A stretch of 64,000 bases of DNA from Rhodothermales bacterium (GTDB taxonomy: Bacteria; Bacteroidota; Rhodothermia; Rhodothermales; Bin80). This document shows, one piece after another, positions 1-64,000 of the stretch (its first letter is position 1; the number at the start of each line of letters is the position of its first letter). Made by a program: the position numbers and the translations under genes. The notes below the pieces were generated by a model, which made no database searches, had not been told where the DNA came from, and saw nothing but the letters and a program-made list of their open reading frames with translations. The stretch covers positions 2,978,810 through 3,042,809 of the forward strand of contig OX638318.1 in NCBI GenBank assembly GCA_951812585.1, in the 5' to 3' direction.

Positions 1-907
1 GCACATCGTGGACATAGTCCATGTCCTTAAGGAGCTCCCGACGCCGTTCTCGCGCAGGTCCGAAGTAATCCAGCATCATCGCAATGAGCTCTGCTTTGGC
101 GTGTCCGTACCCATAACCCCCGGCGAGGTAGGCCTCCCGAAGCTCTGCCTGCTTTTCCGGCGTGGCGAACAGCTTAATCAGCGCAAACACGTTGTCCTTG
201 TCTGGTTTTTTCGGTGCCTCCAGGGGTGTGGAATCTGTCTTGATGCGCTTGACCCGGCGCGTCAGCGCGGCTTTTTCTTCGAAGATGCCAATTGCATTGT
301 TGTAACTCTTGGACATCTTGCGCCCGTCAATGCCAGGCACGGTGGCAACGCTATCCAGGATGTACGCCGAGGGGATGGGAAAATGCTCTCCGAACCGGTT
401 GTTGAAGCGCTGCGCTATGTCGCGCGTCATCTCGATGTGCTGCCGCTGATCCGCGCCAACGGGTACCAGCGTTCCCCCATAGATCAGGATGTCCGCTGCC
501 TGCAGCACGGGATAGTTGAACAGGCCGCAGTTTGGGCTGAGTCCCTGCACGACCTTGTCCTTGTAGGCGACACCCTTTTCGAGATGCGACACGGGGGTCA
601 GGCAAAAGAAGATCCATGTCAGCTCATTCAGTAGGGGCACATCACTTTGCACGAAGAGGTTGGATCGGTCCGGGTCAAATCCAAGCGCGAGGTACGTGAC
701 GGCCGCGTCCAGCGTATGGGCATGGAGCTGCGCAGCATCCTGCACGGTGGTCATCGCATGGTAGTTCACGATGAAGTAGTACGACGGATGCGCGTGCTGC
801 AATGCAATATGCTGCCGGATCGCTCCGAAGTAATTGCCAATGTGGAGTGCTCCAGACGACTGGATGCCGGAAACCACCACGGTCTTGCCGGGCGCAAAAG
901 GTGCCAT
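1..907 (-). CDS. trpS: Tryptophan--tRNA ligase (partial; C-terminus lies beyond the window start)
   Basis: Absent from the ORF track because it runs off the edge. My translation from the ATG at 907-905 gives MAPFAPGKTVVVSGIQSSGALHIGNYFGAI..., with a HIGH-type motif (LHIGNY), VPVGADQRQH and the KMSKS motif (GRKMSKS). The track ORF 8..634(+) is its antisense shadow. Confidence 0.9.
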   Translation of the reverse strand, partial: MAPFAPGKTVVVSGIQSSGALHIGNYFGAIRQHIALQHAHPSYYFIVNYHAMTTVQDAAQLHAHTLDAAVTYLALGFDPDRSNLFVQSDVPLLNELTWIFFCLTPVSHLEKGVAYKDKVVQGLSPNCGLFNYPVLQAADILIYGGTLVPVGADQRQHIEMTRDIAQRFNNRFGEHFPIPSAYILDSVATVPGIDGRKMSKSYNNAIGIFEEKAALTRRVKRIKTDSTPLEAPKKPDKDNVFALIKLFATPEKQAELREAYLAGGYGYGHAKAELIAMMLDYFGPARERRRELLKDMDYVHDV

Positions 908-911
908 AGGT

Positions 912-1385
912 TCAGGATATGGTTCTTTGCCGGCGCGCCTGTCCCAGCACAAAGGCCAGCCGCTCTGCGCTGCTCTCCGCGCAACGCCGGAGCACAGCCT
1001 CGGTACGCATCTGGTGCTCAATAGTGCGCTCTGCGTGCAGAGCTTCCCCCAGTGCTTGCTCTTCGGCGAGCAGTACCGCCCAGGTGCCCGTCACCGGCGG
1101 CGCATCAACTGGACGGTCGGCGCCGGAATAGGCCACGCCGCCGCAGCTGAAGATGGTCTCGGCAAGCTTGCCCATATCAGTCCTTGCCTTGCGTTGCAGC
1201 TGCGCCAGCTCCTCTGCATACGCCGCTTCCGGGGCGGCCAGGCTGACTACTTGGTCGTACAAGCGACTCAGGACGACATGCTGCGCCATCAGCGGGTTCA
1301 GGCGGGCAATGGTTTCCTGCCGTGAAATGGTGCGCCCGGCCCAACCCTTCTTGAGCAGCACCGACTTGATTTCTTTGGTTCGCAT
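912..1385 (-). CDS. Hypothetical protein (helical, Ala/Glu/Leu-rich; no motif recognised)
   Basis: 157-aa ORF with an ATG start. Its stop is 4 nt before the trpS ATG and its start is 34 nt after the trpE stop, so it sits in the same-strand trpE-trpS array. Confidence 0.5.
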   Translation of the reverse strand: MRTKEIKSVLLKKGWAGRTISRQETIARLNPLMAQHVVLSRLYDQVVSLAAPEAAYAEELAQLQRKARTDMGKLAETIFSCGGVAYSGADRPVDAPPVTGTWAVLLAEEQALGEALHAERTIEHQMRTEAVLRRCAESSAERLAFVLGQARRQRTIS

Positions 1386-1419
1386 AAGCGGTATGGGTTG
1401 AATGGCGCGAATATAGCAA

Positions 1420-2907
1420 CTAGAGCAATCCTTCGGCTGCGACCAGGAGCGCCTTCTTGAGTGCTTCGGCCTTGTTCTCTGTCTCCTCGTACTCGCGCTG
1501 GGGGTCGCTGTCGGCTACGATGCCCGCACCAGCCTGAATGAAGACCTTGCTGTCCCGCACCACCATCGTGCGAATGGCGATACAGGTGTCCATGTTGCCG
1601 GAAAAGTCGATGTAGCCTACCGCCCCTGCATAGACCCCCCGTTTGCTGGGCTCGAGCAAGTCTATGATTTCCATGGCACGCACCTTGGGGGCACCACTGA
1701 CAGTGCCCGCAGGAAAACAGGCGCGCAGCACGTCCAGTGCTTCGCAGTGCGGATCAATACTGCCGCTGATAGTGCTGACGATGTGCATGACATGCGAGTA
1801 GCGCTCGATATACGCATAGCGGTCCACCTGCACGGTGCCCATGCTGCAGATACGCCCCAGGTCGTTGCGGCCCAGGTCCACCAGCATGAGATGCTCCGCG
1901 CACTCCTTCGGATCACGCAGCAATTCGTCGGCCAGGCGTTCATCCTCCGCTGCGTCCCTGCCTCTGGGGCGTGTCCCTGCAATGGGCAGCAGCTGTGCCC
2001 GTCCCTCTTCCACGCGCACGAGGACTTCCGGTGACGATCCGATCAGCGTCACCTCGCCAAAATCCAGATAGAACAGGTAGGGCGAAGGATTGACTTGGCG
2101 CAATGCGCGGTACAGGTTGAAAGGGTCCCCCTCAAATGCAAGAGAAAACCGCTGGGAAAGTACGACCTGAAAGATGTCTCCCTCGTAAATCAGACGCTTG
2201 GCCTCCTCCACGGCCGCCTCAAAAGTAGCGCGCTCAAAGTTTGACTGCATCTGACCCGGACTCAGCGACACCTGCTGCGGTGTCCTGATCGGCGACTGCA
2301 GTTCGGCCTCCAGCTGCGTCAGTCGGGCCTGGGCTTCCAGGTATCGTGCCTTGAGCGGGGTCGTTGCATCGACGAATACGCTGGTCATCAGCACCATCTG
2401 GTGCTTGACTCGATCAAAGGCAGCCACGGTGTCATAGAAGCACCAGATAGCGTCTGGAATGCCGAGATCGTCCGGCGGGATGGAAGGCAGGTGTTCGATA
2501 AGCCGAACGCCATCGTACCCCATAAAGCCTACCGCGCCGCATCGAAGGCGGGGAAGGCCCGGCACCGGCACTTCCGTGTATGCGGCCAAATAGTGCTGAA
2601 GCACAGCAAAGATGTCGCCGCTGGGCGCGCCGGGCTGAGGCTGACCGTCGCCATCCAGCACCTCCACGGAGGCCCCATGCGCTCGAATGACGCGATAAGG
2701 GTTTTTGCCCAGAAATGAATAGCGCGCAAGGTGCTCTCCGCCTTCTACACTTTCCAGCAGGAACGCGTGGTGCCCCGTTTGTCGAAGGGCCAAGTGCGCT
2801 GAAACGGGCGTCAAGAGATCAGCGCTGAGTCGCCTGTACAGTGGTAACACAATAGGCCACTGTCCACGATGCGATTCAGCCAGCGCTCTAAAGACTCTGA
2901 AGGTCAT
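1420..2907 (-). CDS. trpE: Anthranilate synthase component I
   Basis: Motifs LLESVEGGE, GDIFQVVLSQRF, LLPIAGTRPRG, LMLVDLGRNDLGR, SGAPKVRAMEII and GGAVGYIDFSGNMDTCIAIRT. The track start at 2919 is TTG, so the in-frame ATG at 2907 (MTFRVFRAL...) is preferred. Confidence 0.93.
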   Translation of the reverse strand: MTFRVFRALAESHRGQWPIVLPLYRRLSADLLTPVSAHLALRQTGHHAFLLESVEGGEHLARYSFLGKNPYRVIRAHGASVEVLDGDGQPQPGAPSGDIFAVLQHYLAAYTEVPVPGLPRLRCGAVGFMGYDGVRLIEHLPSIPPDDLGIPDAIWCFYDTVAAFDRVKHQMVLMTSVFVDATTPLKARYLEAQARLTQLEAELQSPIRTPQQVSLSPGQMQSNFERATFEAAVEEAKRLIYEGDIFQVVLSQRFSLAFEGDPFNLYRALRQVNPSPYLFYLDFGEVTLIGSSPEVLVRVEEGRAQLLPIAGTRPRGRDAAEDERLADELLRDPKECAEHLMLVDLGRNDLGRICSMGTVQVDRYAYIERYSHVMHIVSTISGSIDPHCEALDVLRACFPAGTVSGAPKVRAMEIIDLLEPSKRGVYAGAVGYIDFSGNMDTCIAIRTMVVRDSKVFIQAGAGIVADSDPQREYEETENKAEALKKALLVAAEGLL

Positions 2908-2917
2908 CGTTGATATC

Positions 2918-2950
2918 AAAAAGAAAGCCCACTGCTTGTGGCAGCGGGCT
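2918..2950 (-). terminator. Intrinsic-terminator-like hairpin plus U-run in the trpE 5' leader (candidate attenuator)
   Basis: The minus-strand RNA reads AGCCCGCUGC-CACAA-GCAGUGGGCU, a 10-bp stem with one G.U pair, followed by UUCUUUUU. It ends 10 nt before the trpE ATG. No upstream gene on this strand needs terminating. Confidence 0.6.
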
Positions 2951-3186
2951 TACCCTGGCATACGAGACGCATGCAATGTGCTAGGGGCCCACTGCCGGGT
3001 GCAGCCGCCGCCAATAGCCGCGCCGCAAGTCCCAGGAAGCATGTGTCAAGGCCCGTTGCATCGCAATGCCATCACGTTAAAAGCGTATACGCACACCGTG
3101 CGGAGTGGTGCCCTGCCGCCAAATCGGAACCTGCTTGCTATCTTGGCATAATCCGTGCCCGCCACGAATTTGTCCAACCCGATCCT

Positions 3187-4380
3187 ATGGCAATGAAGCG
3201 TCCGGCTTCTCCTTATCACCGTGCACACGAGCGTGTCCTGCTGGTTCTTGCCGCGGTGGGCATCGCGCTGACGCTTCACCTGTCCTTCTGGTACGGCGAT
3301 ACCGTCGTGGACGACCCGGTTTGCGGTGGTGACAGCGATTGCGCCTCTGTGATAGCGCAAGACCCGACCTTCTTCGGCATATCGAGCACCACATCGGGCT
3401 TCTTGTTCTATGTACTGGTGGCGGTGTTCAGCATGGGCGTCACCTGGGACTGGAATCGGAGGCGTCGCCATTTCAAGGCGGGTCGCCTCGGCCTCGTGTC
3501 GGGTGGCCTGGCATATTCGCTCTTCCTGACGATGTATCAGCTGTTTGCATTGGAGGACTTCTGTGTGCTGTGCTTGGCCTCGTTTGGCTTGGTGTCCGCG
3601 ATGGCCATAACCTTGGTGCTGATGCTCCGAAAGCCCCCGGCGGTGCATAGGAGACGGGATGTGCAGGCGAATGCACGGAATTTTCACTACATTGTAGCTG
3701 CCGCTGTCGCAGCGGTCGTGCTGCTGGACTACATGGCGTATCGCGACAGTGCTGCGGCATCTGGCGTCGCGGCGACGCAGGCGGCGGTGTACAACCCAGC
3801 CCTTTGCCGATACGATGACGCGTTGCCGCGCTACGACAACCTGGACCAGTTCATCAGCGATTCGGATCCGTTCACCGGCCCGGTATCGGCGCCGGTGACC
3901 ATAGTAGAGTTCATCGATCCCAATTGTCAATTCTGCAAGTCGCAGCATCCAGTCATGCTCCGTTTGGCGGCAGCCTACCCGGATCGGGTGCGCATTGTGT
4001 ACAAGCTGGTGCCGCTTTTGGCGGGGAACTTGCTTTTTTCACTGGACGAAGTGATGGCCCTCTGGCTAGCCAATGAAGAGGGGCGGTATGAGGAAATGAT
4101 CGAGGGAGTGTTTGCGGCCCAGAATCCTCAGGGCCTTTCGGTCGCGCAGCTGGTGGATATTGCAGAGGAAGCAGGTTTGAATCCGCGCGCGTTTCGGCAG
4201 CAGCTGGAAAGTCGGCGCCTGGAACCCAGAGCGCGCAGAATACGCCGCGTATTTGATCAGATGGGACTCAATGCTGTGCCCGCCATCCTGATCAGTGGCC
4301 GCAAGGTGCACTCCGATGATCGCTCGTTTGGCTGTCTGAGCCACCTTGTGGAGCAGGAACTCGCTAATCTCGTCCCGTGA
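3187..4380 (+). CDS. Vitamin K epoxide reductase (VKOR)-family membrane domain fused to a DsbA/thioredoxin-like domain
   Basis: The N-terminal half is multi-pass hydrophobic with Cys pairs (CGGDSDC, CVLC). The C-terminal half has a thioredoxin-fold CxxC (PNCQFC). The track ORF starts at 2938, but that extension is Arg/Ala-rich junk, so ATG 3187 ([10 protein letters not shown]...) is preferred. Confidence 0.75.
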
Positions 4381-6368
4381 TGGCCATGCACGATGCGGCA
4401 TGTATCAATACGATACGGTTTCTGGCCGCGGATGCAGTTCAGCGCGCACGAAGTGGCCACCCGGGCATGCCGATGGGCGCAGCGCCTATGGCCTATGTCT
4501 TGTGGACGCGGCACCTGAAGCACGACCCCCAGGCTCCCGACTGGCCCGACCGGGATCGCTTTGTGCTTTCAGCCGGGCACGGATCCATGTTGCTCTACGC
4601 CCTGCTGCACCTGACGGGATACGACCTTCCGTTAGCGGAACTGAAGGCCTTTCGACAATGGGGAAGCCAAACACCGGGACACCCCGAGCATGGATTGACG
4701 CCCGGCGTAGAAACGACGACCGGCCCCCTGGGGCAGGGGTTCGCCAACGGCGTGGGGATGGCCATGGCAGAGCGCTTTCTGGCATCCCGGTTCAATCGCG
4801 ATGGCTATGAGGTGATTAGCCACCACACCTACGGCATTGTGTCCGACGGCGATCTCATGGAGGGCATCTCCCATGAAGCCGCCGCATTGGCGGGCCACCT
4901 GGGCCTGGGGAAGCTGATCTACCTGTGGGACGACAACCGCATCACCATTGATGGGAGCACCGACCTGGCGTTCACGGAGGATCCGATGCAGCGGTTTGCT
5001 GCATACCGCTGGCAAGTGCTCCATGTTGAGGATGGCAATGATATCGACGCGCTGGACATCGCATTGCAGGAGGCTGCAGCATGCCACGCGCAGCCGTCTC
5101 TGATACGGGTTACAACCACGATCGCCTACGGAAGCCCCAACAAGGCGGGCACTGCGGGTGCCCATGGCGCGCCCCTGGGCGAAGACGAAGTCCGGCTCAC
5201 CAAGCGGGCGTTGGGATGGCCCGAAGACGAGCACTTCCGAGTGCCTGATGCGGTCTGCCGCTCGATGGATGCACGTGCCAAGGGCGCCGCGCGGCGGCGC
5301 GACTGGAAGGCGGCTTGCGACCGCTATGCGGCAGCGTTTCCGGCACGCGCGGCCGAGCTGCGCGACTGGCTGGAGGGTGCGCTGCCGGCAGATTGGGCTG
5401 CTTCACTGCCGACCTTTGCGCCGGGCACCAGGCTGGCCACGCGTGCGGCCAGTGGCAAGGTGCTGGGTGCGCTGCTGGAGCGGGTTCAGAATCTCATGGG
5501 CGGCTCCGCTGACCTCACACCCTCCAACAAGACGCGGGGACAGCAGCAGCAGGACTTTCAGCGGCAAACGCCCAGCGGCAGCTATGTGCGCTTCGGCGTT
5601 CGTGAACATGCCATGGCCGGCATCTGCAATGGCGTCAGCCTGCACGGAGGGCTGCGTCCGTATTGCGGGACTTTCCTCGTCTTCAGCGACTACATGCGTC
5701 CTTCCCTGCGTCTGAGCGCGATCATGGAGCAGCCGGTGATCTACGTGTTCACGCATGACTCCATAGGCGTAGGCGAAGATGGTCCGACACACCAGGCCAT
5801 AGAGCATGTGATGGCGCTCAGGGCGATTCCAAACCTGACCGTGATACGACCCGCCGATGCCTGCGAAACGGCCTACGCCTGGCGTATCGCTCTGACCAAC
5901 ACGGCAGGCCCTACTGCCCTGATACTGACACGCCAAGGCGTACCTACGATTACGGACGCGCGGTCGGCAGAAGGTGTGGCCCGGGGCGCATACATCCTCC
6001 GCAGGGGCGGCGACACGCCCGCCATCATACTGATCGCCACCGGCAGCGAGGTCCACCTGGCCGTGCAGGCTCATGAAGTGCTGGCGGCGGAAGGCATTTC
6101 GGCGCGTGTGGTAAGCATGCCCTCCTGGGAGCTTTTTGCGCAGCAGTCCGCCACGTACAAGGCCGCGGTGCTTCCAGCGGCTGTACCGCGGCGCTTGGCC
6201 ATAGAAGCCGGCATCACGCAGGGTTGGGAGCGCTACACAGGGCCGAGCGGACATGTCTTGGGCATTGATCGCTTCGGCGCTTCTGCGCCGGGGGCTCGCC
6301 TTTTTGCAGCGTTTGGCTTTACGACCCAACACGTAACAGCGGCCGCCCGCTCGCTGCTGGCCAGCTAA
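4380..6368 (+). CDS. tkt: Transketolase
   Basis: N-terminus [34 protein letters not shown] and [16 protein letters not shown], with a full-length 660-aa transketolase layout. ATG 4380 overlaps the upstream TGA by 1 nt (GTGATG). Confidence 0.93.
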
Positions 6369-6387
6369 AGAAAGCACTCCAGGCCCG

Positions 6388-6885
6388 ATGGGCAGGATGC
6401 AGGCACCTGCGATGCTCCGTGCGCATGGCCAGTCCACGCGCGGCAGGCGCACGCCAAAAGCCGCGTTGCTGCGGGTACTCGTCTTGTTGCAGCTGCTTGC
6501 AGGAGGCCTCGCGCAGGCGCAGGAATTCCCAGGACAGAGCCGGTGGAACTTCCTTCATGAGTATGAAGGCCTACGGTTCAGCTACCTGTATTACCGCGAA
6601 GCGGCGGGTGAGAATGCAGGCGTGGTGGTGATGCTGGAGAACGTTACGCAACATGCCCTGGCGTACGACTTTAAGGTCGTGTTCAAGAGCGTGGACGAGG
6701 ATGAAGCCATCGTCCGGGTGGTGGGGTCCATTGATGCCGGCGCACGAAAGACCGGATCACATGATGGGCTGTTCTGGGTACCTTGGAAAGACAAGCGCGC
6801 CATAGCACAGGTAGGCTTGCGCGGATTCAAGGTTGCGCCAAAAAAGCAGCGCGAGCCCGAACCGAAACAGGCCACCGGGACTTGA
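6388..6885 (+). CDS. Hypothetical secreted protein
   Basis: 165-aa ORF with a signal-peptide-like LLRVLVLLQLLAGGLAQAQE. No family motif recognised. Confidence 0.5.
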   Translation: MGRMQAPAMLRAHGQSTRGRRTPKAALLRVLVLLQLLAGGLAQAQEFPGQSRWNFLHEYEGLRFSYLYYREAAGENAGVVVMLENVTQHALAYDFKVVFKSVDEDEAIVRVVGSIDAGARKTGSHDGLFWVPWKDKRAIAQVGLRGFKVAPKKQREPEPKQATGT

Positions 6886-6970
6886 CACGAGCGTTGCGAT
6901 CGCTTAACTTCCGCAGGCTGCATCGCAGGATTGCTGCGCATTGCTGTATCCACCAAGATTACTCCTCCAC

Positions 6971-7069
6971 ATGTTCCTGATGTTCCTGCGCCACGAGGGC
7001 ACAGGAACAATCCTGTGCGAAAAAGCGTCTCTAAAGCCACAGGAATCAGCTAAAGTCACAGGAATCAGC
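6971..7069. repeat. Cluster of TTCCTG/CAGGAA repeats: 9-bp exact tandem, hairpin and 19-bp tandem
   Basis: ATGTTCCTG occurs twice in tandem (6971-6979, 6980-6988). TGTTCCTG (6981-6988) pairs with CAGGAACA (7002-7009). TAAAGCCACAGGAATCAGC (7032-7050) and TAAAGTCACAGGAATCAGC (7051-7069) form a tandem with 1 mismatch. The cluster lies in the 235-bp gap upstream of queA. Confidence 0.8.
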
Positions 7070-7120
7070 GGCTAGGCGGCCAGGCTCGATCAGACCCGAT
7101 TGCTTATGGCATTCAACCGG

Positions 7121-8167
7121 ATGAAGTTATCGAGCTTCGTCTTCGATTACCCGCGTGAGCTAGTTGCGCAGTACCCGGCGGAGCCGCGCGATCAATCGCG
7201 GATGATGGTTCTCAACCGGAAGGAGCGCAGCATTGAGCATCGTTATTTCAGCGACATTCCCGAATACTTCGGTGAGGGCGATGTGCTCGTCTACAATGAC
7301 ACCAAGGTATTTCCTGCAAGGTTGCTCGGAATCAAGGAGAAGACGGGGGCGAATATCGAGGTTTTCCTGCTTCGCGAGCTGAACCCGGAAAGTCGCCTCT
7401 GGGACGTTATCGTTGATCCGGCCCGCAAGATTCGCATCGGCAACAAGCTGTTTTTTGGCCCTTCGCTTGCGGCCGAGGTGATTGACAACACGACCTCCCG
7501 TGGTCGAACGATACGGTTTGTGTTCAATGGCAACAACGATGAGCTGTATCGGCAGATCGACGAGATTGGCCATACGCCATTGCCGCCATACATCAAGCGA
7601 GCGGTAGAGAAGGCGGACCGCGAACGGTACCAGACTATCTTCGCGGAGCATCGGGGCGCGGTTGCGGCTCCGACAGCGGGGCTGCACTTCACACAGGCGA
7701 TTGGGGAAAAGCTGCGTGACAGGGGTGTCTCCATGCTGCCAGTCACGCTGCATGTGGGACTGGGGACCTTTCGTCCGGTGGCGGTGGAGGATCTTACCAA
7801 GCACCGGATGCATTCCGAAAACTACGCGATCCCGAAGGAGACGGCGGACGCGGTCAATCGTGCGTTGACGTCAAGCACCAATAGCGTTACAGCCATTGGC
7901 ACGACGGTGGTTCGGGCGATCGAAACTAGCTTGACTGTTTCGCGCCACCTGAAGGGGCGCAGTGGATGGACCGACAAGTTCATTTATCCCCCCTATGAGT
8001 TCCACGTTACCGAGCGATTGATCACCAACTTCCACATGCCGAAGAGTACCCTGCTGATGCTCGCGTCGGCGTTTGCAGGATTTGACTTCCTGATGGAGGC
8101 CTACCACAAAGCCATTGACAATAAGTATCGGCTGTTTTCATTCGGCGATGCGATGCTGATCATCTGA
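7121..8167 (+). CDS. queA: S-adenosylmethionine:tRNA ribosyltransferase-isomerase
   Basis: MKLSSFVFDYPRELVAQYPAEPRDQSRMMVL, TPLPPYI and TAGLHFT are typical QueA blocks. The track start at 7100 is TTG; ATG 7121 matches canonical QueA N-termini. Confidence 0.92.
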   Translation: MKLSSFVFDYPRELVAQYPAEPRDQSRMMVLNRKERSIEHRYFSDIPEYFGEGDVLVYNDTKVFPARLLGIKEKTGANIEVFLLRELNPESRLWDVIVDPARKIRIGNKLFFGPSLAAEVIDNTTSRGRTIRFVFNGNNDELYRQIDEIGHTPLPPYIKRAVEKADRERYQTIFAEHRGAVAAPTAGLHFTQAIGEKLRDRGVSMLPVTLHVGLGTFRPVAVEDLTKHRMHSENYAIPKETADAVNRALTSSTNSVTAIGTTVVRAIETSLTVSRHLKGRSGWTDKFIYPPYEFHVTERLITNFHMPKSTLLMLASAFAGFDFLMEAYHKAIDNKYRLFSFGDAMLII

Positions 8168-8171
8168 CGGG

Positions 8172-8888
8172 ATGGGACCGGGTCATGTAGCCGCCGTTGT
8201 GCCTGCCGCTGGCAAGGGTGTACGGCTCGGCGGGGAGCGGAAGCAGTTTCGCACGCTAGGCGGGGCTCCCCTGGTACTCCAGACTATCCGGGCGCTGCGA
8301 AGGTGCGACGCAGTGGACAGCATCGTGGTGGCCGTGCCTGCCGATATGCGCACGGACGGACTGGCATCCAAGTGGGGCGTTACGGCGGTCATTCCAGGCG
8401 GCGATTCACGCCAGGCCTCCGTTGCACGCGCGATGTCGGCTTTGCCGCCGGCTGCCGATCTGGTGCTGGTTCATGATGCCGTACGCCCATTCATTAATTG
8501 TGTGCAGGTCAGCCGCGTTATCAGTGCTGCACGCAAGACCGGGGCCGCGGCGCTCGCCATGCCCGTCGTAGATACTATGCGATACGGTGCGGGCGGATAC
8601 TTCTCCGCAAGTGTTGCGCGAACGGCATTGTATCATGTGCAGACGCCGCAGGGATTTGATCGCCGCCTCCTAGAGTCTGTCCTGGGCGTAGCGCCAACCG
8701 CGGCAACCGACGAGGCGGGGCTGGTTCAGCGCCAGGGGCATTCCGTAGCACTGGTTGCAGGCAGTCGGAGCAACTTCAAGATCACCACGCCGGAAGACTG
8801 GGAATGGGCCTGTACGTTGTGGCCGTGCTGGCAAAACCGCAACGGGTTCACCCAGGGCCAGGGCGGCCATAGACAACAGGGACCATAG
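8172..8888 (+). CDS. ispD: 2-C-methyl-D-erythritol 4-phosphate cytidylyltransferase
   Basis: AAVVPAAGKGVRLGG..KQF, VHDAVRPF and HVQTPQGF motifs. Confidence 0.9.
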   Translation: MGPGHVAAVVPAAGKGVRLGGERKQFRTLGGAPLVLQTIRALRRCDAVDSIVVAVPADMRTDGLASKWGVTAVIPGGDSRQASVARAMSALPPAADLVLVHDAVRPFINCVQVSRVISAARKTGAAALAMPVVDTMRYGAGGYFSASVARTALYHVQTPQGFDRRLLESVLGVAPTAATDEAGLVQRQGHSVALVAGSRSNFKITTPEDWEWACTLWPCWQNRNGFTQGQGGHRQQGP

Positions 8889-8923
8889 GCGATAGGGACC
8901 ATAGGCAACAAGTCAGGGGGAGT

Positions 8924-9394
8924 ATGCGCATAGGCTTTGGCTACGATGTGCATGCGCTGGTACCTGGCCAGCCGCTGATGCTCGGGGGTATTCGCGTTGA
9001 GCATACGCACGGGCTGGCAGGACACTCAGACGCCGATGTGGTACTGCATGCCATCGCGGATGCGCTGCTCGGAGCGGCGGCGCTGGGCGATATCGGGCAG
9101 CACTTTCCGAGTGCAGACGATAGATGGAAGGATGCCGATAGCGGGCTGCTCTTGGCGGAGACGGCGCGTACGGTGCAGGAAGCAGGATACCGGATCGCCA
9201 ATGTGGATGTTACCATTGCCGCGGAGCGTCCAAAGCTGCAGCCCTACATGCTGGCGATGCGCGCAAAGATCGCGCGGATGCTTGGCGTCGGCAGGGGGCA
9301 GATTTCCGTGAAGGCTACCACGACCGATACGCTGGGCCTGGTCGGTCGCAAGGAAGGCATGGCCGCATGGGCCGTATGCCTCCTGGAACGCTGA
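8924..9394 (+). CDS. ispF: 2-C-methyl-D-erythritol 2,4-cyclodiphosphate synthase
   Basis: MRIGFGYDVHALVPG..LMLGG, GHSDADVVLHAIADALLGA and DIG.HFP motifs. Confidence 0.93.
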   Translation: MRIGFGYDVHALVPGQPLMLGGIRVEHTHGLAGHSDADVVLHAIADALLGAAALGDIGQHFPSADDRWKDADSGLLLAETARTVQEAGYRIANVDVTIAAERPKLQPYMLAMRAKIARMLGVGRGQISVKATTTDTLGLVGRKEGMAAWAVCLLER

Positions 9395-9398
9395 GCTT

Positions 9399-10028
9399 AT
9401 GGAAGACCTCACGTCGGAGCTTATAGCCCGTATTGCCCAGGTGCCCGTGCTGTGGGTATACGGGTTGCTGCTGGTAGCCGCGTTCCTTGAGAACATCTGT
9501 CCGCCGGTCCCGGGAGATGTGTGCATCATCTTCGGAGGCTACTTGGCGTCCAACGGCATGCTGGGATTGCCGCTGGTGATCGCGCTCGGGACTCTGGGCG
9601 GCATTCTGGGTTTCATGACCGTTTTCTATGTGGGGCGGACGGCAGGCGAACGGCTGGTGGCATCGGGGCGTATCCGCTGGATAAACCCGGAGGCGCTCGC
9701 CAAAGTGGCGCGCTGGGTCGCGCGCTGGGGACCAATGGTGGTTCTGGCCAATCGGTTCTTTACGGCGGTGCGCAGCGTGGTGGCGCTGAGCGTAGGCATG
9801 GGAAGCATGAGGAGTCGGCAAGCGCTTTGGCTCTGCGCTGCCGCGGCCCTTGTCTGGACCGCACTCCTGGCGTCCGGCGGATACGCCGCCGGCGAAAACT
9901 GGGAGCGTATCTGGGGTTTCCTGACAGGCTACAGCCGGATTGTTCTGGTAGTCATCCTTTTGGGCACAGGTGTAGTTGTCTGGCGCAACGTCCGCAAAAG
10001 AAAGATCTGCCCCGAGCGCACACGCTGA
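9399..10028 (+). CDS. DedA/VTT-family membrane protein
   Basis: Multi-pass membrane protein with the DedA signature region FLENICPPVPGDVCIIFGGYL. Confidence 0.85.
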   Translation: MEDLTSELIARIAQVPVLWVYGLLLVAAFLENICPPVPGDVCIIFGGYLASNGMLGLPLVIALGTLGGILGFMTVFYVGRTAGERLVASGRIRWINPEALAKVARWVARWGPMVVLANRFFTAVRSVVALSVGMGSMRSRQALWLCAAAALVWTALLASGGYAAGENWERIWGFLTGYSRIVLVVILLGTGVVVWRNVRKRKICPERTR

Positions 10029-10096
10029 CGTAGCTCAACCGGTAGAGCAGCTGATTTGTAATCAGCAGGTTGGGGGTTCGAGTCCCTTCGTCAGCT
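10024..10096 (+). tRNA. tRNA-Thr (anticodon TGT)
   Basis: Hand-folded cloverleaf. Acceptor GCTGACG/CGTCAGC, D-arm GCTC..GAGC, anticodon arm GCTGA-TTTGTAA-TCAGC, T-loop TTCGAGT. The 5' end overlaps the DedA stop codon. Confidence 0.85.
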
Positions 10097-10164
10097 CTTC
10101 ACACGCAGCGGTGCAGGCGCAGGGCACAGAATAGCGCGAAACAAGTTAGAACAGGTTGCGTCCT

Positions 10165-10246
10165 GGGCAGGTACCCAAGCGGTCAACGGGGGCAGACTGT
10201 AAATCTGCTGGCTAAGCCTTCGGAGGTTCGAATCCTTCCCTGCCCA
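10165..10246 (+). tRNA. tRNA-Tyr (anticodon GTA)
   Basis: Acceptor GGGCAGG/CCTGCCC, anticodon loop CTGTAAA, long variable arm and T-loop TTCGAAT; 82 nt. Confidence 0.85.
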
Positions 10247-10251
10247 CCGAA

Positions 10252-10324
10252 GCGGGAGTAGCTCAGTTGGTAGAGCATCAGCCTTCCAAGCTGAGGGTCG
10301 CGAGTTCGAGCCTCGTCTCCCGCT
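10252..10324 (+). tRNA. tRNA-Gly (anticodon TCC)
   Basis: Acceptor GCGGGAG/CTCCCGC, anticodon arm TCAGC-CTTCCAA-GCTGA, T-loop TTCGAGC. CCA is encoded at 10325-10327. Confidence 0.85.
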
Positions 10325-10329
10325 CCATA

Positions 10330-10401
<72 letters not shown>

Positions 10402-10429
10402 CCCATACCAGCAAATCAGCCCTGAAGAC

Positions 10430-11620
10430 ATGGCAAAGGAGCATTTCAAGCGCACGAAGCCGCATGTGAACGTTGGCACGATTGGTCATGTGGACCATGG
10501 CAAGACGACGCTTACGGCGGCGATCACGAAGGTTTTGAACGATCATTACGGCGGTACGGAGGTACGTTCGTTTGATTCTATTGACAATGCGCCGGAGGAG
10601 CGCGAGCGCGGGATCACGATAGCGACGGCGCATGTGGAGTACGAGACGGCGGCGCGTCACTATGCGCATGTGGACTGTCCGGGTCATGCGGACTATGTGA
10701 AGAACATGGTGACGGGTGCGGCGCAGATGGATGGTGCGATATTGGTGGTAGACGCGAGCGATGGTCCGATGCCGCAGACGCGGGAGCACATTTTGTTAGC
10801 GCGTCAGGTGGGCGTTCCGTACATCGTGGTATTCATGAACAAGGTGGACATGGTGGATGACGCGGAGCTTTTGGAGCTGGTGGAGCTGGAGGTACGGGAG
10901 TTGTTGGAGTTATACGAGTTTCCGGGCGACGACATTCCGGTGGTGATGGGTTCGGCGCTGGGTGCGTTGAACGGGGAGTTGGATTGGGAGGAGAAGATCA
11001 TGGAGTTGATGGGTCATGTGGACGCGTATATTCCGACGCCTCAGCGCGAGAAGGACAAGCCGTTTTTGATGTCGGTGGAGGATGTATTTTCGATCACGGG
11101 TCGGGGCACGGTGGCGACGGGTCGTATAGAGCGGGGGGTTGTTCGCACGGGTGAGAAGGTGGAGATTGTGGGTATTCGGGAGGAGAAGACGGGCACGACG
11201 GTGACGGGTGTGGAGATGTTTCGGAAGATATTGGATGAGGGTCAGGCGGGAGACAATGTGGGTTTATTGCTACGCGGGGTGCCGAAGGATGGTGTCGAGC
11301 GGGGCCAGGTGATTGTGCATCCGGGCTCGATCACGCCGCACAAGGAGTTTGCGTGCGAGGTGTATGTGTTGACGGCGGCAGAGGGGGGTCGTCACAAGCC
11401 ATTTTTTCGTGGCTACCGTCCGCAGTTCTACTTTCGTACGACGGATGTGACGGGGGACATCGCGCTGAGCGCGGGTGTGGAGATGGTTATGCCGGGGGAC
11501 AACACGAGTTTCACGGTACGATTGATTCAGCCGGTGGCGATGGAGCAGGGGCTGCGCTTTGCGATTCGCGAGGGCGGTCGCACGGTGGGCGCCGGAGTCG
11601 TAACAAAAATCCTTGACTAG
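10430..11620 (+). CDS. tuf: Elongation factor Tu
   Basis: [36 protein letters not shown] and NKVD GTPase motifs; 396 aa. Confidence 0.98.
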
Positions 11621-11693
11621 AAACAACCCGGCACACTACGAGCCGGTGCCGAGACCCAACACCAACCAGTAGAGTACAACAGACGCGACACAA

Positions 11694-11766
<73 letters not shown>

Positions 11767-11786
11767 CAACCAAGGAGCTTATTTTC

Positions 11787-11987
11787 ATGAAAAAGCTTGC
11801 AGGAAAGATTCAGTCCTACTACCAGGATGTGATGACCGAGATGCGCAAGACCAGTTGGCCCAAGCGCAGGGAGCTGGCCAGCCACACCCTGGTCACACTC
11901 GTAGCCAGTGTCGCTGTGGCGCTGTTCATCTTTGGCGCTGATCAAGCGATCAGCGCCGTCCTGGATTTGATTTACTCTGGCCTGTAG
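11787..11987 (+). CDS. secE: Preprotein translocase subunit SecE
   Basis: 66 aa from ATG 11787, preceded by AAGGAG. Contains EMRKTSWPKRRE followed by a single TM segment. The track ORF start at 11742 would overlap tRNA-Trp. Confidence 0.85.
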   Translation: MKKLAGKIQSYYQDVMTEMRKTSWPKRRELASHTLVTLVASVAVALFIFGADQAISAVLDLIYSGL

Positions 11988-12010
11988 CAGACTAGACCTG
12001 GAGACATCCG

Positions 12011-12577
12011 ATGCAGACCCAAGCCCGATCAGACCTGCGCTGGTATGTGCTGCGCACCTTCACAGGGCAGGAAAAGAAGGTCAAGCTGTTCCTGGAAAAC
12101 GAAATCCGCGAGGAAGGGTGGGAAAGCAAGGTGGAGGAGATTTTGATCCCCACGGAAACGGTCTTCGAGATGCGCGGCGGCAAGAAACGCAGCCGCGAAC
12201 GGTCGTTTTTTCCAGGCTACCTGCTCATTCGCATGGCCATGGATGCGCAGCTTAGACACTTCTTTGCGGATCGAACCAGGCCCTGGCCCTCCAAGGTTGA
12301 CTTCCTGGGCCCCAACAATCAACCGATACCCCTGCGTGAAGATGAAGTAGATCGCATCTTGGGTCGTGTTGCCAGCGCCAAGGATAGCGACGAGAAGCCT
12401 GAAATGCCGTTTGATCCAGGCGATCAGGTCAAGGTCATTGATGGTCCGTTCAACAACTTCAGCGGCATCGTGGACGACGTCTTTCCCGATAAGCTGAAGG
12501 TGCGCGTGATGGTTTCCATCTTCGGACGCAAGACGCCCTTGGAACTGGACTATCTGCAGGTGGAGCGCGAAAACTAA
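12011..12577 (+). CDS. nusG: Transcription termination/antitermination factor NusG
   Basis: [14 protein letters not shown] (NGN domain) and a C-terminal KOW region ([18 protein letters not shown]). Confidence 0.93.
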
Positions 12578-12668
12578 ATTTCCGTGAATCGTTCCCAGAT
12601 TGGAACTGCTTCGTAGCCAACTCTTATAAGAAGGCTGCCCATACAGACCTAATCTCTGTGCCGACTGC

Positions 12669-13094
12669 ATGGCAAAGCCCGTTGAAAGCCTGATCAAGCT
12701 GCAAATCAAGGCAGGTCAGGCGAATCCGGCCCCTCCAATAGGGCCAGCGTTAGGGCAGCATGGCGTCAACATCATGGATTTCTGCAAGCAGTTCAACGCT
12801 GCCACGCAGGATCGGATGGGACTTGTGCTGCCGGTCGTAATCACGGTTTACAAGGACAAGACCTTCAGCTTTGTCGTCAAGAGTCCGCCTGCGGCCGTCT
12901 TACTGCGAAAAGCCGCAGAGATAGACAAGGGCTCAGGTGACTCCATCCGTCACAAGGTAGGCCAAGTTACCTGGTCCGACTGCTTGGACATTGCGGAGCA
13001 GAAGATGGCCGACCTTAACGCCTTTGATATTGAGAAGGCTGCGTCCATGATTGCGGGCACCGCCCGATCCATGGGCCTTAGAGTCCTTCGGTAG
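12669..13094 (+). CDS. rplK: 50S ribosomal protein L11
   Basis: [35 protein letters not shown]. Confidence 0.96.
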
Positions 13095-13156
13095 TCAAGC
13101 AGTCCCCGTTGAGGGAGTCGTTTCGGCGGTGTTATCACCGCATAAACCAAGTCTCT

Positions 13157-13867
13157 ATGCCTAAGCGAGGGAAGAGATACCTGACCGCCCGGCAGGTGAT
13201 CCGAGACGCTGGGGAGGGCCCCTTCAGCCTGCCGGATGCGACCAGGGTGATCAAGCGTATGTCTCTGCGTCAGTTCGATGAATCCGTGGACATTGATGTT
13301 CGCCTCGGTGTTGATCCCCGCCACGCGGACCAAATGGTTCGAGGCAGCGTCACGCTGCCGCATGGCACAGGAAAAGAACGGCGCGTCTTGGTCCTGGCCA
13401 GTCCAGGGAAGCAGGGAGAAGCCACGGCGGCTGGCGCCGACCATGTGGGTCTGGACGACTACATCAAGCGCATCCAGGATGGGTGGATCGACATCGATGT
13501 CGTGATCGCTACCCCGGACGTCATGTCCAAAGTGGGGCGGCTCGGCCGCATTCTGGGTCCGCGCGGCCTCATGCCAAACCCGAAAAGCGGCACCGTCACG
13601 ATGAATGTCGCAGCGGCCGTAAAGCAGGTAAAGGCAGGCAAGATTGATTTTCGGGTGGACAAGCAGGGCAACCTGCACACCGGCATCGGGCGCGTATCGT
13701 TTTCGGAAACGCAGTTGAACGACAACGCAAAAGCGTTCTTGCGGGAGGTGCTGCGCCTAAGGCCGGCTTCGGCCAAGGGCACCTATGTCCGGTCTGTCAC
13801 GCTTTCAACGACCATGGGGCCGGCGGTCCCGGTCGCACGCACGGAAGTGATAAACATCGTGCGCTAG
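13157..13867 (+). CDS. rplA: 50S ribosomal protein L1
   Basis: MPKRGKRY..., [10 protein letters not shown] and [18 protein letters not shown] 13157 is preferred to the upstream-extended track ORF (13109). Confidence 0.95.
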
Positions 13868-13869
13868 TC

Positions 13870-14400
13870 ATGGCACTTACCAGAGAGCGAAAAGCAACAG
13901 AGGTTGCCCAGGTAGCCGCGCTGCTAAATGATTCCGGGGCGGTGTACCTCACCGACTACATGGGACTCACCGTGGAGCAGATCAACCAGCTGCGGGGCAG
14001 GTTTCACGAGTCGGGTGTCCGGTATCGGGTCGTCAAGAACACACTGCTCCGGATTGCGCTGGAGGAAATCGGTGGCTTTGACGCACTGTACGAGCACCTG
14101 CGCGGCCCTTCCGCGGTGGCGCTTTCCAGCGATCCGTCTGCGCCTGCGCGGGCGATCAAGAGGTTTAAAGCCGAAACCGGTGCGACATTGCCTGCGCTCA
14201 AGGTCGCGTTTGTGGACGGGTCCGTGTACGCAGGGGATCAGCTCGATGTGCTGTCTTCGCTGAAATCAAGAGAAGAACTGATTGGAGACATAGTTGGATT
14301 GTTGTTGTCTCCCATGTCCAACATCGTTGGCGCTGTTCAGGCACCGGGTGCAACACTCGCGGCCATCCTGGAAACGCTGCAGGAAGAAGCAAAACCCTAG
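13870..14400 (+). CDS. rplJ: 50S ribosomal protein L10
   Basis: Position between rplA and rplL; typical L10 N-terminus (KATEVAQVAALL.., YLTDYMGLTVEQINQLR). Confidence 0.93.
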   Translation: MALTRERKATEVAQVAALLNDSGAVYLTDYMGLTVEQINQLRGRFHESGVRYRVVKNTLLRIALEEIGGFDALYEHLRGPSAVALSSDPSAPARAIKRFKAETGATLPALKVAFVDGSVYAGDQLDVLSSLKSREELIGDIVGLLLSPMSNIVGAVQAPGATLAAILETLQEEAKP

Positions 14401-14473
14401 ACTTTCACCATCCCCCTTAATGCGCGGCGCAGCCTGACAAAGGCCCAGACCGCCGCCGGAACACACACAAACC

Positions 14474-14854
14474 ATGGCAGACATCAACGCGCTTGCAGAA
14501 CAGCTTGTAGCTCTTACCATCAAAGAGGCCGCAGATCTCGCCAAGCTCCTGGAGGAGCAGTACGGCATCAAGCCCGCGGCAACGGCTGTCGCAGCCGCCC
14601 CTGCGGCGGGCGGCACCAATGGGCAGGCCGAGGCTGAGGAGCAGACGGAATTCACCGTAACGCTGACCTCATTTGGCAGCGCCAAGATTCAGGTGGTCAA
14701 GGAGGTGCGCCAGATCACCGGCCTGGGCCTCAAGGAAGCCAAAGGGCTGGTTGACAACGCGCCGAACGCTGTCAAGGAGGGTATCTCCAAAGAAGAAGCG
14801 GAGGAGGTCAGACAGCGCCTCGAGGCGATAGGGGCCGAAGTCAAGGTCAGCTAA
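14474..14854 (+). CDS. rplL: 50S ribosomal protein L7/L12
   Basis: Ala-rich hinge and the C-terminal domain [24 protein letters not shown]. Confidence 0.96.
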
Positions 14855-14893
14855 GACCAGCGCAACGGATCAGCAATCGTAGTTCAGCTGCTT

Positions 14894-17800
14894 ATGCACA
14901 ATAGAAATGGCCAGCAGGGATATAACGGACGTATCAGCTTTGCCAGCACGCAACCCGTTCTGGATTATCCCGACTTTCTGGCAGTACAGCTCAAGTCGTT
15001 CAGCGACTTTGTCCAGGCCAATGTTCTGCCCGAAGACCGCCAGAACCTGGGGCTCCAAGCGGTCTTCAACAGCCATTTCCCTATAGAGGACACCCGCCAG
15101 CGGTTCAAGCTGGAGTTTCTGCACTACTCCATGGATGCCCCCATGCATTCCATCGAGGAGTGTATTTCCCAAGGGCTGACCTACTCGGTGCCGCTCAAGG
15201 CCGTCCTGCGTCTGTCGGCGCAGGACGATGACGATGAGGACGATCCGCAAGAGGCCGTAGAGCAGGAGGTTTATCTGGGTATTATTCCGCAGATGACCCC
15301 GCGCGGCTCCTTTGTGATCAATGGGGCTGAGCGGGTCGTAGTATCGCAGCTTCACCGCAGCCCGGGCGTATTCTTCGGTCAGAGTACACATCCCAATGGA
15401 ACGAAGCTGTTCTCGGCCCGCGTGATCCCCATCCGGGGGACCTGGCTTGAGTTTTCTACGGATGTACAGAATGTGCTCTGGGTCTATCTGGACCGCAAGA
15501 AAAAGCTGCCGGTCACGACGCTACTGCGCGGCTTGGGGTACAGCTCAACGCAGCAAATTGTAACCATCTTTGAGTTGGCTGATCGCATTCAGTCCAACAC
15601 GAAGCGCAACTTCAGACGGGGCATCGGGCGCACGCTTGCCATCAGCGTGATGGGCAGAGAAAAGATTCTGGAAGTTATTGACGAGGCGACGGGTGAGGTG
15701 GTCGAAGAGTCGTATGCACCCAAGGTTCTCTTGCCGGTCGGCCATGAGGTGACGCTGGAGGACTACGAATTACTCAAGGAATACAAAGTCCGGGAGTTCT
15801 TTGTGCTGCGCAAGGATGCGGGCGAAGAAGATGCGAAGGACAACAGCACGCTGCTGAAGACGCTGGGCAAGGATCCTGCCAGTAATCAGACTGAGGCCCT
15901 GCAGTACATCTACAAGCGGCTGCGAGACACTGAACACGAGGCTCCAGACGAAGACGTAGCCCGCAGGGAGCTGATGCGGATGTTTGCACGCATCGACCTG
16001 GGCGAGGTCGGGCGACACCGGATCAACAAGCGGCTGGAGGTTAACATTGAGTCAGACGCAGGGTCACTTGAGGGCCACCATGTCATTGACATCGTCATCT
16101 CCATATCGAAGAAGCTGGTCGCGCTGCGCAATGGGGAAGGCAGTCCAGATGACATAGACCACTTGAGCAACCGACGCGTTCGGACTGTAGGCGAGCAGCT
16201 GGGGCAGCAGTATTCGGTCGGTCTGGCGCGTATGGCACGCACCATTCGCGAGAAGATGAACCTGCGGGACGCGGACAGGCTGACGCCGCAGGACCTGGTC
16301 AACGAGCGCACTATTCGAAGTGTGATCAACACGTACTTCGGTACGAGTCAGCTGAGTCAGTTCATGGATCAGACCAATCCGTTGTCTGAGCTGACGCACA
16401 AGCGCAGGATGTCAGCACTTGGACCCGGCGGGTTGACGCGTGAGCGCGCGGGATTCGAAGTGCGTGATGTCCATTACACACATTACGGGCGCCTGTGCCC
16501 GATCGAGACGCCGGAAGGTCCGAATATCGGCCTTATTTCTTCGCTTTGCGTACACGCGCTCATTAACCCCTTTGGGTTCATCGAGACGCCTTACCGGCGC
16601 GTGGTCAACGGCCAGGTTACCCGCGAGATTGCCTACCTGTCTGCGGAAGAGGAAGATGATGCGGTCATTGCGCAGGCTAATGCGCGGATTGACCGTGAGG
16701 GTAACTTCCTGGATGAATGGGTGCGTTGCCGATACCGGGGGGACTTTCCCACCGAGCGTCCGGCGGATGTCCAGTATATGGACATCGTGCCGAACCAGAT
16801 TGTTTCGCCCTCGGCCTCCATTATTCCGTTTCTGGAGCATGATGATGCCAACCGGGCGCTGATGGGATCCAACATGCAGCGGCAGGCTGTGCCGCTGCTC
16901 AGGGCCGAAGCACCGATTGTCGGCACGGGCCTGGAGCACCGTGTGGCACGTGATTCGCGCGCGGTGATCACCGCCGAAGGCGCTGGAGTCGTCCAGTACG
17001 TAGATTCCCAGCGCATCATCATCGAGTACAAGCGCAAGCGTTCGGCGGGGCAAGTGGAATTTGATGATTCGGTCAAGGAGTACCCGCTCGTCAAGTTCAG
17101 GCGCACCAATCAGGACACGTGTATCAATCAGAAGCCCATCGTACGTGTGGGCGACAAGGTGGAGTATGGCACGGTGCTCACCGATGGCTTCGCTACCGAC
17201 GACGGCGAGCTTGCGCTCGGCAAGAATATTCTGGTGGCATTCATGCCTTGGCGGGGCTACAACTTTGAGGACGCCATCGTGCTTTCTGAGCGCCTGGTGT
17301 CCGACGACGTTTTTACCTCTGTTCACATCGAACAGTTTTCGCTGCAGGTGCGTGACACCAAGCGCGGCCACGAGGAGTTAACGCGCGAAATTCCCAACGT
17401 ATCGGAGGAAGCGACCAAGGATCTGGACGAGCGCGGGATCATCCGCGTGGGCGCAGAAGTCAAGACCGGGGATATTATTGTAGGCAAGATCACACCCAAA
17501 GGTGAAACCGATCCTACGCCCGAAGAGAAACTACTGCGCGCCATCTTTGGCGACAAGGCCGGGGATGTAAAGGACGATTCCCTGAAGGCACCGCCCGGCA
17601 TGAACGGCGTCGTTATTGATACGAAGCTGTTCTCTCGTCGCCGGCTAGATCCGGTCTCCAAGAAGCGGGAGCAGCTGGCGCTTGCGGAGATAGAAAGACT
17701 GCGAGATCGCAAAATCGAAGCGCTCCATGGGGACTTGCATCAGAAGTTCTTTCACTTGGTGAAGGGCAGAATTTCAGGAGGTATCTGGGCGACTGACGGG

Positions 17801-18748
17801 CGCGAAGTTGTGCCGGAAGGCATGGAAATCAAAGCCGAGCACTTTAAGGAAGTCGCGGTGCACGAGCTGGATTCGCTGCGCGTTGCTCTGCAGGCCGGCG
17901 GTGCGCGCGACAGGCAGCTGCGAAAGCTCTTCAGTAATTATCATGAGAAGTTCAACGCCATCCTGGCAGGGGCCAAGCGCGATGAGCATCGCGTCAAGCT
18001 CGGCGACGAGCTGCCCCCGGGCGTGGTACAGCTGGCCAAGGTGTATATCGCCAAGAAGCGCAAGATCCAGGTCGGGGACAAGATGGCGGGTCGCCACGGC
18101 AATAAGGGCGTGGTTGCCCGCATTGTACCCATTGAGGACATGCCGTTTCTGGAGGACGGGACACCGGTCGATATTGTCCTTAATCCGCTGGGCGTTCCCT
18201 CCCGCATGAACCTTGGGCAGATATACGAGACGCTTCTGGGCTGGGCGGGCCATATACTGGGTAAGCGTTTTGCTACGCCGAGCTTTGAAAGCGCGAACAG
18301 GGACGAACTCTTTTCCTATGTCGAGCAGGCAGGGTTGTCGCCCGATGGCAGGGCACAGCTTTACGATGGGCGTACGGGTGAGTCACTGGATCAGAAGACC
18401 ACGGTGGGTCAGATCTACATGATGAAGCTGAGTCACCTTGTCGACGACAAGATTCACTCGCGCTCCATTGGTCCATACAGTTTGATAACGCAGCAACCGT
18501 TGGGAGGCAAAGCCCAGTTTGGCGGTCAGCGCCTAGGCGAGATGGAAGTCTGGGCCATGTACGCCTACGGCGCCTCGAACGTGTTGCAAGAGATGCTTAC
18601 GTACAAGAGCGACGACGTTCAGGGTCGCTCCAGGGCGTACGAAGCAGTGGTCAAAGGAGACAACATGCCGGAATCAGGCATCCCGGAGAGCTTTAACGTG
18701 CTCGTCCGCGAATTGCAGGGATTGGGGCTTGAGATCCGCCTGGACTAG
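14894..18748 (+). CDS. rpoB: DNA-directed RNA polymerase subunit beta
   Basis: 1284 aa with conserved blocks [42 protein letters not shown] and [12 protein letters not shown]. Confidence 0.98.
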
Positions 18749-18789
18749 GTGCCGGCCCTTCCCTCGTAACCCATTACGCACGCGATACC

Positions 18790-21700
18790 ATGCCATACGG
18801 CGCGCCCCCAAAGGTACAGAAGGTCTTTAACGGCATCACAGTTAGCCTTGCTTCGCCGGAGACCATTCTCGAGCGAAGTCATGGAGAGGTTCAGAAGCCG
18901 GAGACGATCAATTATCGCAGCTTCAAGCCTGAAAAGGAGGGCCTCTTCTGCGAGAAGATATTCGGCCCGGTCAAGGACTGGGAGTGCTATTGCAGCAAGT
19001 ACAAGCGTATCCGCTACAAGGGTATCATATGCGACCGTTGCGGCGTTGAGGTGACGCAGAAGAGCGTGCGCCGCGAGCGGATGGGGCACATTGCGCTGTC
19101 GGTGCCGGTGGTGCACATCTGGTACTTCAAGACGCTCCCCAACAAGATCAGCCACCTGCTGGGCATCAAGTCGAAGGCGCTAGAAAAGGTCATCTATTAC
19201 GAGAGCTACGTCGTTGTGCAGGCGGGACGTGCTGAACAAAAGGGCATCACGCGGGGGCAGTTGCTGACGGAAGAGGAGTATCTGGACATCTTGTACAGCG
19301 AAGAGCTGCGGGAAGACAACAATCGACTCAGCGACGACGACCCGGAGAAGTTCATCGCGATGATTGGTGGGGAAGCCGTGGAGACGATGCTGAAGCGGCT
19401 GGACCTGCAGCGGCTGTCGCATGAATTGCGCTTCCAGATCAAAACGGAATCCAGTCAGCAGCGCAAGGCGGAGGCCCTTAAGCGGCTCAAGGTTGTTGCA
19501 GCTTTTCGCGAGGCGAACCGGCGCATGGAGAACAAGCCCGAGTGGATGGTGCTGCATGTGGTTCCGGTGATTCCCCCGGAGCTGCGGCCGCTGGTGCCAC
19601 TGGAGGGTGGTCGCTTTGCGACGAGCGACTTGAACGACCTGTACCGGCGCGTCATAATCCGCAACAACCGCTTGAAGCGCTTGATCGACATCAAGGCGCC
19701 GGAGGTGATTCTGCGCAATGAAAAGCGCATGTTGCAGGAGGCGGTTGACAGCCTGTTCGACAATTCCCGCAAGGCCAATGCGGTGCGCAGCAGCAACGGA
19801 CGCCCGGTCAAGAGCCTGTCGGATATGCTGAAGGGCAAGCAGGGTCGTTTCCGCCAGAATCTCTTGGGCAAGCGCGTAGACTATTCGGGTCGCTCCGTGA
19901 TTGTGGTGGGGCCGGAGCTTGAGCTGCACCAGTGCGGATTGCCCAAGGAGATGGCTGTGGAGCTGTTCAAGCCGTTTGTGATTCGAAAGCTTATTGAGCG
20001 CGGTATTGTCAAGACGGTCAAGAGCGCCAAGAAGGTTGTGGATCGGCGCACCGCCGAAGTGTGGGACATTGTTGAGAAGGTCATTGAGGGCCGCCCAGTA
20101 ATGCTGAACCGGGCACCAACGCTGCATCGGCTGGGGTTCCAGGCTTTTCAGCCGGTGCTGACGGAGGGCAAGGCGATTCAGCTTCATCCTCTTGTATGTA
20201 CGGCATTCAACGCGGACTTTGATGGCGACCAGATGGCCGTTCATGTGCCCCTTGGATATGATGCGTGTCTGGAGGCCATGGTGCTTATGCTCTCCAGCCA
20301 CAACATCCTGAGTCCAGCACATGGCGGGCCCATCACCGTTCCTACGCAGGACATGGTGCTGGGTCTGTATTATCTCACCAAGTCTCGCACCGGTGCCAAG
20401 GGCGAAGGCATGCGCTTTTCAAGTGCGGCGGAGGTGCGGCAGGCATTTGACTTGGACCAGGTCAACGTGCACGCAAAGATATCAGTGCGGCTGGAGGATG
20501 GCACGAAGGTGGACACCTCGGTGGGGCGCGTACTTTTCAACGAGTTTGTGCCGCGGAAATTGGGCTACATCAATGATATTCTGACCAAGAAAAATCTGCG
20601 CCGCATCATTGCGCGCGTGCTTAGCGCAACGAACTTTCCTGAGACCGCGCGCTTTTTGGACGATATCAAGCGCGCGGGATTCGAGTATGCAACGATGGGT
20701 GGGTTGACCTTTTCGATTGCGGATATTGTGGTGCCGGACGAGAAGGAGGAACTGCTCCGAGAGGCGCATGCCGCAGTACGGACCGTGCGGGACAACTACG
20801 CGTTGGGCTTCATCTTTGACGTGGAGCGCTACAACCAGGTCATCGATATCTGGACACGCACCAACAACAAGGTGTCGGAGGTGCTCTTTGACGCCTTGGA
20901 GAAGGATGAGGATGGGTTCAATGCCATATACATGATGGCCGATTCCGGCGCACGTGGTTCGAAGGAGCAGATTCGGCAGCTGGGCGGGATGCGCGGCCTC
21001 ATGGCCAAGCCTCAGAAGAGCATGAAGGGCGAGGCAGGCGAGATCATCGAGAACCCCATCGTATCAAACTTCAAGGAAGGGTTGAGCGTGCTGGAGTATT
21101 TCATCTCCACGCACGGCGCGCGCAAGGGCCTAGCTGACACGGCGCTCAAGACGGCTGATGCAGGATATCTGACGCGCCGCCTGGTAGATGTGGCGCAGGA
21201 TGTCACCATCACGATGCACGACTGCGGCACGCTCCGCGGCATCTCCATCGCGGCGCTCAAGGACCACGAAACTGTGGTCGAGCCTTTGGCCGATCGCATC
21301 CTAGGACGCGTTTCATTGCACGATGTCTATGATCCGCTGACAGGCGACCGCATTGTCAATGCCTACGAGGTGATTGATGAGAAGCGCGCCTTGCAGATAG
21401 CGGAGACGTCAATCGAGCAGGTGGAGATCCGCTCGGTGCTTACATGCGAGGCGCGTCGGGGAGCCTGTGCCAATTGCTATGGACGCAATCTTGGAACGGG
21501 TCGCTTGGTGGAGCAGGGCGAGGCGATCGGCGTCGTTGCGGCGCAGTCGATTGGAGAGCCTGGGACGCAGTTGACGCTTCGGACTTTTCACGTTGGCGGG
21601 ACTGCTAGCCGCATTCAAGCGGAGAGCACCATCCAAAGCAAGGGAGCAGGCACGATAGCCTTTGAGAATCTTCGCACCGTGGGCATCGAATACGAAGAGG

Positions 21701-23115
21701 GGCCGCGCGTTGTAGTGTTGTCCCGGCAGGGTGAAGCCAAGATCATTGATGTGAAGCAAGACAGGCGGCGTCTGTTCTCGTCGATCATTCCGTACGGTGC
21801 GGAACTGCTGGTGGAGGAGGGGCAGGTCGTTGAGAAGGGCGAGGTACTGGCGAGCTGGGATCCATACAACAGTGTGATCCTGTCCGAAGTCATGGGCCGC
21901 GTCATGTTCCAGGACATTCACGAAGGCAAGACGTTCCGCGAAGAGTCGGACGAGCAGACCGGATTCAAGGAGAAGGTCATCACCGAAAGCCGTGATCGCA
22001 GTCTGACGCCTGCGGTGCGTATTTATACGGATGCATTGCAGGAGCGCGAGTACCCGTTGCCGATCCGTGCGCGCATTCAGGTGGAGGAGGGTGATGTAGT
22101 CCAGGCGGGTCAGGTGATTGCAAAGATTCCACGGCAGTCAGCGAGAACGCGTGACATCACCGGTGGTCTTCCCCGCGTGACGGAGCTTTTTGAGGCGCGA
22201 ACGCCGAGCGAGCCCGCGGTGGTCAGTGAGATTGACGGCGTGGTATCCTTTGGCGTGAAGCGTCGCGGTGCGCAAGAGGTCAAGTTGACCAGCCGCGACG
22301 GCTCAGAGGAGCGCATGTATCTTGTGCCGCTGCAGAAGCAGTTGCTGGTAGCGGAGAACGACTTTGTTCGTGCGGGCGAACCGCTGTCAGATGGTCGGAT
22401 CTCGCCGCAGGATATTCTTCGGATTCGTGGGCCGCGCGCGGTGCAGGAGTATTTGGTGAACGGCATTCAGGAGGTGTACCGGCTGCAGGGCGTGACGATC
22501 AACGACAAGCATATCGAGGTTATTGTTCGTCAGATGATGCAGAAGGTTCAGGTCACGGATCCTGGTGATACTTCGCTGTTGGAGGCGGAGAGGATTGCAC
22601 GTTTCCATCTTGAGTCGCTCAACGATGATTTGCATGACAAGCTGGTTGTGACCAAGTCTGGCGACAGCGGCTTGCCGATCCGGAGCCTCATTGATCGCCG
22701 GCGGCTGCGCGAGGTGAATTCCGAGATGAAGCGTCAGGACAAGCAGCCGGTCGCAACGCGCGAGCCTCAGCCGGCGGTTGCGGAGCCCATCCTCTTGGGA
22801 ATTACGCAGGCAGCGCTTGCGACTGAGTCCTTCATTTCAGGCGCGTCATTCCAGGAGACGACCAAGGTGTTGACCGAGGCGTCCATAGAGGGCAAGTTCG
22901 ATCCGCTTTACGGCCTCAAGGAGAACGTCATCGTAGGGCATCTTATTCCGGCGGGTACGGGGCAGCGCCGCTTCCGCGACATCGTTGTTGGTTCAAAGGT
23001 CGAATTGGAGGCGCTTCAGGCCGCCATTGGTGCCGATTTCGAGGTACCTATGCCGTTTCCGTTTTCGCACGCTACCGCCGGCGATGGCGTGCCGCAACCC
23101 GTCCGGCAGCTTTAG
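18790..23115 (+). CDS. rpoC: DNA-directed RNA polymerase subunit beta'
   Basis: 1441 aa with a zinc-binding CxC...CxxC region, the [12 protein letters not shown] catalytic motif and RAPTLHRLG. Confidence 0.98.
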
Positions 23116-23133
23116 CAGCCCATCGCGCCCACT

Positions 23134-23339
23134 GTGCACGACCATCTGGCCGCGCCGCTAGGCCGCGAGGCTGTGCGCACGCTCTATGGCGTGCCGGTCG
23201 ACACGATGTCTTCGGCCGTCATCACGTACGAGGCGATGGACGATGCGCTGAACACCGGTCGCATGGCGTGTACTTCTATCGGGTGTTGGTGGGCGGACAG
23301 CAGATGGCCCGCACCGGGCAGATGACGGTGGTGCGATGA
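23134..23339 (+). pseudogene. Orphan, frameshifted remnant of a T9SS C-terminal sorting domain (CTD)
   Basis: One frame reads ...[37 protein letters not shown] 1-nt shift near 23262-23266 continues [24 protein letters not shown]. This matches the end of type A T9SS CTDs (..GREV.TL....SGVYFYRL....KM.L..) and the -IVR/-VIR ends of the two intact CTD proteins in this window. No N-terminal passenger is present; rpoC ends 18 nt upstream. Confidence 0.55.
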
Positions 23340-23595
23340 CAGGCGCAGTGTGCTGACTTACGCATCATCTAGTCTTTACCGCTGGTAGAACAGCGTGTGC
23401 AGCTGCAGGCACCTTACCAGCGGAGGAGTGGTGCAAAGGTCGGCGGAACCGCCGAAAGCGCTTTTGTGCATCTTGATGCCCTTATGCGTGCCACCGCTTG
23501 GACAATCCAAGAGAATGTCCAAGGGCGCGCACCGCGCTGGCAGGTTGAGTGAACGCAGGGTTGTTCTATATTTTGCCAACGCGTGTTCCTGTCCC

Positions 23596-25122
23596 ATGCG
23601 CACCTGCGCTTGCCTGATTCTGATGCTCCTAACCGCGCTGCCGGCGGCTGGGCAGCGGAACAGGCTGCTCCACGTGCATGACCCTTCGTACGAGTACATC
23701 GTCCGCCTGCAGCGCCGGGGGCACCTGTTGGAACTCAATCCTACAGCGACACCCTACCGTCATGGGGCCGTTGCGGCGGCCATTGCCAGTGTTGATACAA
23801 CGCGCCTGAGCCCTTCGGAAGGGCACTGGCTGCGCCTTGTCCGCTATGCCGTTCGCCAGGTGCCAAGAGATGCGGGCGAGGCTGCCGTAGGGTACTATTT
23901 TGATGGCCAGGCGTCGCTTGTCAATAGTGATCGCAAGGAGCTTTTGCGCCCGCGGGGTGATACGCTGAACTTCTTCTATGAGGGCACTGCCGTTTCGGGT
24001 TGGGCGGAGTTTGGCAGCCTTGTAACGGATTTCAGCATCTGGCACAGCCGCTATTATGAAGACGATCCCGATGGGCTGGACGTAGCGCTGCGCCTGTATG
24101 CGCGTAGTGAGAACACCTATGTGGGCTATCATCGCCATTGGCTGTCTGCCTATGTGGGCCGGTGGAATCAGCACTGGGGTGTACCGGGGGAGGCGGCCAC
24201 GGTCCTGAGCAACAACCCGCGCAGCCAGGATCAGCTGTACCTGAAGCTGGGCGGTGGACGCTTGTCGGTCACCGGTGTTCTTAGCGAGTTGGATAGCGCT
24301 ACGGATGGCCTGTACTTCACGGGGCGGGCCGAGGACGACAGCGTACGTGCCGGCAGCACGCGGCGTTACTTTGCGGCGCACCGGTGGGACTTTCGTCCCG
24401 GCCGCCGCTTTATGGTGAGCTTTATGGAGTCAGCCATCTACTCGGGTCCGGGCAGCAGCTTGAGTCTGAAGTACCTCAATCCAATGCATGTTTTCAGCTT
24501 TGTGGTGGACAACCGGCCCAAGAACGACGAAAACAACGGCTTTCTGGCGGGTCTGCTCTGGGCCCAGATTTCACGGCTTACAATCCACGGCCAGTTCATG
24601 GTGGACGACATCAACCTGCAGGGCATCGGCCGCGAGTCGATGACCTTCGCCATGGTCGGCTCCGCTGTAGTCGCCTTGCCCAAGCTGGATGTGGGAATCG
24701 CCTTGGAGGCTGTCTCGGCGCGCGCCTATAATGCGCCCCAGCCGGAAGGCCGCTACCTTTACCTGCAGCGTGGCCTCGCGACGCAGTTCAGCGACTATGT
24801 GAGCAGTACGCTATGGGCCGATGTCTACCTGGACACCGTGCCAGGGCTGCGTCTGAAACCGCATGTGGCGATCCTGTACCAGGGCGAGCGGGATATACGG
24901 CAGCCATTTCCGTCCAATGATGAATTGCTGGACAATATCCTGGACGGGCAGGTAGCCAGAACAGTGCGCACCGCTGCGGAAATTATGTACCAGCCTGTGC
25001 CTTGGGCCTGGGCACGCGCTGAGGGCGGCTTCAACAGCACCGATGGCAACACGCGATTTGCCGGGAGTCTATCAGTGGGGCTGCGCTTCACCTTGCAGGC
25101 TGCATTGCCGCTCGCGCTATGA
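23596..25122 (+). CDS. Outer-membrane protein, possibly capsule-assembly Wzi-like
   Basis: Signal peptide MRTCACLILMLLTALPAAGQ from ATG 23596. The N-terminal YEYIVRLQRRGHLL..L.....PY resembles the Wzi-family N-terminus, and the remainder is beta-rich. The family call is tentative. Confidence 0.5.
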   Translation: MRTCACLILMLLTALPAAGQRNRLLHVHDPSYEYIVRLQRRGHLLELNPTATPYRHGAVAAAIASVDTTRLSPSEGHWLRLVRYAVRQVPRDAGEAAVGYYFDGQASLVNSDRKELLRPRGDTLNFFYEGTAVSGWAEFGSLVTDFSIWHSRYYEDDPDGLDVALRLYARSENTYVGYHRHWLSAYVGRWNQHWGVPGEAATVLSNNPRSQDQLYLKLGGGRLSVTGVLSELDSATDGLYFTGRAEDDSVRAGSTRRYFAAHRWDFRPGRRFMVSFMESAIYSGPGSSLSLKYLNPMHVFSFVVDNRPKNDENNGFLAGLLWAQISRLTIHGQFMVDDINLQGIGRESMTFAMVGSAVVALPKLDVGIALEAVSARAYNAPQPEGRYLYLQRGLATQFSDYVSSTLWADVYLDTVPGLRLKPHVAILYQGERDIRQPFPSNDELLDNILDGQVARTVRTAAEIMYQPVPWAWARAEGGFNSTDGNTRFAGSLSVGLRFTLQAALPLAL

Positions 25123-25697
25123 TCCGCAGATCGGCTGCTTTAACGGGGGTCGTGCTCTTGGGCATGGCCCTGCCGTCTTCGGCACAGGAGCCCTTTTCGG
25201 TCATTGAGCTTCAGGGCCAGTGGAGCAGCGACATCAGCCGCGCACCGTTGCACCAACACTGGGCGCCCGGTAGGGGCGCAGTCTTTAATGTGGTGATGCC
25301 ATTCTACGCTGGAGACTTTGAGTTCGGTGGCGCAGTGCACCGCTACGCGACCCGTAGCGACGCGCCGGGCTTTGCGGCACTTTGGCTTTATGCAGGCTGG
25401 GGTGTGCATTACCAGTGGCGAGAGCGCCTGACCGCTTACGGCACTGCGCGCCTGGGCAACTACCGGATGTCGTTTGACGGTGCCGAGGACCGCTATACCG
25501 GCGTGAGTGCGGAGAGCGAGCTTGCGCTGGGCGTGGGCGGCGGTCTGTCCTTGCTTGTGGCTGATCCGGTGTCCGTGTATGTGCGCGTGGATCGATTGCG
25601 CGTGGAGACACTGCCCGTACTGAACCTGTGGTATGTTTCCGGCGGGCTTAGCGTACGCATTCGGGCGGGCGCAGGCTGGAAAGCCTTCTTTGAGTAA
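25119..25697 (+). CDS. Small outer-membrane beta-barrel-like protein (hypothetical)
   Basis: Signal peptide ..VLLGMALPSSAQE, alternating Gly/aromatic beta-strand pattern, and an ATGA overlap with the upstream gene. Confidence 0.55.
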   Translation: MIRRSAALTGVVLLGMALPSSAQEPFSVIELQGQWSSDISRAPLHQHWAPGRGAVFNVVMPFYAGDFEFGGAVHRYATRSDAPGFAALWLYAGWGVHYQWRERLTAYGTARLGNYRMSFDGAEDRYTGVSAESELALGVGGGLSLLVADPVSVYVRVDRLRVETLPVLNLWYVSGGLSVRIRAGAGWKAFFE

Positions 25698-25714
25698 CGG
25701 CTTGGGCACTCAGG

Positions 25715-26126
25715 TGTCTGGCCGGCCGATATGCTGCAGCTGCGGCCCATTCGACACTACGAGACTCCCCGCGTGATCTGCCACGAAGAGGCATGCTCGC
25801 CTACTATGTGCAGTGGCACATGAAGCAGCGCTTGGCGCCGATGCTGTTTGCGGAATGAAGGCAAGCGCACAGCTTATCAGCACCCGGTGCAGCCTGCACA
25901 GCGCTCCGCGACCGCAGAGCACAAAGCCCCCACCAAACGAGATGCAGCCGCCGATGAAGTCATGAGCTTCTGGGCTCTGGTAGATCAGCTCTCCAACCTG
26001 AGCAAGACCGAACGCATCCCCAAAATTGGCCAGGCAAGGCATCCCTGTATAGGGTCGTATAGGATCGGTGAACCGACAAAGCGGCAAAAGCAGGCGTTTG
26101 ATCTCTTGGGCGTCAAGATCAAGTAA
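25715..26126 (+). mobile_element. Decayed C-terminal remnant of a DDE transposase (IS4-superfamily, IS1634-like), at least 2 frameshifts
   Basis: Three frames pieced together give DMLQLRPIRHYETPRVICHEEA / MLAYYVQWHMKQRLAPMLFAE* (25793-25858) / ...DEVMSFWALVDQLSNLSKTER...PTKRQKQAFDLLGVKIK*. This resembles the ...LRPIYH...RVRAH.FLCMLAYYVEWHMR..LAP.LF... and ...F..LL.DL.TL...T.PT..Q.KAFELLGV C-terminus of that transposase family (recalled, not searched). No N-terminal part and no terminal repeats were found. Confidence 0.55.
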
Positions 26127-26389
26127 AGGCTGTATTCATGCGTGGCGCCGTGGCCAATGACCTGCGCGCACAGGGTAATAAAGACCCTGACGGTGCCCAG
26201 GCGCTTCCAGCGCTGTCCGTGAAGGGCCGCAAGCAGCCGCAAGTCTGAAACGTATCACACCGGCTGGAACGCGCCGCGCAGCGTAAAACCTCCACATTGG
26301 CCCTCAATCGCAGCAATTTTTGGCGTTCAGGCGGAAAAAGCGATGGCCGCCGCGGTTCGCGTGCGCAATGCTTAGGATTGGCAGGTCGC

Positions 26390-28696
26390 TTACAAGTCCT
26401 TGAACGACTCGTTGATGATCGGGTAATGGCGCCAGTCCTTGTAGTCGAAGTGCCACCACTCTGCCTCATAGACCGTGAAGCCTGCTTCCTCCATGGCATC
26501 TCGCAGCAGTTCGCGATGATACCGGCTGCGTGACGTGCCGCCGGGATAGTCGGGGAAAGCACGCCCAGTGAACTCGTCGTAGCCGCTCGGCATCTCCGCG
26601 ATTGCGCCCGTTTCCAATTCGTAAAGACCGAGGTCTACGGCGCACCCGCGGTTGTGCCGGGAGCCGCGACTCGGGTCGGCCACAAAGAGGCGCAGCGAGT
26701 CGGGTGTAGCATCCCAGAACATCTTTGTCACGCGCCAGGGGCGGTACCCGTCATACACGATCAGACCAAAGCCATGCGTTGCCAATGCCTGGCTGGCTTG
26801 GACAAGTGCTTCGGCTGCGGGCCGCTGCAGGAAGGCCTTTGCGGTCTGGTAGAACGGCGCTCCCATAAAGTTGTCGCTGGTGGCGTAGCGGATGTCAAGC
26901 CGTATGGTAGGGTCCAATGTGGTGATGTCTACCAAATCCGGCGCTCTCACAGGACCACTCTCAGACGGGGGGTGCGCCGCTGCTGCGGTCGCTCTCAGCT
27001 CGTCGATAGGCTTCTGCGGCATGATCCTGAAGGTGGTGCCTTGACCGGGGCTCGCATCCCGGCGCGCAAAAGGAATCCCCGCCAGATTGGCCTCGATGAC
27101 CTGACCCCGCGCGTTCCGGACAAAGGTCAGTGTCTCATGCATGTACAGACCGGATGTCGGAAGGCGGTACACATCACGGCCAAGCGCTTCCAACGGATAC
27201 CGGAAAAACCACTCGATGAGCACGTGAAGCTGACCCTGATCCTCATAGACATAGAGAACGTTGTGATCCCACCCATACTCTCCAATAAGCTCTTGGAACG
27301 CCTCGGGTGATGCTGGCGGGCGGGTGCGCTTCTGCCGCACCAAGAGCCCTTTGCCTGTATCCAGCGTATCGCCCCGCACAGAAAATCGAAGCCGGTCATA
27401 TCCAAGACGTCCATCGATGATCATATGATCGTCCAGCACACGCACATCGAATCGTTCAGCGCCGTAATCTGCCAGTAGTGCGCCATTGCGCTCAATAAGC
27501 GCAATCGTGGCATGGTCGTCCGCTTGGTACACGCCGTCCAGTGCTCGTGCGCGTGCTGAATCGACTTTTGCGGCGTGCACTGCGTCAGGAAGTTTTGCAC
27601 CTTCTCTGTTGGCTAGGATCAGGTCTATTGCATAGCGGGCAACGCGATCCACTACTGGATTCGTTGCATCCACATTGGACACCACGGCCGCGCCCACGCG
27701 CCGCTCGGGAAGCAGCCACACGCGTGTAGCGTAGCCATACATAACGCCAGCGTGCCCCACAACCAGTTCGCCTGCATGACGGGATACGTAAAACCCGAGT
27801 CCGAAGCCTTGCGTCTGCTCCGAGGATGCCCATTGAGGCGTCCACATCTCTTTGAGGGCGGCTGACGAGAGGATATCCGGGTGCTCGCCTCCCGAAATGG
27901 CCAAGAGCATGCGAATGAGCTGGCCCAGATCATCCGTAGTAGTGTACAGGTTGGCGGCAGGCCCAATGCCAAGCTCAAATACGGGGGCATCCGTCAGTAC
28001 ACTGGTGTCATGCCGCCACATGTAGCCCGCACCGAGTCGTTCACGCAAGTCTTCACGCGCGGAAAAGCTTGTACTTTCCATCCCCAGCTTGTCGATGAGC
28101 GCAGTCTGTACGTACTCCTCAAAGCGCATGCCTGTGACCTGTTCAATAACAAAGCCAGCGACGCTTACCGCAGCATTGGAATATTTGGTGGCCGTTTCCG
28201 GAGGCAGTACCAGCGTGGTTGCATTCAGGCTGTTGACCGTTGCTTCAAGGCCCGGTTCTGAATCATCAAAGTAGTTGCCCACGGGCGGCTCGCGCACCAG
28301 TCCGGATCGATGGGTCACCAGTTGGCGCAATGTGATCGGAGTGCCAAAGGGATTATCAGGTTTAAACCCGGGGGCGTAGTCCGTGATTGGCCGGTCCCAA
28401 TCCAATACTCCTTGCTCTACCAGCTGCATGACCGACATTGCTGTAAACAGCTTGGACACCGAGGCCACTCGGTAAACGGTTGATTCCGATATTTCGCCAT
28501 TGTCCGCGCTGTATCCCCGGCTCCAAGTCAGGCCTTCGTCGTCAACGAGCGTGACTGCGATGCCAGGAATGCCCTTGGCTTCCATTTCATGCTGCACAAA
28601 GCTGTCAAGCCTGGCTTGCCATTCCGGCGAAGAACTCGTACATCCAGTTATGCAACCCGCCAGGAAGGCGGCAATGAACAGGCGACTTCGTACCAT
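26390..28696 (-). CDS. Lipoprotein fusing a beta-lactamase-family serine hydrolase to a VanX/DdpX-type D-Ala-D-Ala dipeptidase (M15)
   Basis: Lipobox MVRSRLFIAAFLAGC from ATG 28696 (the track start 28717 is TTG). The N-terminal domain has SxxK (ASVSKLF), YSN (TKYSNAA) and HAG. The C-terminal ~185 aa carry VanX motifs: YATSDNFMG, YDGYRPW, SRHNRGCAVDL and AEWWHFDY. Confidence 0.8.
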   Translation of the reverse strand: MVRSRLFIAAFLAGCITGCTSSSPEWQARLDSFVQHEMEAKGIPGIAVTLVDDEGLTWSRGYSADNGEISESTVYRVASVSKLFTAMSVMQLVEQGVLDWDRPITDYAPGFKPDNPFGTPITLRQLVTHRSGLVREPPVGNYFDDSEPGLEATVNSLNATTLVLPPETATKYSNAAVSVAGFVIEQVTGMRFEEYVQTALIDKLGMESTSFSAREDLRERLGAGYMWRHDTSVLTDAPVFELGIGPAANLYTTTDDLGQLIRMLLAISGGEHPDILSSAALKEMWTPQWASSEQTQGFGLGFYVSRHAGELVVGHAGVMYGYATRVWLLPERRVGAAVVSNVDATNPVVDRVARYAIDLILANREGAKLPDAVHAAKVDSARARALDGVYQADDHATIALIERNGALLADYGAERFDVRVLDDHMIIDGRLGYDRLRFSVRGDTLDTGKGLLVRQKRTRPPASPEAFQELIGEYGWDHNVLYVYEDQGQLHVLIEWFFRYPLEALGRDVYRLPTSGLYMHETLTFVRNARGQVIEANLAGIPFARRDASPGQGTTFRIMPQKPIDELRATAAAAHPPSESGPVRAPDLVDITTLDPTIRLDIRYATSDNFMGAPFYQTAKAFLQRPAAEALVQASQALATHGFGLIVYDGYRPWRVTKMFWDATPDSLRLFVADPSRGSRHNRGCAVDLGLYELETGAIAEMPSGYDEFTGRAFPDYPGGTSRSRYHRELLRDAMEEAGFTVYEAEWWHFDYKDWRHYPIINESFKDL

Positions 28697-28764
28697 ACCA
28701 CGTAAGCGTGTTTGCAAGCGCTGAGCACCGCTGAGCGCCGCACAATTACCCGGAAGATACGAAC

Positions 28765-29589
28765 ATGACAGGCCAGCTTGAGCGTATCCATATCTATCCG
28801 ATCAAGGGCGCGCAAGGCGTTGCACTGCAGCACGGGCATGTTCGGCCGCGCGGCCTGGCCAATGATCGGCGCTGGATGCTGGTGGATGCCGACGGCAGCT
28901 TCTTGTCCCAGCGTATGGTGCCCAGCCTGGCACGCGTACGTGCACAGGTCACACCATTCGGAATGCGTCTCAGTGCGCCATGCACAAGAGAACTGGACGT
29001 TCCCCGACCCGATCCATCCGCACCACGCCTCAAGGTCGTGATCTGGAAGGACACCGTAGAGGCGGTCTGTTCAACACCGGCTATCAATGCATGGTGTAGT
29101 GATGTCGTGGGCCAGCCATGCCGGCTGGTCCTCATGGACCACGCCTCCAGGCGCAGCGTTCATCGAGACTATAACCCAGGCGCAGCTGTTGTAAGCTTTG
29201 CAGATGGCTTTCCATTGCTGTTGACATCAACCGCGTCGTTAGGCGAACTCAATGCGCGCATGGCTGCGCCCGTGCCTATGACGCGCTTCAGGGCCAATCT
29301 CGTAGTCGGCGGCTTTGCGCCGTTTGCGGAGGATGGCTGGTCTGCAATCCAGATCGGAGATATGCAGTTCGATGTAGTGAAGCCCTGTTCGCGGTGCGTG
29401 GTGACCACCATTGATCAAAACACGTTGCAGGCCGGAAAGGAGCCGCTCCGAACGCTGAGTACATTTCGCAGGAAGGATGGCAAGGTGTACTTTGGCGAAA
29501 ATCTTATCCCGCGGAGCCGTGGCATAATCCGCGCAGGAGATGCGGTGGCCGTATTAGCCAAGCGCGCATTGCCAGTGTTTCCTGTTTAG
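28765..29589 (+). CDS. MOSC domain-containing protein (YcbX-like)
   Basis: IHIYPIKGAQGV, NDRRWMLVD and CSRCVVTTIDQ.T (the conserved MOSC Cys). Confidence 0.85.
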   Translation: MTGQLERIHIYPIKGAQGVALQHGHVRPRGLANDRRWMLVDADGSFLSQRMVPSLARVRAQVTPFGMRLSAPCTRELDVPRPDPSAPRLKVVIWKDTVEAVCSTPAINAWCSDVVGQPCRLVLMDHASRRSVHRDYNPGAAVVSFADGFPLLLTSTASLGELNARMAAPVPMTRFRANLVVGGFAPFAEDGWSAIQIGDMQFDVVKPCSRCVVTTIDQNTLQAGKEPLRTLSTFRRKDGKVYFGENLIPRSRGIIRAGDAVAVLAKRALPVFPV

Positions 29590-29741
29590 TTACTATTACC
29601 GGTTCGGGTGTATACTGTGTGTCACACACATTCAGGGCTACAACGCTGCTCGCAACGCGCATTCCGAGAGACACTAGCGCACATAGCTAAAGCGCCCCGT
29701 GCACGCCGCTTTGCGGGGATGGCACCGCCTGTGCTGTCCCC

Positions 29742-30242
29742 ATGATGGCGCACGTTCTGGTACTCAACCAAGACTACAGCGCACTGACAGTCTGCACCGT
29801 TCGACGCGCGGTTGGACTGCTGCATCTCCACAAGGCGGATGTGGTGGAATCGATCCCCAACCGAGCAATGCGTTCGCCGAGCGTGAGCATCCCTTGGCCT
29901 AGTATTGTCCGACTGCGCATCTACGTTCGAGTACCTTACCGGCGAATCATGCTTTCGCGGCGCAATGTCTTGCGGCGCGATGGATTCCGGTGCCAATACT
30001 GCCAGGGGCGCGACAGGCTGACTGTCGATCATGTGTTGCCAAAGTCGCGTGGGGGCCGCCATGTCTGGACCAACCTGGTGGCGGCTTGCAACCAGTGCAA
30101 CAACAAGAAGGGTAACAGAATACCGGAAGAGGCCGGCATGCCGCTGCGCCGCAAGCCGTTCAGACCGAGCCATGTGATGTTCATCCGCGACTATGTCGGG
30201 ACGGTGGCCGAAAGCTGGAAGCCATACCTGTTCCTCAATTGA
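29742..30242 (+). CDS. HNH endonuclease
   Basis: RRDGFRCQYCQGRDRLTVDHVLPKSRGGRHVWTNLVAACNQCNNKKGN is a complete HNH/zinc-finger motif. Confidence 0.88.
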   Translation: MMAHVLVLNQDYSALTVCTVRRAVGLLHLHKADVVESIPNRAMRSPSVSIPWPSIVRLRIYVRVPYRRIMLSRRNVLRRDGFRCQYCQGRDRLTVDHVLPKSRGGRHVWTNLVAACNQCNNKKGNRIPEEAGMPLRRKPFRPSHVMFIRDYVGTVAESWKPYLFLN

Positions 30243-30251
30243 TGCCAGGCA

Positions 30252-30716
30252 ATGGTTCGCGTCATTGCGCGCATTCTGTGGGTGGTGCCCTTTGGACTCG
30301 TGCTACTGTCCATTGATCAGGCCAAGCTGGCATACGATCTGCGGACTACTTGGCACCACGGCGCGCAAACCACGGCAGAGGTACTTGAATGGCAAAGCTC
30401 AAACCGCGCGGATGTAACCTACGGCTACGTTAGCCTGCGCATACCTTTGGCCGACGGCTCCACGCTGACCAGGCAAAAGCTGTCGCTCCCGAATTCGCTG
30501 CTGCCGCAGCTCGAGGGCTTATCCACGCTGGCGGTGCATGTGCGTCCTGGGGCTTCGCAGGAGATTGTGATTGACCGCATCATGCCAACGCACTGGCATA
30601 TCGCTACGGCGCAGGTCGGGATTAGCCTGCTGGGTGCAGTAATATTCTTCGCGGGTGCGTACTGGTGGAATGGCTACCTGCGCAAAGAGGCAGGTCTGCG
30701 CAGGTCTAGCGAATAA
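30252..30716 (+). CDS. Two-TM membrane protein (DUF3592-like topology, tentative)
   Basis: An N-terminal TM (ILWVVPFGLVLLSI), a beta-rich middle and a C-terminal TM (ISLLGAVIFFAGAYWW). It starts 9 nt after the HNH stop. Confidence 0.55.
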   Translation: MVRVIARILWVVPFGLVLLSIDQAKLAYDLRTTWHHGAQTTAEVLEWQSSNRADVTYGYVSLRIPLADGSTLTRQKLSLPNSLLPQLEGLSTLAVHVRPGASQEIVIDRIMPTHWHIATAQVGISLLGAVIFFAGAYWWNGYLRKEAGLRRSSE

Positions 30717-31671
30717 TCGGACCAGCGTACGTGCGCGGCGCATCTGGGTAGAGTGCGCGCACCCATTCGTCGTAGCCGTTAAAGATCTGGGTCGGAATGC
30801 GTTCTTCCACACCGTCGGTGGACAGGAAACGCTCCGTTGCCTGACTCCAGCGCGGATGCGGTATGTTCGGATTCACGTTGGAGAGGAAGCCGTATTCTCG
30901 CGGCTGGAGCTTGTTCCAGAAGGTTTCGGGTTGCTGCCGCGTAAACTCAATGCGCACCACCGCCTTCGGGCCCTTGTATCCGTATTTCCAGGGCAAGACC
31001 AAGCGCAGCGGCGAGCCGTTCTGCTTAGGCAGTGGTTCGCCGTAGAGGCCTGTGGCCACGAAGGCTAGTTCGTTCATCGCTTCGTCCATGCGCAAGCCTT
31101 CGAAGTAGGGCCAAGGATACCATGTGGCCTTCGCTTGGCCGGGCAGCTGTTCCGGCCGGTTGACGCAGATGAACTTTACGAAGCGGGCACTATTGCGAGG
31201 CTCGCAGCGTGCAACAAGGTCCGCCAGAGGGAAGCCCGTCCATGGCACGGTCATGGACCATGCTTCTACGCAACGAAATCGATACAGGCGCTCCTCCAGA
31301 TCAGCGGATCGAATCAGGTCCGCGATGTCCAGCGTCTGCTTCTTGGCCAATCCCCCAATCTCAATTGTGCCTGGGAACGGCTCATATTGCTCGGTATGCG
31401 GCCAGACGTTCTTCAGGTCGCCTTGATTGATGAACTCGTAGAAGTTGTTGTAGGACGACGCGACGATCCGATCAGTAACGATGCGCTCCGGCACATCGAA
31501 GGCCGCATTGCGCGGGGCCGGATACCCGTCGCGCGGCGCATTGTCCGGTATCGTGTCCAGCGGACCGTCCGGATCGGAGGCGCTGTGGGCCGCTTGTGAG
31601 CATCCAAGCGCAAGCGTGGAGAGTCCAATAGTGCCTAGCCCAAGCGACTTCACGAACTCGCGCCGCTTCAT
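30706..31671 (-). CDS. msrP: Protein-methionine-sulfoxide reductase catalytic subunit MsrP (YedY-type molybdoenzyme)
   Basis: Tat-like signal MKRREFVKSLGLGTIGLS, then YNNFYEF, RFRCVEAWSM.VPWTGFPL, LVLPWKYGYKG and HPRWSQATERF. ATG 31671 is preferred to the extended track ORF (31740). Confidence 0.9.
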   Translation of the reverse strand: MKRREFVKSLGLGTIGLSTLALGCSQAAHSASDPDGPLDTIPDNAPRDGYPAPRNAAFDVPERIVTDRIVASSYNNFYEFINQGDLKNVWPHTEQYEPFPGTIEIGGLAKKQTLDIADLIRSADLEERLYRFRCVEAWSMTVPWTGFPLADLVARCEPRNSARFVKFICVNRPEQLPGQAKATWYPWPYFEGLRMDEAMNELAFVATGLYGEPLPKQNGSPLRLVLPWKYGYKGPKAVVRIEFTRQQPETFWNKLQPREYGFLSNVNPNIPHPRWSQATERFLSTDGVEERIPTQIFNGYDEWVRALYPDAPRTYAGPIIR

Positions 31672-31813
31672 GTATGCTGCACGGGCGGTCGCGTGGTTTT
31701 CCTTAAGTTGCCAGCTTGGATAGAGGATGATGTTTGTCATGGGGCTCGGATGTAGGGCAACATGAAAAACCTTTGTACTTGGCGATCATAGGTTCGTTCA
31801 GCAGGGGCAGATC

Positions 31814-32542
31814 ATGGTTTCCAACGCAGTGATCATGCAGGATGCACAGGCCTTCAACTTTGATGGCGACTACGGGGAGATCTACGAGGATCTTGCGCAC
31901 AAGGTCATACCGGGCTACGATACGCTGTTTCCGGCTACGCTGGCGCTGATGATGGAGCGTATCGGGATGTACGCCCATGTATTGGTTGTGGGTTGCGGCA
32001 CCGGGCGGGAAATCAGCGTGTTTGCGCCGCATGCTCCTGGCTGGCGAATCACTGCGGTCGATCCGGCCATCGAAATGGTCCGATTCACGGAAGAAGTCGC
32101 GGCCCGGCTCGGCGTTCAGGTCCAAACGGATGTTCGCCATGGCTATGTCCATGAGCTGTCGGCAAGCGCGCAGTTTGATGGCGCGACCGTGATCAATGTT
32201 ATGCACTTTCTGCGGGATGATGGTGCCAAGGATCAGCTGATGCAAAGCGTGGCCGCGCGGATTCGGCCTGGTGGAACAGTAGCCCTGTTTGACTTGCACG
32301 GTGACCGAAAGGCACCGTATTTCAGCTTATTCTACGAGGCTTGGAAGCGTTACATGACGCTGCGCGGCTACGAAGACATGGCCAAGGAAAGCCTGCTGGA
32401 GCGTTTGGCTGCCGGCATCGCGTACGTTTCCGAAGCGCGCATAATGGAAATCTGCGCGCATGCGGGCCTTCAACTGGTGCGGAAGTACTGGAGCGGCCTG
32501 CTCTATGGTGGCTGGCTCTTGGAGCGCGCAAGGGCCGCATAG
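31814..32542 (+). CDS. Class I SAM-dependent methyltransferase
   Basis: SAM-binding motif I, VLVVGCGTGREI. Confidence 0.75.
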   Translation: MVSNAVIMQDAQAFNFDGDYGEIYEDLAHKVIPGYDTLFPATLALMMERIGMYAHVLVVGCGTGREISVFAPHAPGWRITAVDPAIEMVRFTEEVAARLGVQVQTDVRHGYVHELSASAQFDGATVINVMHFLRDDGAKDQLMQSVAARIRPGGTVALFDLHGDRKAPYFSLFYEAWKRYMTLRGYEDMAKESLLERLAAGIAYVSEARIMEICAHAGLQLVRKYWSGLLYGGWLLERARAA

Positions 32543-32729
32543 CGCGCCCTGTGCAGATCATCAGGGCACCCGGCATCGCGCTTTCAGACGATCTCAAAAG
32601 ACAAGCGCGATGCATATCCCCACGCGGAGCAGCAGGGTACAGCAGTTCGATGCGGCCCGTTCGCCCCTTGTGTGCAAAGGACATCCGCAGTATATTCATG
32701 CGTTCCTCTAACTCACAATGGTGATGACT

Positions 32730-33128
32730 ATGAATAAAGCACTGGGCGGAATCCACATCCTTATCGCAGCGGTCGTTGCGCTGTATTACCTGTTCGGAAT
32801 CTTCCTTGGCGATGGCATGGACCACTCGCTTTGGCCTGTGCTGAACTGGTTTATGGCCGTGGCAACGATCTTGTCCTTCTACTTTGCCTACACATGGAAG
32901 AAGGGATTGGGCGAGGATGCCAGTACCAAGGACTTTATCTCAGCCAAGATATTGTACCTGGGTGCTGCACTGTTGGTGCTCTGGTTTTTCCCATCCTGGT
33001 TCAGCGAAATGGTCGGGAACGGCAATGATGCGGCCATGGCAATCGGTGAGCACTTTTGGAGTTTTGTTGATCCGCTGTTCATCTTGGTGGTCTGCTGCGT
33101 GGGCTGCAAACTCTGGAACGAGGGATAG
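32730..33128 (+). CDS. Small multi-pass membrane protein (paralog A)
   Basis: MNKALGGIHILIAAVVALYYLFGIFLGDG...; 132 aa with about 4 hydrophobic segments. The N-terminus is paralogous to 34235..34582. Confidence 0.6.
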   Translation: MNKALGGIHILIAAVVALYYLFGIFLGDGMDHSLWPVLNWFMAVATILSFYFAYTWKKGLGEDASTKDFISAKILYLGAALLVLWFFPSWFSEMVGNGNDAAMAIGEHFWSFVDPLFILVVCCVGCKLWNEG

Positions 33129-34167
33129 GCCGGCTGCCCATCAGCTCGATCAGCGGCGTTATTGTCGGCAGCTGCTTCGCAGTCGGGCATAGCGGCCTCG
33201 GGCCAGACGTGGTATATTCGCGCGCTGATGCCAATGCTGTGCGCACGGCGGCGTGCAGTGTTCGAAGGCGTGGTAACGCGCCAACCGTGCACGAAACGGT
33301 CCGCTCAAGCACAGAAGGGCTTCGGCTGCAAAGCAGCACGCGTGAAGCATGGCGGGAGACGGCTAAATCCCGTGCACCTGCGGCTACTTGGCTTGTCAGG
33401 CTGGTGCTGCGACTGTAGCCGTTGATGCGGCAAGCGGTGCACTGGTCCAGATGCGTTGGGCTACATGCCACCGCATCTGTGCCCTGTGTGGCACGGATGC
33501 CGTGCAGTTTGCGCGTATCGCGTACAGACCACGGTCGATCGCCGGGTCGTCTTTTGGATCTCTGAGTCAGGTGCTCCGTGTGGCTGATGGCCGCAGCATT
33601 GACTCAGTTGTGGTTCAGCGTGGCGCGCGTTCCACGAGTCCGGTCATCTTTCCCCAACGAGTCGGCAATTAGCGCACCGTTAGGCTCCACGCAGCTGGAA
33701 TACTCCAATCCTTTGTGGGCGGCACAACGGATGCACCACGGCTTCCACCGCTTGGGCCCGGTCTGCGCCTGAAGCGCCGTGCGCTGCGCCGCCAAGCTTC
33801 ATTCGTGATCGGCCACGAGCGGCGTCGAATGGCACAGACTCGGCCCGCCAGCTCCAACACCGGATCCACCGGGGCACGCGGGCGCGCCCGCGTAGACCTC
33901 CGATGTGCAAAGGTCCGGTACCCGGGCCGATGGGTGCACACCGAATGCCTCACACGTCAGCGGTATCATTTGATGCTGACAGCATGCCGGACGCGCTGGA
34001 CTGTGCGGGCGGGCGCGTCCAGCCCGGCGCATGGGCGTCGTATCCACATAAATCTGCGTTCCAGGCATGGCTGCATACAGTACTGCGCCGCGCCCCGGTG
34101 CTTGCGGCCGGCGGCACACCAGCATCCGCCGGATGGTACGCAGTGCAAAAAAATGTACGCGTAGCCC

Positions 34168-34198
34168 TTGCGCAGCCTAACTGAAATTGTTAAGTTTA
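34168..34198 (+). promoter_or_regulatory. Possible Bacteroidota-type promoter (TTG ... TAnnTTT) for paralog B
   Basis: TTG at 34168-34170 and TAAGTTTA at 34191-34198, 20 nt apart, in the only AT-rich stretch upstream of ATG 34235. The match to the TTG/TAnnTTTG consensus is imperfect. Confidence 0.25.
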
Positions 34199-34234
34199 CA
34201 TGAATCCTGTTCCACTAACCATTGAACCACTCTT

Positions 34235-34582
34235 ATGAACAAAGCATTCGGTCACATCCACACCGTCGTGGCGCTAGTCGTGCTGCTGTACTACTGCCTT
34301 GGCTCTCTTCTGGGTGATTTTGGCAGCGATTACTGGGATATAATGAGCTGGGCCATACTCATTACGACAGTGATAGCGGTTTACTTCGGGTACCAGCATC
34401 GCGATGACATGGGCTCTGGCCACTATACAGCTCTGCTATGCATGGCTTTTCTGGTCGTCCATCAAGGCCTTGCAGGGATCGGCGAGGGAGGATTTTTTGA
34501 TGGTGGCACGCTCTCGCATATCACCATTGTGCTGTACATAGTCTACAGCCTCGATATAGGGAAACGGCTCAAGGCTGCGTAA
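34235..34582 (+). CDS. Small multi-pass membrane protein (paralog B)
   Basis: MNKAFGHIHTVVALVVLLYYCLGSLLGDFG...; 115 aa. It shares the MNKA.G.IH....A.VV.LYY..G..LGD start with paralog A. Confidence 0.6.
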   Translation: MNKAFGHIHTVVALVVLLYYCLGSLLGDFGSDYWDIMSWAILITTVIAVYFGYQHRDDMGSGHYTALLCMAFLVVHQGLAGIGEGGFFDGGTLSHITIVLYIVYSLDIGKRLKAA

Positions 34583-35206
34583 TATTGCGCGACCACGCTA
34601 GAGCGGCTGCATGGACTTCGGTCGGCGCGGCTGCCTTGGCTTGGGGCTGTTGCGCGTGGACCCATCACATGCCTCTGCCAGGTGCTTCGTAGCGTTAGCG
34701 CTGCGGATCTGAGCAAAAGGCCAAAAGGCCGCTGGTGGGCGTGGCGTACTTGATTGGCGTGGACTCCAATGCCAAGTCCCTGTAGTCGCAATAGCGTGGT
34801 GCCGAAAAAAGCGCGCGCCGGCTAACGTCTGGCAGCCGTGCCCTGGGGCATTTTCAAGATACGGCCCTCCGCCGAGCGTGGCGAATCCGCACCAGTGCGT
34901 ATTGGGAGCCGCTGGGCCGGCACTATTCCCATTATACCTTTTAGGGCACGGCGCGCTGCTATGTCGCTTTGCACCTGCGCTGTTGGGTGCGGGTCGCTTG
35001 CTGCTTCGAGGGAGGCATTGGTGCCTGCGCAGCACTGGATTAGCGGCCAGACCAACAACCAAGTGTTTGGCGGTCCCGATGGTGCTGCGCGGCTTGTGTG
35101 TAGTGGAAGTCCGCCTGCGTATGCTGCGCCTGCAGCCTAGTCGTTTGCAGCGCGCACAGCAGGCAAGGCTGGCCTCGTGTGCCGTGGCAGAGCTGCGACT
35201 GGCACG

Positions 35207-36490
35207 TCAGGGGACAGGGTAGACCCAGGGCGCACGGTATGGGCGGCGCAAGAGGGAAGTAGCCTCCGGGTCGCCCAAGATGGTGCCGCGCGCACCATCC
35301 CAATCAAGGCTGCGCCCAGTCTTTAGTGAGATCATCGCCAGCAGGCACATGCTGGTGGCATGGTAGCCATGCTGGATGTCGCACGCTGGGCGTGTACCAC
35401 GTTCGATGGCGCGCGTAAAATCATCCCAAAGGGCCCGGATACTCTGGTCGTCCGGCTGGTCTAGCAGCGCGTCTTCGTGCAGAACGGGATCGGTAGTCCT
35501 CGAAGGATAGAACGTCCAGCCATCGCGCCACCCAAGGTGCAACGTGCCTTTGGTGCCGTAGAAGTAGCAGCCAATGTTGGTCTTTTCAGCTTGGTTGGCT
35601 GCGTACAGGCGGTGCTCCCAAGTGACCGTGAAGGTCTCGAAGGTGAAGGTCGCAACCTGGGTGTCCGGCGCATCCGTGCCATCCACCTTGATGTGACGGC
35701 CGCCGGTAGAAAATACTGTCTTGGGGTGCTGCTCTTCGGACCACCACAAGATCTGGTCTAACCAGTGAATACCCCAATCGCCTAACTGACCATTGGCATA
35801 GTCCAGGTACTGCCTAAATCCCCGCGGATGAATACGTGGATTGAATGGCCGCAGCGGCGCGGGGCCGCACCACATATTCCAGTTAAGTCCTGGCGGCGCG
35901 TCCGCATCGGGTGTAAGCGTTCCCGGGCCACCGCCGTAGTGCACAAAGGCGCGGACCATGCCAATCTTGCCCACAGAACCCGTGCGCAGGAACGCCATCG
36001 CGGAAATATTGTGCGGCGATACCCTGCGGTGGGTGCCCACCTGCACCACGCGCTCGTAGGTTCGGGCGGCAGAAAGAATGGCCCTCCCTTCGTCGTGGGT
36101 ATGGCTAACGGGTTTTTCCAAGTACACATGGGCACCGCTTTTGATGGCTGCAATAGCACCGAGCGCATGCCAGTGGTCCGGCGTTGCGATGATGACAATC
36201 TCCGGACGCGCAGCTTCGAGGAGTGCACGATAGTCTTCGTAGCCCTGCGGACGCGTGCCCGTGAGCATGTCTATCTCATCCTGCGCTGCGCGGAGATGGC
36301 GCTGATCCACATCGCACAGTCCAACAACGCGCGCCGATCCTGCTGCCAGCGCCGTGCGTAGGATGTTCATACCCCACCAGCCCGCGCCGATCAAAGCCAC
36401 GCGATAGGGCTGTTTGCGCGAGGTCAGCCTTAGCAGCGGAGCCATACCAAGCCCCGCCGCCGCAGTGCCGATAAAGGCGCGCCGGTGCAT
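35207..36490 (-). CDS. Gfo/Idh/MocA-family oxidoreductase with a Tat-type signal
   Basis: MHRRAFIGTAAAGLGMAP (twin-Arg signal), a Rossmann motif VALIGAGWWG and EKP in YLEKPVSH. Confidence 0.82.
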   Translation of the reverse strand: MHRRAFIGTAAAGLGMAPLLRLTSRKQPYRVALIGAGWWGMNILRTALAAGSARVVGLCDVDQRHLRAAQDEIDMLTGTRPQGYEDYRALLEAARPEIVIIATPDHWHALGAIAAIKSGAHVYLEKPVSHTHDEGRAILSAARTYERVVQVGTHRRVSPHNISAMAFLRTGSVGKIGMVRAFVHYGGGPGTLTPDADAPPGLNWNMWCGPAPLRPFNPRIHPRGFRQYLDYANGQLGDWGIHWLDQILWWSEEQHPKTVFSTGGRHIKVDGTDAPDTQVATFTFETFTVTWEHRLYAANQAEKTNIGCYFYGTKGTLHLGWRDGWTFYPSRTTDPVLHEDALLDQPDDQSIRALWDDFTRAIERGTRPACDIQHGYHATSMCLLAMISLKTGRSLDWDGARGTILGDPEATSLLRRPYRAPWVYPVP

Positions 36491-37792
36491 CTACTGTGCC
36501 TCGCTGTCCCAGTCCTGGACGCTGGAAATGTTGGGTACACCGTAGTGGGTGCCATCCCAGCCATCAAAGCCGTCCATGCGAAAGATCCAGAAGCCCGTGG
36601 TCATGTCGGACACCCCAATGAGGCCATCTTCATTGCGCACATCCACGCCGAAGGCACCGTTGATGACCGAGATCCACTCGTGGGTGGGCGGCCCAATGTA
36701 CGTGTCGTAGTAGCCCACGGTGGTCGGATTGTGCGGATCCTCCAGGCTGAATATCTGTAGCCCGTCCAAGTAGCCCGACACAAACACATACGGCCAGCGG
36801 ACCTCATGGTTATGAACCAGGTTCTTCCAGTCGGCAGTCCAGGCAGAGATGGGCTTGCGAATGACGGTGTGCTCGCCCTTGAGTGCAGGCTCCAAGTCAA
36901 AGATGCGAAGCGGAGCATATTGATATTCAGCCTCGGCCACGACGTACCGCCCATCAGGGCTGGGTGTAAAGGTGTGGCCCCAATCCACGCCTGAGATGCC
37001 CACCAGCGAAATCTTCAGCTCTGGATTTTCCAGATCCGTGATGTCATAGACATAATAGCCGCCGGTTCCACCTCCGTAGAAGCGATCTTCGCCCGTATCA
37101 GGGTGCCGCGCAGCATAAAGGTCGTGATAGGATGTGGTGCGCGAAGAACGGCCAGATACCGCCGGAACCGGCACCTCTCCTACCAGTGCGCCGTCTACGT
37201 TGCCGGAGATGACCTCGACAAGGTCGTAGAGGTGGGCCTTGCCCGTGCGTACGGTGGCCATCAGCAGCGGCCGGCCGCTGGAATGCTTGTAGATAAAGAT
37301 GTTATGGAATCCGCCCGGGTACTCCGGGAGGTGGATGCGAGTTACCTCCTTCACGGCGTCGGGATCGGGCAGGCCGGTAACGTCGAATACAACAGCACCA
37401 AGGTCGCTGTTAGGCCCTTGTGCGAATTCAAACGACTGTACCACATAATAGCGGTCCAGCCACTTGAAGTACTTCACGTCCATACCGCCGCGGTTCATGT
37501 GCAGGTCCTGATTCTCCAGGCGCCACCGCAAGAGCACTTGGGGCGCCGCGGGGTTGCTGAGGTCAATGATGTCCATGCCCTTCGGTCCCTCTTCGAGTAT
37601 CGAAGCCCGACCTACGTAGGCGTACGGGCGGTGCAGCTCCTGCTCCAGCTCCATGTCAGTGACGGTCATCCTACCGCCCAGCGGCACATGGCCGACCACG
37701 GTGATGTTTTCTGATCCAGGGTTTTCAGGCGTCCACTGAGCCTGTACGTGTGGCACCAGAAGCAGCGCCAAGATGGTGGTGAACGTACGCAT
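36491..37792 (-). CDS. Secreted beta-propeller protein with LVIVD-like repeats
   Basis: Signal MRTFTTILALLLVPHVQAQ from ATG 37792. Recurrent motifs MDIIDLSNPAAP, VVFDVTGLPDP, YVYDITDLENP, LRIFDL and LQIFSLEDPHNP. Its stop directly abuts the next ATG. Confidence 0.6.
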   Translation of the reverse strand: MRTFTTILALLLVPHVQAQWTPENPGSENITVVGHVPLGGRMTVTDMELEQELHRPYAYVGRASILEEGPKGMDIIDLSNPAAPQVLLRWRLENQDLHMNRGGMDVKYFKWLDRYYVVQSFEFAQGPNSDLGAVVFDVTGLPDPDAVKEVTRIHLPEYPGGFHNIFIYKHSSGRPLLMATVRTGKAHLYDLVEVISGNVDGALVGEVPVPAVSGRSSRTTSYHDLYAARHPDTGEDRFYGGGTGGYYVYDITDLENPELKISLVGISGVDWGHTFTPSPDGRYVVAEAEYQYAPLRIFDLEPALKGEHTVIRKPISAWTADWKNLVHNHEVRWPYVFVSGYLDGLQIFSLEDPHNPTTVGYYDTYIGPPTHEWISVINGAFGVDVRNEDGLIGVSDMTTGFWIFRMDGFDGWDGTHYGVPNISSVQDWDSEAQ

Positions 37793-37839
37793 GGATTTTT
37801 GGCTTTGTTCAGCTAGGCCAAAGATACACGCTCCAGCAC

Positions 37840-38508
37840 TCAGCTGTACGGGTAACGCCGGGTCAGTCGAGCCGGTGGAGCTCCCAGCCTGTAAAGGACC
37901 CACAAGGTGGCATTCAATAGCTGTTGCCGGAGGATGCCGTTTTGAAGTAGTCTTCTGGACGCGGTGGTGACGACCGGTCTCAGGAACCGGAAGCTACCGC
38001 GGCGGTGCAGCTGCCGCACCAGGTGCAGATCTTCGAAGATCGGGATGTCGGCGAATCCGCCAACCTCCCTCATCGTGCTGGCGCGCACAAAGACCGAACG
38101 GTCACCAAAGCAGAGCGAGGGCAGATTGCGGTTTGCGCACCATGCAAAGAGTCTGAGCAGCCAATGGTTGCGATCAAAGCGCATTCTGAACGTGCCCGAC
38201 TCCACCGCCCGGTTAGTCAGCACGCGCCGAATCTGCACCAGGGCATCCTTGGGCAGCAGCGTATCTGAATGCACAAACAGTAGCACGTCACCCGATGCTG
38301 CCCGCCATCCCGCGTTCATCTGCGATGCGCGCCCGCGCGGCGCTTCGAGGACGGTGGCATGCACGGCGGCACGTGCCAGTGTGTCGTCCGACGAGCGACC
38401 ATCCACAACCAGGATCTCCAGCGGTCCCGGTTGGCACGCGATGGAAGCCAGCGTCGCGCCAATGCTGGCCGACTCGTTGTAGACTGGAATAACGACGGAG
38501 ACCTTCAC
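37840..38508 (-). CDS. Glycosyltransferase family 2 protein
   Basis: [14 protein letters not shown] and [11 protein letters not shown] are GT2 N-terminal motifs. GTG start. Confidence 0.8.
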
Positions 38509-38530
38509 CTGCGCGTTGGATGCCCATGCG

Positions 38531-39730
38531 TCAAGTCCGGTCCGTCAGCGCGGCTACGCCAGGCAATGTCTTGCCTTCCAGAAAGTCCAGCATAGCCCCG
38601 CCGCCGGTGCATACGTGCGTCACCTGATCGGCCAGTCCCGCCTGCGTGATGGCGGCGACGGAGTCGCCACCGCCGACCACGGTCGTTGCGCCGCGCCGGG
38701 TCGCATCTGCGAGCGTACGCGCCATGGCATTGGTGCCGTGCGCAAATGCGTCAACCTCAAAAACACCCATCGGGCCGTTCCATATTACAGTCCGGGCTTC
38801 AAGGATCGCTTTGCGGTAAGCGGTAATGGTGTCGGGACCAATGTCAAGACCCGCCTGGCCATCAGGAATATCGCCGGTGTACAACGCCCGGCCTTGGATG
38901 TCGCTGATTCCTGTGCTGGTAATGTGGTCCACCGGCAACCGAAGTTTGCCGCGGGCTGCGCGGTAGATGCCCAAGGCGTTTTCTAAGCGGTCGTGTTCCA
39001 CCAATGAGCGACCCGTAGCACGTCCCAGCGCCTTCAGGAACGTATAGCTCATGGCGCCGCCGACCAGGATGGTGTCTACAATGCCCGCCAGATTAGTCAA
39101 TACGCCGATCTTGTCTGACACTTTCGCACCGCCGACCAGGGCTGCCACCGGACGCAATGGCGACTCTGTGATGCGTCTCAGCTGCGAAAGCTCATGGTCC
39201 AGGAGGTAGCCAGCGGCGGCCTGTGGCACACGTGACGCAACCCCCACATTCGAAGCATGGGCGCGGTGCGCCGTGCCGAAAGCATCATTAACAAACATAT
39301 CGCCCAGTGCAGCCAAAGACGCTGCAAAGTCCGCGTGATTGGCCGTCTCGCCCCGATGAAACCGCGTGTTTTCGAGCAGCAGCACACCGCCCGCGGCAAG
39401 GGCGTCCACGGCACGCACTGCGGAAGGTCCTACCGTGGCACGCACAAAGCAGACGGGTGCGCCTAACTGCGCCTGCAGATAGTTGGCGACGGGCGCAAGG
39501 CTGAGGTCGGCTCTGACAGCGCCTTTGGGGCGTCCCAGATGGCTCAGGAGGATAGCCTTGCCGCCCGCGCGTTGGATCGCACGTATTGTGGGCAATGCCG
39601 CGCGCACGCGCGTGCCGTCCGCAACCGATCTTGTGCCATCAGCATGCTGACGGAGCGGCACGTTGAAGTCCACACGCACCAGGACCCGCTTGCCGTCGAG
39701 CGACAATTCATCCAAACGGAGCTTCTGCAT
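38531..39730 (-). CDS. pgk: Phosphoglycerate kinase
   Basis: [22 protein letters not shown] and GGGDS motifs. ATG 39730 is preceded by GGAG; the track start at 39742 is TTG. Confidence 0.95.
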
Positions 39731-39754
39731 CCGACGCTCCAATCCGCTGCGCGC

Positions 39755-40768
39755 CTACGCGCTGAGAGACATGAGCTTGGCCGCTATTTCCACGGTCCGG
39801 TTCGCGTAGCCCCATTCGTTGTCATACCAGCCCAGGACCTTGACCGTCGTGCCGCTTACCATCGTGGCAAGGCTGTCGAATATTACTGAGTGCGGGTTGT
39901 GGATAATATCCACGGAGACCAGCGGATCTTCCGAGTACTCCACAATGCCTGCTAGCGAGTTTTCGGAAGCTGTCTTGAAGGCTGCATTCACGCGGTCGCG
40001 CGTTGTGGGTCGGCTGACTTCAGCAGTCAGGTCGGTAAGCGAGCCATCGGGGATCGGTACGCGCAGCGCCATGCCATCCAACCGCCCCTGGAGGTGCGGA
40101 AGAACAAGGCCTACGGCTTTCGCCGCGCCGGTCGAGGTCGGCACGATCGAATAGGCTGCAGCGCGCGCGCGGCGCAAGTCGCGGTGCGGTGCATCTTGGA
40201 TGCGCTGGTCGCTGGTATAGGCATGCACGGTGGTCATGAGGCCGCTTTCCAAGCCGAAAGCGTTATCGAGCACCTTGACCATAGGGGCCAGACAATTGGT
40301 TGTGCAGCTCGCATTGGAGATAATTTCTTCCGAGCCGGTCAGCACATGGTCGTTGACGCCCAGAACCACCGTAGCATCCACTGTATCCTTGGCAGGAGCG
40401 GAGATGATGACCTTCTTTGCACCGGCGTCCAGATGATTTTTTGCAGCAGCACGAGAGCGAAAAAAGCCGGTGGACTCCACAACGACATCTACGTCCAGGT
40501 CTCTCCAGGGCAGATTAGCGGGGTTCCGCTCTGACAAAACGGGGAAGCGCAGCGAACCATCCAGCACAAGGTGCCCGTCTCGGGCTTCGACCGTGCCCGT
40601 ATAGGTGCCATGCACAGAATCGCGCTTGAACAGGTGCGCTAGCGTTGCTGCATCGGTTAGGTCATTGATCGCGGCAATTTCGAACTTGTCGGGGTGTCGC
40701 TCCAGAATGGCGCGAAGCACAAGGCGGCCAATGCGGCCAAAACCATTGATTGCGAGTCTGATAGCCAT
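39755..40768 (-). CDS. gap: Type I glyceraldehyde-3-phosphate dehydrogenase
   Basis: MAIRLAINGFGRIGRL, the SNASCTTNCLAP active site and WYDNEWGY. ATG 40768 is preferred to the extended track ORF (40879). Confidence 0.96.
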   Translation of the reverse strand: MAIRLAINGFGRIGRLVLRAILERHPDKFEIAAINDLTDAATLAHLFKRDSVHGTYTGTVEARDGHLVLDGSLRFPVLSERNPANLPWRDLDVDVVVESTGFFRSRAAAKNHLDAGAKKVIISAPAKDTVDATVVLGVNDHVLTGSEEIISNASCTTNCLAPMVKVLDNAFGLESGLMTTVHAYTSDQRIQDAPHRDLRRARAAAYSIVPTSTGAAKAVGLVLPHLQGRLDGMALRVPIPDGSLTDLTAEVSRPTTRDRVNAAFKTASENSLAGIVEYSEDPLVSVDIIHNPHSVIFDSLATMVSGTTVKVLGWYDNEWGYANRTVEIAAKLMSLSA

Positions 40769-40962
40769 GAACAAGTTATTGAATGCGGTATACTGAAACG
40801 CCTTCGGTTGCGCGCTGATCCATGGCTTATCCATGAAGCCAAGGAGCATGCACGATAATGACCGCGCTTCCAGCAACATGAGGGAAACGATCCGCGCCTA
40901 AGCTGTTTAATGTGCTGCGCAAGCGTAAGGCACCTGAATCACGGCAATGATGTGTACAGTTC

Positions 40963-41664
40963 ATGGCAACCTATAAGGCACCCAAGACGATCTCTAAGCG
41001 GAGCGAGCTCCGCAAGGATGCAGCTACGACCGCCTTCGTGCGTGTCCAGGATGTGTTCAGCAAGTACAAGCGATATCTGACGTATTCGGGTATCGGCGTG
41101 CTGGTGTTGGGCGTCGGCATCGTGAGCTATCTGTTTATTCAGGGTACGCGCAACGACCAGGCCGTAGAGCATCTGGGCGGCATAAGCTTCTACTACGAAC
41201 AAGGCGAATATCGCACAGCGCTGGACGGGTCTGGCGAAAGCCTGGGCTTTATCGACATCATTGACCAGTATGGCAGCACGACCGCGGGCAATGCGGCGCG
41301 CTTTTATGCGGCAGATGCGGCCTTTCGCTTAGGCGAATATGATCAGGCGATGGTCTGGTTTGAGGACTACAAGGGCAACGGCGACATGCTGGAGGCCAGT
41401 GCACTGGAAGGGCAGGCCGCCATCCACGAGATGCGCGAATCTTATGAAGATGCCGGCGTGCTATATGAGCGCGCCGCCAGCGTCCATGAGCATGCACTCC
41501 GATCTCCAGAGTATCTAAAGAAGGCCGCACGGGCCTATGCCAAGGGCGACGAGTACGCCAAGGCGGAAGCCGCGCTGCTGCGCATTGTCGAAGACTACCC
41601 TGACTCGGATGCGGCAGTGGACCTGGACTTTCACTTGGGTTTTGTGCGCGCCAGAATGAAGTAG
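40963..41664 (+). CDS. Membrane-anchored tetratricopeptide-repeat protein (YfgM-like)
   Basis: A single N-terminal TM (IGVLVLGVGIVSYLFI) followed by TPR-like helices (YEQGEYRTAL, FRLGEYDQAM, YAKGDEYAKAE). Confidence 0.6.
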   Translation: MATYKAPKTISKRSELRKDAATTAFVRVQDVFSKYKRYLTYSGIGVLVLGVGIVSYLFIQGTRNDQAVEHLGGISFYYEQGEYRTALDGSGESLGFIDIIDQYGSTTAGNAARFYAADAAFRLGEYDQAMVWFEDYKGNGDMLEASALEGQAAIHEMRESYEDAGVLYERAASVHEHALRSPEYLKKAARAYAKGDEYAKAEAALLRIVEDYPDSDAAVDLDFHLGFVRARMK

Positions 41665-41665
41665 G

Positions 41666-43069
41666 ATGTGTCCAAACAAGGCTACGCACACGGTGCTCGT
41701 CGTAGACGACGAGGCCAGTATTCGGCGCGCCCTGCGTGAGATTCTGGAGTACGAAGGTCTGGCGGTGGACGAAGCCAAGGATGGCGTGGAGGCCATCGCC
41801 AAGGTGCGGGCCAGGTCCTACGATGTCGCGCTGCTTGACATCAAGATGCCCCGCAAGGATGGGCTGGAAGCGCTCGCCGAGTTGGCGGAGCATTATCCAG
41901 AGCTGCCGGTGGTCATGATCAGCGGGCATGCGGACATCAAGACCGCGGTCGAGGCTACGCATGCGGGAGCGTTTCACTTCATAGAAAAGCCGCTGGATCT
42001 GCACCAGCTCCTGGTGACGATCCGGTCCGCGCTGGAGCGGGGGCGACTGGTGCTGGAAAACCGCCGCATGCGCCAGACCATCAGCGAGCGGCACGCAAAC
42101 GAACTAACGCCCATTCTGGGCCAAAGTCCTGCCATTGATCGCATCAAGACGATCATCGAGCGTGTGGCACCTACGGAGGCGCGCGTCTTGATCACGGGGG
42201 AGGCAGGAACGGGGAAGGAACTGGTCGCCCAGTGGATCCATCACCTGAGTCCACGCTGCAAGGGTCCGTTGGTGGCCGTCAACTGTGCGGCCATCCCTGC
42301 TGAGCTCATCGAAAGCGAGCTGTTCGGGCACGAAAAGGGTTCATTTACCGGCGCAATAAAGCAGCGCATAGGCAAGTTTGAGCAGGCACACAAAGGAACG
42401 CTTTTTCTGGATGAAGTCGGCGACATGAGCCTGTCCGCCCAAGCCAAAGTGCTGCGGGCTCTGCAGGAGAACACCATCACGCGCGTTGGCGGCGACCGGT
42501 CCATACAGGTGGATGTGCGTGTGGTTGCGGCGACCAACAAGGAACTGCGCCAGTGTATCGAGGAGGGGAACTTTCGCGAGGACCTCTATCATCGGCTTAG
42601 CGTCATTTTGGCGCACTTGCCCCCGGTCCGAGAGCGCAGGGGCGATCTGCCCGTGCTGCTTGATCACTTTCTTGCGCGCCTGGCCCGGCGCAGCGGCATG
42701 CAGCCGAAATCGGTGGCGCCGGACGCGATGAACCGGCTGGCCAGTCTGCCGTGGCGGGGGAACGTACGGGAGATCCTCAACGTGGCCGAACGGCTGCTCA
42801 TCTTGGGGCACCCGACGGAAATCACGCTGAGCGACATTGAACGGTATGTGCATGCAGGGGCGCGCGCGCGCGACACACTGGAGGGTCTGGTGCACCAATA
42901 TGAAGACTTGGGCGCATTCAGGGATATGGCAGAAAAGCTGTTTTTGACGCGGAAGCTGCACGAAAACGATTGGAACATCAGTCGGACGGCTGTCCGCATT
43001 GGCGTACAACGTTCAAATCTCTATACCAGAATTCGTCGATTGGGAATCGAACGCGACCATGCATCGTAA
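41666..43069 (+). CDS. Sigma-54-dependent response regulator (NtrC family)
   Basis: A receiver domain (VLVVDDE.., LLDIKMP), an AAA+ domain (GEAGTGKE, the GAFTGA-type loop GSFTGA, ESELFGHEKG) and a C-terminal Fis-type HTH. Confidence 0.92.
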   Translation: MCPNKATHTVLVVDDEASIRRALREILEYEGLAVDEAKDGVEAIAKVRARSYDVALLDIKMPRKDGLEALAELAEHYPELPVVMISGHADIKTAVEATHAGAFHFIEKPLDLHQLLVTIRSALERGRLVLENRRMRQTISERHANELTPILGQSPAIDRIKTIIERVAPTEARVLITGEAGTGKELVAQWIHHLSPRCKGPLVAVNCAAIPAELIESELFGHEKGSFTGAIKQRIGKFEQAHKGTLFLDEVGDMSLSAQAKVLRALQENTITRVGGDRSIQVDVRVVAATNKELRQCIEEGNFREDLYHRLSVILAHLPPVRERRGDLPVLLDHFLARLARRSGMQPKSVAPDAMNRLASLPWRGNVREILNVAERLLILGHPTEITLSDIERYVHAGARARDTLEGLVHQYEDLGAFRDMAEKLFLTRKLHENDWNISRTAVRIGVQRSNLYTRIRRLGIERDHAS

Positions 43070-44345
43070 GCTTGCGCGGCATACGCGCTACACAACCTGG
43101 AGGCTCTGTATACCCTGGGGGCTCTGTATACTCTTTGCCCTCATTGGCTGGCCAGCGAGCCACGCCGCACTGGCCCAGAGCCCAGCGCTGCGGATCTACC
43201 TGGACTGCGACGAGTGTGATGACGAGCACATCCGCACGGAAATCACATGGGTCGACTATGTACGGGACCCGGAACAGGCAGATGTGCATGTCTTCATCAC
43301 CACCTACCGCACGGTGCTTAGCGGCGAGCAGTACGAATTCAGCTTCATCGGGCGGGAGGACTACAGCAGGATGCAGTTCACCTTTCAGCGAACGGTCGGT
43401 CAGGCCGCCACCAACGACGAGGAGCGGGAAGCGGTAAACGAGGCCATAAGGGTCGGCCTGGTACCATTTGTGACGCAGCTGGACCCGGAGGCTTTCACCG
43501 TTCATTACGACCATGTGGATACACGGACAGCCGAGCAGACGCTCGAACAAGATCCATGGCGTCATTGGCTCTTTACGCTGTATGGCGGGGACTTTGAGCT
43601 GGATCTGGAATCCAACCGGAAGGTGTTCGATTCCCGATGGGGCTTCTTCGCAGATCACCGCAGCGAGACGTGGAAGATTCGCTTCAGGCCCTACTTCAAC
43701 TACGATCTCTTTGTGGTCGAGCGTGAGGGGCGCGAGGATATACGCAGCAGCATCTCGCGACACGGACTGGATTCGTTCGTGATCAGGAGCCTGGGGCCGC
43801 ACTGGTCGGCAGCCGTCTTCGGCACTTACCTGACGCGCAATGACCGCAACCTGCGCCACCACGGAGTGCTCACGCCCGGGGTGGAGTACAGCTTTTTGCC
43901 ATACGCCGAAGCCACACGGCGCGCGATCACGTTAACCTACATGCTGGGCTTAACCTATACCGATTACTTTGAGCGTACCATCTTCGATGTCACCGAGGAG
44001 TGGCTGCCGCGCCACGAAGCAGATTTTTCCATGGCGCTACGCAGACCCTGGGGAGACATCTTCTGCGGCGTAGAGCTGTCCCAATACCTCCATGACACCT
44101 CCGTCCTCAGCGCCGAGTTCGGTGGGTTCATATCCGTTCGGCTCTTTGAAGGATTCTCTCTAAGAGTTGAAGGAGAATATGAAATGATTCGCGATCAGCT
44201 CTCACTCCCCAAGGGAGATGCAACGCTTTCCGAGATTCTACTTCAACAGCGGGAGTTGGCGACAGATTATTCCTTCTCGTCATCCATTGCCGTTACGTAC
44301 ACGTTCGGCTCACGGCTTGCGAATGTGGTCAACACGCGTTTCTGA
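43059..44345 (+). CDS. Hypothetical outer-membrane beta-barrel protein
   Basis: Signal-like N-terminus ending HAALAQS, a beta-rich body and a C-terminal ...VVNTRF (terminal Phe). ATG 43059 overlaps the regulator gene by 11 nt. Confidence 0.55.
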
Positions 44346-44347
44346 TC

Positions 44348-45052
44348 GTGAGCACGCTACTGATCGCCGACGCCATCACGAAAAGCTATCCGACTGGGAC
44401 GGGCGGGCGCCTCAATGTGCTGAAGGGCGCCTCGCTTACGGTTGAGCGCGGGGAGCTGGTGGCGATCGTCGGAGAGAGTGGTACAGGCAAGAGTACGCTG
44501 CTGCACATCCTGGGTGCACTCGACCGGCCGGACGCGGGCCGTGTGTATTACCACGGCAAAGAGATATTCGCCAAGCGGGATCGGGCCTTGGCGCGGTTTC
44601 GCAATGAGTCGATAGGATTCGTGTTTCAGTTTCATCACCTTCTGCCTGAATTCAGCGCGTTGGAAAACGTGGCCATGCCTGCGCTTATACAGGGCCGGCG
44701 CATGGCTTCTGCGCGGCACCGGGCCCGGGAACTTCTGGATCAGATGGGGCTGACGGATCGTGCAGCGCACCGGCCTGCGGAGCTCAGCGGCGGGGAGCAA
44801 CAGCGCGTAGCGGTGGCGCGGGCGCTGATGAATGCACCCGACCTCATTCTGGCGGACGAGCCCACGGGCAACCTGGATGCCAGGACTGCGGCGCTGTTAC
44901 ACGACTCCATCCATGAGCTCAGTCGCCGGCATGACCAGACGTTTGTGATCGTGACGCACAATCAGGCGCTGGCCAGCGAATGTGATCGCGTGCTCCACCT
45001 TGAAGAGGGCCGGCTGGCCGGGCATGGATCCAGTCGCACGCAAGCATCGTAA
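44348..45052 (+). CDS. ABC transporter ATP-binding protein (LolD/MacB-ATPase-like)
   Basis: Walker [10 protein letters not shown], signature [15 protein letters not shown] and Walker [16 protein letters not shown] start. Confidence 0.88.
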
Positions 45053-45081
45053 ACGGGAGTCCGTGCCCAATCCTTGAGGCC

Positions 45082-46065
45082 ATGATGTTGCCCTTGCAGC
45101 AGATAGGGTTTGTGCAGGAGGATGTGGATCCTTCGCTGGACATCTATGCCGAAATAGACCGGCTGAAGCGCGAAAAGAATGCCGTGCTTCTGGCGCACTA
45201 CTATCAGGAGCCGGAGATCCAGGATATTGCCGACTTCATTGGAGACTCGCTGGGGCTGTCGCGCCAGGCAGAAGCAACGGATGCGGACATCATCCTCTTT
45301 GCAGGCGTGCACTTCATGGCTGAGACGGCCAAGATTCTGAACCCTGCAAAAAAGGTCATCCTGCCGGACCTCAATGCAGGGTGTTCGCTTGCGGATTCTT
45401 GTCCGGCGGACGAATTTGCAACATTCAAGGCGCGACACCCGGACCATGTGGTGATCTCTTACATCAACTGCACGGCGGCCGTAAAGGCGCTAAGCGATAT
45501 TATATGCACATCCACGAATGCGGAGCACCTGGTACGGCAGATTCCGGAGGATCAGCCCATCCTGTTTGCGCCTGATCGCAACTTGGGGCGCTGGCTCATT
45601 CGCGAGACGGGCCGCACCATGAAGGTCTGGGACGGGGCGTGTATCGTTCACGAGACGTTCAGCGAACGCAAGCTGGTCGGCCTGAAGATCCAGTATCCCC
45701 AGGCGCTGGTGCTGGCACACCCGGAATGTGAAGAGCCGATCTTGCGCCATGCCGATTTCATCGGCTCAACGAGTGCGATCCGCCGCCATGCGCGCAAAAA
45801 CGAGGCGCGGCAGTTTATCGTAGCGACAGAAGAGGGCATCCTGCACCAGATGCGCAAGGATTGCCCGGGCAAGGAATTCATTCCAGCACCGCCAGAGAGC
45901 GGATGCAACTGCAGTCAGTGCCCACACATGCGATTGAACACGCTGGAAAAGGTGTACTTGTGCCTGAAGCACGAGCAGCCAGAGATCGTTCTTGACGAGG
46001 AACTGCGCATCCATGCCCTAGCGCCAATCGAGCGCATGATGGCGATGAGTACAGGCGTTTCGTAG
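45082..46065 (+). CDS. nadA: Quinolinate synthase
   Basis: [28 protein letters not shown] and the Cys-bearing NCTAAVKA / HPECE regions. Confidence 0.92.
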
Positions 46066-46099
46066 CGCTTCAAAATTGACATAAAGCGCTGTACTTTTT
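46064..46099 (+). terminator. Candidate rho-independent terminator of nadA
   Basis: AGCGCTT (46064-46070) pairs with AAGCGCT (46084-46090) across a 13-nt loop, followed by GTACTTTTT. The large loop lowers confidence. Confidence 0.45.
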
Positions 46100-46493
46100 G
46101 TAAGTGGTTACGCCTGATTCGCAATCGAATTACTGAATTGCTGAAGCTGAAGGGCTGATTTTGTGCAGGCTGCACTCCCATTCTGGGCGGCGGCTTCTAA
46201 GGGGCAGTGCTGCCTGTTGAGACTGTCCACAGCAATCTGGAGCAATCTGGAAAGCGAGGACCCGGTGTGATGCCAATCCGCTGCTATTGCCGATGAAGCG
46301 CTAATGGGGAGGGGGTAGGTCCAGGCACTTAGCTGCAGAGGGCGTCAGCGCGCCGCCTGCTACGCCTGGCGGCCACGGTATGTGCGCGGGCGAAGGATGG
46401 CCGTCCCTGGACATGTGTGATCAGCGGGGGCGGGCGCGCTGTGGCGGCACCTGCGTAGGACCAGCGTTGATATGGGCACAGCCAGCGTGTGCT

Positions 46494-47804
46494 TCAGAGC
46501 TGCATCCGTATGCCTGCAAAGGGCTCGAAGCGGCGCTGTACAATGTACCGGGGCGCACCCGTCTCGCCTATCCGCTCAAAACTGTATCGCGCCAGCGCGC
46601 TGACATACACGGGACCGTAGACGCGATAGTTTGCGCCAAACACTAATGCGCTCTGGTCGTCGAAGTCGTCAAAGACGCCTAGGAAGCCGGCAGTCCCGAG
46701 CTTGTCTATGCCCACCTCGAAGCGGATGCGGTTGCTGTTGCGCACAAAGAGGCGAAAGTGAAACTCGCTAAGCGTCTGATGGCCGAAATGGCGTCGATAG
46801 TAATACCGCAAGGAGAAGTTTGGAGGAAATTCCAGCTTGAATTCGGTGAGTAGGTCACTGGCACCACGGCTCTCTGCAAGCGTCAATCCAACAACTTTGC
46901 CGCCGGCAGACTCCAGCGTGCGCGCATGGAGGTTGTGCACCGCATACAATGCGCCTACATACCCTGGAATAAACTGTCGACTGTTGTAGAACGCACCGAT
47001 GCGTAGCAGAAACGTCACCAGGTCCAGAAACTCCTCGGCGTGCAGGTTCGCGCCAAAGGCCAGCCCATCTCCGTAGTCCGTGTACCATGCGTAGCTGACG
47101 TAAGGCGAAAAATGCACGCCACCAGTGGCGAACAGCTCCAGCTGCAAGTCGACGCTATAGGCTTCAAGGGGAATCTCTTTGTTGCGATCTGCCACGTAAC
47201 TGAACCCTATACGCGTGGAATGCGCCGGCATCGTGCTGGCAAAGTAGAAGGGATAAGCCGTCGCGCGGCCACCCATCACGCCGTTCATCCGGACATCTCC
47301 CGTAAAGCCCGCGACGGCAAAGGCGCGCCCTCCGTAGCTGAATTCACCACCAATGGTCCGTTCGTCCCACGCTGCAGCCGTGCCGTAGTAGTTGACCAGA
47401 TGTCCAATGCCCAACCGCATGCCGTCCAGCAGGCCGGCGCGCAAGTGCAAAGGCCGGATGCGGGACGTATTGAGACGCACAAAATCCACCACCCGTAACA
47501 GATCATAGGCTTCGTCAACATCCGGTTCGTATCGACCCAGAGGTCCTACGCGCAAGGTGCCTTGGAGCCGCATGAGGGCGGGACGCGTAACCAGTTCGAG
47601 CCGCACGTTGGCTGCGGCCCGCCACTGCGCTCCGATGAGCGACAAGCCGCCCGAAGTAAGCACGACCTTATCTCGACGCCACCATTGTGGCTGCAGGTCT
47701 TCTCGCAGGTCGCCCTGCGAGCCAAAAGGTGCCGGTTGCGCCACCACGGGCGCCACACTGAGCAGAATCAGTGTCCAATGCGCGGCGCGCGAACCCCAAT
47801 GCAT
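46494..47804 (-). CDS. Hypothetical outer-membrane protein
   Basis: Signal-like MHWGSRAAHWTLILLSVAPVVAQP from ATG 47804 (an alternative ATG is at 47837) and a beta-rich body. The upstream part of the 512-aa track ORF would overlap the divergent gene. Confidence 0.5.
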   Translation of the reverse strand: MHWGSRAAHWTLILLSVAPVVAQPAPFGSQGDLREDLQPQWWRRDKVVLTSGGLSLIGAQWRAAANVRLELVTRPALMRLQGTLRVGPLGRYEPDVDEAYDLLRVVDFVRLNTSRIRPLHLRAGLLDGMRLGIGHLVNYYGTAAAWDERTIGGEFSYGGRAFAVAGFTGDVRMNGVMGGRATAYPFYFASTMPAHSTRIGFSYVADRNKEIPLEAYSVDLQLELFATGGVHFSPYVSYAWYTDYGDGLAFGANLHAEEFLDLVTFLLRIGAFYNSRQFIPGYVGALYAVHNLHARTLESAGGKVVGLTLAESRGASDLLTEFKLEFPPNFSLRYYYRRHFGHQTLSEFHFRLFVRNSNRIRFEVGIDKLGTAGFLGVFDDFDDQSALVFGANYRVYGPVYVSALARYSFERIGETGAPRYIVQRRFEPFAGIRMQL

Positions 47805-47857
47805 CGGCGCACTCCGTGACTCGAAACACTTAGACATCATTCTCATTGGATTATCAC

Positions 47858-48475
47858 ATGAGGCTGCCGCTCTTTCCACTTGGGGCCGTGCTTTATCCAT
47901 TGGAGCTGATGCCGCTGCATATCTTTGAAGCGCGGTATCGCACCATGGCGGCCCGGTGTCTTGATGACTGCATTCCCTTTGGCATACTCTGGATGGACGA
48001 AGGAAAGATGGCCTCCATCGGCTGCACTGCACGCATTCAACGCGTTCTGCAACGCTACAGCGACGGCCGATTGGACATCCTTGTCGAAGGAGAAAAGCGC
48101 TTTAAGGTTGCCCAGCTGTATGATAACCGTGCGTATCTGACTGGTGATGTCCACTACCTGGACGAGTCTGTTCCGGTTCCTGCGCAGCACAGCGTGAAGC
48201 GTGTGATCGCGCAGCATATGCGGCTCTTGGAGCTGGCTGGACGCAAGATAAGTCCTTCGGCCTACCGTCATACCAGCACCGTATCGTTTATCATTGGACG
48301 CAGCGCAGGCCTGTCACTGAAACAGAAGCAGGCGGTCTTGGAGATTCCCAGCGAGGCGCTGCGGATTCGCTACCTGATCGAGCATTTTGAGGCGCTCATT
48401 TCAAAGATTGAGACGACGCGGGCGCTGCGCAAGAAGATTCAGTCCAACGGTCACCTGGAGCGCGGCGACCTGTGA
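47858..48475 (+). CDS. LON N-terminal substrate-binding-domain protein
   Basis: MRLPLFPLGAVLYPLELMPLHIFEARYR is the typical start of stand-alone LON-domain proteins. The track start at 47846 is TTG. Confidence 0.8.
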   Translation: MRLPLFPLGAVLYPLELMPLHIFEARYRTMAARCLDDCIPFGILWMDEGKMASIGCTARIQRVLQRYSDGRLDILVEGEKRFKVAQLYDNRAYLTGDVHYLDESVPVPAQHSVKRVIAQHMRLLELAGRKISPSAYRHTSTVSFIIGRSAGLSLKQKQAVLEIPSEALRIRYLIEHFEALISKIETTRALRKKIQSNGHLERGDL

Positions 48476-49344
48476 TGCCTCGTGTGATGCCTCGTATTGG
48501 ACCGTTTACGCTTTATGCCATTGAGGCGGGGCGCTTTCGTCTGGACGGGGGCTCCATGTTCGGCGTGGTGCCCAAGGCGTTGTGGTCGCGGCACGTTGCG
48601 GCGGACAGCCGCAACAGGATACAGATTCATGCCCGGTGCCTGCTCCTGGCAGGCGCGGGGCGCGTCATCTTGATCGATACTGGCGTGGGGCACAAGGAGA
48701 ATGCATGGTTCAACGATACATTCGCTGTTGACTACGCGGACCATGACCTTGAACGAAGCCTCAAGCGGGCGGGCTTCGCGCCACATGATGTGACAGATGT
48801 CGTTTTGACCCATCTGCACTTTGATCATGCCGGAGGCAGTACAAGGCGCATCCAGGGGCGTACAACGCCGACGTTTCCCAACGCCACCTATCACCTGCAG
48901 GCGGGGCAGTGGGAAACAGCCATGAATCCCAGCGTGCGCGAGGCCGCATCATTTATTCAGCATAACTTCGTACCGCTCCAGGAGGCCGGGCAGCTTGTAC
49001 TGGTGCAGGGGGCCCGGGAGCTCATGCCGGGCATCAGCGTCCTGGTAATGCACGGGCACACGTGTGCGCAGCAGCTCGTAAAAGTGAGCGGGCCCGAGGG
49101 CGTTCTGGTTTTCGTAGCCGACCTGTTGCCGTTCACGCACCACATGCGTGCTCCCTGGGTGATGGCTTACGACACGCAGCCGCTGTTGACAATAGCCGAA
49201 AAGGAGCGTTTCCTGCGCGAAGCAAGCGGGCAGGGCTACCACCTTTTCTTCGAGCACGATCCGGACACAGTGATCGCCAACGTGGTACAGACCACCCGGG
49301 GATATCAGGCTGCGGATATTCGTCCTCTCCACGAGCTCTTCTAG
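48475..49344 (+). CDS. MBL-fold metallo-hydrolase
   Basis: The THLHFDHAGG metal-binding motif. Start is ambiguous (GTG 48472, ATG 48475 or ATG 48487) because of a 12-bp tandem duplication. Confidence 0.82.
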   Translation: MPRVMPRIGPFTLYAIEAGRFRLDGGSMFGVVPKALWSRHVAADSRNRIQIHARCLLLAGAGRVILIDTGVGHKENAWFNDTFAVDYADHDLERSLKRAGFAPHDVTDVVLTHLHFDHAGGSTRRIQGRTTPTFPNATYHLQAGQWETAMNPSVREAASFIQHNFVPLQEAGQLVLVQGARELMPGISVLVMHGHTCAQQLVKVSGPEGVLVFVADLLPFTHHMRAPWVMAYDTQPLLTIAEKERFLREASGQGYHLFFEHDPDTVIANVVQTTRGYQAADIRPLHELF

Positions 49345-49471
49345 AAACCCTTGGCGCAAACCGCAGTAAAAAGGTTTGCACACAATCGCCACGCCTATAC
49401 GCTCGGCTGCTACCGGACGCTAACACCTTCTTTCCGCGGATGCTCGGCATCTGCCCCTAATCGTCAGCCGC

Positions 49472-52400
49472 GTGCGATTTATTACGCTCTCCGCTCTCGC
49501 TGCCGCGTTTGCGCTTGCGGCCAACGCGCAGCAGGTCAGGTTTCGCCAGGTCGTACAGGAAGCGTCCCGGGCGGTCTATGAGCTCAACGCCGACTGGAGC
49601 AGTGCGCTAGGTGCCGAGGGGGCATCCCTGGATGCGGAAGCGCTGCGCCAACTGACGTACGGTGGACTGTTCGCGCGTACGGCAACCCTGCAGCTGCCCA
49701 CGCTGGAACAACCGGCAGTCCGGGTGCTTGTGGCGGACTACGATGAGATGCAGGCGCGTGTGCAGCCGGATGTGATCCATCCGCTGGCGCCACTGCCTGC
49801 GGAAGTGGTCGGTATCGGCCTGCATCGCAAGGTGCCTGCGGCCACGGTGGTGCTGCGCACCATGACGCTGGATGGCTCCGTACTACGGCGCTATCGGAGG
49901 CTGCTGGTGGAGGTGTCATGGGTGGATGGCCCAGTGGCCCGGCCTGCCAGCGATAACCCGCACCTTAGCGTGACAGAGAGCGTCCTCTCCACAGGTACGG
50001 TATTCAAAATTCCAATCACGCGCGAAGGCATCTACCAGATAGACCGGGCCTTCCTGGATGCACTGCCGGGGCTGAGCGTCAGTCCAGGTAGCATCGACCC
50101 GCGCGAAGTCAAGGTGTACGGCAATGGAGGCGCACCGGTACCAGCGCTCAACAGTGATCCGAGGCCTGCGGACCTTGTGGAAGTCCAGGTCTTTGTACAC
50201 GGCGGTGGCGACGGCTCGTTCGACAATGGTGATGCGGTATGGTTCTACGGGGCTGCCCCCCAGGGGTGGCATAGCGTTCACCTGCGCGACAGCCGAGGCG
50301 AGCTGCGCTTCGACAACGACGGCAACCCGATAGTAGAATGGCAGCACTACGTGCATCCGTTCTCCAACGAGAACTACTACTTCATCAAGATCGACGAACA
50401 GGAAAGTGCGGAGCTTGTTCAAGCTGCGTATCCCAATGTGGGTGGTGCCACTGCGTTGACGCAGATTGTTGGACGCCACTTTGTGGACTTTGATGAATTC
50501 ATGTGGGCCCAAGGCGGGAAGTCCGGCCATACATGGGTAAGCAGTCGCATCGAAGGCACCGTTCTCGCGGTTTTTGATGACCAGGTGTTGCCCGGACTTT
50601 TGGCTGGCAAAGTGACCTACAACGCCAGGCCGGCGATCCGAAGCAATCCGCCGGCTACCGTGCTGTTCATTTCTGATGGCGTCACGGTCGGCACGGCAAA
50701 CTTTGGCGCAACATCCGGCGATGCTACCGCGCCGATTGCGCGTACCGGCGTGGTAGCCTTTGATCAAGATGTGAGTGCCAATCAGCGTATATCCATGACC
50801 ATGGAGCTGGAAAGCAATGCGGGGGGTCCGCAGGCGGCGCTAGATTGGATTCGCGCGTACTATCCCATGGCGACAGCCCGGGATGAAGTGCCCGTGCGAT
50901 TGCATACGCCACTGATGACGGCAGGCACATTTACGATCACCCTGACGGGCTTCTCCAGTGAACCGTACGTTCTGGATGTCACCACGCCGGGAAGCTACGA
51001 GTGGCTCGGGATCGAACAGGCCGGCAGCGACTACCGCATACAGACAACGGCCAACGACATCCTGGTGCCGCGGGAGCTGATTGCCTTTGATGCGGGGCAG
51101 GTCACGTCCCTCGTTGCCGCAGACGTCTGTCCGGATGATCCCGGCTGCCGCGTGCCGCCCCAGAATCTGCACGGCATCACGACATATCCGGATTTTGTCA
51201 TTATCACCCCCAGTGTGTTTGCGCCGCAGGCAGCGGAACTGGCCGACATGCGGCGCAGTGAAGGCATGATCGTGGAAGTCGTGGACATCCTGCAGATCTA
51301 CAACGAGTTTTCGGGCGGACTTCAGGATCCGCGCGCGATCCGGGACTACCTGAAATTTCTTTATGATCGCGCACCCAGCGAATCAGAGCTGCTGCGGTAT
51401 GTGCTCCTCTTTGGCGATGGCCATTACAACTACCGCGCAATCAATCCGGAAAAGAACATCCTGCCGAACTGGATTCTGCCTTTCGAGACCGAGGAGTCGT
51501 TTATTCCCGAGATTTCGTACACGACCGATGACTACTTCGGCCTGTTGGACGACAACGAGGGGCTGTGGCCATTTACGCGCACGAGCTTCTACGGTGCGAG
51601 CGACTACCTGAACGAGCGCGTTGACCTCGGTATCGGTCGCCTTACGGTGATCACGCAGCAAGAGGCGCAAGCGGTGATCGACAAGATCAAGCACTACGAA
51701 AGCCCGCAGACGTTTGGTCCTTGGCGCAAGCGCTACGTATTCCTGGCCGACGACGGCCCGACCGGTCCTTCAGGCACGCAGGACGATAAGGACCTGCATA
51801 CCCAGAATACGGATGTTGTGGCGGAGGTAGTCGAGGAAGTCGCCCCCTATATTGACCAGAAGAAGATCTACGGCATCTCGTACCCGCGCGTGTTCAGGAA
51901 CGGGTGGAGGATTCCAAGGGCACGCGAGGATGTGCTGACGGCCTTGGCGGATGGCGTCTTAATGTTCAACTTCAGCGGTCACGGCGGGGAGAACGGTCTG
52001 GCGCAGGAAGACCTCTTCAATGCAGCGGATGCGACTTCGCTGACCAACTACGACATGCTCCCCATCTTCGTCACGGCCACATGCTCGTTTGGCCGGTGGG
52101 ACCAGTCCGATGCCCAAAGCGGGGCTGAGGAGCTGATGCTCAACAGCAGTGGCGGTGCCATCGCATTGCTGACAACCGTCCGCACGGTCTACACATCCGG
52201 CGATGCGACCAGCCTCAACGTCGGGCTCAATGTGGCACTGAACCAGGAACTCTTCCGGCGCGAGCCCGGCGGGCACATGCCACGCCTCGGAGACGCGCTT
52301 CGCCTGACCAAGAACACGCGGGTAGGCTACGAGGGTAACAACCGCAAATTCAACTTGCTGGGCGATCCCACCATGCGCGTGGGTGTTCCGGCGGCCCACG

Positions 52401-53491
52401 CCGTGGTCGAATCGGTCAATGGCGTGGACATAACCCAGGAAGCTACCGATCTAAAGGCGCTGGCACTGGTCACCATTGAAGGCCGCGTAGAGACGGCAGA
52501 CCAGCAGTTTGATGCTTCCTTTGATGGGACTGTCAGTCTGACCATCTTTGATGCGGAACGCCGCGTGATCATCCCGCCTGACATACGGCGGCATATGCCG
52601 AAGCCGTACTATCGCGTGCGGGAGGACCTCATCTGGGCGGGGCGCACCAGAGCCCGGTCCGGACGCTTCAAGGCCACTTTTGTCGTACCCAAGGACATTT
52701 CACACAGCAACAAGCCCGGCCGCATCTCGGTCTACGCAGCCAGCGGTCAAGAACATGCACAAGGATTCACGGAAAACATCATCGTGGGCGGCACCGCCAG
52801 CGAGATCCCGGACGACAATGATGGCCCGGTAATCGAGCTGTACCTGGGCGATGAGACGTTCGCTTCGGGCGGCCTTACGGCCAGTAGACCCGAAGTGCTG
52901 GCAAAGCTGTTCGATGAGAGCGGCATCAATACTGTCGGCGCTGGGGTCGGACACGAGATGCTGCTGATCATAGACGAGAACGAAGCCGATGCTGTCAATG
53001 TCGGTGCGCTCTATGAGAGCGAGGAAGATTCGTACCAGCGTGGCACCGTAGAATACCGCTTCAATGAATCCCTCTTGCCCGGCGCGCATACGATCACCAT
53101 GCGTGTGTGGGATGTGCTGAACAACTCCGCAACGAGCACACTGGAGTTTGTGGTCGCCGATGAGGCGCAGCTGCAGGTGCGTAATGTGCTGAACTACCCG
53201 AATCCCACCACGGGTCCGACACGCTTCGTCTTTGAGCATAACCAGCTGCCGGGCACGCTCGCGCGCGTGCAGGTCCGTATCTATTCGCTCAGCGGACGCC
53301 CCGTGCGGACGTTGGAAACAGAAGACGCACTGCCCGGCGGTGCCATGCAAATCATCTGGGACGGCACCGACGATGATTATGCCAGATTATCTCCAGGCGT
53401 GTATCTATACAGAGTGCGTGTGGAGGTTGATGCAGGGGACGGAGAGCGGCAGGTTTCGGAGGTCATTGAGAAGCTTGCCATCGTACGCTAA
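49472..53491 (+). CDS. porU: Type IX secretion system sortase PorU (gingipain-like C25 peptidase with its own CTD)
   Basis: Signal MRFITLSALAAAFALAANAQQ (GTG start). C25 catalytic His/Cys contexts FNFSGHGGENG and FVTATCSFGRWD. C-terminal CTD ...YPNPTTGPTRFVF...LSPGVYLYRVRV...KLAIVR. porV follows directly. Confidence 0.85.
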   Translation: MRFITLSALAAAFALAANAQQVRFRQVVQEASRAVYELNADWSSALGAEGASLDAEALRQLTYGGLFARTATLQLPTLEQPAVRVLVADYDEMQARVQPDVIHPLAPLPAEVVGIGLHRKVPAATVVLRTMTLDGSVLRRYRRLLVEVSWVDGPVARPASDNPHLSVTESVLSTGTVFKIPITREGIYQIDRAFLDALPGLSVSPGSIDPREVKVYGNGGAPVPALNSDPRPADLVEVQVFVHGGGDGSFDNGDAVWFYGAAPQGWHSVHLRDSRGELRFDNDGNPIVEWQHYVHPFSNENYYFIKIDEQESAELVQAAYPNVGGATALTQIVGRHFVDFDEFMWAQGGKSGHTWVSSRIEGTVLAVFDDQVLPGLLAGKVTYNARPAIRSNPPATVLFISDGVTVGTANFGATSGDATAPIARTGVVAFDQDVSANQRISMTMELESNAGGPQAALDWIRAYYPMATARDEVPVRLHTPLMTAGTFTITLTGFSSEPYVLDVTTPGSYEWLGIEQAGSDYRIQTTANDILVPRELIAFDAGQVTSLVAADVCPDDPGCRVPPQNLHGITTYPDFVIITPSVFAPQAAELADMRRSEGMIVEVVDILQIYNEFSGGLQDPRAIRDYLKFLYDRAPSESELLRYVLLFGDGHYNYRAINPEKNILPNWILPFETEESFIPEISYTTDDYFGLLDDNEGLWPFTRTSFYGASDYLNERVDLGIGRLTVITQQEAQAVIDKIKHYESPQTFGPWRKRYVFLADDGPTGPSGTQDDKDLHTQNTDVVAEVVEEVAPYIDQKKIYGISYPRVFRNGWRIPRAREDVLTALADGVLMFNFSGHGGENGLAQEDLFNAADATSLTNYDMLPIFVTATCSFGRWDQSDAQSGAEELMLNSSGGAIALLTTVRTVYTSGDATSLNVGLNVALNQELFRREPGGHMPRLGDALRLTKNTRVGYEGNNRKFNLLGDPTMRVGVPAAHAVVESVNGVDITQEATDLKALALVTIEGRVETADQQFDASFDGTVSLTIFDAERRVIIPPDIRRHMPKPYYRVREDLIWAGRTRARSGRFKATFVVPKDISHSNKPGRISVYAASGQEHAQGFTENIIVGGTASEIPDDNDGPVIELYLGDETFASGGLTASRPEVLAKLFDESGINTVGAGVGHEMLLIIDENEADAVNVGALYESEEDSYQRGTVEYRFNESLLPGAHTITMRVWDVLNNSATSTLEFVVADEAQLQVRNVLNYPNPTTGPTRFVFEHNQLPGTLARVQVRIYSLSGRPVRTLETEDALPGGAMQIIWDGTDDDYARLSPGVYLYRVRVEVDAGDGERQVSEVIEKLAIVR

Positions 53492-53512
53492 CAATCAAAA
53501 AAAAACACGGAA

Positions 53513-54703
53513 ATGCATTTTAGTTTTCGCAACCCTATGCGGGTCTCTGCCTTGACGCTGCTCTTGGCAGTCGGAACATGGTTTACGGCCCCAGCCCTGG
53601 CTCAGGTCGGTGGGACGGCCGTAGTGTTTCTGATGATCGAGCCGGACAGCCGCGCGGCCGGCATGGGCAACACGGGCGTGGCTATCGCCGACAACGCGAA
53701 TGCCATATTCTGGAACCCCGCAGGCCTGGCCGATCAGCGCGGCATGGAGTTCGGCATCACGCATTCCAACTGGCTCCCCGAATTCAACGCGGACCTCTAC
53801 TACGAGTACTTTGTTACCAAGCGCCATATCCGGGGTTTGGGGACGTTCGGCGGCCACCTGACCTACCTGTTTCTCGGGGAGCAGAACTATCGGGACGAAC
53901 AGAACAACGACCTGGGCACATTTAAGTCGTACGATATCGCCGCCGGGCTTTCGTGGGGGTTCAAGGCTACCAATAAGCTTTCCGTAGGGACCGGCATACG
54001 CCTGATCTATTCCAGCCTAGCCAACGTCAAAGTAGGAGCCCAACAGACCAATCCGGGCGTTTCCGCTGGCATGGATGTCGGCATGCTGTACAAGCTGCCA
54101 GAGTTCTGGCTGGGCCCGACCGCCGTGCAGTACAACGTCGGCTTGAACCTGGCCAACATGGGGCCCAAGATTCAGTATTCGGACAGCGAGCAGGGCGATC
54201 CCATACCAACCTACCTGCGGTTTGGGCATGCGATGACCTTTCAGTTTGACGATTACAACAAAATCACGCTAGCCAACGACTTTTCGAAGATGCTGGTGCG
54301 GCAGCGCATGACAGAAACCTGCATAGATCCCGCGGATACCGAAACCTGTACGGTGGGATACTATACGGATCCCTTCTACCAGGCCATTTTTTCGGCCTGG
54401 ACACCGATCTCAGTCAAAAGCGGTGCGGAGGACGACGAAGACCAGGTGCACGAGACGTTGTCCATTATTGACCAGCTGCTCATCGCTTCCGGCTTCGAAT
54501 ACTGGTACAAAAACCTGTTTGCTGCGCGCACTGGTTACTTTTACGAAAACCCATACAACGGAGACCGCCAGTTCTTGACCTTCGGCGCAGGCCTGCGTTA
54601 CAACATCGTGGGCGTGGACTTCTCCTATATATATGCGCTGGAAGAGAATCATCCACTCGCCAACACGATGCGGTTCTCGCTGCTGTTGAAACTTGGCCGC
54701 TAA
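53513..54703 (+). CDS. porV: T9SS outer-membrane channel/shuttle protein PorV (LptO)
   Basis: 396 aa with the signature EPDSRAAGMGNTGVAIADNANAIFWNPAGLA. It looks like a beta-barrel and sits immediately downstream of porU. Confidence 0.85.
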   Translation: MHFSFRNPMRVSALTLLLAVGTWFTAPALAQVGGTAVVFLMIEPDSRAAGMGNTGVAIADNANAIFWNPAGLADQRGMEFGITHSNWLPEFNADLYYEYFVTKRHIRGLGTFGGHLTYLFLGEQNYRDEQNNDLGTFKSYDIAAGLSWGFKATNKLSVGTGIRLIYSSLANVKVGAQQTNPGVSAGMDVGMLYKLPEFWLGPTAVQYNVGLNLANMGPKIQYSDSEQGDPIPTYLRFGHAMTFQFDDYNKITLANDFSKMLVRQRMTETCIDPADTETCTVGYYTDPFYQAIFSAWTPISVKSGAEDDEDQVHETLSIIDQLLIASGFEYWYKNLFAARTGYFYENPYNGDRQFLTFGAGLRYNIVGVDFSYIYALEENHPLANTMRFSLLLKLGR

Positions 54704-54711
54704 GGTGGCGC

Positions 54712-57633
54712 ATGCATATGGGCATTAGAGCCCTGTGCATAGTACTGTTGGCGAGCGGTGCAGCGCAAAGCGTCCCTGGGCAGACGCACTATGATGTTAT
54801 TGCGCTGCGGGTGGAGTTTCAGCCGGATACAACGCGCTACACCACCGGCGATGGCACCTTTGCAGGTCTGCACTGGGGCCTTGATCCCAAGGTGGATCCG
54901 TTGCCGCACGGCGCGCCCTACTTTGCGGCGCATCTTGCCTTTCTGGCAGACTATGTCGAGACCGTCTCCAGCGGGCATGCGACGTTGGCTGCCCATCTGG
55001 TGCCCCATGTTGTGCGCGTCGCGCACCAGATGGGAGCCTACAGTCCGGTTGGCCCAGAGGCGGACAGCGATGCGGAGCGCGTCAAGCTGGCACGCCTGGT
55101 CCAGGAGGCGTGGTCCCTAGCGGACACCAGCGGCTTCAGCTTCGCTGGTTTCACGCCTGAGCGCACTTTCTTCGTGCTCTTCCATGCGGGTATCGGTCGA
55201 GATGTGGAGCTGCTCGGCACAGTCTTGGAAAAGACGCCGCTGGACTTGCCATCGCTGTTCTTCAGCGAGGCTGCACTACAGCGGCTGGGCGTCACAGGAC
55301 TCGCCTACGGCGCCCTGCCCATCACGCATACCGCGATCATCCCGCGTACGGAGTCGCGCCTGGGCTACAACAGCATCACGCAGGATTCGCTGCTTTTGGA
55401 GCTCTCCATCAACGGCTTGCTGGCGTCCAGCTTTCTGAGCTATCTGGGCGTGCCCGATCTCTTCAACACGGCTACCGGCGCTTCCGCTATCGGTGGCTTT
55501 GGCGTTATGGATCCGCAGGGCATCTTTGCCTATGCGGGGCTGTTTCCGCCGGCACCCACGGCGTGGACGCGGGCGCGCCTGGGCTGGCATACACCCGTGC
55601 AGCTGTCTGGACAGGGCCCCGTGGAAGTCACACTGTCTACGGGTGAAATCGCGCGGGCGGGCATATCCGCGGCAGAGTACTTTCTGATTGAAAACCGCCA
55701 GCGTGACCCGGAGGGGGACGGGCTGGTGCTGCGCGTGTGGCAGGATGGCCAGGTGGTAGAGCAGCATGTGGAAGCCATCACCGATGACTTCAACCGCTTC
55801 AGCGTGGATGGCTTTGTGGGCGGCGTCGTGGTGGGCGTGGACCACTATGACTTTGCGCTGCCGGGCTGGGATGCGGACGGCAACCAGTATCAGGGCGGCA
55901 TGCTCATCTGGCATGTAGACGAGCAGGTGATCAAGACGGGCCAGATCAACGCCGATCCGCTTCGGCGCGGTGTGGCGCTCGAAGAAGCCGATGCGGCGCA
56001 AGACCTTGGCTTCGACAACACTGCCGGCGCGCCCTTCGACTTTTTCTTCGAGGGCAATCCTGTGCGCGCCGTTCTGCCGAGCGGCCGCGAAATCCGTTTC
56101 TACGAAAACCGTTTTGGACCTGCCACCACGCCATCGAGTGCTTCGAATGCCGGCGGCGAAAGTTTCATCGTGTTTGAGGACTTCTCTGCGCCAGGCCCCG
56201 AGATGCAATTCGTATACCGTATGGAGTCTGCGCACGGCATCAGCCTTGTTTCGGACATTGGCCTTGATGCCAGCATACCGCGCGGCAGCTCGGTTGGCGG
56301 CGGCAATGGATTCTCCTTTGTGTTCGAAAATAGCAGCACCCCGCGTGTGCATGTAGCGGCTGACGGGTCGGTGGCGACGGTACCATCACTGGTTCGCCCC
56401 CTGGCGGTGCAAAACACGCTCACAACTCTGGAAAGAGGCGCAACGGGCGCACTGGTACTGCGGACGTACGAAGTGCCTGGCCTGGCTGTGCGGCGCACCT
56501 ACACGCTGCCAGCGGCGCTGGCCGGTTACCGCATTAGGGGTCCACTTGTGGGCGCACAAGATGGCGCGGTGCATGTGCTGCTGGATAGTGCTGTGGAATC
56601 TGTCGTAGTAGTTTTGCGGGACGATGGCGCGCAAGCGGTGCACCCCTTACCGCCGGGCGGGCAGTCGCTGGCGGTGTCGCCCGAAGGTGCGGTCCTGGTG
56701 ACAGCGGCCACGTACGTGCGCATGATCACGGGCGAGGAACTCTGGACGTTTGACGAAGGTGGCCCCGCGGCCTATGCATCCAGTCGGGACGGCGTGTGGG
56801 GTGCCATGGTCCTGCCAGCGCGCAACCGTATCCGCATACTCGCCACCGGGCAGCGAACCTGGACCATTGATGTGGCCGCGTATGTCGGAGAGGTGCCGCT
56901 GGGCGAGTACGTCACGCTGGCTGATGTTGATGGCGACGATACGCCTGAGATCCTGTCCACCGCCGGGCCCTACCTGCTCGGCTTCACGCAGGGTGGTGCG
57001 ATGGCACCGGGCTTTCCGCTGCAGATGGATGTACCGCTAAGTACGCCGCCCCTGGCAGTCAGGCGATCATCAGGTCAGGCGGTAATAATCGTCGGGGCGC
57101 GCAGCGGTGTTGTCTACGCGGTGGAGCAGGGGCGTCCGATTCCTGGGTTTCCCCTGACGGCGGGGGCGAACCTGTCGGCAGCCCCCCGCCTATCGGAGGG
57201 GCACCTTGAGGTAGCGACCGGCGCGGGGCTGCTTCGCACGTATGCCATTGGAGAGACCGGAGCTGTGCTCTGGGGAGAGCGGCACGCGGGCCCAGGCAAT
57301 GCGGGGTTTGCTGCGCCTGTTGCGGGCGGCGAGCCGCCGAACGGCGAGCGGCTCCTGGTGGCAGGCGAATCTTACAACTGGCCCAATCCGATCCGCCGCG
57401 GCAACACCTTTGTGCGCCTGATGGCGACGGAAGACGCGACGGTGGAGCTCACAGTAGTGGATCTCGCCGGGACGGTGGTGCACGAAGCAGCCTTCGAGGT
57501 GCTTGGCGGCAGCCCCGCCGAATATCAGTGGCGTGCCACGGTCGCAAGCGGCCTGTACTATGCGCGCATACGAGCTACTGCCGCAGACGGACGCCAGGAC
57601 ACGCAACTGGTCAGGATGGCGGTGATACGATGA
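54712..57633 (+). CDS. T9SS cargo-type protein: M6 (InhA)-like domain with a degenerate active site, FG-GAP/propeller-like region and CTD
   Basis: M6-like blocks VIALRVEFQPD, FVLFHAGIGRD, EYFLIENRQ and GMLIWHVDE. The expected HExxHxLGLPDxYD position reads ASSFLSYLGVPDLFN. Also contains ADVDGDDTPEIL. C-terminal CTD NWPNPIRRGNTFVRL...SGLYYARI...RMAVIR. Confidence 0.7.
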   Translation: MHMGIRALCIVLLASGAAQSVPGQTHYDVIALRVEFQPDTTRYTTGDGTFAGLHWGLDPKVDPLPHGAPYFAAHLAFLADYVETVSSGHATLAAHLVPHVVRVAHQMGAYSPVGPEADSDAERVKLARLVQEAWSLADTSGFSFAGFTPERTFFVLFHAGIGRDVELLGTVLEKTPLDLPSLFFSEAALQRLGVTGLAYGALPITHTAIIPRTESRLGYNSITQDSLLLELSINGLLASSFLSYLGVPDLFNTATGASAIGGFGVMDPQGIFAYAGLFPPAPTAWTRARLGWHTPVQLSGQGPVEVTLSTGEIARAGISAAEYFLIENRQRDPEGDGLVLRVWQDGQVVEQHVEAITDDFNRFSVDGFVGGVVVGVDHYDFALPGWDADGNQYQGGMLIWHVDEQVIKTGQINADPLRRGVALEEADAAQDLGFDNTAGAPFDFFFEGNPVRAVLPSGREIRFYENRFGPATTPSSASNAGGESFIVFEDFSAPGPEMQFVYRMESAHGISLVSDIGLDASIPRGSSVGGGNGFSFVFENSSTPRVHVAADGSVATVPSLVRPLAVQNTLTTLERGATGALVLRTYEVPGLAVRRTYTLPAALAGYRIRGPLVGAQDGAVHVLLDSAVESVVVVLRDDGAQAVHPLPPGGQSLAVSPEGAVLVTAATYVRMITGEELWTFDEGGPAAYASSRDGVWGAMVLPARNRIRILATGQRTWTIDVAAYVGEVPLGEYVTLADVDGDDTPEILSTAGPYLLGFTQGGAMAPGFPLQMDVPLSTPPLAVRRSSGQAVIIVGARSGVVYAVEQGRPIPGFPLTAGANLSAAPRLSEGHLEVATGAGLLRTYAIGETGAVLWGERHAGPGNAGFAAPVAGGEPPNGERLLVAGESYNWPNPIRRGNTFVRLMATEDATVELTVVDLAGTVVHEAAFEVLGGSPAEYQWRATVASGLYYARIRATAADGRQDTQLVRMAVIR

Positions 57634-60600
57634 AGGTGGTGCGCATTGTTGTGATCGCGGCATTAGCCCTGGGCGTCCAATGCACCTGGGGTCAGGTATC
57701 GGTGTCCCTCATGGACTTTGCGCGGCCGGGCCTCGTGTGGCATGCCCTGGAAACGGAGCACTTCACGGTGCTGTATCACGAGGGCGGTTCGGGCGGCAGC
57801 AGCGCGCGCTCAGCGCACGAGGTCGCCCGCATTGCCGAAACGGTCTACGGCCCCATCACGGCGCTGTATGGCCACGAGCCCAGCGGCAAGGTCCACATCA
57901 TTCTGAAGGATTACGAAGACTACTCCAATGGAGCTGCGTACTTCTACGACAACAAGATTGAGATCTGGGCTCCGGCCTTGGATTCGCCCCTGCGCGGCGA
58001 CCATGCCTGGCTGGAGAATGTGGTAGCGCATGAGTTCACCCACATCGTGCAGGTGCAGGCGGCTATGAAGATGCCGCGGGCATTGCCTTTTGCCTACCTG
58101 CAGGTGTTGGATTATGAAAACATCAAGAGGCCCGATGTGCTCTACGGGTTTCCTGATGTGATTGTCAGCTATCCGATAGCAGGGCTGAGTAACCCAGCCT
58201 GGTTCGCAGAAGGCACGGCGCAGTATCAGCGTGCGTTCCTGTCTTATGATCGGTGGGATACGCACCGCGACATGATGCTGCGGACCCGGGTGCTGGCAGA
58301 TGAGGCGCTATCGCTTGCAGAGATGGGCAGCTTCTACTCCAAGAGCAGCTTGATGCGAGAAGGGGTATACAACCATGGCTATGCCTTTACACGGTATCTG
58401 GCCCGCACGTATGGCGAAGGGATCCTTGCTGATCTCAGCCGGGCGTTGGCTGCCTGGCGCCACTGGAATATGGAGCGGGCGCTCAGCGAAGTCACGGGCC
58501 AAAGCGCTGATGCAGTCTACGCAGGCTGGATGGACGGCCTGGAGGCTGCCTACGCGAGCAGCACCCGCACGCTGCGCAGCGCCCTCGTCCAGGGCGAATT
58601 GGTGGAAGCACAGGGCCATGCGAACTACTACCCGGCGTTTTCGCCCGACGGCACGCAGTTAGCATACGTCTCCAGTGGCAACAGGCACTACGGTCAGACC
58701 AGCCTCCATGTGCGCGATTTGGAAAGCGGTGACCAGGCGATCCTCGACCTGGGCACGGTTTCCTTGTCCGACTATACCTGTGCATGGGGGCACAGGCTCC
58801 GCCAGAATGTGGGCGGGGCGGTAACGTGGCGGCCTGATGGCGAGGCGCTGGTGTATGCGCGCCGCCGAGCGACGCGCGCCGGCTACTTGTATAGCGACCT
58901 GTACGAGATGACGCTGGACACGAAAAAGGAAGTTCGCCTGACACATAATGCGCGGGCATCGCACCCCGCGTTTGGGCCCGACGGGCATCGCATCGCGTTC
59001 GTTGCGCAGGTGGATGGCAGCACGAATCTGCGCATCTTCGACAAAGCCTCGGGCGCTATTTCTTCAGTCACGTCATTTGACGATGGCACGCAGGTCAGCG
59101 ATCCTGTATGGCACGGCGACTGGATCTATTTCGCACGCCGCGAGCCGGGTGCGCATGGGCGCGATGTGTGGCGTGCCAGGGCGGACGGCTCTGTCCTGGA
59201 AAGCGTGCTTTCCACGCCGGCAGATGAGCGCGCACCGGCATTCTCGGGGGACGTCTTGTACTACAGCAGCGATGCAACGGGCATCTACAACATCTATCGC
59301 CATGCGGGCGGTGCATCGGAGCAGCTGACACAAGTGCTGGGCGGCGCCTTCATGCCTGCGATACGGGCGGATGGGGCCATTGCCTATGCGCACTACCAGT
59401 GGGATGGCTACAAGATTGCGCTCTTGAGTCGACCCGCTCCGCTCCGGACATCCGTACAGTACCAAGTGCCGGAGATGCTGGGCAAGCCGATGGCGGAGCC
59501 GGACCACTCGCACCCCGTGGCAGCGGCCCTGATCGACACGACACGGCACTACCGGGCAGATTTCACGGAGTTCAGCTTTTTTCCGGTGCTGCGCCTGGAT
59601 CAGTATGTGTCGCGGCGGGCCGACCATCTGGACCGCAGGCTACCGCAGCGCAGTGCCGCGCGTACGCTCTTTCGCAACACCAAGCTTGGCTTCTATACCT
59701 CGAGCCGTGAAATGCTGGAGGGGATGAGCTTGTTTGCCGGGCTTCTGGTGGGACCTGCGTCACAGCCCGTCACCTCTTTCGGCGATGCCATCTCGCCATC
59801 CAACCTACTTTCGCTGGAGCGTGATGCCTTTCTGCTCTTTGACTACAAGCGCGGCCTGAATCTGGTGCCGACGCGCTGGTCTCCGCAGTTCTCGGTGGAA
59901 CTGTACAACATCCGCCGACGCGTAGAGAACGGGCTCTCGATAGAGGAATTTCCGTGTACGGCATGCTTTCCAGACACGACCCTGGTGGACCTCACGTACG
60001 CGCTCTGGGAGGGCAGTCTTTATGCCCGAAGCAAGGTGACGCGCAACGTAGTCATAGAGGCGGGGTATCGCTACAGCCCCTATCGCGTCACGACGGATCA
60101 GTTCTTCTCGCGCGAGCTGCTTACCTCCATTCCCAAGTCGGCGTCGCGTTATTTCATTGGCCGTACGCGCCTTTTGAAGGTGTATTTTGAGGCCCTGACC
60201 CCGCATCGCGAGGCAGATGTGCTGCCTCTTGGGATTACGGTCGATCTTGCGTACGAGCACGAAGCCGGTCGCTTGCTTGACCGGTTTGACATCCGCAATG
60301 GGCTACTGGTCCCGGTATACCAGAAGGAGCGCTTCCATCGCCTCAGGGTGGACGCCACGGCGGCCGCGCGGCTGCCGGGACGCGTGCGGGGCGCAGCGCA
60401 TGGGTTGGCTGTCCGCCTACGCGGGTCTGCGATTCTGGGAAAGAGCCTCGACAACTTCTACAACGACTATGTGGGCGGGCTCACGGCCGCGCGCGGGTAT
60501 CCGTTTTATGCCCTTGGCGGCAGCAAGACGTTGTGGTTCCAGGCCGCGTACACCATGCCGATCCTGCCTGACATCGGGATGCAGGTGCTCTCAGTGTATC

Positions 60601-60872
60601 TTGACAAGGCGTTCCTGCGGGTGTACACCGATGGGGCTGCTGTATGGCCTGGGTCGGGCGCATTGCGCCGGGACGCTGGTTTGGAGCTGCGCCTGAAGCT
60701 CGGTTCCTACTATCTGCTTCCCACCGCGCTGTTCGCCAGCGCAACGTACGGACTAGATGCGTTTGATTATGAGCTGGACGAAGGTTTTGTCACGCCTACG
60801 GGGGCGCGCACCGTCCGCTACGGGAAGGAGTGGCAGTGGCACTTTGGCGTCTTGTTCGGGTTTGATCTATAG
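57630..60872 (+). CDS. Multi-domain outer-membrane protein: MA-type HExxH peptidase domain, TolB/PD40 beta-propeller repeats and an Omp85-like C-terminal beta-barrel
   Basis: ATG 57630 overlaps the upstream TGA (ATGA). Signal MKVVRIVVIAALALGVQCTWGQ. HEFTH at 58029-58043 and a downstream WFAEGTAQY (gluzincin Glu). PD40-like repeats PAFSPDGTQLAYVS, WRPDGEALVY and PAFGPDGHRIAFVA. The C-terminal ~450 aa are beta-rich, with GGLTAARGYPF and a terminal ...FGVLFGFDL. Confidence 0.7.
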   Translation: MKVVRIVVIAALALGVQCTWGQVSVSLMDFARPGLVWHALETEHFTVLYHEGGSGGSSARSAHEVARIAETVYGPITALYGHEPSGKVHIILKDYEDYSNGAAYFYDNKIEIWAPALDSPLRGDHAWLENVVAHEFTHIVQVQAAMKMPRALPFAYLQVLDYENIKRPDVLYGFPDVIVSYPIAGLSNPAWFAEGTAQYQRAFLSYDRWDTHRDMMLRTRVLADEALSLAEMGSFYSKSSLMREGVYNHGYAFTRYLARTYGEGILADLSRALAAWRHWNMERALSEVTGQSADAVYAGWMDGLEAAYASSTRTLRSALVQGELVEAQGHANYYPAFSPDGTQLAYVSSGNRHYGQTSLHVRDLESGDQAILDLGTVSLSDYTCAWGHRLRQNVGGAVTWRPDGEALVYARRRATRAGYLYSDLYEMTLDTKKEVRLTHNARASHPAFGPDGHRIAFVAQVDGSTNLRIFDKASGAISSVTSFDDGTQVSDPVWHGDWIYFARREPGAHGRDVWRARADGSVLESVLSTPADERAPAFSGDVLYYSSDATGIYNIYRHAGGASEQLTQVLGGAFMPAIRADGAIAYAHYQWDGYKIALLSRPAPLRTSVQYQVPEMLGKPMAEPDHSHPVAAALIDTTRHYRADFTEFSFFPVLRLDQYVSRRADHLDRRLPQRSAARTLFRNTKLGFYTSSREMLEGMSLFAGLLVGPASQPVTSFGDAISPSNLLSLERDAFLLFDYKRGLNLVPTRWSPQFSVELYNIRRRVENGLSIEEFPCTACFPDTTLVDLTYALWEGSLYARSKVTRNVVIEAGYRYSPYRVTTDQFFSRELLTSIPKSASRYFIGRTRLLKVYFEALTPHREADVLPLGITVDLAYEHEAGRLLDRFDIRNGLLVPVYQKERFHRLRVDATAAARLPGRVRGAAHGLAVRLRGSAILGKSLDNFYNDYVGGLTAARGYPFYALGGSKTLWFQAAYTMPILPDIGMQVLSVYLDKAFLRVYTDGAAVWPGSGALRRDAGLELRLKLGSYYLLPTALFASATYGLDAFDYELDEGFVTPTGARTVRYGKEWQWHFGVLFGFDL

Positions 60873-60892
60873 CATACTGCCGCCTCGTTGCC

Positions 60893-61522
60893 ATGACAGG
60901 ACTCGTTGTTGTTGCCGCCTGCATGATTGCCATCGGCATTGTCTTTCTGTGGCTTCTGCTGCATCGCAATGCTGGGCTCCGGCCCCGGGGCGGACTGGAA
61001 TGGACGGGCACCATCATGTCGGGCCTCCTCATCGTGTGCGCAGGATTTCTTATGGCGCTGGCCTTGGCTGGCGAAGAGCAGGAAGATACGGCCCGGCGTG
61101 GTGTTGGCCGGCCTGCGAGCGACATCGCCTTCAAGCTGCTTTCCAACGATGCGCCGCAGCGGCTGTCGGACTACAGCGGCCAGGTCGTGCTGCTCAACTT
61201 CTGGGCCACCTGGTGCCAGCCCTGCATCACCGAGCTACCCGAGCTAGATAAGCTCCACGATGATTATGCGGAGCGGGGCCTGGCTGTTGTTACGCTTTCC
61301 GATGAACCACGGGACGTGTTGGATATGTTCGAAGATCTGTGGCCCAAGCAGACAGTCTCGGGGTATGTTGCGCTGGATGCGGTGCCCGAGCCGTACTACA
61401 GCGAGCTCGTCCTGGGTCGGCCCATCTCGTATGTGATTGACCGCGAAGGCGTCGTGCGCGAGTTCATTGTGGGAGCAGGCAATTACGACATGTTTGAGCG
61501 CTTCATCCGCCCCTATATCTGA
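60893..61522 (+). CDS. TlpA-family thiol:disulfide oxidoreductase (membrane-anchored thioredoxin-like)
   Basis: N-terminal TM segments and the LLNFWATWCQPC CxxC motif. Confidence 0.85.
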   Translation: MTGLVVVAACMIAIGIVFLWLLLHRNAGLRPRGGLEWTGTIMSGLLIVCAGFLMALALAGEEQEDTARRGVGRPASDIAFKLLSNDAPQRLSDYSGQVVLLNFWATWCQPCITELPELDKLHDDYAERGLAVVTLSDEPRDVLDMFEDLWPKQTVSGYVALDAVPEPYYSELVLGRPISYVIDREGVVREFIVGAGNYDMFERFIRPYI

Positions 61523-62538
61523 TGATGGTTCGCCGAGTGCTGCTTTTTGCTAGGTGGGTGCTGCCCTGTGCTGTCCTTATCCTGAAGACACCCGTGGCCA
61601 CAGCGCAGGTGCGCCCTGCATCACCGCCGGCTGCGTATGCGCCAGCGGCGCTGCGAGCGGCGTTGGCCTTTGGACCAGTATCAGGCCCGATGTACAAGGG
61701 CCAGGCGGCACGGAGCGTGCCCCTTGCCTTCGGGCTGTCCGCACTCGTGCCAGGAGCAGGACAGGTCTATAACAGGGAATGGGTCAAGGCTGCGGCTGCC
61801 GTTGCGATCGAGCTGGGCGTGCTCTGGGGATGGTCCTCCTGGCGTGAGAAGGGTGCGGAGGGTCGCGACGCGTACCAGGCTATGGCCCACATGCACTGGA
61901 GCCCGGTGCGATATTCGCTGTGGCTGAATGACTACACCGTCTACTTGAACACCTTGCCGGGCGGGCCGCCCGTTGACGCGGAGCCGATCGCGATCGACCC
62001 TGCGCTGTTCAGTCTGGACTTCTCGCAACCGGGTGGTTGGAGCACGGTGCAGCAGTTAGCCGTGCGGCGCTTGATTCTGGACATACGCGCGCTGGAAACA
62101 CGCGTATACCACCCGCAGACTGGCGCGCGCTTTTCGCACCAGCTTCCCTTCTTTGCCGAGCAGCAGTACTACGAGCTCATAGGCAAGTACTTCCAGTTCG
62201 CTCCCGGATGGGATGACTACTATGCGCTGACCAGGGATGGACGGGCCACCTGGATTGATGCGGATGGCAATTTCATTGACTCTATTGATCCGGAGGCGAC
62301 GGCTGCGGACGGCACCAAGGCGTTTGCATCTGATCGCTTCTTCCACTATGCAGCGCGTCATGGCGAGGCCAACGACTACTTCCGGCGTGCATCCCGGGTC
62401 ACGATACTGCTGTTTGCCAACCATCTCCTGACTGCTGTGGAAGCTGCGATCTCAGCCAAGCTCCAAAATGATCGGCTGCGTGTGCGCGTCGGCCAGCATC
62501 AAGCAGAGCCGGCGCTGGTGCTGCAGCTCAGCTTCTAG
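61522..62538 (+). CDS. DUF5683-like protein
   Basis: SALVPGAGQVYNREWVKAAA matches the PG.GQ.YN..YWK core remembered for DUF5683. Its ATG overlaps the TlpA stop by 1 nt. Confidence 0.6.
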   Translation: MMVRRVLLFARWVLPCAVLILKTPVATAQVRPASPPAAYAPAALRAALAFGPVSGPMYKGQAARSVPLAFGLSALVPGAGQVYNREWVKAAAAVAIELGVLWGWSSWREKGAEGRDAYQAMAHMHWSPVRYSLWLNDYTVYLNTLPGGPPVDAEPIAIDPALFSLDFSQPGGWSTVQQLAVRRLILDIRALETRVYHPQTGARFSHQLPFFAEQQYYELIGKYFQFAPGWDDYYALTRDGRATWIDADGNFIDSIDPEATAADGTKAFASDRFFHYAARHGEANDYFRRASRVTILLFANHLLTAVEAAISAKLQNDRLRVRVGQHQAEPALVLQLSF

Positions 62539-62713
62539 TCGGCATGTCCCGTGCCAACGGGGCGGACACGCGCATGCCTGCCCTTGCGGCGCGTGATCCA
62601 GGCAGCGCAGCTTTAAAGCGGCATACCCCGATCCCAGGGGGCCAAGCCCCTGACGGATGCCCACATTGGGAGCTCCGTAGTATATTGCGGCCGAACAAAT
62701 TCTTATCGAGTCT

Positions 62714-64000
62714 ATGAAGTGGCACAAGAAGCTCCACAACCAGATCATCCTCGGCCTCGTCTTGGGTCTCGTCTACGGGGTCGTGTCGGCAAGTTTCGGT
62801 TGGGGCCAGTTCACCAGCAACTGGATCGCGCCGTTTGGTGCGATTTTTCTGCGGGCGCTCTTTCTGATTGCCGTGCCACTGGTCTTGGCATCGATCATCA
62901 CGGGCGTAGCGTCGCTGTCTGATACGCACAAGCTGTCGCGAATCGGCGGCAAGACGATCGGAATCTATATCGCGACCACCGTGGTGGCACTCATCATAGG
63001 GCTTGCGATTGTCAACCTGATGCGCCCCGGCGACGCCGTGCCCGCTGAAGTGCAGGAGCAGTTGACTGCAGAATACAGTGCAATGGCAGAAGAGCGTGCC
63101 GAATTCGCTACGGACGCCATGGGGGAGCGCGGCCCGCTGCAGGCCATCGTAGACATGGTGCCGAACAATATCTTCGGTTCCGCTTCCAGCAATCGCAACA
63201 TGCTGCAGGTAGTCTTTGTGGCCATACTCTTCGGTATTGCCCTGCTCATGCTGCCAGCGGAAAGGGCGCAGCCATTGCTCTCATTCTTTGAGAGCCTCAA
63301 CGACATGGTGATCAAGATCGTGGAGATCATCATGAAGGTGGCACCGATCGGAGTCTTTGCGCTTTTGGCGGATACGTTTACGCAAGTGTCGCAGGACAAC
63401 CTGGGAGGGCTGTGGCAGCTTATGGAAGCACTGGGCTTCTACATGGTGGCGGTGCTTCTGGGACTGGTCTTGCATGTGAGCATCACGTACACGACGATCC
63501 TCAAGTTCTTGACCCCGATGACGCTGAAGCGGTTCTTCCTGGGCATTGCGCCAGCGCAGCTCGTTGCGTTTTCAACATCGTCCAGCGGTGCCACCTTGCC
63601 CGTAACCATGGAGGTTGCGGAAAAGAACTTGGGCGTGTCGGAAGAGGTATCGTCGTTTGTGCTGCCGCTGGGAGCCACCATCAACATGGATGGCACGGCG
63701 CTTTACCAGGCTGTGGCGGCCGTGTTTATTGCGCAGACACTTGGCATAGCCTTGGGCCTGGGTGCACAGCTCGAGATCATTCTGCTGGCTGTTTTGGCGT
63801 CCATCGGCACCGCCGCCGTTCCGAGCGCTGGCATCATCATGCTGGTTATCATCCTTCAGTCCGTAGGCGTGCCTGCTGCGGGGATCGCGTTGATCCTAGG
63901 CGTGGACCGTATACTGGACATGTGCCGCACTGTCTGTAACATCACGGGTGATGCCACCGTCGCAACCCTGGTTGCCTCATCGGAGAATCAGTTGGACGTG
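62714..64000 (+). CDS. Dicarboxylate/amino acid:cation symporter (DAACS family; partial, continues past the window end)
   Basis: Absent from the ORF track because no stop lies in the window. My translation gives MKWHKKLHNQIILGLVLGLVYG..., AFSTSSSGATLPVTME and LPLGATINMDGTALYQAVAAVFIAQ, which are GltP/DctA-type motifs. Confidence 0.88.
   Translation, partial: MKWHKKLHNQIILGLVLGLVYGVVSASFGWGQFTSNWIAPFGAIFLRALFLIAVPLVLASIITGVASLSDTHKLSRIGGKTIGIYIATTVVALIIGLAIVNLMRPGDAVPAEVQEQLTAEYSAMAEERAEFATDAMGERGPLQAIVDMVPNNIFGSASSNRNMLQVVFVAILFGIALLMLPAERAQPLLSFFESLNDMVIKIVEIIMKVAPIGVFALLADTFTQVSQDNLGGLWQLMEALGFYMVAVLLGLVLHVSITYTTILKFLTPMTLKRFFLGIAPAQLVAFSTSSSGATLPVTMEVAEKNLGVSEEVSSFVLPLGATINMDGTALYQAVAAVFIAQTLGIALGLGAQLEIILLAVLASIGTAAVPSAGIIMLVIILQSVGVPAAGIALILGVDRILDMCRTVCNITGDATVATLVASSENQLDV

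Follow-up and report, generated by a model that had tools for sequence, protein, structure and literature searches.

Among the described leaders, trpL of Escherichia coli (the Yanofsky model; Trp_leader, RF00513) offers the closest logic to the locus analysed here. In both, a short uORF with Trp codons lies ahead of trpE, a terminator (3:4) and an antiterminator (2:3) compete through a shared strand, the position of the ribosome decides between them, and charged tRNA-Trp is the signal. The differences from trpL are equally clear. We found no similarity to it in sequence or by covariance model (CM) at positions 2600-3500 of the window, by which we mean the whole 64-kb stretch of Rhodothermales DNA under analysis. 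There is no conserved 1:2 anti-antiterminator or pause hairpin and thus no conserved segment 1, so that the default of the untranslated leader would be read-through, unlike the super-attenuation of E. coli. The uORF of the relatives is apparently leaderless or nearly so and has no Shine-Dalgarno sequence, the Trp codons of the window are non-tandem, and the operon includes trpS and orf157. The four-segment E. coli type is not matched, and the Rhodothermia leader is a three-segment variant.

The Bacteroid-trp RNA motif combines a leader containing Trp codons with a terminator. Catalogued as RF01692 (Weinberg et al. 2010, PMC2864571), it shares with the present leader the phylum-level neighbourhood, a cis-regulatory role and a position ahead of genes for Trp biosynthesis. 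The RF01692 CM recovered its control hit in Bacteroides thetaiotaomicron but, at E<=1, nothing in 41 related genomes; Bacteroid-trp and the leader described by our model R1 (below) are separate sequence families. Control of a tRNA ligase by a leader-peptide attenuator of the cognate amino acid is found in E. coli pheST/pheM, and attenuators of trpS2 and leuS have been predicted in Streptomyces (PMC1262725). Here, trpS is the third gene of the operon and, unlike in those cases, the ligase would be co-transcribed with the whole biosynthetic pathway, in a different lineage. Among the papers searched, none describes a trp attenuator in Rhodothermus or Salinibacter. Attenuators in Bacteroidetes/Chlorobi were reportedly predicted by Vitreschak et al. 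in 2004.

Anatomy of the leader and its operon

The minus-strand hairpin AAGCCCGCUGC-CACAA-GCAGUGGGCUU (2951..2925, 11 bp, G+C-rich) is directly followed by UUUCUUUUU, which ends at 2918 (-), and the trpE ATG at 2907 (-) lies 10 nt past the U-run. A terminator scan of window positions 1-3200 returned 2951..2918 as the sole terminator-like site. Because the neighbour of trpE, a VKOR/DsbA fusion (3187..4380, +), is divergent, the hairpin sits in a 5' leader. Within the 64 kb of the window there are exactly two copies of the 9-mer GCAGTGGGC, lying 60 nt apart on one strand (2927-2935 and 2987-2995). Two copies per 64 kb are unremarkable by themselves, being reached in 37 of 100 shuffles; the striking point is that both lie within one 69-nt stretch. 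What is decisive against chance is the conservation and covariation of the leader in the alignments of relatives. A regular expression for the segment 2-3-4 design matched the trpE leader and nothing else in the genome. An earlier sequence-only reading of the locus had described the terminator, the U-run, the repeated 9-mer, a 30-codon uORF and the divergent neighbour, all of which we recovered in place. The leader comprises the following features, from 5' to 3' on the minus strand.

2981..3061 (-): trpL-like leader peptide uORF, 26 codons plus UAG, MQRALTHASWDLRRGYWRRLHPAVGP (ORF list and codon table)
3032..3034 (-): Trp codon W10, accessory (codon table)
3011..3013 (-): Trp codon W17, control codon; the next two codons are CGG CGG, against UGG UGG in the consensus (aligned to the UGGUGGUGG consensus)
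2987..2996 (-): segment 2, 5' strand of the antiterminator, GGCAGUGGGC, read as codons (P)AVG; pairs over 10 bp with 2949..2940
2958..2974 (-): small spacer hairpin GCAUGCG-UCU-CGUAUGC inside the antiterminator loop, appearing in folds of the window
2940..2951 (-): segment 3, shared by both helices as the 5' arm of the terminator and the 3' strand of the antiterminator
2925..2935 (-): segment 4, 3' arm of the terminator, GCAGUGGGCUU
2918..2926 (-): U-run of the intrinsic terminator, UUUCUUUUU

The spacer hairpin is probably incidental because it is not conserved in relatives.

The uORF 3061..2981 (-) is homologous in frame to the Trp-rich uORFs of relatives, which end ...AVG... and in which the repeat is read GCA-GUG-GGC (Ala-Val-Gly). 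Its control codon W17 lies 17 nt before segment 2, the corresponding distance in relatives being 8-19 nt and mostly 13-17 nt, and its UAG (2983-2981) lies 3 nt beyond segment 2. The distance from ATG 3061 to segment 2, 66 nt, is equal in the two relatives L002 and L003. Extra Trp codons 3-7 codons ahead of the main cluster, comparable to W10, are present in several relatives too. Taken alone, an open 26-codon frame with two Trp codons in DNA of 68% GC is statistically unremarkable.

A second uORF, 3042..2950 (-), has 30 codons with one Trp codon, which lies inside the repeat (ORF list). The sequence-only reading had started from this frame, judged the geometry unlike the classical leader-peptide model and left the sensor open. 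That judgement does not hold: the frame is the +1 frame, in which relatives conserve no ORF with a start codon, and we rejected it as the sensor. Its Trp codon (CAG-TGG-GCC) is there because the repeat, that is, the segment 2 sequence itself, forces such a codon. Read in the frame 3061..2981, the geometry is classical. In the correct frame, textbook trp attenuation logic removes the apparent mystery; the mechanism itself is a textbook one, and the leader is ordinary once the right frame is read.

The operon headed by the leader has nine genes, trpE-orf157-trpS-trpGDCFBA, of which three reach into the window.

1420..2907 (-): trpE, anthranilate synthase component I, first structural gene (Pfam; TIGR00564, 563.7 bits)
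912..1385 (-): orf157, conserved hypothetical, between trpE and trpS
1..907 (-), running off the left window edge: trpS, tryptophan--tRNA ligase (TIGR00233, 254 bits; full protein 332 aa)

The gaps are 34 nt between trpE and orf157 and 4 nt between orf157 and trpS, and the scan showed no terminator-like site within trpE-orf157-trpS. In the genome to the left of the window, trpG overlaps the trpS stop and is followed by trpD, trpC, trpF, trpB and trpA, with overlapping or abutting ends; the array continues beyond the window as C1:2973617-2981716 (-), and an apparent lack of trpG/D/C/B/A in the window is an artefact of its edge. The order trpE-orf157-trpS is conserved across the order Rhodothermales. 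Orf157 is syntenic in nearly all Rhodothermales loci examined and carries the invariant motifs KKGWAGRTISR, ETxFSCGG and EHQMRT. Its sequence has no match in Pfam, NCBIfam or PDB, its homologues are all annotated as 'hypothetical', and they are apparently lineage-restricted. The AlphaFold2 model of orf157 is a four-helix bundle (pLDDT 88), for which Foldseek returned Dps and ferritins (TM about 0.70; E 1.6e-4 for Dps), and a ferritin/Dps-like fold is predicted. One leader would thus co-regulate nine genes: the Trp pathway, trpS and a conserved gene of ferritin fold.

Conservation and distribution in relatives

We collected trpE loci from 40 related genomes picked solely by TrpE similarity, together with named Rhodothermales MAGs. 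Three elements recur in most relatives: a terminator matching the window's in sequence type (GCCCRCUGC-loop-GCAGUGGGC-U run), an upstream copy of its 3' arm, and a short uORF with tandem Trp codons that runs through this copy, for example MTSVTPAHSTRTAWWWWTMTRAVGQ..., MRNAVLHTAHFFGFWWWSSPGAVRR and MCDTAGNIAHVTQSTWWRSSLQAVGATP, the last two shown up to their stop codons. Homologous uORFs in 25 relatives contain between WW and WWWW; in most of them 8-19 nt separate the last Trp codon from segment 2, and the stop is found at -2 to +32 nt past segment 2. In 19 of the 25 leaders the 40 nt preceding segment 2 contain TGGTGG, compared with 1.3% of background 40-nt windows from the same loci, an enrichment whose formal P value is inflated by kinship, although the flanking sequence is poorly conserved (mean column identity 44%).

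The sequence-only reading had proposed an attenuator in the 5' leader in which the repeated 9-mer makes terminator and antiterminator mutually exclusive; it had named beforehand, as checks, an alignment of relatives' trpE leaders for covariation and the conservation of the three-repeat arrangement. The arrangement is conserved in relatives, and the alignments bear out the proposal, with both helices conserved and covarying, as listed here by helix and alignment.

3:4, MAFFT, 25 leaders: 89% of cells paired versus 34-54% slid; 23 cells changed on both sides; covariation score reached by 0/500 shuffles
2:3, MAFFT, 25 leaders: 80% paired versus 32-52% slid; 11 changed on both sides; 5/500 shuffles
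2:3, 18 cleaner sequences: 91.7% paired versus 31-58% slid; 8 changed on both sides; 0/500 shuffles
2:3, 30 model hits across the order: 94.2% paired versus 32-56% slid; 24 changed on both sides; 0/500 shuffles; the model behind this alignment encodes the terminator alone, so these counts are not fitted to the 2:3 helix
3:4, 30 model hits across the order: 95.7% paired versus 36-58% slid; 19 changed on both sides; 0/500 shuffles

At one position all three strands switch together, A->G in segment 2, U->C in segment 3 and A->G in segment 4, which is what alternate pairing of segments 2 and 4 with segment 3 predicts, and which may represent a single event, as its five sequences are very similar. 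More distant leaders keep the design with other helix sequences (GCCCGUUAC/GUGACGGGC, with GAACGGGUA as segment 2). Class-level relatives retain a WWW uORF and translate segment 2 in another frame, as N-S-S-G-H; being read in different frames, segment 2 is therefore conserved at the RNA level.

Across the order, model R1, whose seed included the window, had hits in 101 of 151 sampled genomes, which cover 54 of 73 genera and 22 of 27 families. It also matched a neighbouring part of the class (21 of 22 in f30 and 2 of 2 in f28), and outside the class it gave no more than three weak matches in a phylum sample. Among the best 30 hits, 28 precede trpE by 4-119 nt and have Trp-rich uORFs, and two lie before trpS. 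Model R2 was built from 23 sequences, excluding the window and its nearest relatives, L002 and L003. It found the window at 3019..2921 (-) with 44.0 bits (E 2.1e-10) as the only significant hit in 64 kb, its source alignment having been made with R1, whose seed had the window. In the R2 alignment the window reads UAU-UGG-CGG-CGG against the consensus uuc-UGG-UGG-UGG. A second R1 hit in the window's own genome, at 1619908-1620016, was set aside as an ordinary terminator at the 3' end of a gene. These matches show the leader to be a class-wide cis-regulatory RNA that is undetected by any Rfam model. The gain for annotation is a ready covariance model together with a rule for calling the leader peptide.

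The sequence-only reading had also pointed out that the leader would couple Trp synthesis to trpS, and this is supported by trpS lying inside the operon and by two relatives of genus g30, L135 and L136, in which the R1 hit is directly upstream of trpS. There, the Trp leader (…LWWTSPQTVGRSCA…; L135:1501-1607 and L136:1501-1613) was seen about 47 nt upstream of trpS and not of trpE, and in this genus the attenuator would directly control the tRNA ligase gene.

The leader is not universal in the lineage. In the same-genus MAG Plut_88872 (L004/L031), we noted about 110 nt upstream of trpE a terminator-like hairpin, a 7-U run and a segment-2-like GCATGGGGC. In place of a Trp uORF, this locus has a Trp-free one of 35 codons, which begins within segment 2 and whose TGA overlaps the trpE ATG. 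Perhaps the leader has been rewired or lost in this MAG. Genus g12 (11 genomes: L016, L018-L026 and L028) and L008 showed no leader, terminator or Trp uORF upstream of trpE, and R1 matched 0 of the 11 g12 genomes. The trpE-orf157-trpS synteny is mostly kept in g12 and L008 despite the absence of the leader. Loss of the element therefore happens in this lineage.

Promoter region and peculiarities of the window

In 20 of 25 relatives, the motif TTGC-N19-21-TAnnTT(T)G ends in a box starting 12-15 nt before the uORF start. This Bacteroidota-type promoter motif was seen 45 nt upstream of the uORF starts in L002-L051. Boxes of the TAnnTTTG type lie at -12..-5 from the transcription start site (TSS) in Flavobacterium (PMC9723704). 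Given this spacing, the leader uORF of the relatives is probably leaderless, or has a 5' UTR of at most 3 nt. It would add an example of ribosome-mediated attenuation that lacks a Shine-Dalgarno sequence and is probably leaderless.

The window differs from this order-wide pattern, in which the leader carries W-W(-W). Its own copy, with Y-W-R-R, an extra upstream AUG and a weak promoter box, represents the degenerate end of the range. Two features upstream of the uORF are relevant here.

3080..3087 (-): candidate sigma-A '-7' box TACGCTTT, a weak match with 4/6 specified positions of TAnnTTTG
3046..3072 (-): out-of-frame mini-ORF MALRCNGP plus stop, from a window-specific extra AUG (read from the sequence)

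Inspection by eye showed no TTGC at the spacing expected from the '-7' box, which is itself imperfect and precedes the uORF ATG by 26 nt. A scan for sigma-70-type promoters gave one weak site (3176..3148), not above shuffle expectation, and the promoter and transcription start of the window are putative. Extra bases upstream of the uORF supply the AUG at 3072; it precedes the uORF start by 11 nt and begins an ORF of 8 codons that ends before the Trp codons. At the control position one Trp codon is left (UGG CGG CGG vs UGG UGG UGG), in addition to W10; L002 likewise has a single Trp codon there. With a weak promoter box and an out-of-frame AUG, translation of the Trp uORF is not assured. The window copy might serve as a natural single-Trp-codon variant for asking how many control codons the switch needs.

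Separately, a CA(T/G)GTTCC block was noticed in the trpE/VKOR intergenic region, at about 3126-3133 in the window and at the same position in L002-L005 and L007. It may be a transcription-factor site.

Proposed mechanism and rival explanations

We consider it likely that the leader works in this genome as a transcription attenuator in which a ribosome translating the leader peptide senses charged tRNA-Trp; the Trp response in vivo is what we infer from the conserved design. A short transcript would begin ahead of the 26-codon uORF 3061..2981 (-). With Trp-tRNA in short supply, the ribosome would stall at W17 (or W10) with its leading edge short of segment 2 (2996..2987); segment 3 (2949..2940), once transcribed, would pair with segment 2, no terminator would form, and transcription would read through into trpE. 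When Trp-tRNA is plentiful, the ribosome would reach the UAG (2983..2981) and cover segment 2, segment 3 would pair with segment 4 (2935..2925), and the U-run would end transcription 10 nt before the trpE AUG.

Folding is consistent with this scheme. The sequence-only reading had suggested comparing the energies of the two conformers: in isolation, the 2:3 hairpin has -32.8 kcal/mol and the terminator (3:4) hairpin -19.3 kcal/mol. The full-length minimum free energy (MFE) structure (-73.3) combines 1:2 with 3:4, and the structure with 2:3 forced has -67.1. The 1:2 pairing in this MFE is probably incidental because a conserved segment 1 is no better than shuffles: the search for an upstream partner of segment 2 gave a mean z of -0.5, and z -0.52 for the window. 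Likewise, a conserved hairpin in the segment 2-3 spacer, as a pause signal or aptamer, was absent in relatives (mean z -0.33). A ribosome covers roughly -15 to +12 nt around its A-site codon, and the covered RNA was removed accordingly in masked folds. With the ribosome at the stop, just segments 3 and 4 are unmasked and the terminator forms (-23.2 kcal/mol). If RNA polymerase has only just cleared segment 3, the 2:3 helix forms over its full 10 bp, whether the ribosome is at W17, at W10 or absent. The masked folds thus switch with ribosome position, and footprint arithmetic suggests that a stalled ribosome frees segment 2 whereas a ribosome at the stop masks it.

The same peculiarities of the window could be read as decay. 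The leader would then descend from an order-wide Trp attenuator and no longer sense Trp here, leaving the operon largely constitutive, which we regard as unlikely; equally unlikely is the cause that would be given for it, a Trp uORF that is poorly translated or a lone Trp codon that is too weak, with the antiterminator as default in a leader without segment 1. The reduction of tandem Trp codons to UGG CGG CGG, the weak -7 box and the AUG at 3072, whose 8-codon ORF stops before the Trp codons, all fit decay, as does the formation of 2:3 without a ribosome once segment 3 emerges. So do the loss of the Trp uORF in the same-genus MAG and of the whole element in g12 and L008. Yet segments 2, 3 and 4 are perfectly intact, with helices of 10 bp and 11 bp, and the uORF keeps the frame and geometry of L002/L003, with 66 nt between ATG and segment 2, 17 nt between W17 and segment 2, and the stop at +3 nt. 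Moreover, the single Trp codon at the control position is shared with L002, and Trp is, as general knowledge has it, rare enough that a single codon can be rate-limiting.

A non-classical sensor, be it the 30-codon uORF 3042..2950, a protein, a tRNA or a ligand, seems extremely improbable. That uORF exists, with its UAA abutting the terminator stem, and no Rfam family was matched: in a scan of window positions 2600-3500 with all 4227 families at E<=10, there was no match to Trp_leader (RF00513), Bacteroid-trp (RF01692), T-box or riboswitch families. The sole hit, RF02278, was dismissed as a chance, terminator-like match (14.9 bits vs a gathering score of 50). Against such a sensor, the +1 frame lacks conservation as an ORF with a start codon, and its Trp codon is dictated by segment 2; class-level relatives read segment 2 in yet another frame and retain the WWW uORF. 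The missing T-box and riboswitch matches point the same way, as does a segment 2-3 spacer without conserved aptamer-like structure. The gene for TRAP (mtrB, PF02081) is absent from the genome, the B. subtilis control having been matched, and a TrpR homologue is absent from it as well.

An added layer would be compatible with ribosome-mediated attenuation: the terminated leader RNA of about 140 nt, or the peptide, might act in trans, or His7 might aid stalling. We hold this to be very improbable here. In Sinorhizobium, the rnTrpL RNA and the peTrpL peptide act in trans (PMC6614838, PMC7298713), which provides a precedent, and the His codon (CAT A) conserved at codon ~7 across the class is otherwise unexplained. 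Set against this, the His conservation may lie at the RNA or DNA level or be inherited, and the test for 1:2 pairing was negative. A more far-reaching version would make the Rhodothermia trp leader a distinct three-segment design, with a leaderless or near-leaderless uORF, a read-through default and the class-wide His codon (CAU-A) at ~7. The His would mark a nascent-peptide stalling aid or a trans-acting peptide or RNA as in Sinorhizobium, and sensing in the window would depend on one control Trp codon (UGG CGG CGG). Taken as a whole, this version is decidedly doubtful.

The His codon is also an observation in its own right. It is found at codon ~7 of leader peptides across the class and is nearly always CAT followed by A (CATAC/CATAT), in the contexts …AHT…, …VHT… and …AHM… in relatives and as T-H-A at codon 7 of the window (3043-3041). 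A search for a pairing partner of the conserved CAT A found none, and the use of CAT for His7 in GC-rich genomes hints at a constraint at the RNA or DNA level.

What the first reader, a model, noticed from the sequence alone, without database searches (positions are those of the whole stretch)
49472..62538. Extended porU-porV gene cluster carrying four additional tightly linked envelope genes: candidate lineage-specific T9SS accessory module
The spacing is porU, 21 nt, porV, 8 nt, the 973-aa CTD protein, a 4-nt overlap (ATGA), the 1080-aa peptidase/PD40/barrel protein, 20 nt, the TlpA-like thioredoxin, a 1-nt overlap and the DUF5683 protein. The porU-porV pairing is established. The four genes behind them are not components of the described T9SS core or of the PorU/PorV/PorZ/PorQ attachment complex. 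The third gene encodes a CTD-bearing, propeller-containing, apparently non-catalytic protein. That is the general description of PorZ, so it may be a PorZ-like partner encoded in cis. The fourth adds an outer-membrane barrel with an intact metallopeptidase. The fifth could supply disulfide reduction or oxidation in the periplasm. Together these genes look like a co-expressed cargo-processing or attachment module that has not, to my knowledge, been described.
Basis: partly seen in the sequence, partly recalled or inferred. Interest (0 to 1): 0.7.

Follow-up and report, generated by a model that had tools for sequence, protein, structure and literature searches.

The report
Conserved porU-porV operon with extra genes
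In three deep-branching relatives of the Bacteroidetes, the two genes that finish protein export by the type IX secretion system always travel with three uncharacterised envelope genes, so these are good candidates for missing parts of that machine, though no function has been tested.

Summary
Six intact + strand ORFs (49472-62538) are separated by 21, 8, -4, 20 and -1 nt.

Gene identities:
- Genes 1 and 2 are canonical PorU and PorV.
- g3 belongs to the curated NCBIfam family NF052323 (T9SS-dependent M6-like inactivated metalloprotease). It has a dead M6-like domain, an 8-blade BamB-like propeller and a type A CTD.
- g4 has an intact HExxH...E gluzincin, a TolB-like propeller and a 16-strand barrel carrying Omp85 signature motifs. 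This architecture was catalogued in 2014 as "WD40-like Omp85".
- g5 is a membrane-anchored TlpA/ResA-like thioredoxin.
- g6 is a divergent DUF5683 protein.

In 80 loci from other species, the order porU-porV-g3-g4-g6 is the same in Rhodothermales, Balneolales and Ignavibacteriales. All five genes are present in 48 of 50 loci with enough sequence on both sides. The flanking genes differ between lineages. g5 occurs only in Rhodothermales.

I found no paper linking g3, g4 or g6 to the T9SS.

Best reading: a lineage-specific extension of the T9SS cargo-processing and attachment station. g3 is not a PorZ homologue. A direct T9SS role is inferred from gene linkage only. Verdict: new variant of a known kind, interest about 0.6.

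The parts
49472..53491 (+). porU, T9SS sortase (1339 aa, GTG start). C25 peptidase domain at residues 575-970, His motif SGHGG at 51974-51988, Cys motif TATCSFG at 52073-52093, C-terminal Ig-like/CTD region.
   Evidence: NF033707 951 bits against a cutoff of 420; Peptidase_C25 4.6e-99. GHG and Cys motifs present in 56 of 56 orthologues. Motif coordinates.
53513..54703 (+). porV, T9SS outer-membrane shuttle barrel (396 aa).
   Evidence: NF033710 278 bits against a cutoff of 250; Pfam PorV 8.5e-34. Lies immediately upstream of g3 in 62 of 62 loci with room.
54712..57633 (+). g3: T9SS-dependent M6-like inactivated metalloprotease (973 aa). Signal peptide; M6-like domain 54784-56226; degenerate zinc site SSFLSYLGVPD at 55426-55458; 8-blade propeller 56239-57291; type A CTD 57373-57630.
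   Evidence: NF052323 660 bits against a cutoff of 600. 0 of 73 orthologues have HExxH. AF2 model pLDDT 78, with the propeller region near 90. Foldseek matches BamB and designed 8/9-blade propellers. TIGR04183 is hit in 14 of 21 family members.
57630..60872 (+). g4: three-part outer-membrane protein (1080 aa). Gluzincin peptidase domain 57699-58580 with HEFTH at 58029-58043; TolB-like PD40 propeller 58587-59429; about 16-strand barrel 59574-60854 with CTAC at 59955-59966 and ARGYPF at 60489-60506.
   Evidence: H134, E135, H138 and E194 are invariant in 61 of 61 orthologues. AF2 pLDDT 76.5, pTM 0.75. TolB Foldseek E 2e-11. hhalign of the barrel profile against a BamA+TamA profile scores 39.2, P 2.3e-4, against controls of 12-22. 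The same architecture is listed as WD40-like Omp85.
60893..61522 (+). g5: TlpA/ResA-like thiol-disulfide oxidoreductase (209 aa) with two N-terminal hydrophobic segments and WCQPC (CxxC at 61214-61225). Found in Rhodothermales only.
   Evidence: AhpC-TSA 2e-16, Redoxin 7e-12, ResA subfamily 2e-20. Sequence read. Present in 29 Rhodothermales-type loci and 0 others.
61522..62538 (+). g6: divergent DUF5683 envelope protein (338 aa). Signal peptide; PGAGQVYN at 61750-61773; EQQYYELIGKY at 62158-62190; NHxxxAxxAA helix; C-terminal Phe.
   Evidence: DUF5683 32.4 bits against a cutoff of 26.7, covering only 51 of 151 profile positions. Orthologues score 21-27 bits. Conserved motifs. Follows g4 (or g5) in 55 of 56 loci with room. 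No PDB relative.

Best explanation
The six genes form one co-directional, probably co-translated unit. Its five-gene core (porU, porV, g3, g4, g6) is an ancient conserved block in Rhodothermales, Balneolales and Ignavibacteriales. [quoted passage not shown]

Proposed roles:
- PorV collects CTD-bearing cargo at the translocon, and PorU cleaves the CTD. This is established for the families.
- g3 is itself exported through the T9SS by its type A CTD. I propose it stays at the cell surface as a non-catalytic adaptor. Its dead M6-like protease fold and BamB-like propeller would bind a peptide or glycan ligand for PorU, a role analogous to PorZ but not homologous to it.
- g4 is an Omp85-type barrel carrying an active gluzincin gated by a TolB-like propeller. 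I propose it cuts peptides or unfolded chains at the outer membrane, for example cleaved CTDs left on PorV or stalled cargo.
- g6 is an envelope protein of unknown role, possibly a scaffold.
- In Rhodothermales, the added TlpA-like g5 would supply reducing power to periplasmic cysteines, such as the PorU catalytic Cys or the conserved CxxC of g4.

Shown here: gene order, its conservation, domain content, and which catalytic residues are intact or lost. Inferred: co-transcription, physical association and every functional step for g3-g6.
For: - Junctions of 21, 8, -4, 20 and -1 nt; similar tight spacing is the median across 80 loci.
- In loci found through g3, porV is upstream in 62 of 62, porU in 61 of 62, g4 downstream in 56 of 56 and g6 in 55 of 56; all five genes are present in 48 of 50.
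- Only these five ORF families are shared between Rhodothermales-type and Balneolales/Ignavibacteria-type loci. The flanks are unrelated housekeeping genes in each lineage.
- The neighbours in Ignavibacterium album and Balneola are canonical PorU and PorV, not the PorU2/PorV2 paralogues.
- g3 depends on the T9SS through its CTD.
- g4 is conserved about as well as PorV and better than PorU (0.61 vs 0.66 and 0.37 bits per residue across phyla). Its zinc site is invariant.
- In two Ignavibacteriales loci an extra ~1.5-kb gene sits between g3 and g4. The one I scanned (L056) encodes a C25 peptidase with a T9SS CTD, so this interval attracts T9SS genes.
- The published P. gingivalis model leaves release of the cleaved CTD and recycling of PorV unexplained mechanistically (PMC5562754).
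Against: - There are no expression, interaction or phenotype data. The link is guilt by association only.
- Loci were retrieved with g3 as bait, so the survey shows that g3 is always next to porV. It does not show that every porU-porV pair in these lineages has g3-g4-g6.
- The orientation of the g4 peptidase (periplasm or surface) is unknown.
- The WD40-like Omp85 family also occurs in bacteria I would not expect to have a T9SS, such as Anaeromyxobacter and Sorangium, judging from the accession prefixes in the 2014 tables. Rhodothermus marinus has several paralogues. The family therefore has a T9SS-independent basal function.
- g5 is dispensable in two of the three lineages.
- The g4 CxxC is absent in Ignavibacteria and does not track g5 strictly.
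- One genome (Fodinibius, L067) keeps porV-g3-g4-g6 without an adjacent porU.
Confidence: 0.5

Rival explanations
1. g4, g6 (and g5) form an independent outer-membrane maintenance or quality-control module: an Omp85-family protease that trims or degrades periplasmic or outer-membrane proteins in general. g3 is just one abundant T9SS cargo. They share an operon with porU-porV only because envelope genes are co-regulated, not because they act on T9SS substrates.
For: - The same three-part architecture (gluzincin + TolB-like propeller + Omp85 barrel) was catalogued in diverse phyla, with several paralogues per genome. The authors suggested periplasmic quality control for the related Omp85-metalloprotease class (PMC4104836).
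- The g4 propeller is TolB-like, and Tol-Pal proteins work in envelope integrity.
- g5 resembles general periplasmic reductases.
- No known T9SS model hits g4 or g6 significantly; PorE is hit only at E 2e-4 through the propeller.
Against: - Co-regulation alone rarely preserves exact order and strand across phylum-level divergence while both flanks turn over.
- The barrel of this orthologue group is found only in this architecture and in few clusters: 179 at 50% identity among 1.84 billion representatives. It is next to g3 and porV in every locus examined.
- g3 carries the T9SS sorting signal and separates porV from g4, with overlapping stop and start codons.
Confidence: 0.3
2. This is the strict form of the first reader's idea. 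g3 and the g4 barrel are the functional replacements of PorZ and PorQ. g3 delivers the anchor glycolipid to PorU and is tethered by its uncleaved CTD to the g4 barrel, giving a PorU:PorV plus g3:g4 attachment complex.
For: - The parallel is formal. In P. gingivalis two CTD-bearing surface proteins (PorU, PorZ) are each held by an outer-membrane barrel (PorV, PorQ) (PMC5562754). Here the operon encodes two CTD proteins and two barrels in the order U-V-g3-g4.
- g3 has a propeller and a conserved CTD.
- g3 and g4 overlap by 4 nt, which suggests matched stoichiometry.
Against: - g3 shares neither architecture nor detectable sequence or fold similarity with PorZ.
- PorQ is a PorV-family, FadL-like barrel, whereas the g4 barrel is Omp85-like and does not resemble PorV (score 16.7).
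- The idea gives no role to an invariant active metallopeptidase.
- I could not test whether these genomes lack PorZ and PorQ.
Confidence: 0.12
3. The adjacency carries no functional meaning: it is inherited local synteny among related genomes, or an artefact of the ORF calls.
For: All loci were retrieved with g3 as the query, and many are MAGs with uncertain binning.
Against: - The ORFs are long and intact. They have strong family matches and conserved catalytic or motif residues.
- The block is kept in cultured genomes: Roseithermus sacchariphilus, Ignavibacterium album, Melioribacter roseus and Fodinibius.
- Everything outside the five genes differs between lineages.
Confidence: 0.03

Closest known systems
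PorU/PorV/PorZ/PorQ attachment complex of Porphyromonas gingivalis (PMC5562754; PorZ structure PMC5121618)
   Same: Orthologous PorU sortase and PorV shuttle. A further CTD-bearing, propeller-containing, non-catalytic surface-protein candidate (g3) and a further outer-membrane barrel (g4) are encoded alongside them.
   Different: g3 has an M6-like pseudo-protease domain plus one 8-blade propeller, not two 7-blade propellers, and does not hit the PorZ model. The g4 barrel is Omp85-like, not PorV/PorQ-like, and carries an active gluzincin and a TolB-like propeller. Here all the genes lie in one operon. Nothing is known about the anchor molecule.
NCBIfam NF052323, T9SS-dependent M6-like inactivated metalloprotease
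   Same: g3 scores above the curated cutoff (660 vs 600). Orthologues in Ignavibacterium and Balneola score 1174-1225 bits over the full length. The HExxH motif is lost and a type A CTD is present.
   Different: The family name describes a cargo. As far as I could find, no function or link to porU-porV synteny has been published.
WD40-like Omp85 subfamily (Heinz and Lithgow 2014, PMC4104836)
   Same: The same three parts: an aminopeptidase-like gluzincin, a TolB-like propeller and an Omp85 barrel. Listed members carry Rhodothermus marinus and Salinibacter ruber accessions. g4 has an L6 ARGY motif and a strand-13 DxG motif aligned to those of BamA.
   Different: That paper makes no link to the T9SS and proposes a BamA-BamB-like platform. 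The g4 barrel is too divergent for Pfam Bac_surface_Ag. I could not confirm that a listed accession is the direct orthologue of g4.
PorE (PG1058), a T9SS periplasmic protein with a TolB-like propeller (PMC5053529)
   Same: An outer-membrane-tethered protein with a TolB-like PD40 propeller associated with the T9SS. There is a weak hit of g4 to the PorE model through the propeller (E 2e-4).
   Different: PorE has TPR, CRD and OmpA_C peptidoglycan-binding domains and is a lipoprotein. g4 has a peptidase and an integral barrel instead.
PlpD, type Vd secretion (patatin passenger + POTRA + Omp85 barrel)
   Same: An N-terminal enzyme domain fused to a C-terminal 16-strand Omp85-type barrel. This raises the possibility that the enzyme part is exported to the surface.
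   Different: g4 has no POTRA domain: only a linker of about 48 residues lies between the propeller and the barrel. It carries a metallopeptidase plus propeller rather than a lipase.
TlpA/ResA/CcmG periplasmic thiol-disulfide oxidoreductases
   Same: g5 has the thioredoxin fold, a WCxxC motif and an N-terminal membrane anchor.
   Different: It is not in a cytochrome c maturation or Sco context. It is embedded in the porU-porV cluster, and only in Rhodothermales.

Membership tests
PorU (T9SS sortase, NF033707 / Peptidase_C25) | Full-length match to the equivalog model above its cutoff | tested here: met
   951 bits against a cutoff of 420, residues 171-1337. PorU2 model only 93 bits against 450.
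PorU (T9SS sortase, NF033707 / Peptidase_C25) | C25 catalytic His and Cys motifs | tested here: met
   SGHGG (residue 835) and TATCSFG (residue 868) are present. These motifs occur in 56 of 56 orthologues. Assignment of the catalytic residues rests on family knowledge.
PorV (NF033710) | Match to the PorV equivalog above its cutoff, rather than to PorQ or PorV2 | tested here: met
   278 bits against a cutoff of 250. PorQ 75 bits against 220; PorV2 36 bits against 325.
NF052323 T9SS-dependent M6-like inactivated metalloprotease (g3) | Score above the curated cutoff | tested here: met
   660.4 bits against a cutoff of 600. All 21 aligned relatives match.
NF052323 T9SS-dependent M6-like inactivated metalloprotease (g3) | Loss of the HExxH zinc site | tested here: met
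   0 of 73 orthologues contain HExxH. The site before GxPD reads AS[FIV]xS[YH]L.
NF052323 T9SS-dependent M6-like inactivated metalloprotease (g3) | Type A C-terminal sorting domain | tested here: met
   TIGR04183 is hit in 14 of 21 members. The window copy is sub-threshold (11.8 bits) but keeps the family's invariant CTD columns and a modelled beta-sandwich at residues 888-971.
PorZ | Two tandem seven-blade propellers followed by a CTD (PMC5121618) | tested here: not met
   The g3 model has an M6-like domain plus one propeller. The best fold matches are 8/9-blade propellers and BamB, and no PorZ entry is in the top 50.
PorZ | Sequence match to NF052228 (T9SS_PorZ) | tested here: not met
   No hit for g3. 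Only 1 of 21 relatives hits, at E 0.0016. The PDB profile search finds no PorZ.
PorZ | CTD retained after export and binding to a PorQ-type barrel | not testable with these tools
   Needs proteomics or pull-downs.
Gluzincin / Peptidase MA (g4 N-terminal domain) | HExxH plus a downstream Glu zinc ligand | tested here: met
   H134, E135, H138 and E194 are invariant in 61 of 61. Identifying E194 as the third ligand is inference from the AEGxAxY context.
Gluzincin / Peptidase MA (g4 N-terminal domain) | Pfam Peptidase_MA_2 above the gathering score | tested here: inconclusive
   21.7-26.1 bits against a cutoff of 32.4 for the window protein. A distant orthologue reaches 33.3 bits.
Omp85 superfamily (g4 barrel) | 16-strand C-terminal barrel | tested here: met
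   The AF2 model shows about 16 long strands between residues 649 and 1075. The count comes from DSSP output, not from inspecting coordinates.
Omp85 superfamily (g4 barrel) | Signature motifs (V/I)RG(Y/F) on loop L6 and (F/G)xDxG on strand 13 (PMC4490367) | tested here: met
   ARGY at residues 954-957 lies between predicted strands 11 and 12. DxG(N)AW lies on predicted strand 13. hhalign aligns these to BamA VRGF(660) and FWDMG(738). R955 is R or K, Y957 is invariant and D1001 is D or E across 61 sequences.
Omp85 superfamily (g4 barrel) | Significant sequence match to Bac_surface_Ag or solved Omp85 barrels | tested here: inconclusive
   Pfam gives no hit and the PDB profile search gives none. 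hhalign against a BamA+TamA profile scores 39.2, probability 44%, P 2.3e-4. Controls score 12-22, and BamA against TamA as single sequences scores 28.
Omp85 superfamily (g4 barrel) | Periplasmic POTRA domain(s) | tested here: not met
   Only a linker of about 48 residues with no beta-alpha-alpha-beta-beta unit lies between the propeller and the barrel. Omp85 subfamilies without POTRA are recognised (PMC4104836).
TolB-like PD40 propeller (g4 middle domain) | PD40 repeats and a TolB-like fold | tested here: met
   PD40 1.5e-19. PDB profile hits to TolB at E 6e-16. Foldseek TolB E 2e-11.
TlpA/ResA-like thioredoxin (g5) | Thioredoxin fold with a CxxC motif and a membrane anchor | tested here: met
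   AhpC-TSA 60.5 bits and Redoxin 45.8 bits, both above cutoffs. WCQPC at residue 108. Two N-terminal hydrophobic stretches were read. Equivalog cutoffs for ResA and TlpA are not reached.
DUF5683 (g6) | Pfam PF18935 above the gathering score over the domain | tested here: inconclusive
   32.4 bits against a cutoff of 26.7, but only profile positions 8-58 of 151 are matched. Ignavibacteria and Balneola orthologues score 21-27 bits or give no hit.

The most novel reading that the evidence does not exclude
[quoted passage not shown] In this reading an Omp85-family barrel carrying an active metallopeptidase works alongside the PorU sortase and PorV shuttle, for example clearing cleaved CTDs so that PorV can recycle. 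A T9SS-exported pseudo-protease replaces PorZ as the sortase's adaptor. That would tie the Omp85 superfamily to T9SS cargo processing and reveal an alternative, possibly ancestral, attachment complex.
Probability: 0.3. Interest if true: 0.8.

Novelty: new variant of a known kind. Interest (0 to 1): 0.6.

Why it matters
T9SS mechanism has been worked out almost entirely in Porphyromonas and Flavobacterium. How cargo is released from PorV, what happens to the cleaved CTD, and what replaces PorZ, PorQ and A-LPS outside the Bacteroidia are all open questions. A five-gene block that has stayed with porU-porV across phylum-level divergence supplies three concrete candidate components. One of them is a rare fusion of an Omp85 barrel with an active protease. 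The block occurs in cultured carriers (Ignavibacterium album, Melioribacter roseus, Roseithermus sacchariphilus), so the idea can be tested directly. If the genes prove unrelated to secretion, the block would still give the first genomic context for the WD40-like Omp85 subfamily and for a DUF5683 protein.

Tried and rejected
- Sigma-70 promoter and intrinsic-terminator scan of 48000-64000: counts equal the shuffled expectation, so it is uninformative.
- Pfam on the isolated g4 barrel: no hit.
- PDB profile searches with the g4 barrel, g3 and g6 alignments: nothing beyond generic propellers.
- First hhalign of a Rhodothermales-only barrel profile against single-sequence BamA: negative. A signal appeared only with a broader 31-sequence profile and a BamA+TamA profile.
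- Foldseek with the whole g4 model: dominated by the propeller, so the barrel could not be classified this way.
- Barrel-only phmmer against 1.84 billion representatives: found only proteins of the same architecture and no classical Omp85.
- Idea that g5 co-occurs with the g4 cysteines: rejected as a strict rule. The CxxC is also present in Balneolales, which lack g5. C384 is present in L015 and L016, which also lack g5.
- Idea that the NF052323 neighbours might be the PorU2/PorV2 paralogues (suggested by consecutive NCBIfam accession numbers): rejected, because the neighbours are canonical PorU and PorV.
- The look-up of encoding contigs for the identical g6 protein: not on record.
- Literature searches for the cluster, DUF5683 and T9SS in these lineages: no relevant paper.

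Full report
**1. Observation**

The window carries six intact + strand ORFs:
- 49472-53491 (1339 aa)
- 53513-54703 (396 aa)
- 54712-57633 (973 aa)
- 57630-60872 (1080 aa from the ATG)
- 60893-61522 (209 aa)
- 61522-62538 (338 aa)

Reading the junctions confirms spacings of 21 nt, 8 nt, a 4-nt ATGA overlap, 20 nt and a 1-nt overlap. The block is bounded by a 127-nt gap after a metallo-beta-lactamase-fold gene. Downstream, a 178-nt gap precedes a sodium:dicarboxylate symporter gene. A consensus promoter and terminator scan gave only background counts and says nothing either way. G+C content is even across the region.

An identical g6 protein is held under WGS prefix LXNJ01. LXNJ00000000 is cited in a Mediterranean sponge metagenome study (PMC5099237). 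The best-matching genomes are Rhodothermales. The source is therefore most likely a sponge-associated member of the Rhodothermales (inference).

**2. What each gene is**

*Genes 1 and 2.* Gene 1 is canonical PorU: NF033707 at 951 bits against a cutoff of 420, and Peptidase_C25 at 4.6e-99. Gene 2 is canonical PorV: NF033710 at 278 bits against a cutoff of 250. The recently defined PorU2 and PorV2 models score far below their cutoffs.

*g3.* Gene 3 passes the curated NCBIfam equivalog NF052323, "T9SS-dependent M6-like inactivated metalloprotease" (660 bits against a cutoff of 600).
- None of 73 orthologues contains HExxH. Where M6 peptidases have HExxHxxGxPD, this family reads AS[FIV]xS[YH]LG[VL]PD.
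- Foldseek places the middle domain with 8/9-blade propellers and BamB. PorZ is not among the top 50 matches.
- The type A CTD model TIGR04183 is hit in 14 of 21 family members. The PorZ model NF052228 is not hit by g3.

*g4.* Gene 4 has an N-terminal signal peptide and an HEFTH motif. H134, E135, H138 and E194 are invariant in all 61 orthologues, including those from Ignavibacteria, so the gluzincin site is intact.
- The AF2 model (pLDDT 76.5, pTM 0.75) gives a peptidase domain (to residue 317) and a propeller (320-600). An all-beta C-terminal part (649-1075) has about 16 long strands.
- The propeller is TolB-like.

*The g4 barrel.*
- It has no Pfam hit and no PDB sequence relative.
- A phmmer search with the barrel alone against 1.84 billion representatives found only 179 clusters. 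The full-length hits are about 1000-1200 aa with the barrel at the C-terminus. The eight such hits I scanned keep the peptidase, PD40 or both.
- A 31-sequence barrel profile aligned to a BamA+TamA barrel profile scores 39.2 (P 2.3e-4, probability 44%). Shuffled BamA scores 12-22, reversed BamA 15 and PorV 17. BamA against TamA as single sequences scores 28.
- The alignment places g4 FYNDYVGGLTAARGYP on BamA FYENFYAGGSSTVRGF. It places the family's DxGNAW on BamA FWDMGTVW.
- These are the two Omp85 signature motifs, (V/I)RG(Y/F) on loop L6 and (F/G)xDxG on strand 13 (PMC4490367). In the model they fall between predicted strands 11 and 12, and on strand 13.
- Heinz and Lithgow (2014, PMC4104836) had already listed a "WD40-like" Omp85 subfamily. 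Its members have a BamA/TamA-like barrel, a TolB-like propeller and an aminopeptidase-like domain. They include Rhodothermus marinus and Salinibacter ruber accessions.
- I conclude that g4 is a divergent, POTRA-less Omp85-type protein of that architecture. I could not verify direct orthology to a listed accession.

*g5.* Gene 5 is a TlpA/ResA-like thioredoxin with WCQPC and two N-terminal hydrophobic segments.

*g6.* Gene 6 has a signal peptide and passes DUF5683 (32.4 bits against 26.7), but only over the first third of the model. Orthologues elsewhere are at or below threshold. Its conserved features are:
- PGxGQxYN
- EQQYYELIGKYxQFxPGW
- NHxxSAxDAA
- a C-terminal Phe in 39 of 58 sequences

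It has no PDB relative.

**3. Synteny**

A scan of one genome per species with a g3 alignment found relatives in at least 522 species, and the best 80 loci were kept. They come from Rhodothermales, Balneolaceae and Ignavibacteriales/Melioribacteraceae. They include Roseithermus sacchariphilus, Fodinibius sp., Ignavibacterium album and Melioribacter roseus. A few MAGs carry other labels, which I take to be binning or labelling noise.

tblastn with the six window proteins shows the same order and strand everywhere. Among loci with enough sequence:
- porV is upstream of g3 in 62 of 62.
- porU is upstream in 61 of 62.
- g4 is downstream in 56 of 56.
- g6 is downstream in 55 of 56.
- All five genes are present in 48 of 50.

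There are two exceptions. In a Fodinibius genome other genes precede porV. In one MAG an unrelated 616-aa ORF follows g4.

Median junctions are short in all lineages. Unsupervised clustering of all ORFs of at least 150 aa shows that only these five families are shared by both lineage groups, at fixed offsets. g5 is in 29 Rhodothermales-type loci and in no others.

The flanks are unrelated housekeeping genes that differ by lineage:
- endonuclease III, an HD protein, Der GTPase and Upp in Melioribacteraceae
- thiolase, a PASTA protein, Rpe and PhoH in Balneolales
- a Lon-N protein, an MBL-fold protein and a symporter in Rhodothermales

The neighbours of g3 in Ignavibacterium and Balneola are canonical PorU (over 1000 bits) and PorV.

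Across phyla, g4 is conserved about as well as PorV and better than PorU (0.61, 0.66 and 0.37 bits per residue). g3 resembles PorU in this respect (0.39), and g6 is the least conserved (0.30).

Two Ignavibacteriales loci carry an extra ~1.5-kb gene between g3 and g4. The one I scanned (L056) encodes a 471-aa C25 peptidase with a T9SS CTD whose stop overlaps the g4 start. In another locus an IS element sits between g4 and g5.

**4. Mechanism**

*Shown.* A tightly packed unit whose five-gene core has been kept together through very deep divergence; a T9SS-dependent pseudo-protease; and an outer-membrane barrel protein with an invariant metallopeptidase site.

*Established for the families.* PorV shuttles CTD cargo and PorU cleaves the CTD. 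In P. gingivalis, PorZ and PorQ complete the attachment complex, and the cleaved CTD must then be released to recycle PorV (PMC5562754).

*Inferred.*
- g3 is exported and acts at the surface as a non-catalytic adaptor for PorU.
- The g4 propeller-gated peptidase degrades peptides or unfolded chains at the outer membrane, for example cleaved CTDs or stalled cargo.
- g6 is a scaffold or has some other unknown role.
- g5 supplies reducing power in Rhodothermales.

With an even strand number, the N-terminal domains of g4 would by convention face the periplasm, and the conserved CTAC would then sit in an extracellular loop. A PlpD-like export of the enzyme part cannot be excluded.

The CxxC is present in Rhodothermales and Balneolales but not in Ignavibacteria, and it does not track g5 strictly.

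**5. Rivals**

- The main rival holds that g4 and g6 (with g5) are a general envelope quality-control module that merely shares an operon with porU-porV. The wide distribution and paralogy of WD40-like Omp85 proteins favour this. The invariant position next to porV and g3, amid changing flanks, argues against it.
- The strict PorZ/PorQ-replacement idea fits the two-CTD-proteins, two-barrels pattern. It is not backed by any homology and leaves the active peptidase unexplained.
- Chance synteny is effectively excluded.

**6. Comparison and novelty**

PorU and PorV are known. g3 has a curated family name but no published function that I could find. The g4 architecture was catalogued in 2014 without any T9SS link. 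DUF5683 has no functional literature: the only paper that mentions it concerns nematode receptors. Six literature searches found no description of this operon.

I rate it a new variant of a known kind: a T9SS processing and attachment module with different accessory parts.

Limits:
- All loci were found through g3.
- I could not test whether Bacteroidia lack the module.
- I could not test whether these lineages lack PorZ and PorQ.
- Nothing here is experimental.

Noticed in passing
L056:12933-14348 (+); same position in L066: Two Ignavibacteriales loci carry an extra ~1.5-kb gene between g3 and g4. The one scanned (L056) encodes a 471-aa C25 peptidase with a Por_Secre_tail CTD, and its stop overlaps the g4 start. 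It may be a second, small PorU/gingipain-like enzyme recruited into the operon.
   Followed up: partly
window 59955-59966 (g4 CTAC) and residue C384: A CxxC in a predicted barrel loop of g4 is conserved in Rhodothermales and Balneolales and absent in Ignavibacteria. A third Cys (C384) is mostly limited to Rhodothermales. The cysteines do not track the thioredoxin g5 strictly.
   Followed up: partly
L067:3561-8534 (Fodinibius sp. SL11): porU is not next to porV here. Four unrelated ORFs of about 380-440 aa precede porV, while porV-g3-g4-g6 stays intact. This suggests the porV-g3-g4-g6 link is tighter than the porU link.
   Followed up: partly
L005:16413-17507 and L005:18753-20651: An IS-type DDE transposase plus two ORFs with no Pfam hit are inserted between g4 and g5 in one Rhodothermales genome, so the cluster tolerates insertions there. 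L019 has an unrelated 616-aa ORF with no Pfam hit after g4.
   Followed up: partly
PMC4104836 supplementary tables (WD40-like Omp85 column): Four accessions with the Rhodothermus marinus prefix (D0MCT8, D0MEQ5, D0MFK1, D0MJF6) are listed in the WD40-like Omp85 class. Such genomes may therefore hold several paralogues, only one of which would be the porUV-linked copy.
   Followed up: no
window 46494-48032 (-) and 42999-44345 (+): Two large ORFs (512 and 448 aa) have no Pfam or NCBIfam hit. The first belongs to a family conserved upstream of the cluster on the opposite strand in 24 Rhodothermales loci. The second ends in ...NTRF, like an outer-membrane protein.
   Followed up: partly
window 26390-28717 (-): A 775-aa ORF fuses an AmpH/class C beta-lactamase-like penicillin-binding domain (residues about 25-350) with a D-Ala-D-Ala dipeptidase (DdpX/VanX-like, residues about 593-771).
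   Followed up: no
window 49356-49379: A 7-bp inverted repeat, GCAAACC (10 nt) GGTTTGC, lies in the 127-nt gap between the MBL-fold gene and porU. It has no T-run after it and could be chance, a terminator-like hairpin or an operator.
   Followed up: no
window 36491-37903 (-): A 470-aa ORF gives a sub-threshold match to the choice-of-anchor B family (TIGR04312, 55.7 bits against a cutoff of 100). It may be another surface-anchored protein.
   Followed up: no
L018 list: L040, L055, L060, L041, L062, L063, L078: Several loci carrying the cluster come from MAGs labelled Actinomyces, Acidobacteriota, Alphaproteobacteria or Chitinophagales. Their proteins resemble the Balneolales or Ignavibacteria versions, so the labels are probably binning or classification errors.
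   Followed up: no

Follow-up and report, generated by a model that had tools for sequence, protein, structure and literature searches.

The WD40-like Omp85 subfamily ("WD40-Omp85") was catalogued by Heinz & Lithgow (2014, Front Microbiol 5:370; PMC4104836) and was restated in 2024 (PMC11358297). Its approximately 95 members in Table S3 were described as having a BamA/TamA barrel, a TolB propeller and, under "best aminopeptidase hit", a match of the M1 or M9 type (aminopeptidase/collagenase folds). The propeller was discussed there as a BamA-BamB-like fusion and the peptidase appears only in the supplementary table; the T9SS gene context and the function of WD40-like Omp85 were not addressed (PMC4104836). 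In the literature, we found neither a functional study of, or experiment on, any member of the subfamily nor a description of its T9SS gene context. PlpD and the metallophosphoesterase-Omp85 ("Metallo") subfamily also have an N-terminal enzyme fused to an Omp85 barrel, and the function of these fusions is poorly understood. In PlpD the enzyme is a patatin lipase and a POTRA domain is retained; the Metallo subfamily carries PF00149, whereas the protein described here has an MA-clan peptidase and a propeller.

The window (the whole stretch of 64,000 nucleotides that was analysed) encodes a protein, here called the target, that we assign with high confidence, as to both family and fold, to the outer membrane proteins, with a signal peptide, an MA-clan zinc peptidase, a TolB-like PD40 propeller and a C-terminal 16-stranded Omp85-type barrel (Table 1). 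It belongs to the WD40-like Omp85 subfamily, where it was placed by the Table S3 descriptions, the shared three-part layout without POTRA and the fold matches; the barrel and propeller matches were reproduced independently and the peptidase was found by HMM. The preliminary description had called this architecture unusual, unless it proved to belong to a widespread family that had already been characterised. The design has been described before: the family is both common (4361 proteins at E ≤ 1e-10 in the wider family around one distant member) and catalogued, but it is not functionally characterised. The sequence features named in that description (HEFTH, WFAEGTAQY, the PD40 repeats, the RGY element, FGVLFGFDL and the ATGA junction) were all found where it had placed them.

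Table 1 Coordinates of the target, its domains and motifs, and the neighbouring genes in the window
Feature	Position	Strand	Evidence or remark
PorU, T9SS sortase (C25 peptidase)	49472..53491	+	NF033707 950.8 bits (cut-off 420); Pfam Peptidase_C25 332.6 bits
PorV, T9SS outer-membrane shuttle/channel protein	53513..54703	+	NF033710 277.9 bits (cut-off 250); Pfam PorV 117.6 bits
M6i, T9SS-dependent M6-like inactivated metalloprotease, T9SS cargo	54712..57633	+	NF052323 660.4 bits (cut-off 600)
Target gene, WD40-like Omp85 subfamily	57630..60872	+	1080 aa
Signal peptide, aa 1-21	57630..57692	+	MKVVRIVVIAALALGVQCTWG, then Gln; cleavage predicted before Gln22
MA-clan (gluzincin-type) zinc peptidase domain, aa ~35-317	57732..58580	+	Peptidase_MA_2 matches in homologs, conserved residues
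HEFTH, aa 134-138	58029-58043		
WFAEGTAQY, aa 191-199	58200-58226		Contains Glu194
TolB-like PD40 beta-propeller, aa ~320-600	58587..59429	+	Pfam PD40, TolB matches by sequence and fold
PAFSPDG	58632-58652		PD40 motif
WRPDG	58827-58841		PD40 motif
PAFGPDG	58965-58985		PD40 motif
Variable linker, aa ~601-640	59430..59549	+	Poorly conserved, mean 0.23
Omp85-type 16-stranded outer-membrane beta-barrel, aa ~641-1080	59550..60869	+	AF2 and Foldseek
Loop-6-like element YVGGLTAARGYPFYALGG	60468..60521	+	Between predicted strands 11 and 12 (position from models)
GGLTAARGY	60474-60500		Within loop-6-like element
Strand-13 motif YTDGAAVW	60624..60647	+	Compare Omp85 [FY]xDxG..W type
FGVLFGFDL	60843-60869		C-terminal
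TlpA-like thiol-disulfide oxidoreductase (AhpC-TSA/Redoxin)	60893..61522	+	Pfam AhpC-TSA 2e-16
DUF5683-domain protein, last conserved module gene	61522..62538	+	Pfam DUF5683 32.4 bits (cut-off 26.7)

The ATG of the target overlaps the TGA (57631-57633) of the upstream ORF in the sequence ACGATGAAGG (ATGA). An alternative GTG at 57528 would lengthen the ORF; the ATG was favoured because it is followed by an N-terminal signal peptide and because the 1080-aa product was called independently on 8 public contigs. The family consensus in the signal peptide region is AxAQ, with Gln22 at least 90 % conserved in a 52-sequence alignment, and cleavage before this residue was deduced from this pattern. 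More than 1700 database homologs were found, and the top 120 share 48-100 % identity with the target and, except for two, at least 95 % query coverage. Relatives are encoded in at least 511 stretches of a one-genome-per-species collection, with full-length matches down to 35 % identity. The target is thus a real, conserved gene. Its full-length AF2 model (pLDDT 76.6, pTM 0.78) shows three domains.

The genes around the target are closely packed, separated by 21, 8 and 20 nt or, at two junctions, overlapping. The upstream M6i gene encodes a protein without HExxH (HVDEQ occurs at aa 401-405) and with a weak match to the C-terminal sorting domain (Por_Secre_tail, 15.4 bits). When loci with enough flanking sequence were counted, M6i was directly upstream of the target homolog in 70 of 71, down to 35 % identity, and PorV and PorU were upstream in 61/62 and 52/58, respectively; the DUF5683 gene was downstream in 65/67. 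The lone locus breaking the synteny adjoins SprA. Five loci of one Balneolaceae/Rhodohalobacter-type group keep PorV, M6i, the target homolog and DUF5683 without an adjacent PorU. PorV, an M6i counterpart, the target homolog and DUF5683 also recur in three distant loci (from KSB1, LCP-89 and Zhuqueibacterota records), where the M6i counterparts carry FG-GAP and Por_Secre_tail. The orthologous group is therefore a fixed member of a (PorU)-PorV-M6i-target-DUF5683 module across many FCB-group lineages.

This fixed place makes the target a candidate accessory of the T9SS sorting/attachment machinery, and a functional link to T9SS is likely. We also infer that the target may associate physically with PorV or M6i. 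The functional pair with the dead-protease CTD protein, as suggested in the preliminary description, held as far as gene linkage goes (the 70 loci and the three distant homologs); the shared function is a proposal. Overall, we lean somewhat towards reading the target as an active metallopeptidase that is anchored in the outer membrane, probably faces the periplasm and acts together with the T9SS sorting module.

The peptidase of the target itself scores 21.7-26.5 bits against Peptidase_MA_2 (26.5 for the isolated domain), which is below the Pfam cut-off of 32.4. All 27 homologous N-terminal domains analysed match this Pfam family (best E-value 8.9e-12), in agreement with the earlier comparison of the HExxH region to Peptidase_MA_2. 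Among 73 homologs (35-77 % identity), H134, E135, H138 and E194 are each at least 97 % conserved, and the peptidase is the most conserved domain of the protein (mean 0.66). Glu194 is likely the third zinc ligand, and the peptidase is probably catalytically active, judging from these residues.

The central part of the protein is a PD40 propeller resembling that of TolB, as the noted TolB-type repeats had indicated (Pfam PD40 69.8 bits, cut-off 20.9; 1.5e-19). Grouping of the predicted strands gives about six blades, with pLDDT mostly 88-95. Its PDB sequence matches are nearly all TolB, and Foldseek also places TolB first (E-value 8e-12), followed by S9 peptidase and tricorn propellers. However, its score with the TolB equivalog model is 72 bits where the cut-off is 343, and TolB is a soluble periplasmic protein whereas the propeller of the target lies inside an outer-membrane protein and has a different gene neighbourhood. 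No POTRA domain was found in the linker, which has low pLDDT and no beta-alpha-alpha-beta-beta unit in the predicted secondary structure.

These domains could also belong to a general envelope quality-control protease, BepA-like and fused to its own Omp85 anchor, that degrades misfolded or stalled OMPs in the periplasm; the adjacency to PorV would then reflect co-expression with large outer-membrane T9SS parts and not a task specific to T9SS. BepA is a zinc HExxH protease that works with an Omp85 machine (BAM) on the periplasmic face, which is the position proposed for the target. We use it as a working analogy: BepA is an M48 peptidase with a TPR domain and is not fused to a barrel, the peptidase family of the target differs, and no sequence relation was seen between the two. 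Peptidase and propeller combinations usually act on unfolded peptides, as in tricorn and S9 peptidases. The accessions in Table S3 presumably include Rhodothermus, Salinibacter, Ignavibacterium and Melioribacter proteins as well as proteins of Anaeromyxobacter, Geobacter and Vibrio, which are not known to have T9SS. Apparent non-T9SS bacteria would thus hold members, with several copies per genome, and the basic activity of the family cannot then be T9SS-specific. Moreover, Heinz & Lithgow suggested periplasmic proteolytic quality control for a related Omp85-metallo subfamily. Against this, the linkage to PorV, M6i and DUF5683 is stable over the range of identity given above and in the three more distant homologs, even the single exception adjoins SprA, and it is difficult to see why the genes would stay together in this way unless a specific function connects them. 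We consider general quality control unlikely.

The last ~440 aa of the target form a 16-stranded barrel in AF2, so that the Omp85-like C-terminus proposed earlier was borne out. Modelled alone, this domain has 16 long strands (pLDDT 82.2, pTM 0.78), and its top 50 PDB matches in Foldseek are all Omp85 (BamA, TamA, FhaC, CdiB and Toc75), the best being 9n2d_A (E-value 5e-8), while 8xnb_A reaches a TMt of 0.65. The RGY-type element lies where loop 6 of Omp85 is found, with G949, G950 and Y957 at least 97 % conserved (73 sequences). Rhodothermales have ARGY at this motif, Balneolales MRSY and Ignavibacteria MK[GA]Y. In place of YTDGAAVW, which we take to be the counterpart of the Omp85 strand-13 motif, Ignavibacteria have [YF]GD[VLI]GNAW and Balneolales have F[FA]E[TA]GNGW. 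The target shares with BamA and TamA, the canonical Omp85 insertases, the 16 strands, a motif of the [R/K]-G-Y type in loop 6, xDxG..W in strand 13 and a C-terminal strand that is hydrophobic and rich in aromatic residues. It differs in its enzyme and propeller and in lacking POTRA; neither a PF01103 match in the Pfam scan of the protein nor a PDB sequence match with a profile of the barrel region was found, so that predicted fold, motifs and transitive homology are the basis for the Omp85 assignment. Three distant homologs with the same three-domain layout (P0173, P0182 and P0233) exceed the PF01103 cut-off.

We do not attribute insertase activity to the target. A dedicated insertase, translocase or anchor would use the barrel to insert or dock a T9SS component, for example to hold M6i as PorQ holds PorZ, while the propeller would tether the complex to a partner in the periplasm or inner membrane, for instance the DUF5683 protein, and the peptidase would have a minor or regulatory role. 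The retained Omp85 hallmark motifs, the single PorV-type barrel in the module versus two large surface proteins (PorU and M6i), the five loci without adjacent PorU and the role of TolB-type propellers as protein-binding platforms speak for it. The PorQ-PorZ half of the P. gingivalis T9SS attachment complex is similar in that a barrel gene and a large propeller-containing sorting-domain cargo lie beside PorU and PorV, and FG-GAP propeller matches are found in the distant M6i counterparts. This is a working analogy and no homology is claimed; PorQ has a 14-stranded barrel of the PorV kind and not of the Omp85 kind, and the NCBIfam scan of M6i gave no PorZ family. We regard this explanation as improbable, since the peptidase and not the barrel is the most conserved part, with essentially invariant catalytic residues, no POTRA domain is there to receive substrates, and Ignavibacteria have Lys in place of the loop-6 Arg.

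By comparison with all Omp85 proteins whose topology is known, the peptidase and propeller probably face the periplasm. In the models, the long-loop/short-turn pattern and the position of loop 6 fit the canonical Omp85 topology with a periplasmic N-terminus. In a surface-exposed protease module, by contrast, both domains would reach the cell surface via or alongside the protein's own barrel, and of the target and the pseudo-protease M6i, one would bind the substrate and the other cut it, which is in essence the idea of the preliminary description. M6i, as T9SS cargo, is expected on the cell surface, its gene adjoins that of the target almost without exception (overlapping or abutting in the window, L031 and L054), and an active protease beside a catalytically dead one suggests complementary roles. 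The first proposal for PlpD reportedly had its enzyme domain carried across the outer membrane in the same way, but later work is said to have located the patatin domain in the periplasm. A 16-stranded barrel is also ill suited to carrying a folded peptidase and propeller of ~600 aa, every Omp85 N-terminal domain whose location is known lies in the periplasm, and no T9SS sorting domain was found in the target by Pfam and NCBIfam scans. Surface exposure is thus quite improbable.

The target is a Sec-exported protein anchored by its barrel, with the intact gluzincin-type peptidase (HEFTH and Glu194) and the propeller in place of POTRA domains. Under the preferred reading of a periplasm-facing peptidase linked to T9SS, it may act as a tethered protease located below PorV or next to it. 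The propeller would limit entry to the active site, as it does in tricorn and S9 peptidases, and the polypeptides processed or cleared may be T9SS-related ones (stalled cargo, sorting domains or its M6i partner). This specific role is tentative and rather doubtful. In P. gingivalis, PorU cleaves the T9SS signal on the cell surface, a location that sits uneasily with the clearing of sorting domains by a protease in the periplasm.

PorU is the first gene of the tightly packed cluster. At its other end, the ATG of the DUF5683 gene overlaps the stop of the redoxin gene, which occupies this position only in Rhodothermales-type loci (up to L028, plus L044).

The ORF of 1080 codons at 57630-60872 (the target gene) encodes a new member of a catalogued, functionally uncharacterised subfamily of outer membrane proteins, the WD40-like Omp85 proteins. 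When the Omp85/TpsB superfamily was split into ten subfamilies, one of them ("WD40-Omp85" or "WD40-like") was without POTRA domains, and its approximately 95 members were listed in Table S3 with a BamA/TamA barrel match, a TolB match and a "best aminopeptidase hit", which was either M1 (1z5h, 4kxd, 3qnf) or M9 collagenase (4ar1, 4ar9) (Heinz & Lithgow 2014, PMC4104836). Some Omp85 subfamilies were later said to carry "divergent WD40 and peptidase domains" (2024, PMC11358297). The target shares with the WD40-like proteins a PD40/WD40 propeller (TolB as the best match) that precedes an Omp85 barrel in the chain, the lack of POTRA, and an N-terminal MA-clan peptidase-like domain. Membership was assigned from the architecture and domain matches compared with the descriptions of listed accessions (e.g. 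D0MEQ5, Q2RZZ9 and I0AKC8). We take the Table S3 accession prefixes to stand for Rhodothermus marinus, Salinibacter ruber, Ignavibacterium and Melioribacter, and also for Anaeromyxobacter, Geobacter and Vibrio.

The preliminary description had read the protein as a peptidase, a propeller and an Omp85-like barrel, and this reading is borne out by domain matches, fold matches and the catalogued subfamily. It had also called the architecture unusual, which was mistaken, as the architecture by itself is nothing new and was catalogued in 2014. A rare or novel fusion was rejected because at least 511 relatives were found in addition to the members in Table S3. No functional study of any WD40-like Omp85 member was found in the literature, and searches on subfamily function, DUF5683 and the T9SS in these phyla gave nothing relevant beyond PMC4104836 and PMC11358297. 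NCBIfam release 20 holds a model for the product of the gene directly 5' of the target gene, a T9SS-dependent M6-like inactivated metalloprotease (M6i), and none that captures the target.

Features of the window discussed in the text
Feature	Position	Strand	Remark
ORFs of 1284 and 1441 aa	14894-23115		just upstream of the Wzi-like ORF
Wzi-like ORF	23395-25122		575 aa; Caps_assemb_Wzi, 39 bits
ORF of 775 aa	26390-28717	-	putative cell-wall enzyme fusion
PorU	49472-53491		
PorV	53513-54703		
M6i	54712-57633		NCBIfam "T9SS-dependent M6-like inactivated metalloprotease", 660 bits; no HExxH
Alternative GTG start	57528		longer target ORF
Target	57630-60872	+	1080 codons
Gln22	57693-57695		directly after predicted signal-peptide cleavage
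HEFTH	58029-58043		aa 134-138
WFAEGTAQY	58200-58226		E194 within WFAEG
Three PD40-type motifs	within 58632-58985		
TCAxGH insertion	58749-58808		aa 374-393, propeller blade 2
C776-T-A-C779	59955-59966		CxxC pair, predicted loop between barrel strands 5/6
GGLTAARGY	60474-60500		
FGVLFGFDL	60843-60869		
TlpA-like redoxin	60893-61522		
DUF5683 protein	61522-62538		338 aa

The ATG of the target shares bases with the TGA of the M6i ORF (junction sequence ACGATGAAGG). An alternative GTG start gives a longer ORF; the ATG start yields a signal peptide and agrees with the 1080-aa product called on eight public contigs. All motifs named in the preliminary description (HEFTH, WFAEGTAQY, GGLTAARGY, FGVLFGFDL and three of PD40 type) were found at the positions reported there. 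When one genome per species was scanned, at least 511 relatives were obtained and the best 80 loci were kept. The nearest among them are Rhodothermales MAG loci with 70-76% identity, and the window is accordingly a metagenome contig of Rhodothermales type. The residue following the predicted cleavage site (consensus AxA|Q) is at least 90% conserved in 52 close homologs. The Bacteroidota "Q-rule" describes an N-terminal pyroglutamate after signal-peptide cleavage, and Gln22 of the target fits it.

The N-terminal domain (aa ~35-317) matches Peptidase_MA_2 (PF13485) with 21.7 bits when the full protein is scanned and with 26.5 bits when the domain is taken alone, both below the cut-off of 32.4. 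The family matches missing from the target were handled by scanning many homologs instead. All 27 homologous N-domains, from Rhodothermales to Ignavibacteria, match Peptidase_MA_2 (best E-value 8.9e-12), four of them also touch the Peptidase_M9 (collagenase) model, and the Peptidase_MA_2 score reaches 42.7 bits among distant homologs. In an alignment of 73 sequences (35-77% identity), H134, E135, H138 and E194 are each at least 97% conserved. E163, the alternative third zinc ligand, is less conserved than E194, and we infer that E194 is the preferred one. The conserved HExxH and downstream Glu are the pattern of a predicted active gluzincin. Mean conservation in the same 73 sequences is highest in the peptidase domain (0.66), followed by the barrel (0.55) and the propeller (0.50). 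Set beside this ranking, a barrel-centred role, in which the target would serve in docking or as an insertase, appears improbable.

The middle domain (aa ~320-600) is a propeller with a PD40 match of 69.8 bits, over the Pfam cut-off. TolB is its top PDB match by sequence and by fold (Foldseek E-value 8e-12), and the propellers of S9 peptidases and tricorn rank after TolB in the fold search with the target model. Precomputed Pfam families are PF26549 (Tricorn_N) and PF26550 (Tricorn_2nd). The predicted strands, when grouped, point to about six blades. The TolB equivalog model TIGR02800 scores 72 bits on the target against a cut-off of 343.15, the aligned part is the propeller only, and there is no full-length TolB match including the N-terminal TolA-binding domain.

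A PDB sequence search with the full target returned propellers only, nearly all of them TolB. The profile of the peptidase domain gave nothing meaningful against PDB sequences, and the 27-sequence barrel profile gave zero matches, so a comparison of folds was needed. Foldseek with the whole target model found propeller proteins only; therefore, the barrel (aa ~641-1080) was modelled alone. The AF2 model of aa 632-1080 (pLDDT 82.2, pTM 0.78) has 16 long strands, the last of which forms the C-terminus of the protein. The best 50 Foldseek matches of the barrel in PDB all belong to the Omp85 superfamily (BamA, TamA, FhaC, CdiB and Toc75), including the BamA proteins of F. johnsoniae (E-value 5e-8), D. 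radiodurans (TMt 0.65), B. thetaiotaomicron and E. coli. According to the model, the region is a 16-stranded transmembrane barrel of Omp85 fold.

Hallmarks of Omp85 proteins are the (V/I)RG(Y/F) of loop 6, between strands 11 and 12, and [FY]xDxG in strand 13. In the target, a conserved GGLxxARGYPF (ARGYPF at aa 954-959) lies in the long loop that joins predicted strands 11 and 12, and YTDGAAVW (aa 999-1006; YxDxG..W) lies in predicted strand 13. Both motifs are kept across 27 sequences, with R replaced by K and G by S or A in some lineages, and they correspond in position and form to Omp85 motifs 3 and 4.

The target has no match to the Pfam Omp85 family (PF01103), and no barrel family was matched in the Pfam and NCBIfam scans. 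When the barrel alone was searched with HMMER against 1.84 billion cluster representatives, only 179 clusters were obtained, and nearly all of their full-length members are ~1000-1200 aa long with a C-terminal barrel. Three of nine distant homologs pass the PF01103 cut-off of 24 bits, namely P0173 (29.9 bits; barrel-search E-value 1.2e-22), P0182 (37.1 bits; 3.2e-20) and P0233 (25.1 bits; 4.3e-12), with Peptidase_MA_2 and PD40 retained. They therefore provide a transitive sequence link between the target barrel and Omp85. No POTRA match was found in the target with Pfam, and the barrel is preceded by a 40-residue linker that is variable, poorly conserved and unstructured, without POTRA-like secondary structure. 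Because it has no POTRA domain, the target is not an orthologue of BamA, TamA or TpsB. A BamA gene was sought in the window for comparison, and the ten large ORFs that were scanned did not include one.

Long loops and short turns alternate in the barrel in the canonical manner, and loop 6 is in its canonical place, which would put the N-terminus in the periplasm as in other Omp85 proteins. By this model and analogy, the peptidase and propeller should face the periplasm. With this orientation, a surface-exposed protease acting together with M6i is considered distinctly improbable.

The target gene belongs to a run of genes from PorU to DUF5683, with gaps of 21, 8 and 20 nt and two overlaps. Promoter and terminator scans of 48000-64000 gave counts equal to the shuffled expectation; the operon structure is read from gene spacing only. 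Neighbours of the kept loci were searched by tblastn in loci with enough flank. M6i is found directly upstream of the homolog in 70 of 71 loci, PorV upstream in 61/62, PorU upstream in 52/58 and the DUF5683 gene downstream in 65/67.

At five loci of one Balneolaceae/Rhodohalobacter-type group (L049, L052, L054, L066 and L072), the homolog is accompanied by PorV, M6i and DUF5683, with no PorU directly upstream; in these, PorU must either have its gene at another place or be missing. At L054, four ORFs of unrelated sizes occupy the PorU place. The sole locus without any of the PorV, M6i, PorU and DUF5683 neighbours is from an Ignavibacteria MAG (L076). There, the homolog (9080-12196, +) is divergent from a 2194-aa SprA (2326-8910, -; SprA_N 130 bits) at a distance of ~170 bp. 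SprA is the T9SS translocon, and L076 was thus rejected as a counter-example to the T9SS linkage.

More distant homologs were found with P0182, whose barrel shares 33% identity with that of the target, as the query. The loci from LCP-89, KSB1 and Zhuqueibacterota (L084, L085 and L086; names from records) have the order PorV, a ~1000-aa protein, the homolog and DUF5683, and PorU lies upstream at one of them. FG-GAP propeller and Por_Secre_tail matches are found in the ~1000-aa protein, the distant counterpart of M6i, at these loci, with a faint M6 match at one. The association of the target gene with the T9SS is conserved across distant lineages and near-invariant. It is strong comparative evidence for a predicted functional tie to T9SS sorting. 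A general quality-control protease of BepA type seems unlikely beside this gene context.

The target itself lacks the type A or type B C-terminal sorting domain of T9SS cargo, as judged from an NCBIfam scan without Por_Secre_tail and a Pfam scan without a CTD-family match. At aa 401-405, the expected place of an HExxH, M6i reads HVDEQ. The M6i orthologs at L031 and L054 are likewise without HExxH, which makes loss of this catalytic motif a conserved trait.

Tentatively, we propose that PorV, M6i, the target and DUF5683 may constitute an unrecognised ancient T9SS sorting/attachment module of the sampled non-Bacteroidia FCB lineages (Rhodothermales, Balneolales, Ignavibacteria, KSB1, LCP-89 and Zhuqueibacterota). 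Such a module would stand in for the half of the attachment complex that PorQ/PorZ form in P. gingivalis, with the target as its catalytic Omp85-anchored subunit. Propellers joined to peptidases (tricorn, S9) typically limit access to unfolded or short substrates; this, with the putative periplasmic N-terminus, leads to a tethered periplasm-facing protease as the most likely reading. The target would be anchored in the outer membrane by its barrel, with peptidase and propeller toward the periplasm, and stationed at the T9SS sorting module, where it may process or clear T9SS-related polypeptides. Removal of sorting domains by PorU takes place on the cell surface, which makes the clearing of stalled periplasmic cargo or the maturing of module components more plausible than the recycling of cleaved sorting domains.

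If such a PorQ/PorZ-replacing module exists, the target would give the Omp85 family its first member with a T9SS role, and a function would be assigned to the WD40-like subfamily for the first time. Through the linkage to PorV, a pseudo-protease cargo and DUF5683, one large orthologous group in this orphan subfamily now has a first concrete functional hypothesis. The near-invariant context adds value because it offers both a testable function for the subfamily and a candidate new T9SS part outside model organisms. To our knowledge, detailed study of the T9SS has been confined almost entirely to Porphyromonas and Flavobacterium; in the other FCB lineages sampled, a conserved extra module that includes a predicted active protease anchored by an Omp85 barrel would alter the parts list. 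Recent hints of BAM-T9SS links come from F. johnsoniae, whose bamA locus also holds T9SS genes (PMC12611786), and the module would add to them. No paper was found that mentions the T9SS gene context of the subfamily, a T9SS requirement or complex membership.

Several smaller features were also observed. Rhodothermales have the low-pLDDT propeller insertion with its conserved TCAxGH motif; Balneolales carry unrelated inserts in its place, and Ignavibacteria lack it. A "cysteine-switch" regulating the protease was rejected as a general mechanism, as the insertion is limited to Rhodothermales. Rhodothermales and Balneolales share the conserved CxxC pair of the barrel, which is missing from Ignavibacteria. 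The gene for a TlpA-like thiol-disulfide oxidoreductase lies 3' of the target in Rhodothermales-type loci only, and a redox link between the two is possible.

The DUF5683 protein has a signal-like N-terminus, a strongly hydrophobic stretch near aa 293-311 and a C-terminus (...LVLQLSF) which resembles the C-terminal signal of outer membrane proteins. In L084, L085 and L086, DUF5683 is followed by a further unannotated gene of 258-265 aa, which was not seen at that place in the window. Elsewhere in the window, the Wzi-like ORF matches a capsule-assembly outer membrane protein. The 775-aa ORF has a beta-lactamase/transpeptidase-like domain (224 bits) and an M15 D-Ala-D-Ala dipeptidase domain (119 bits), and its product looks like a cell-wall enzyme fusion.
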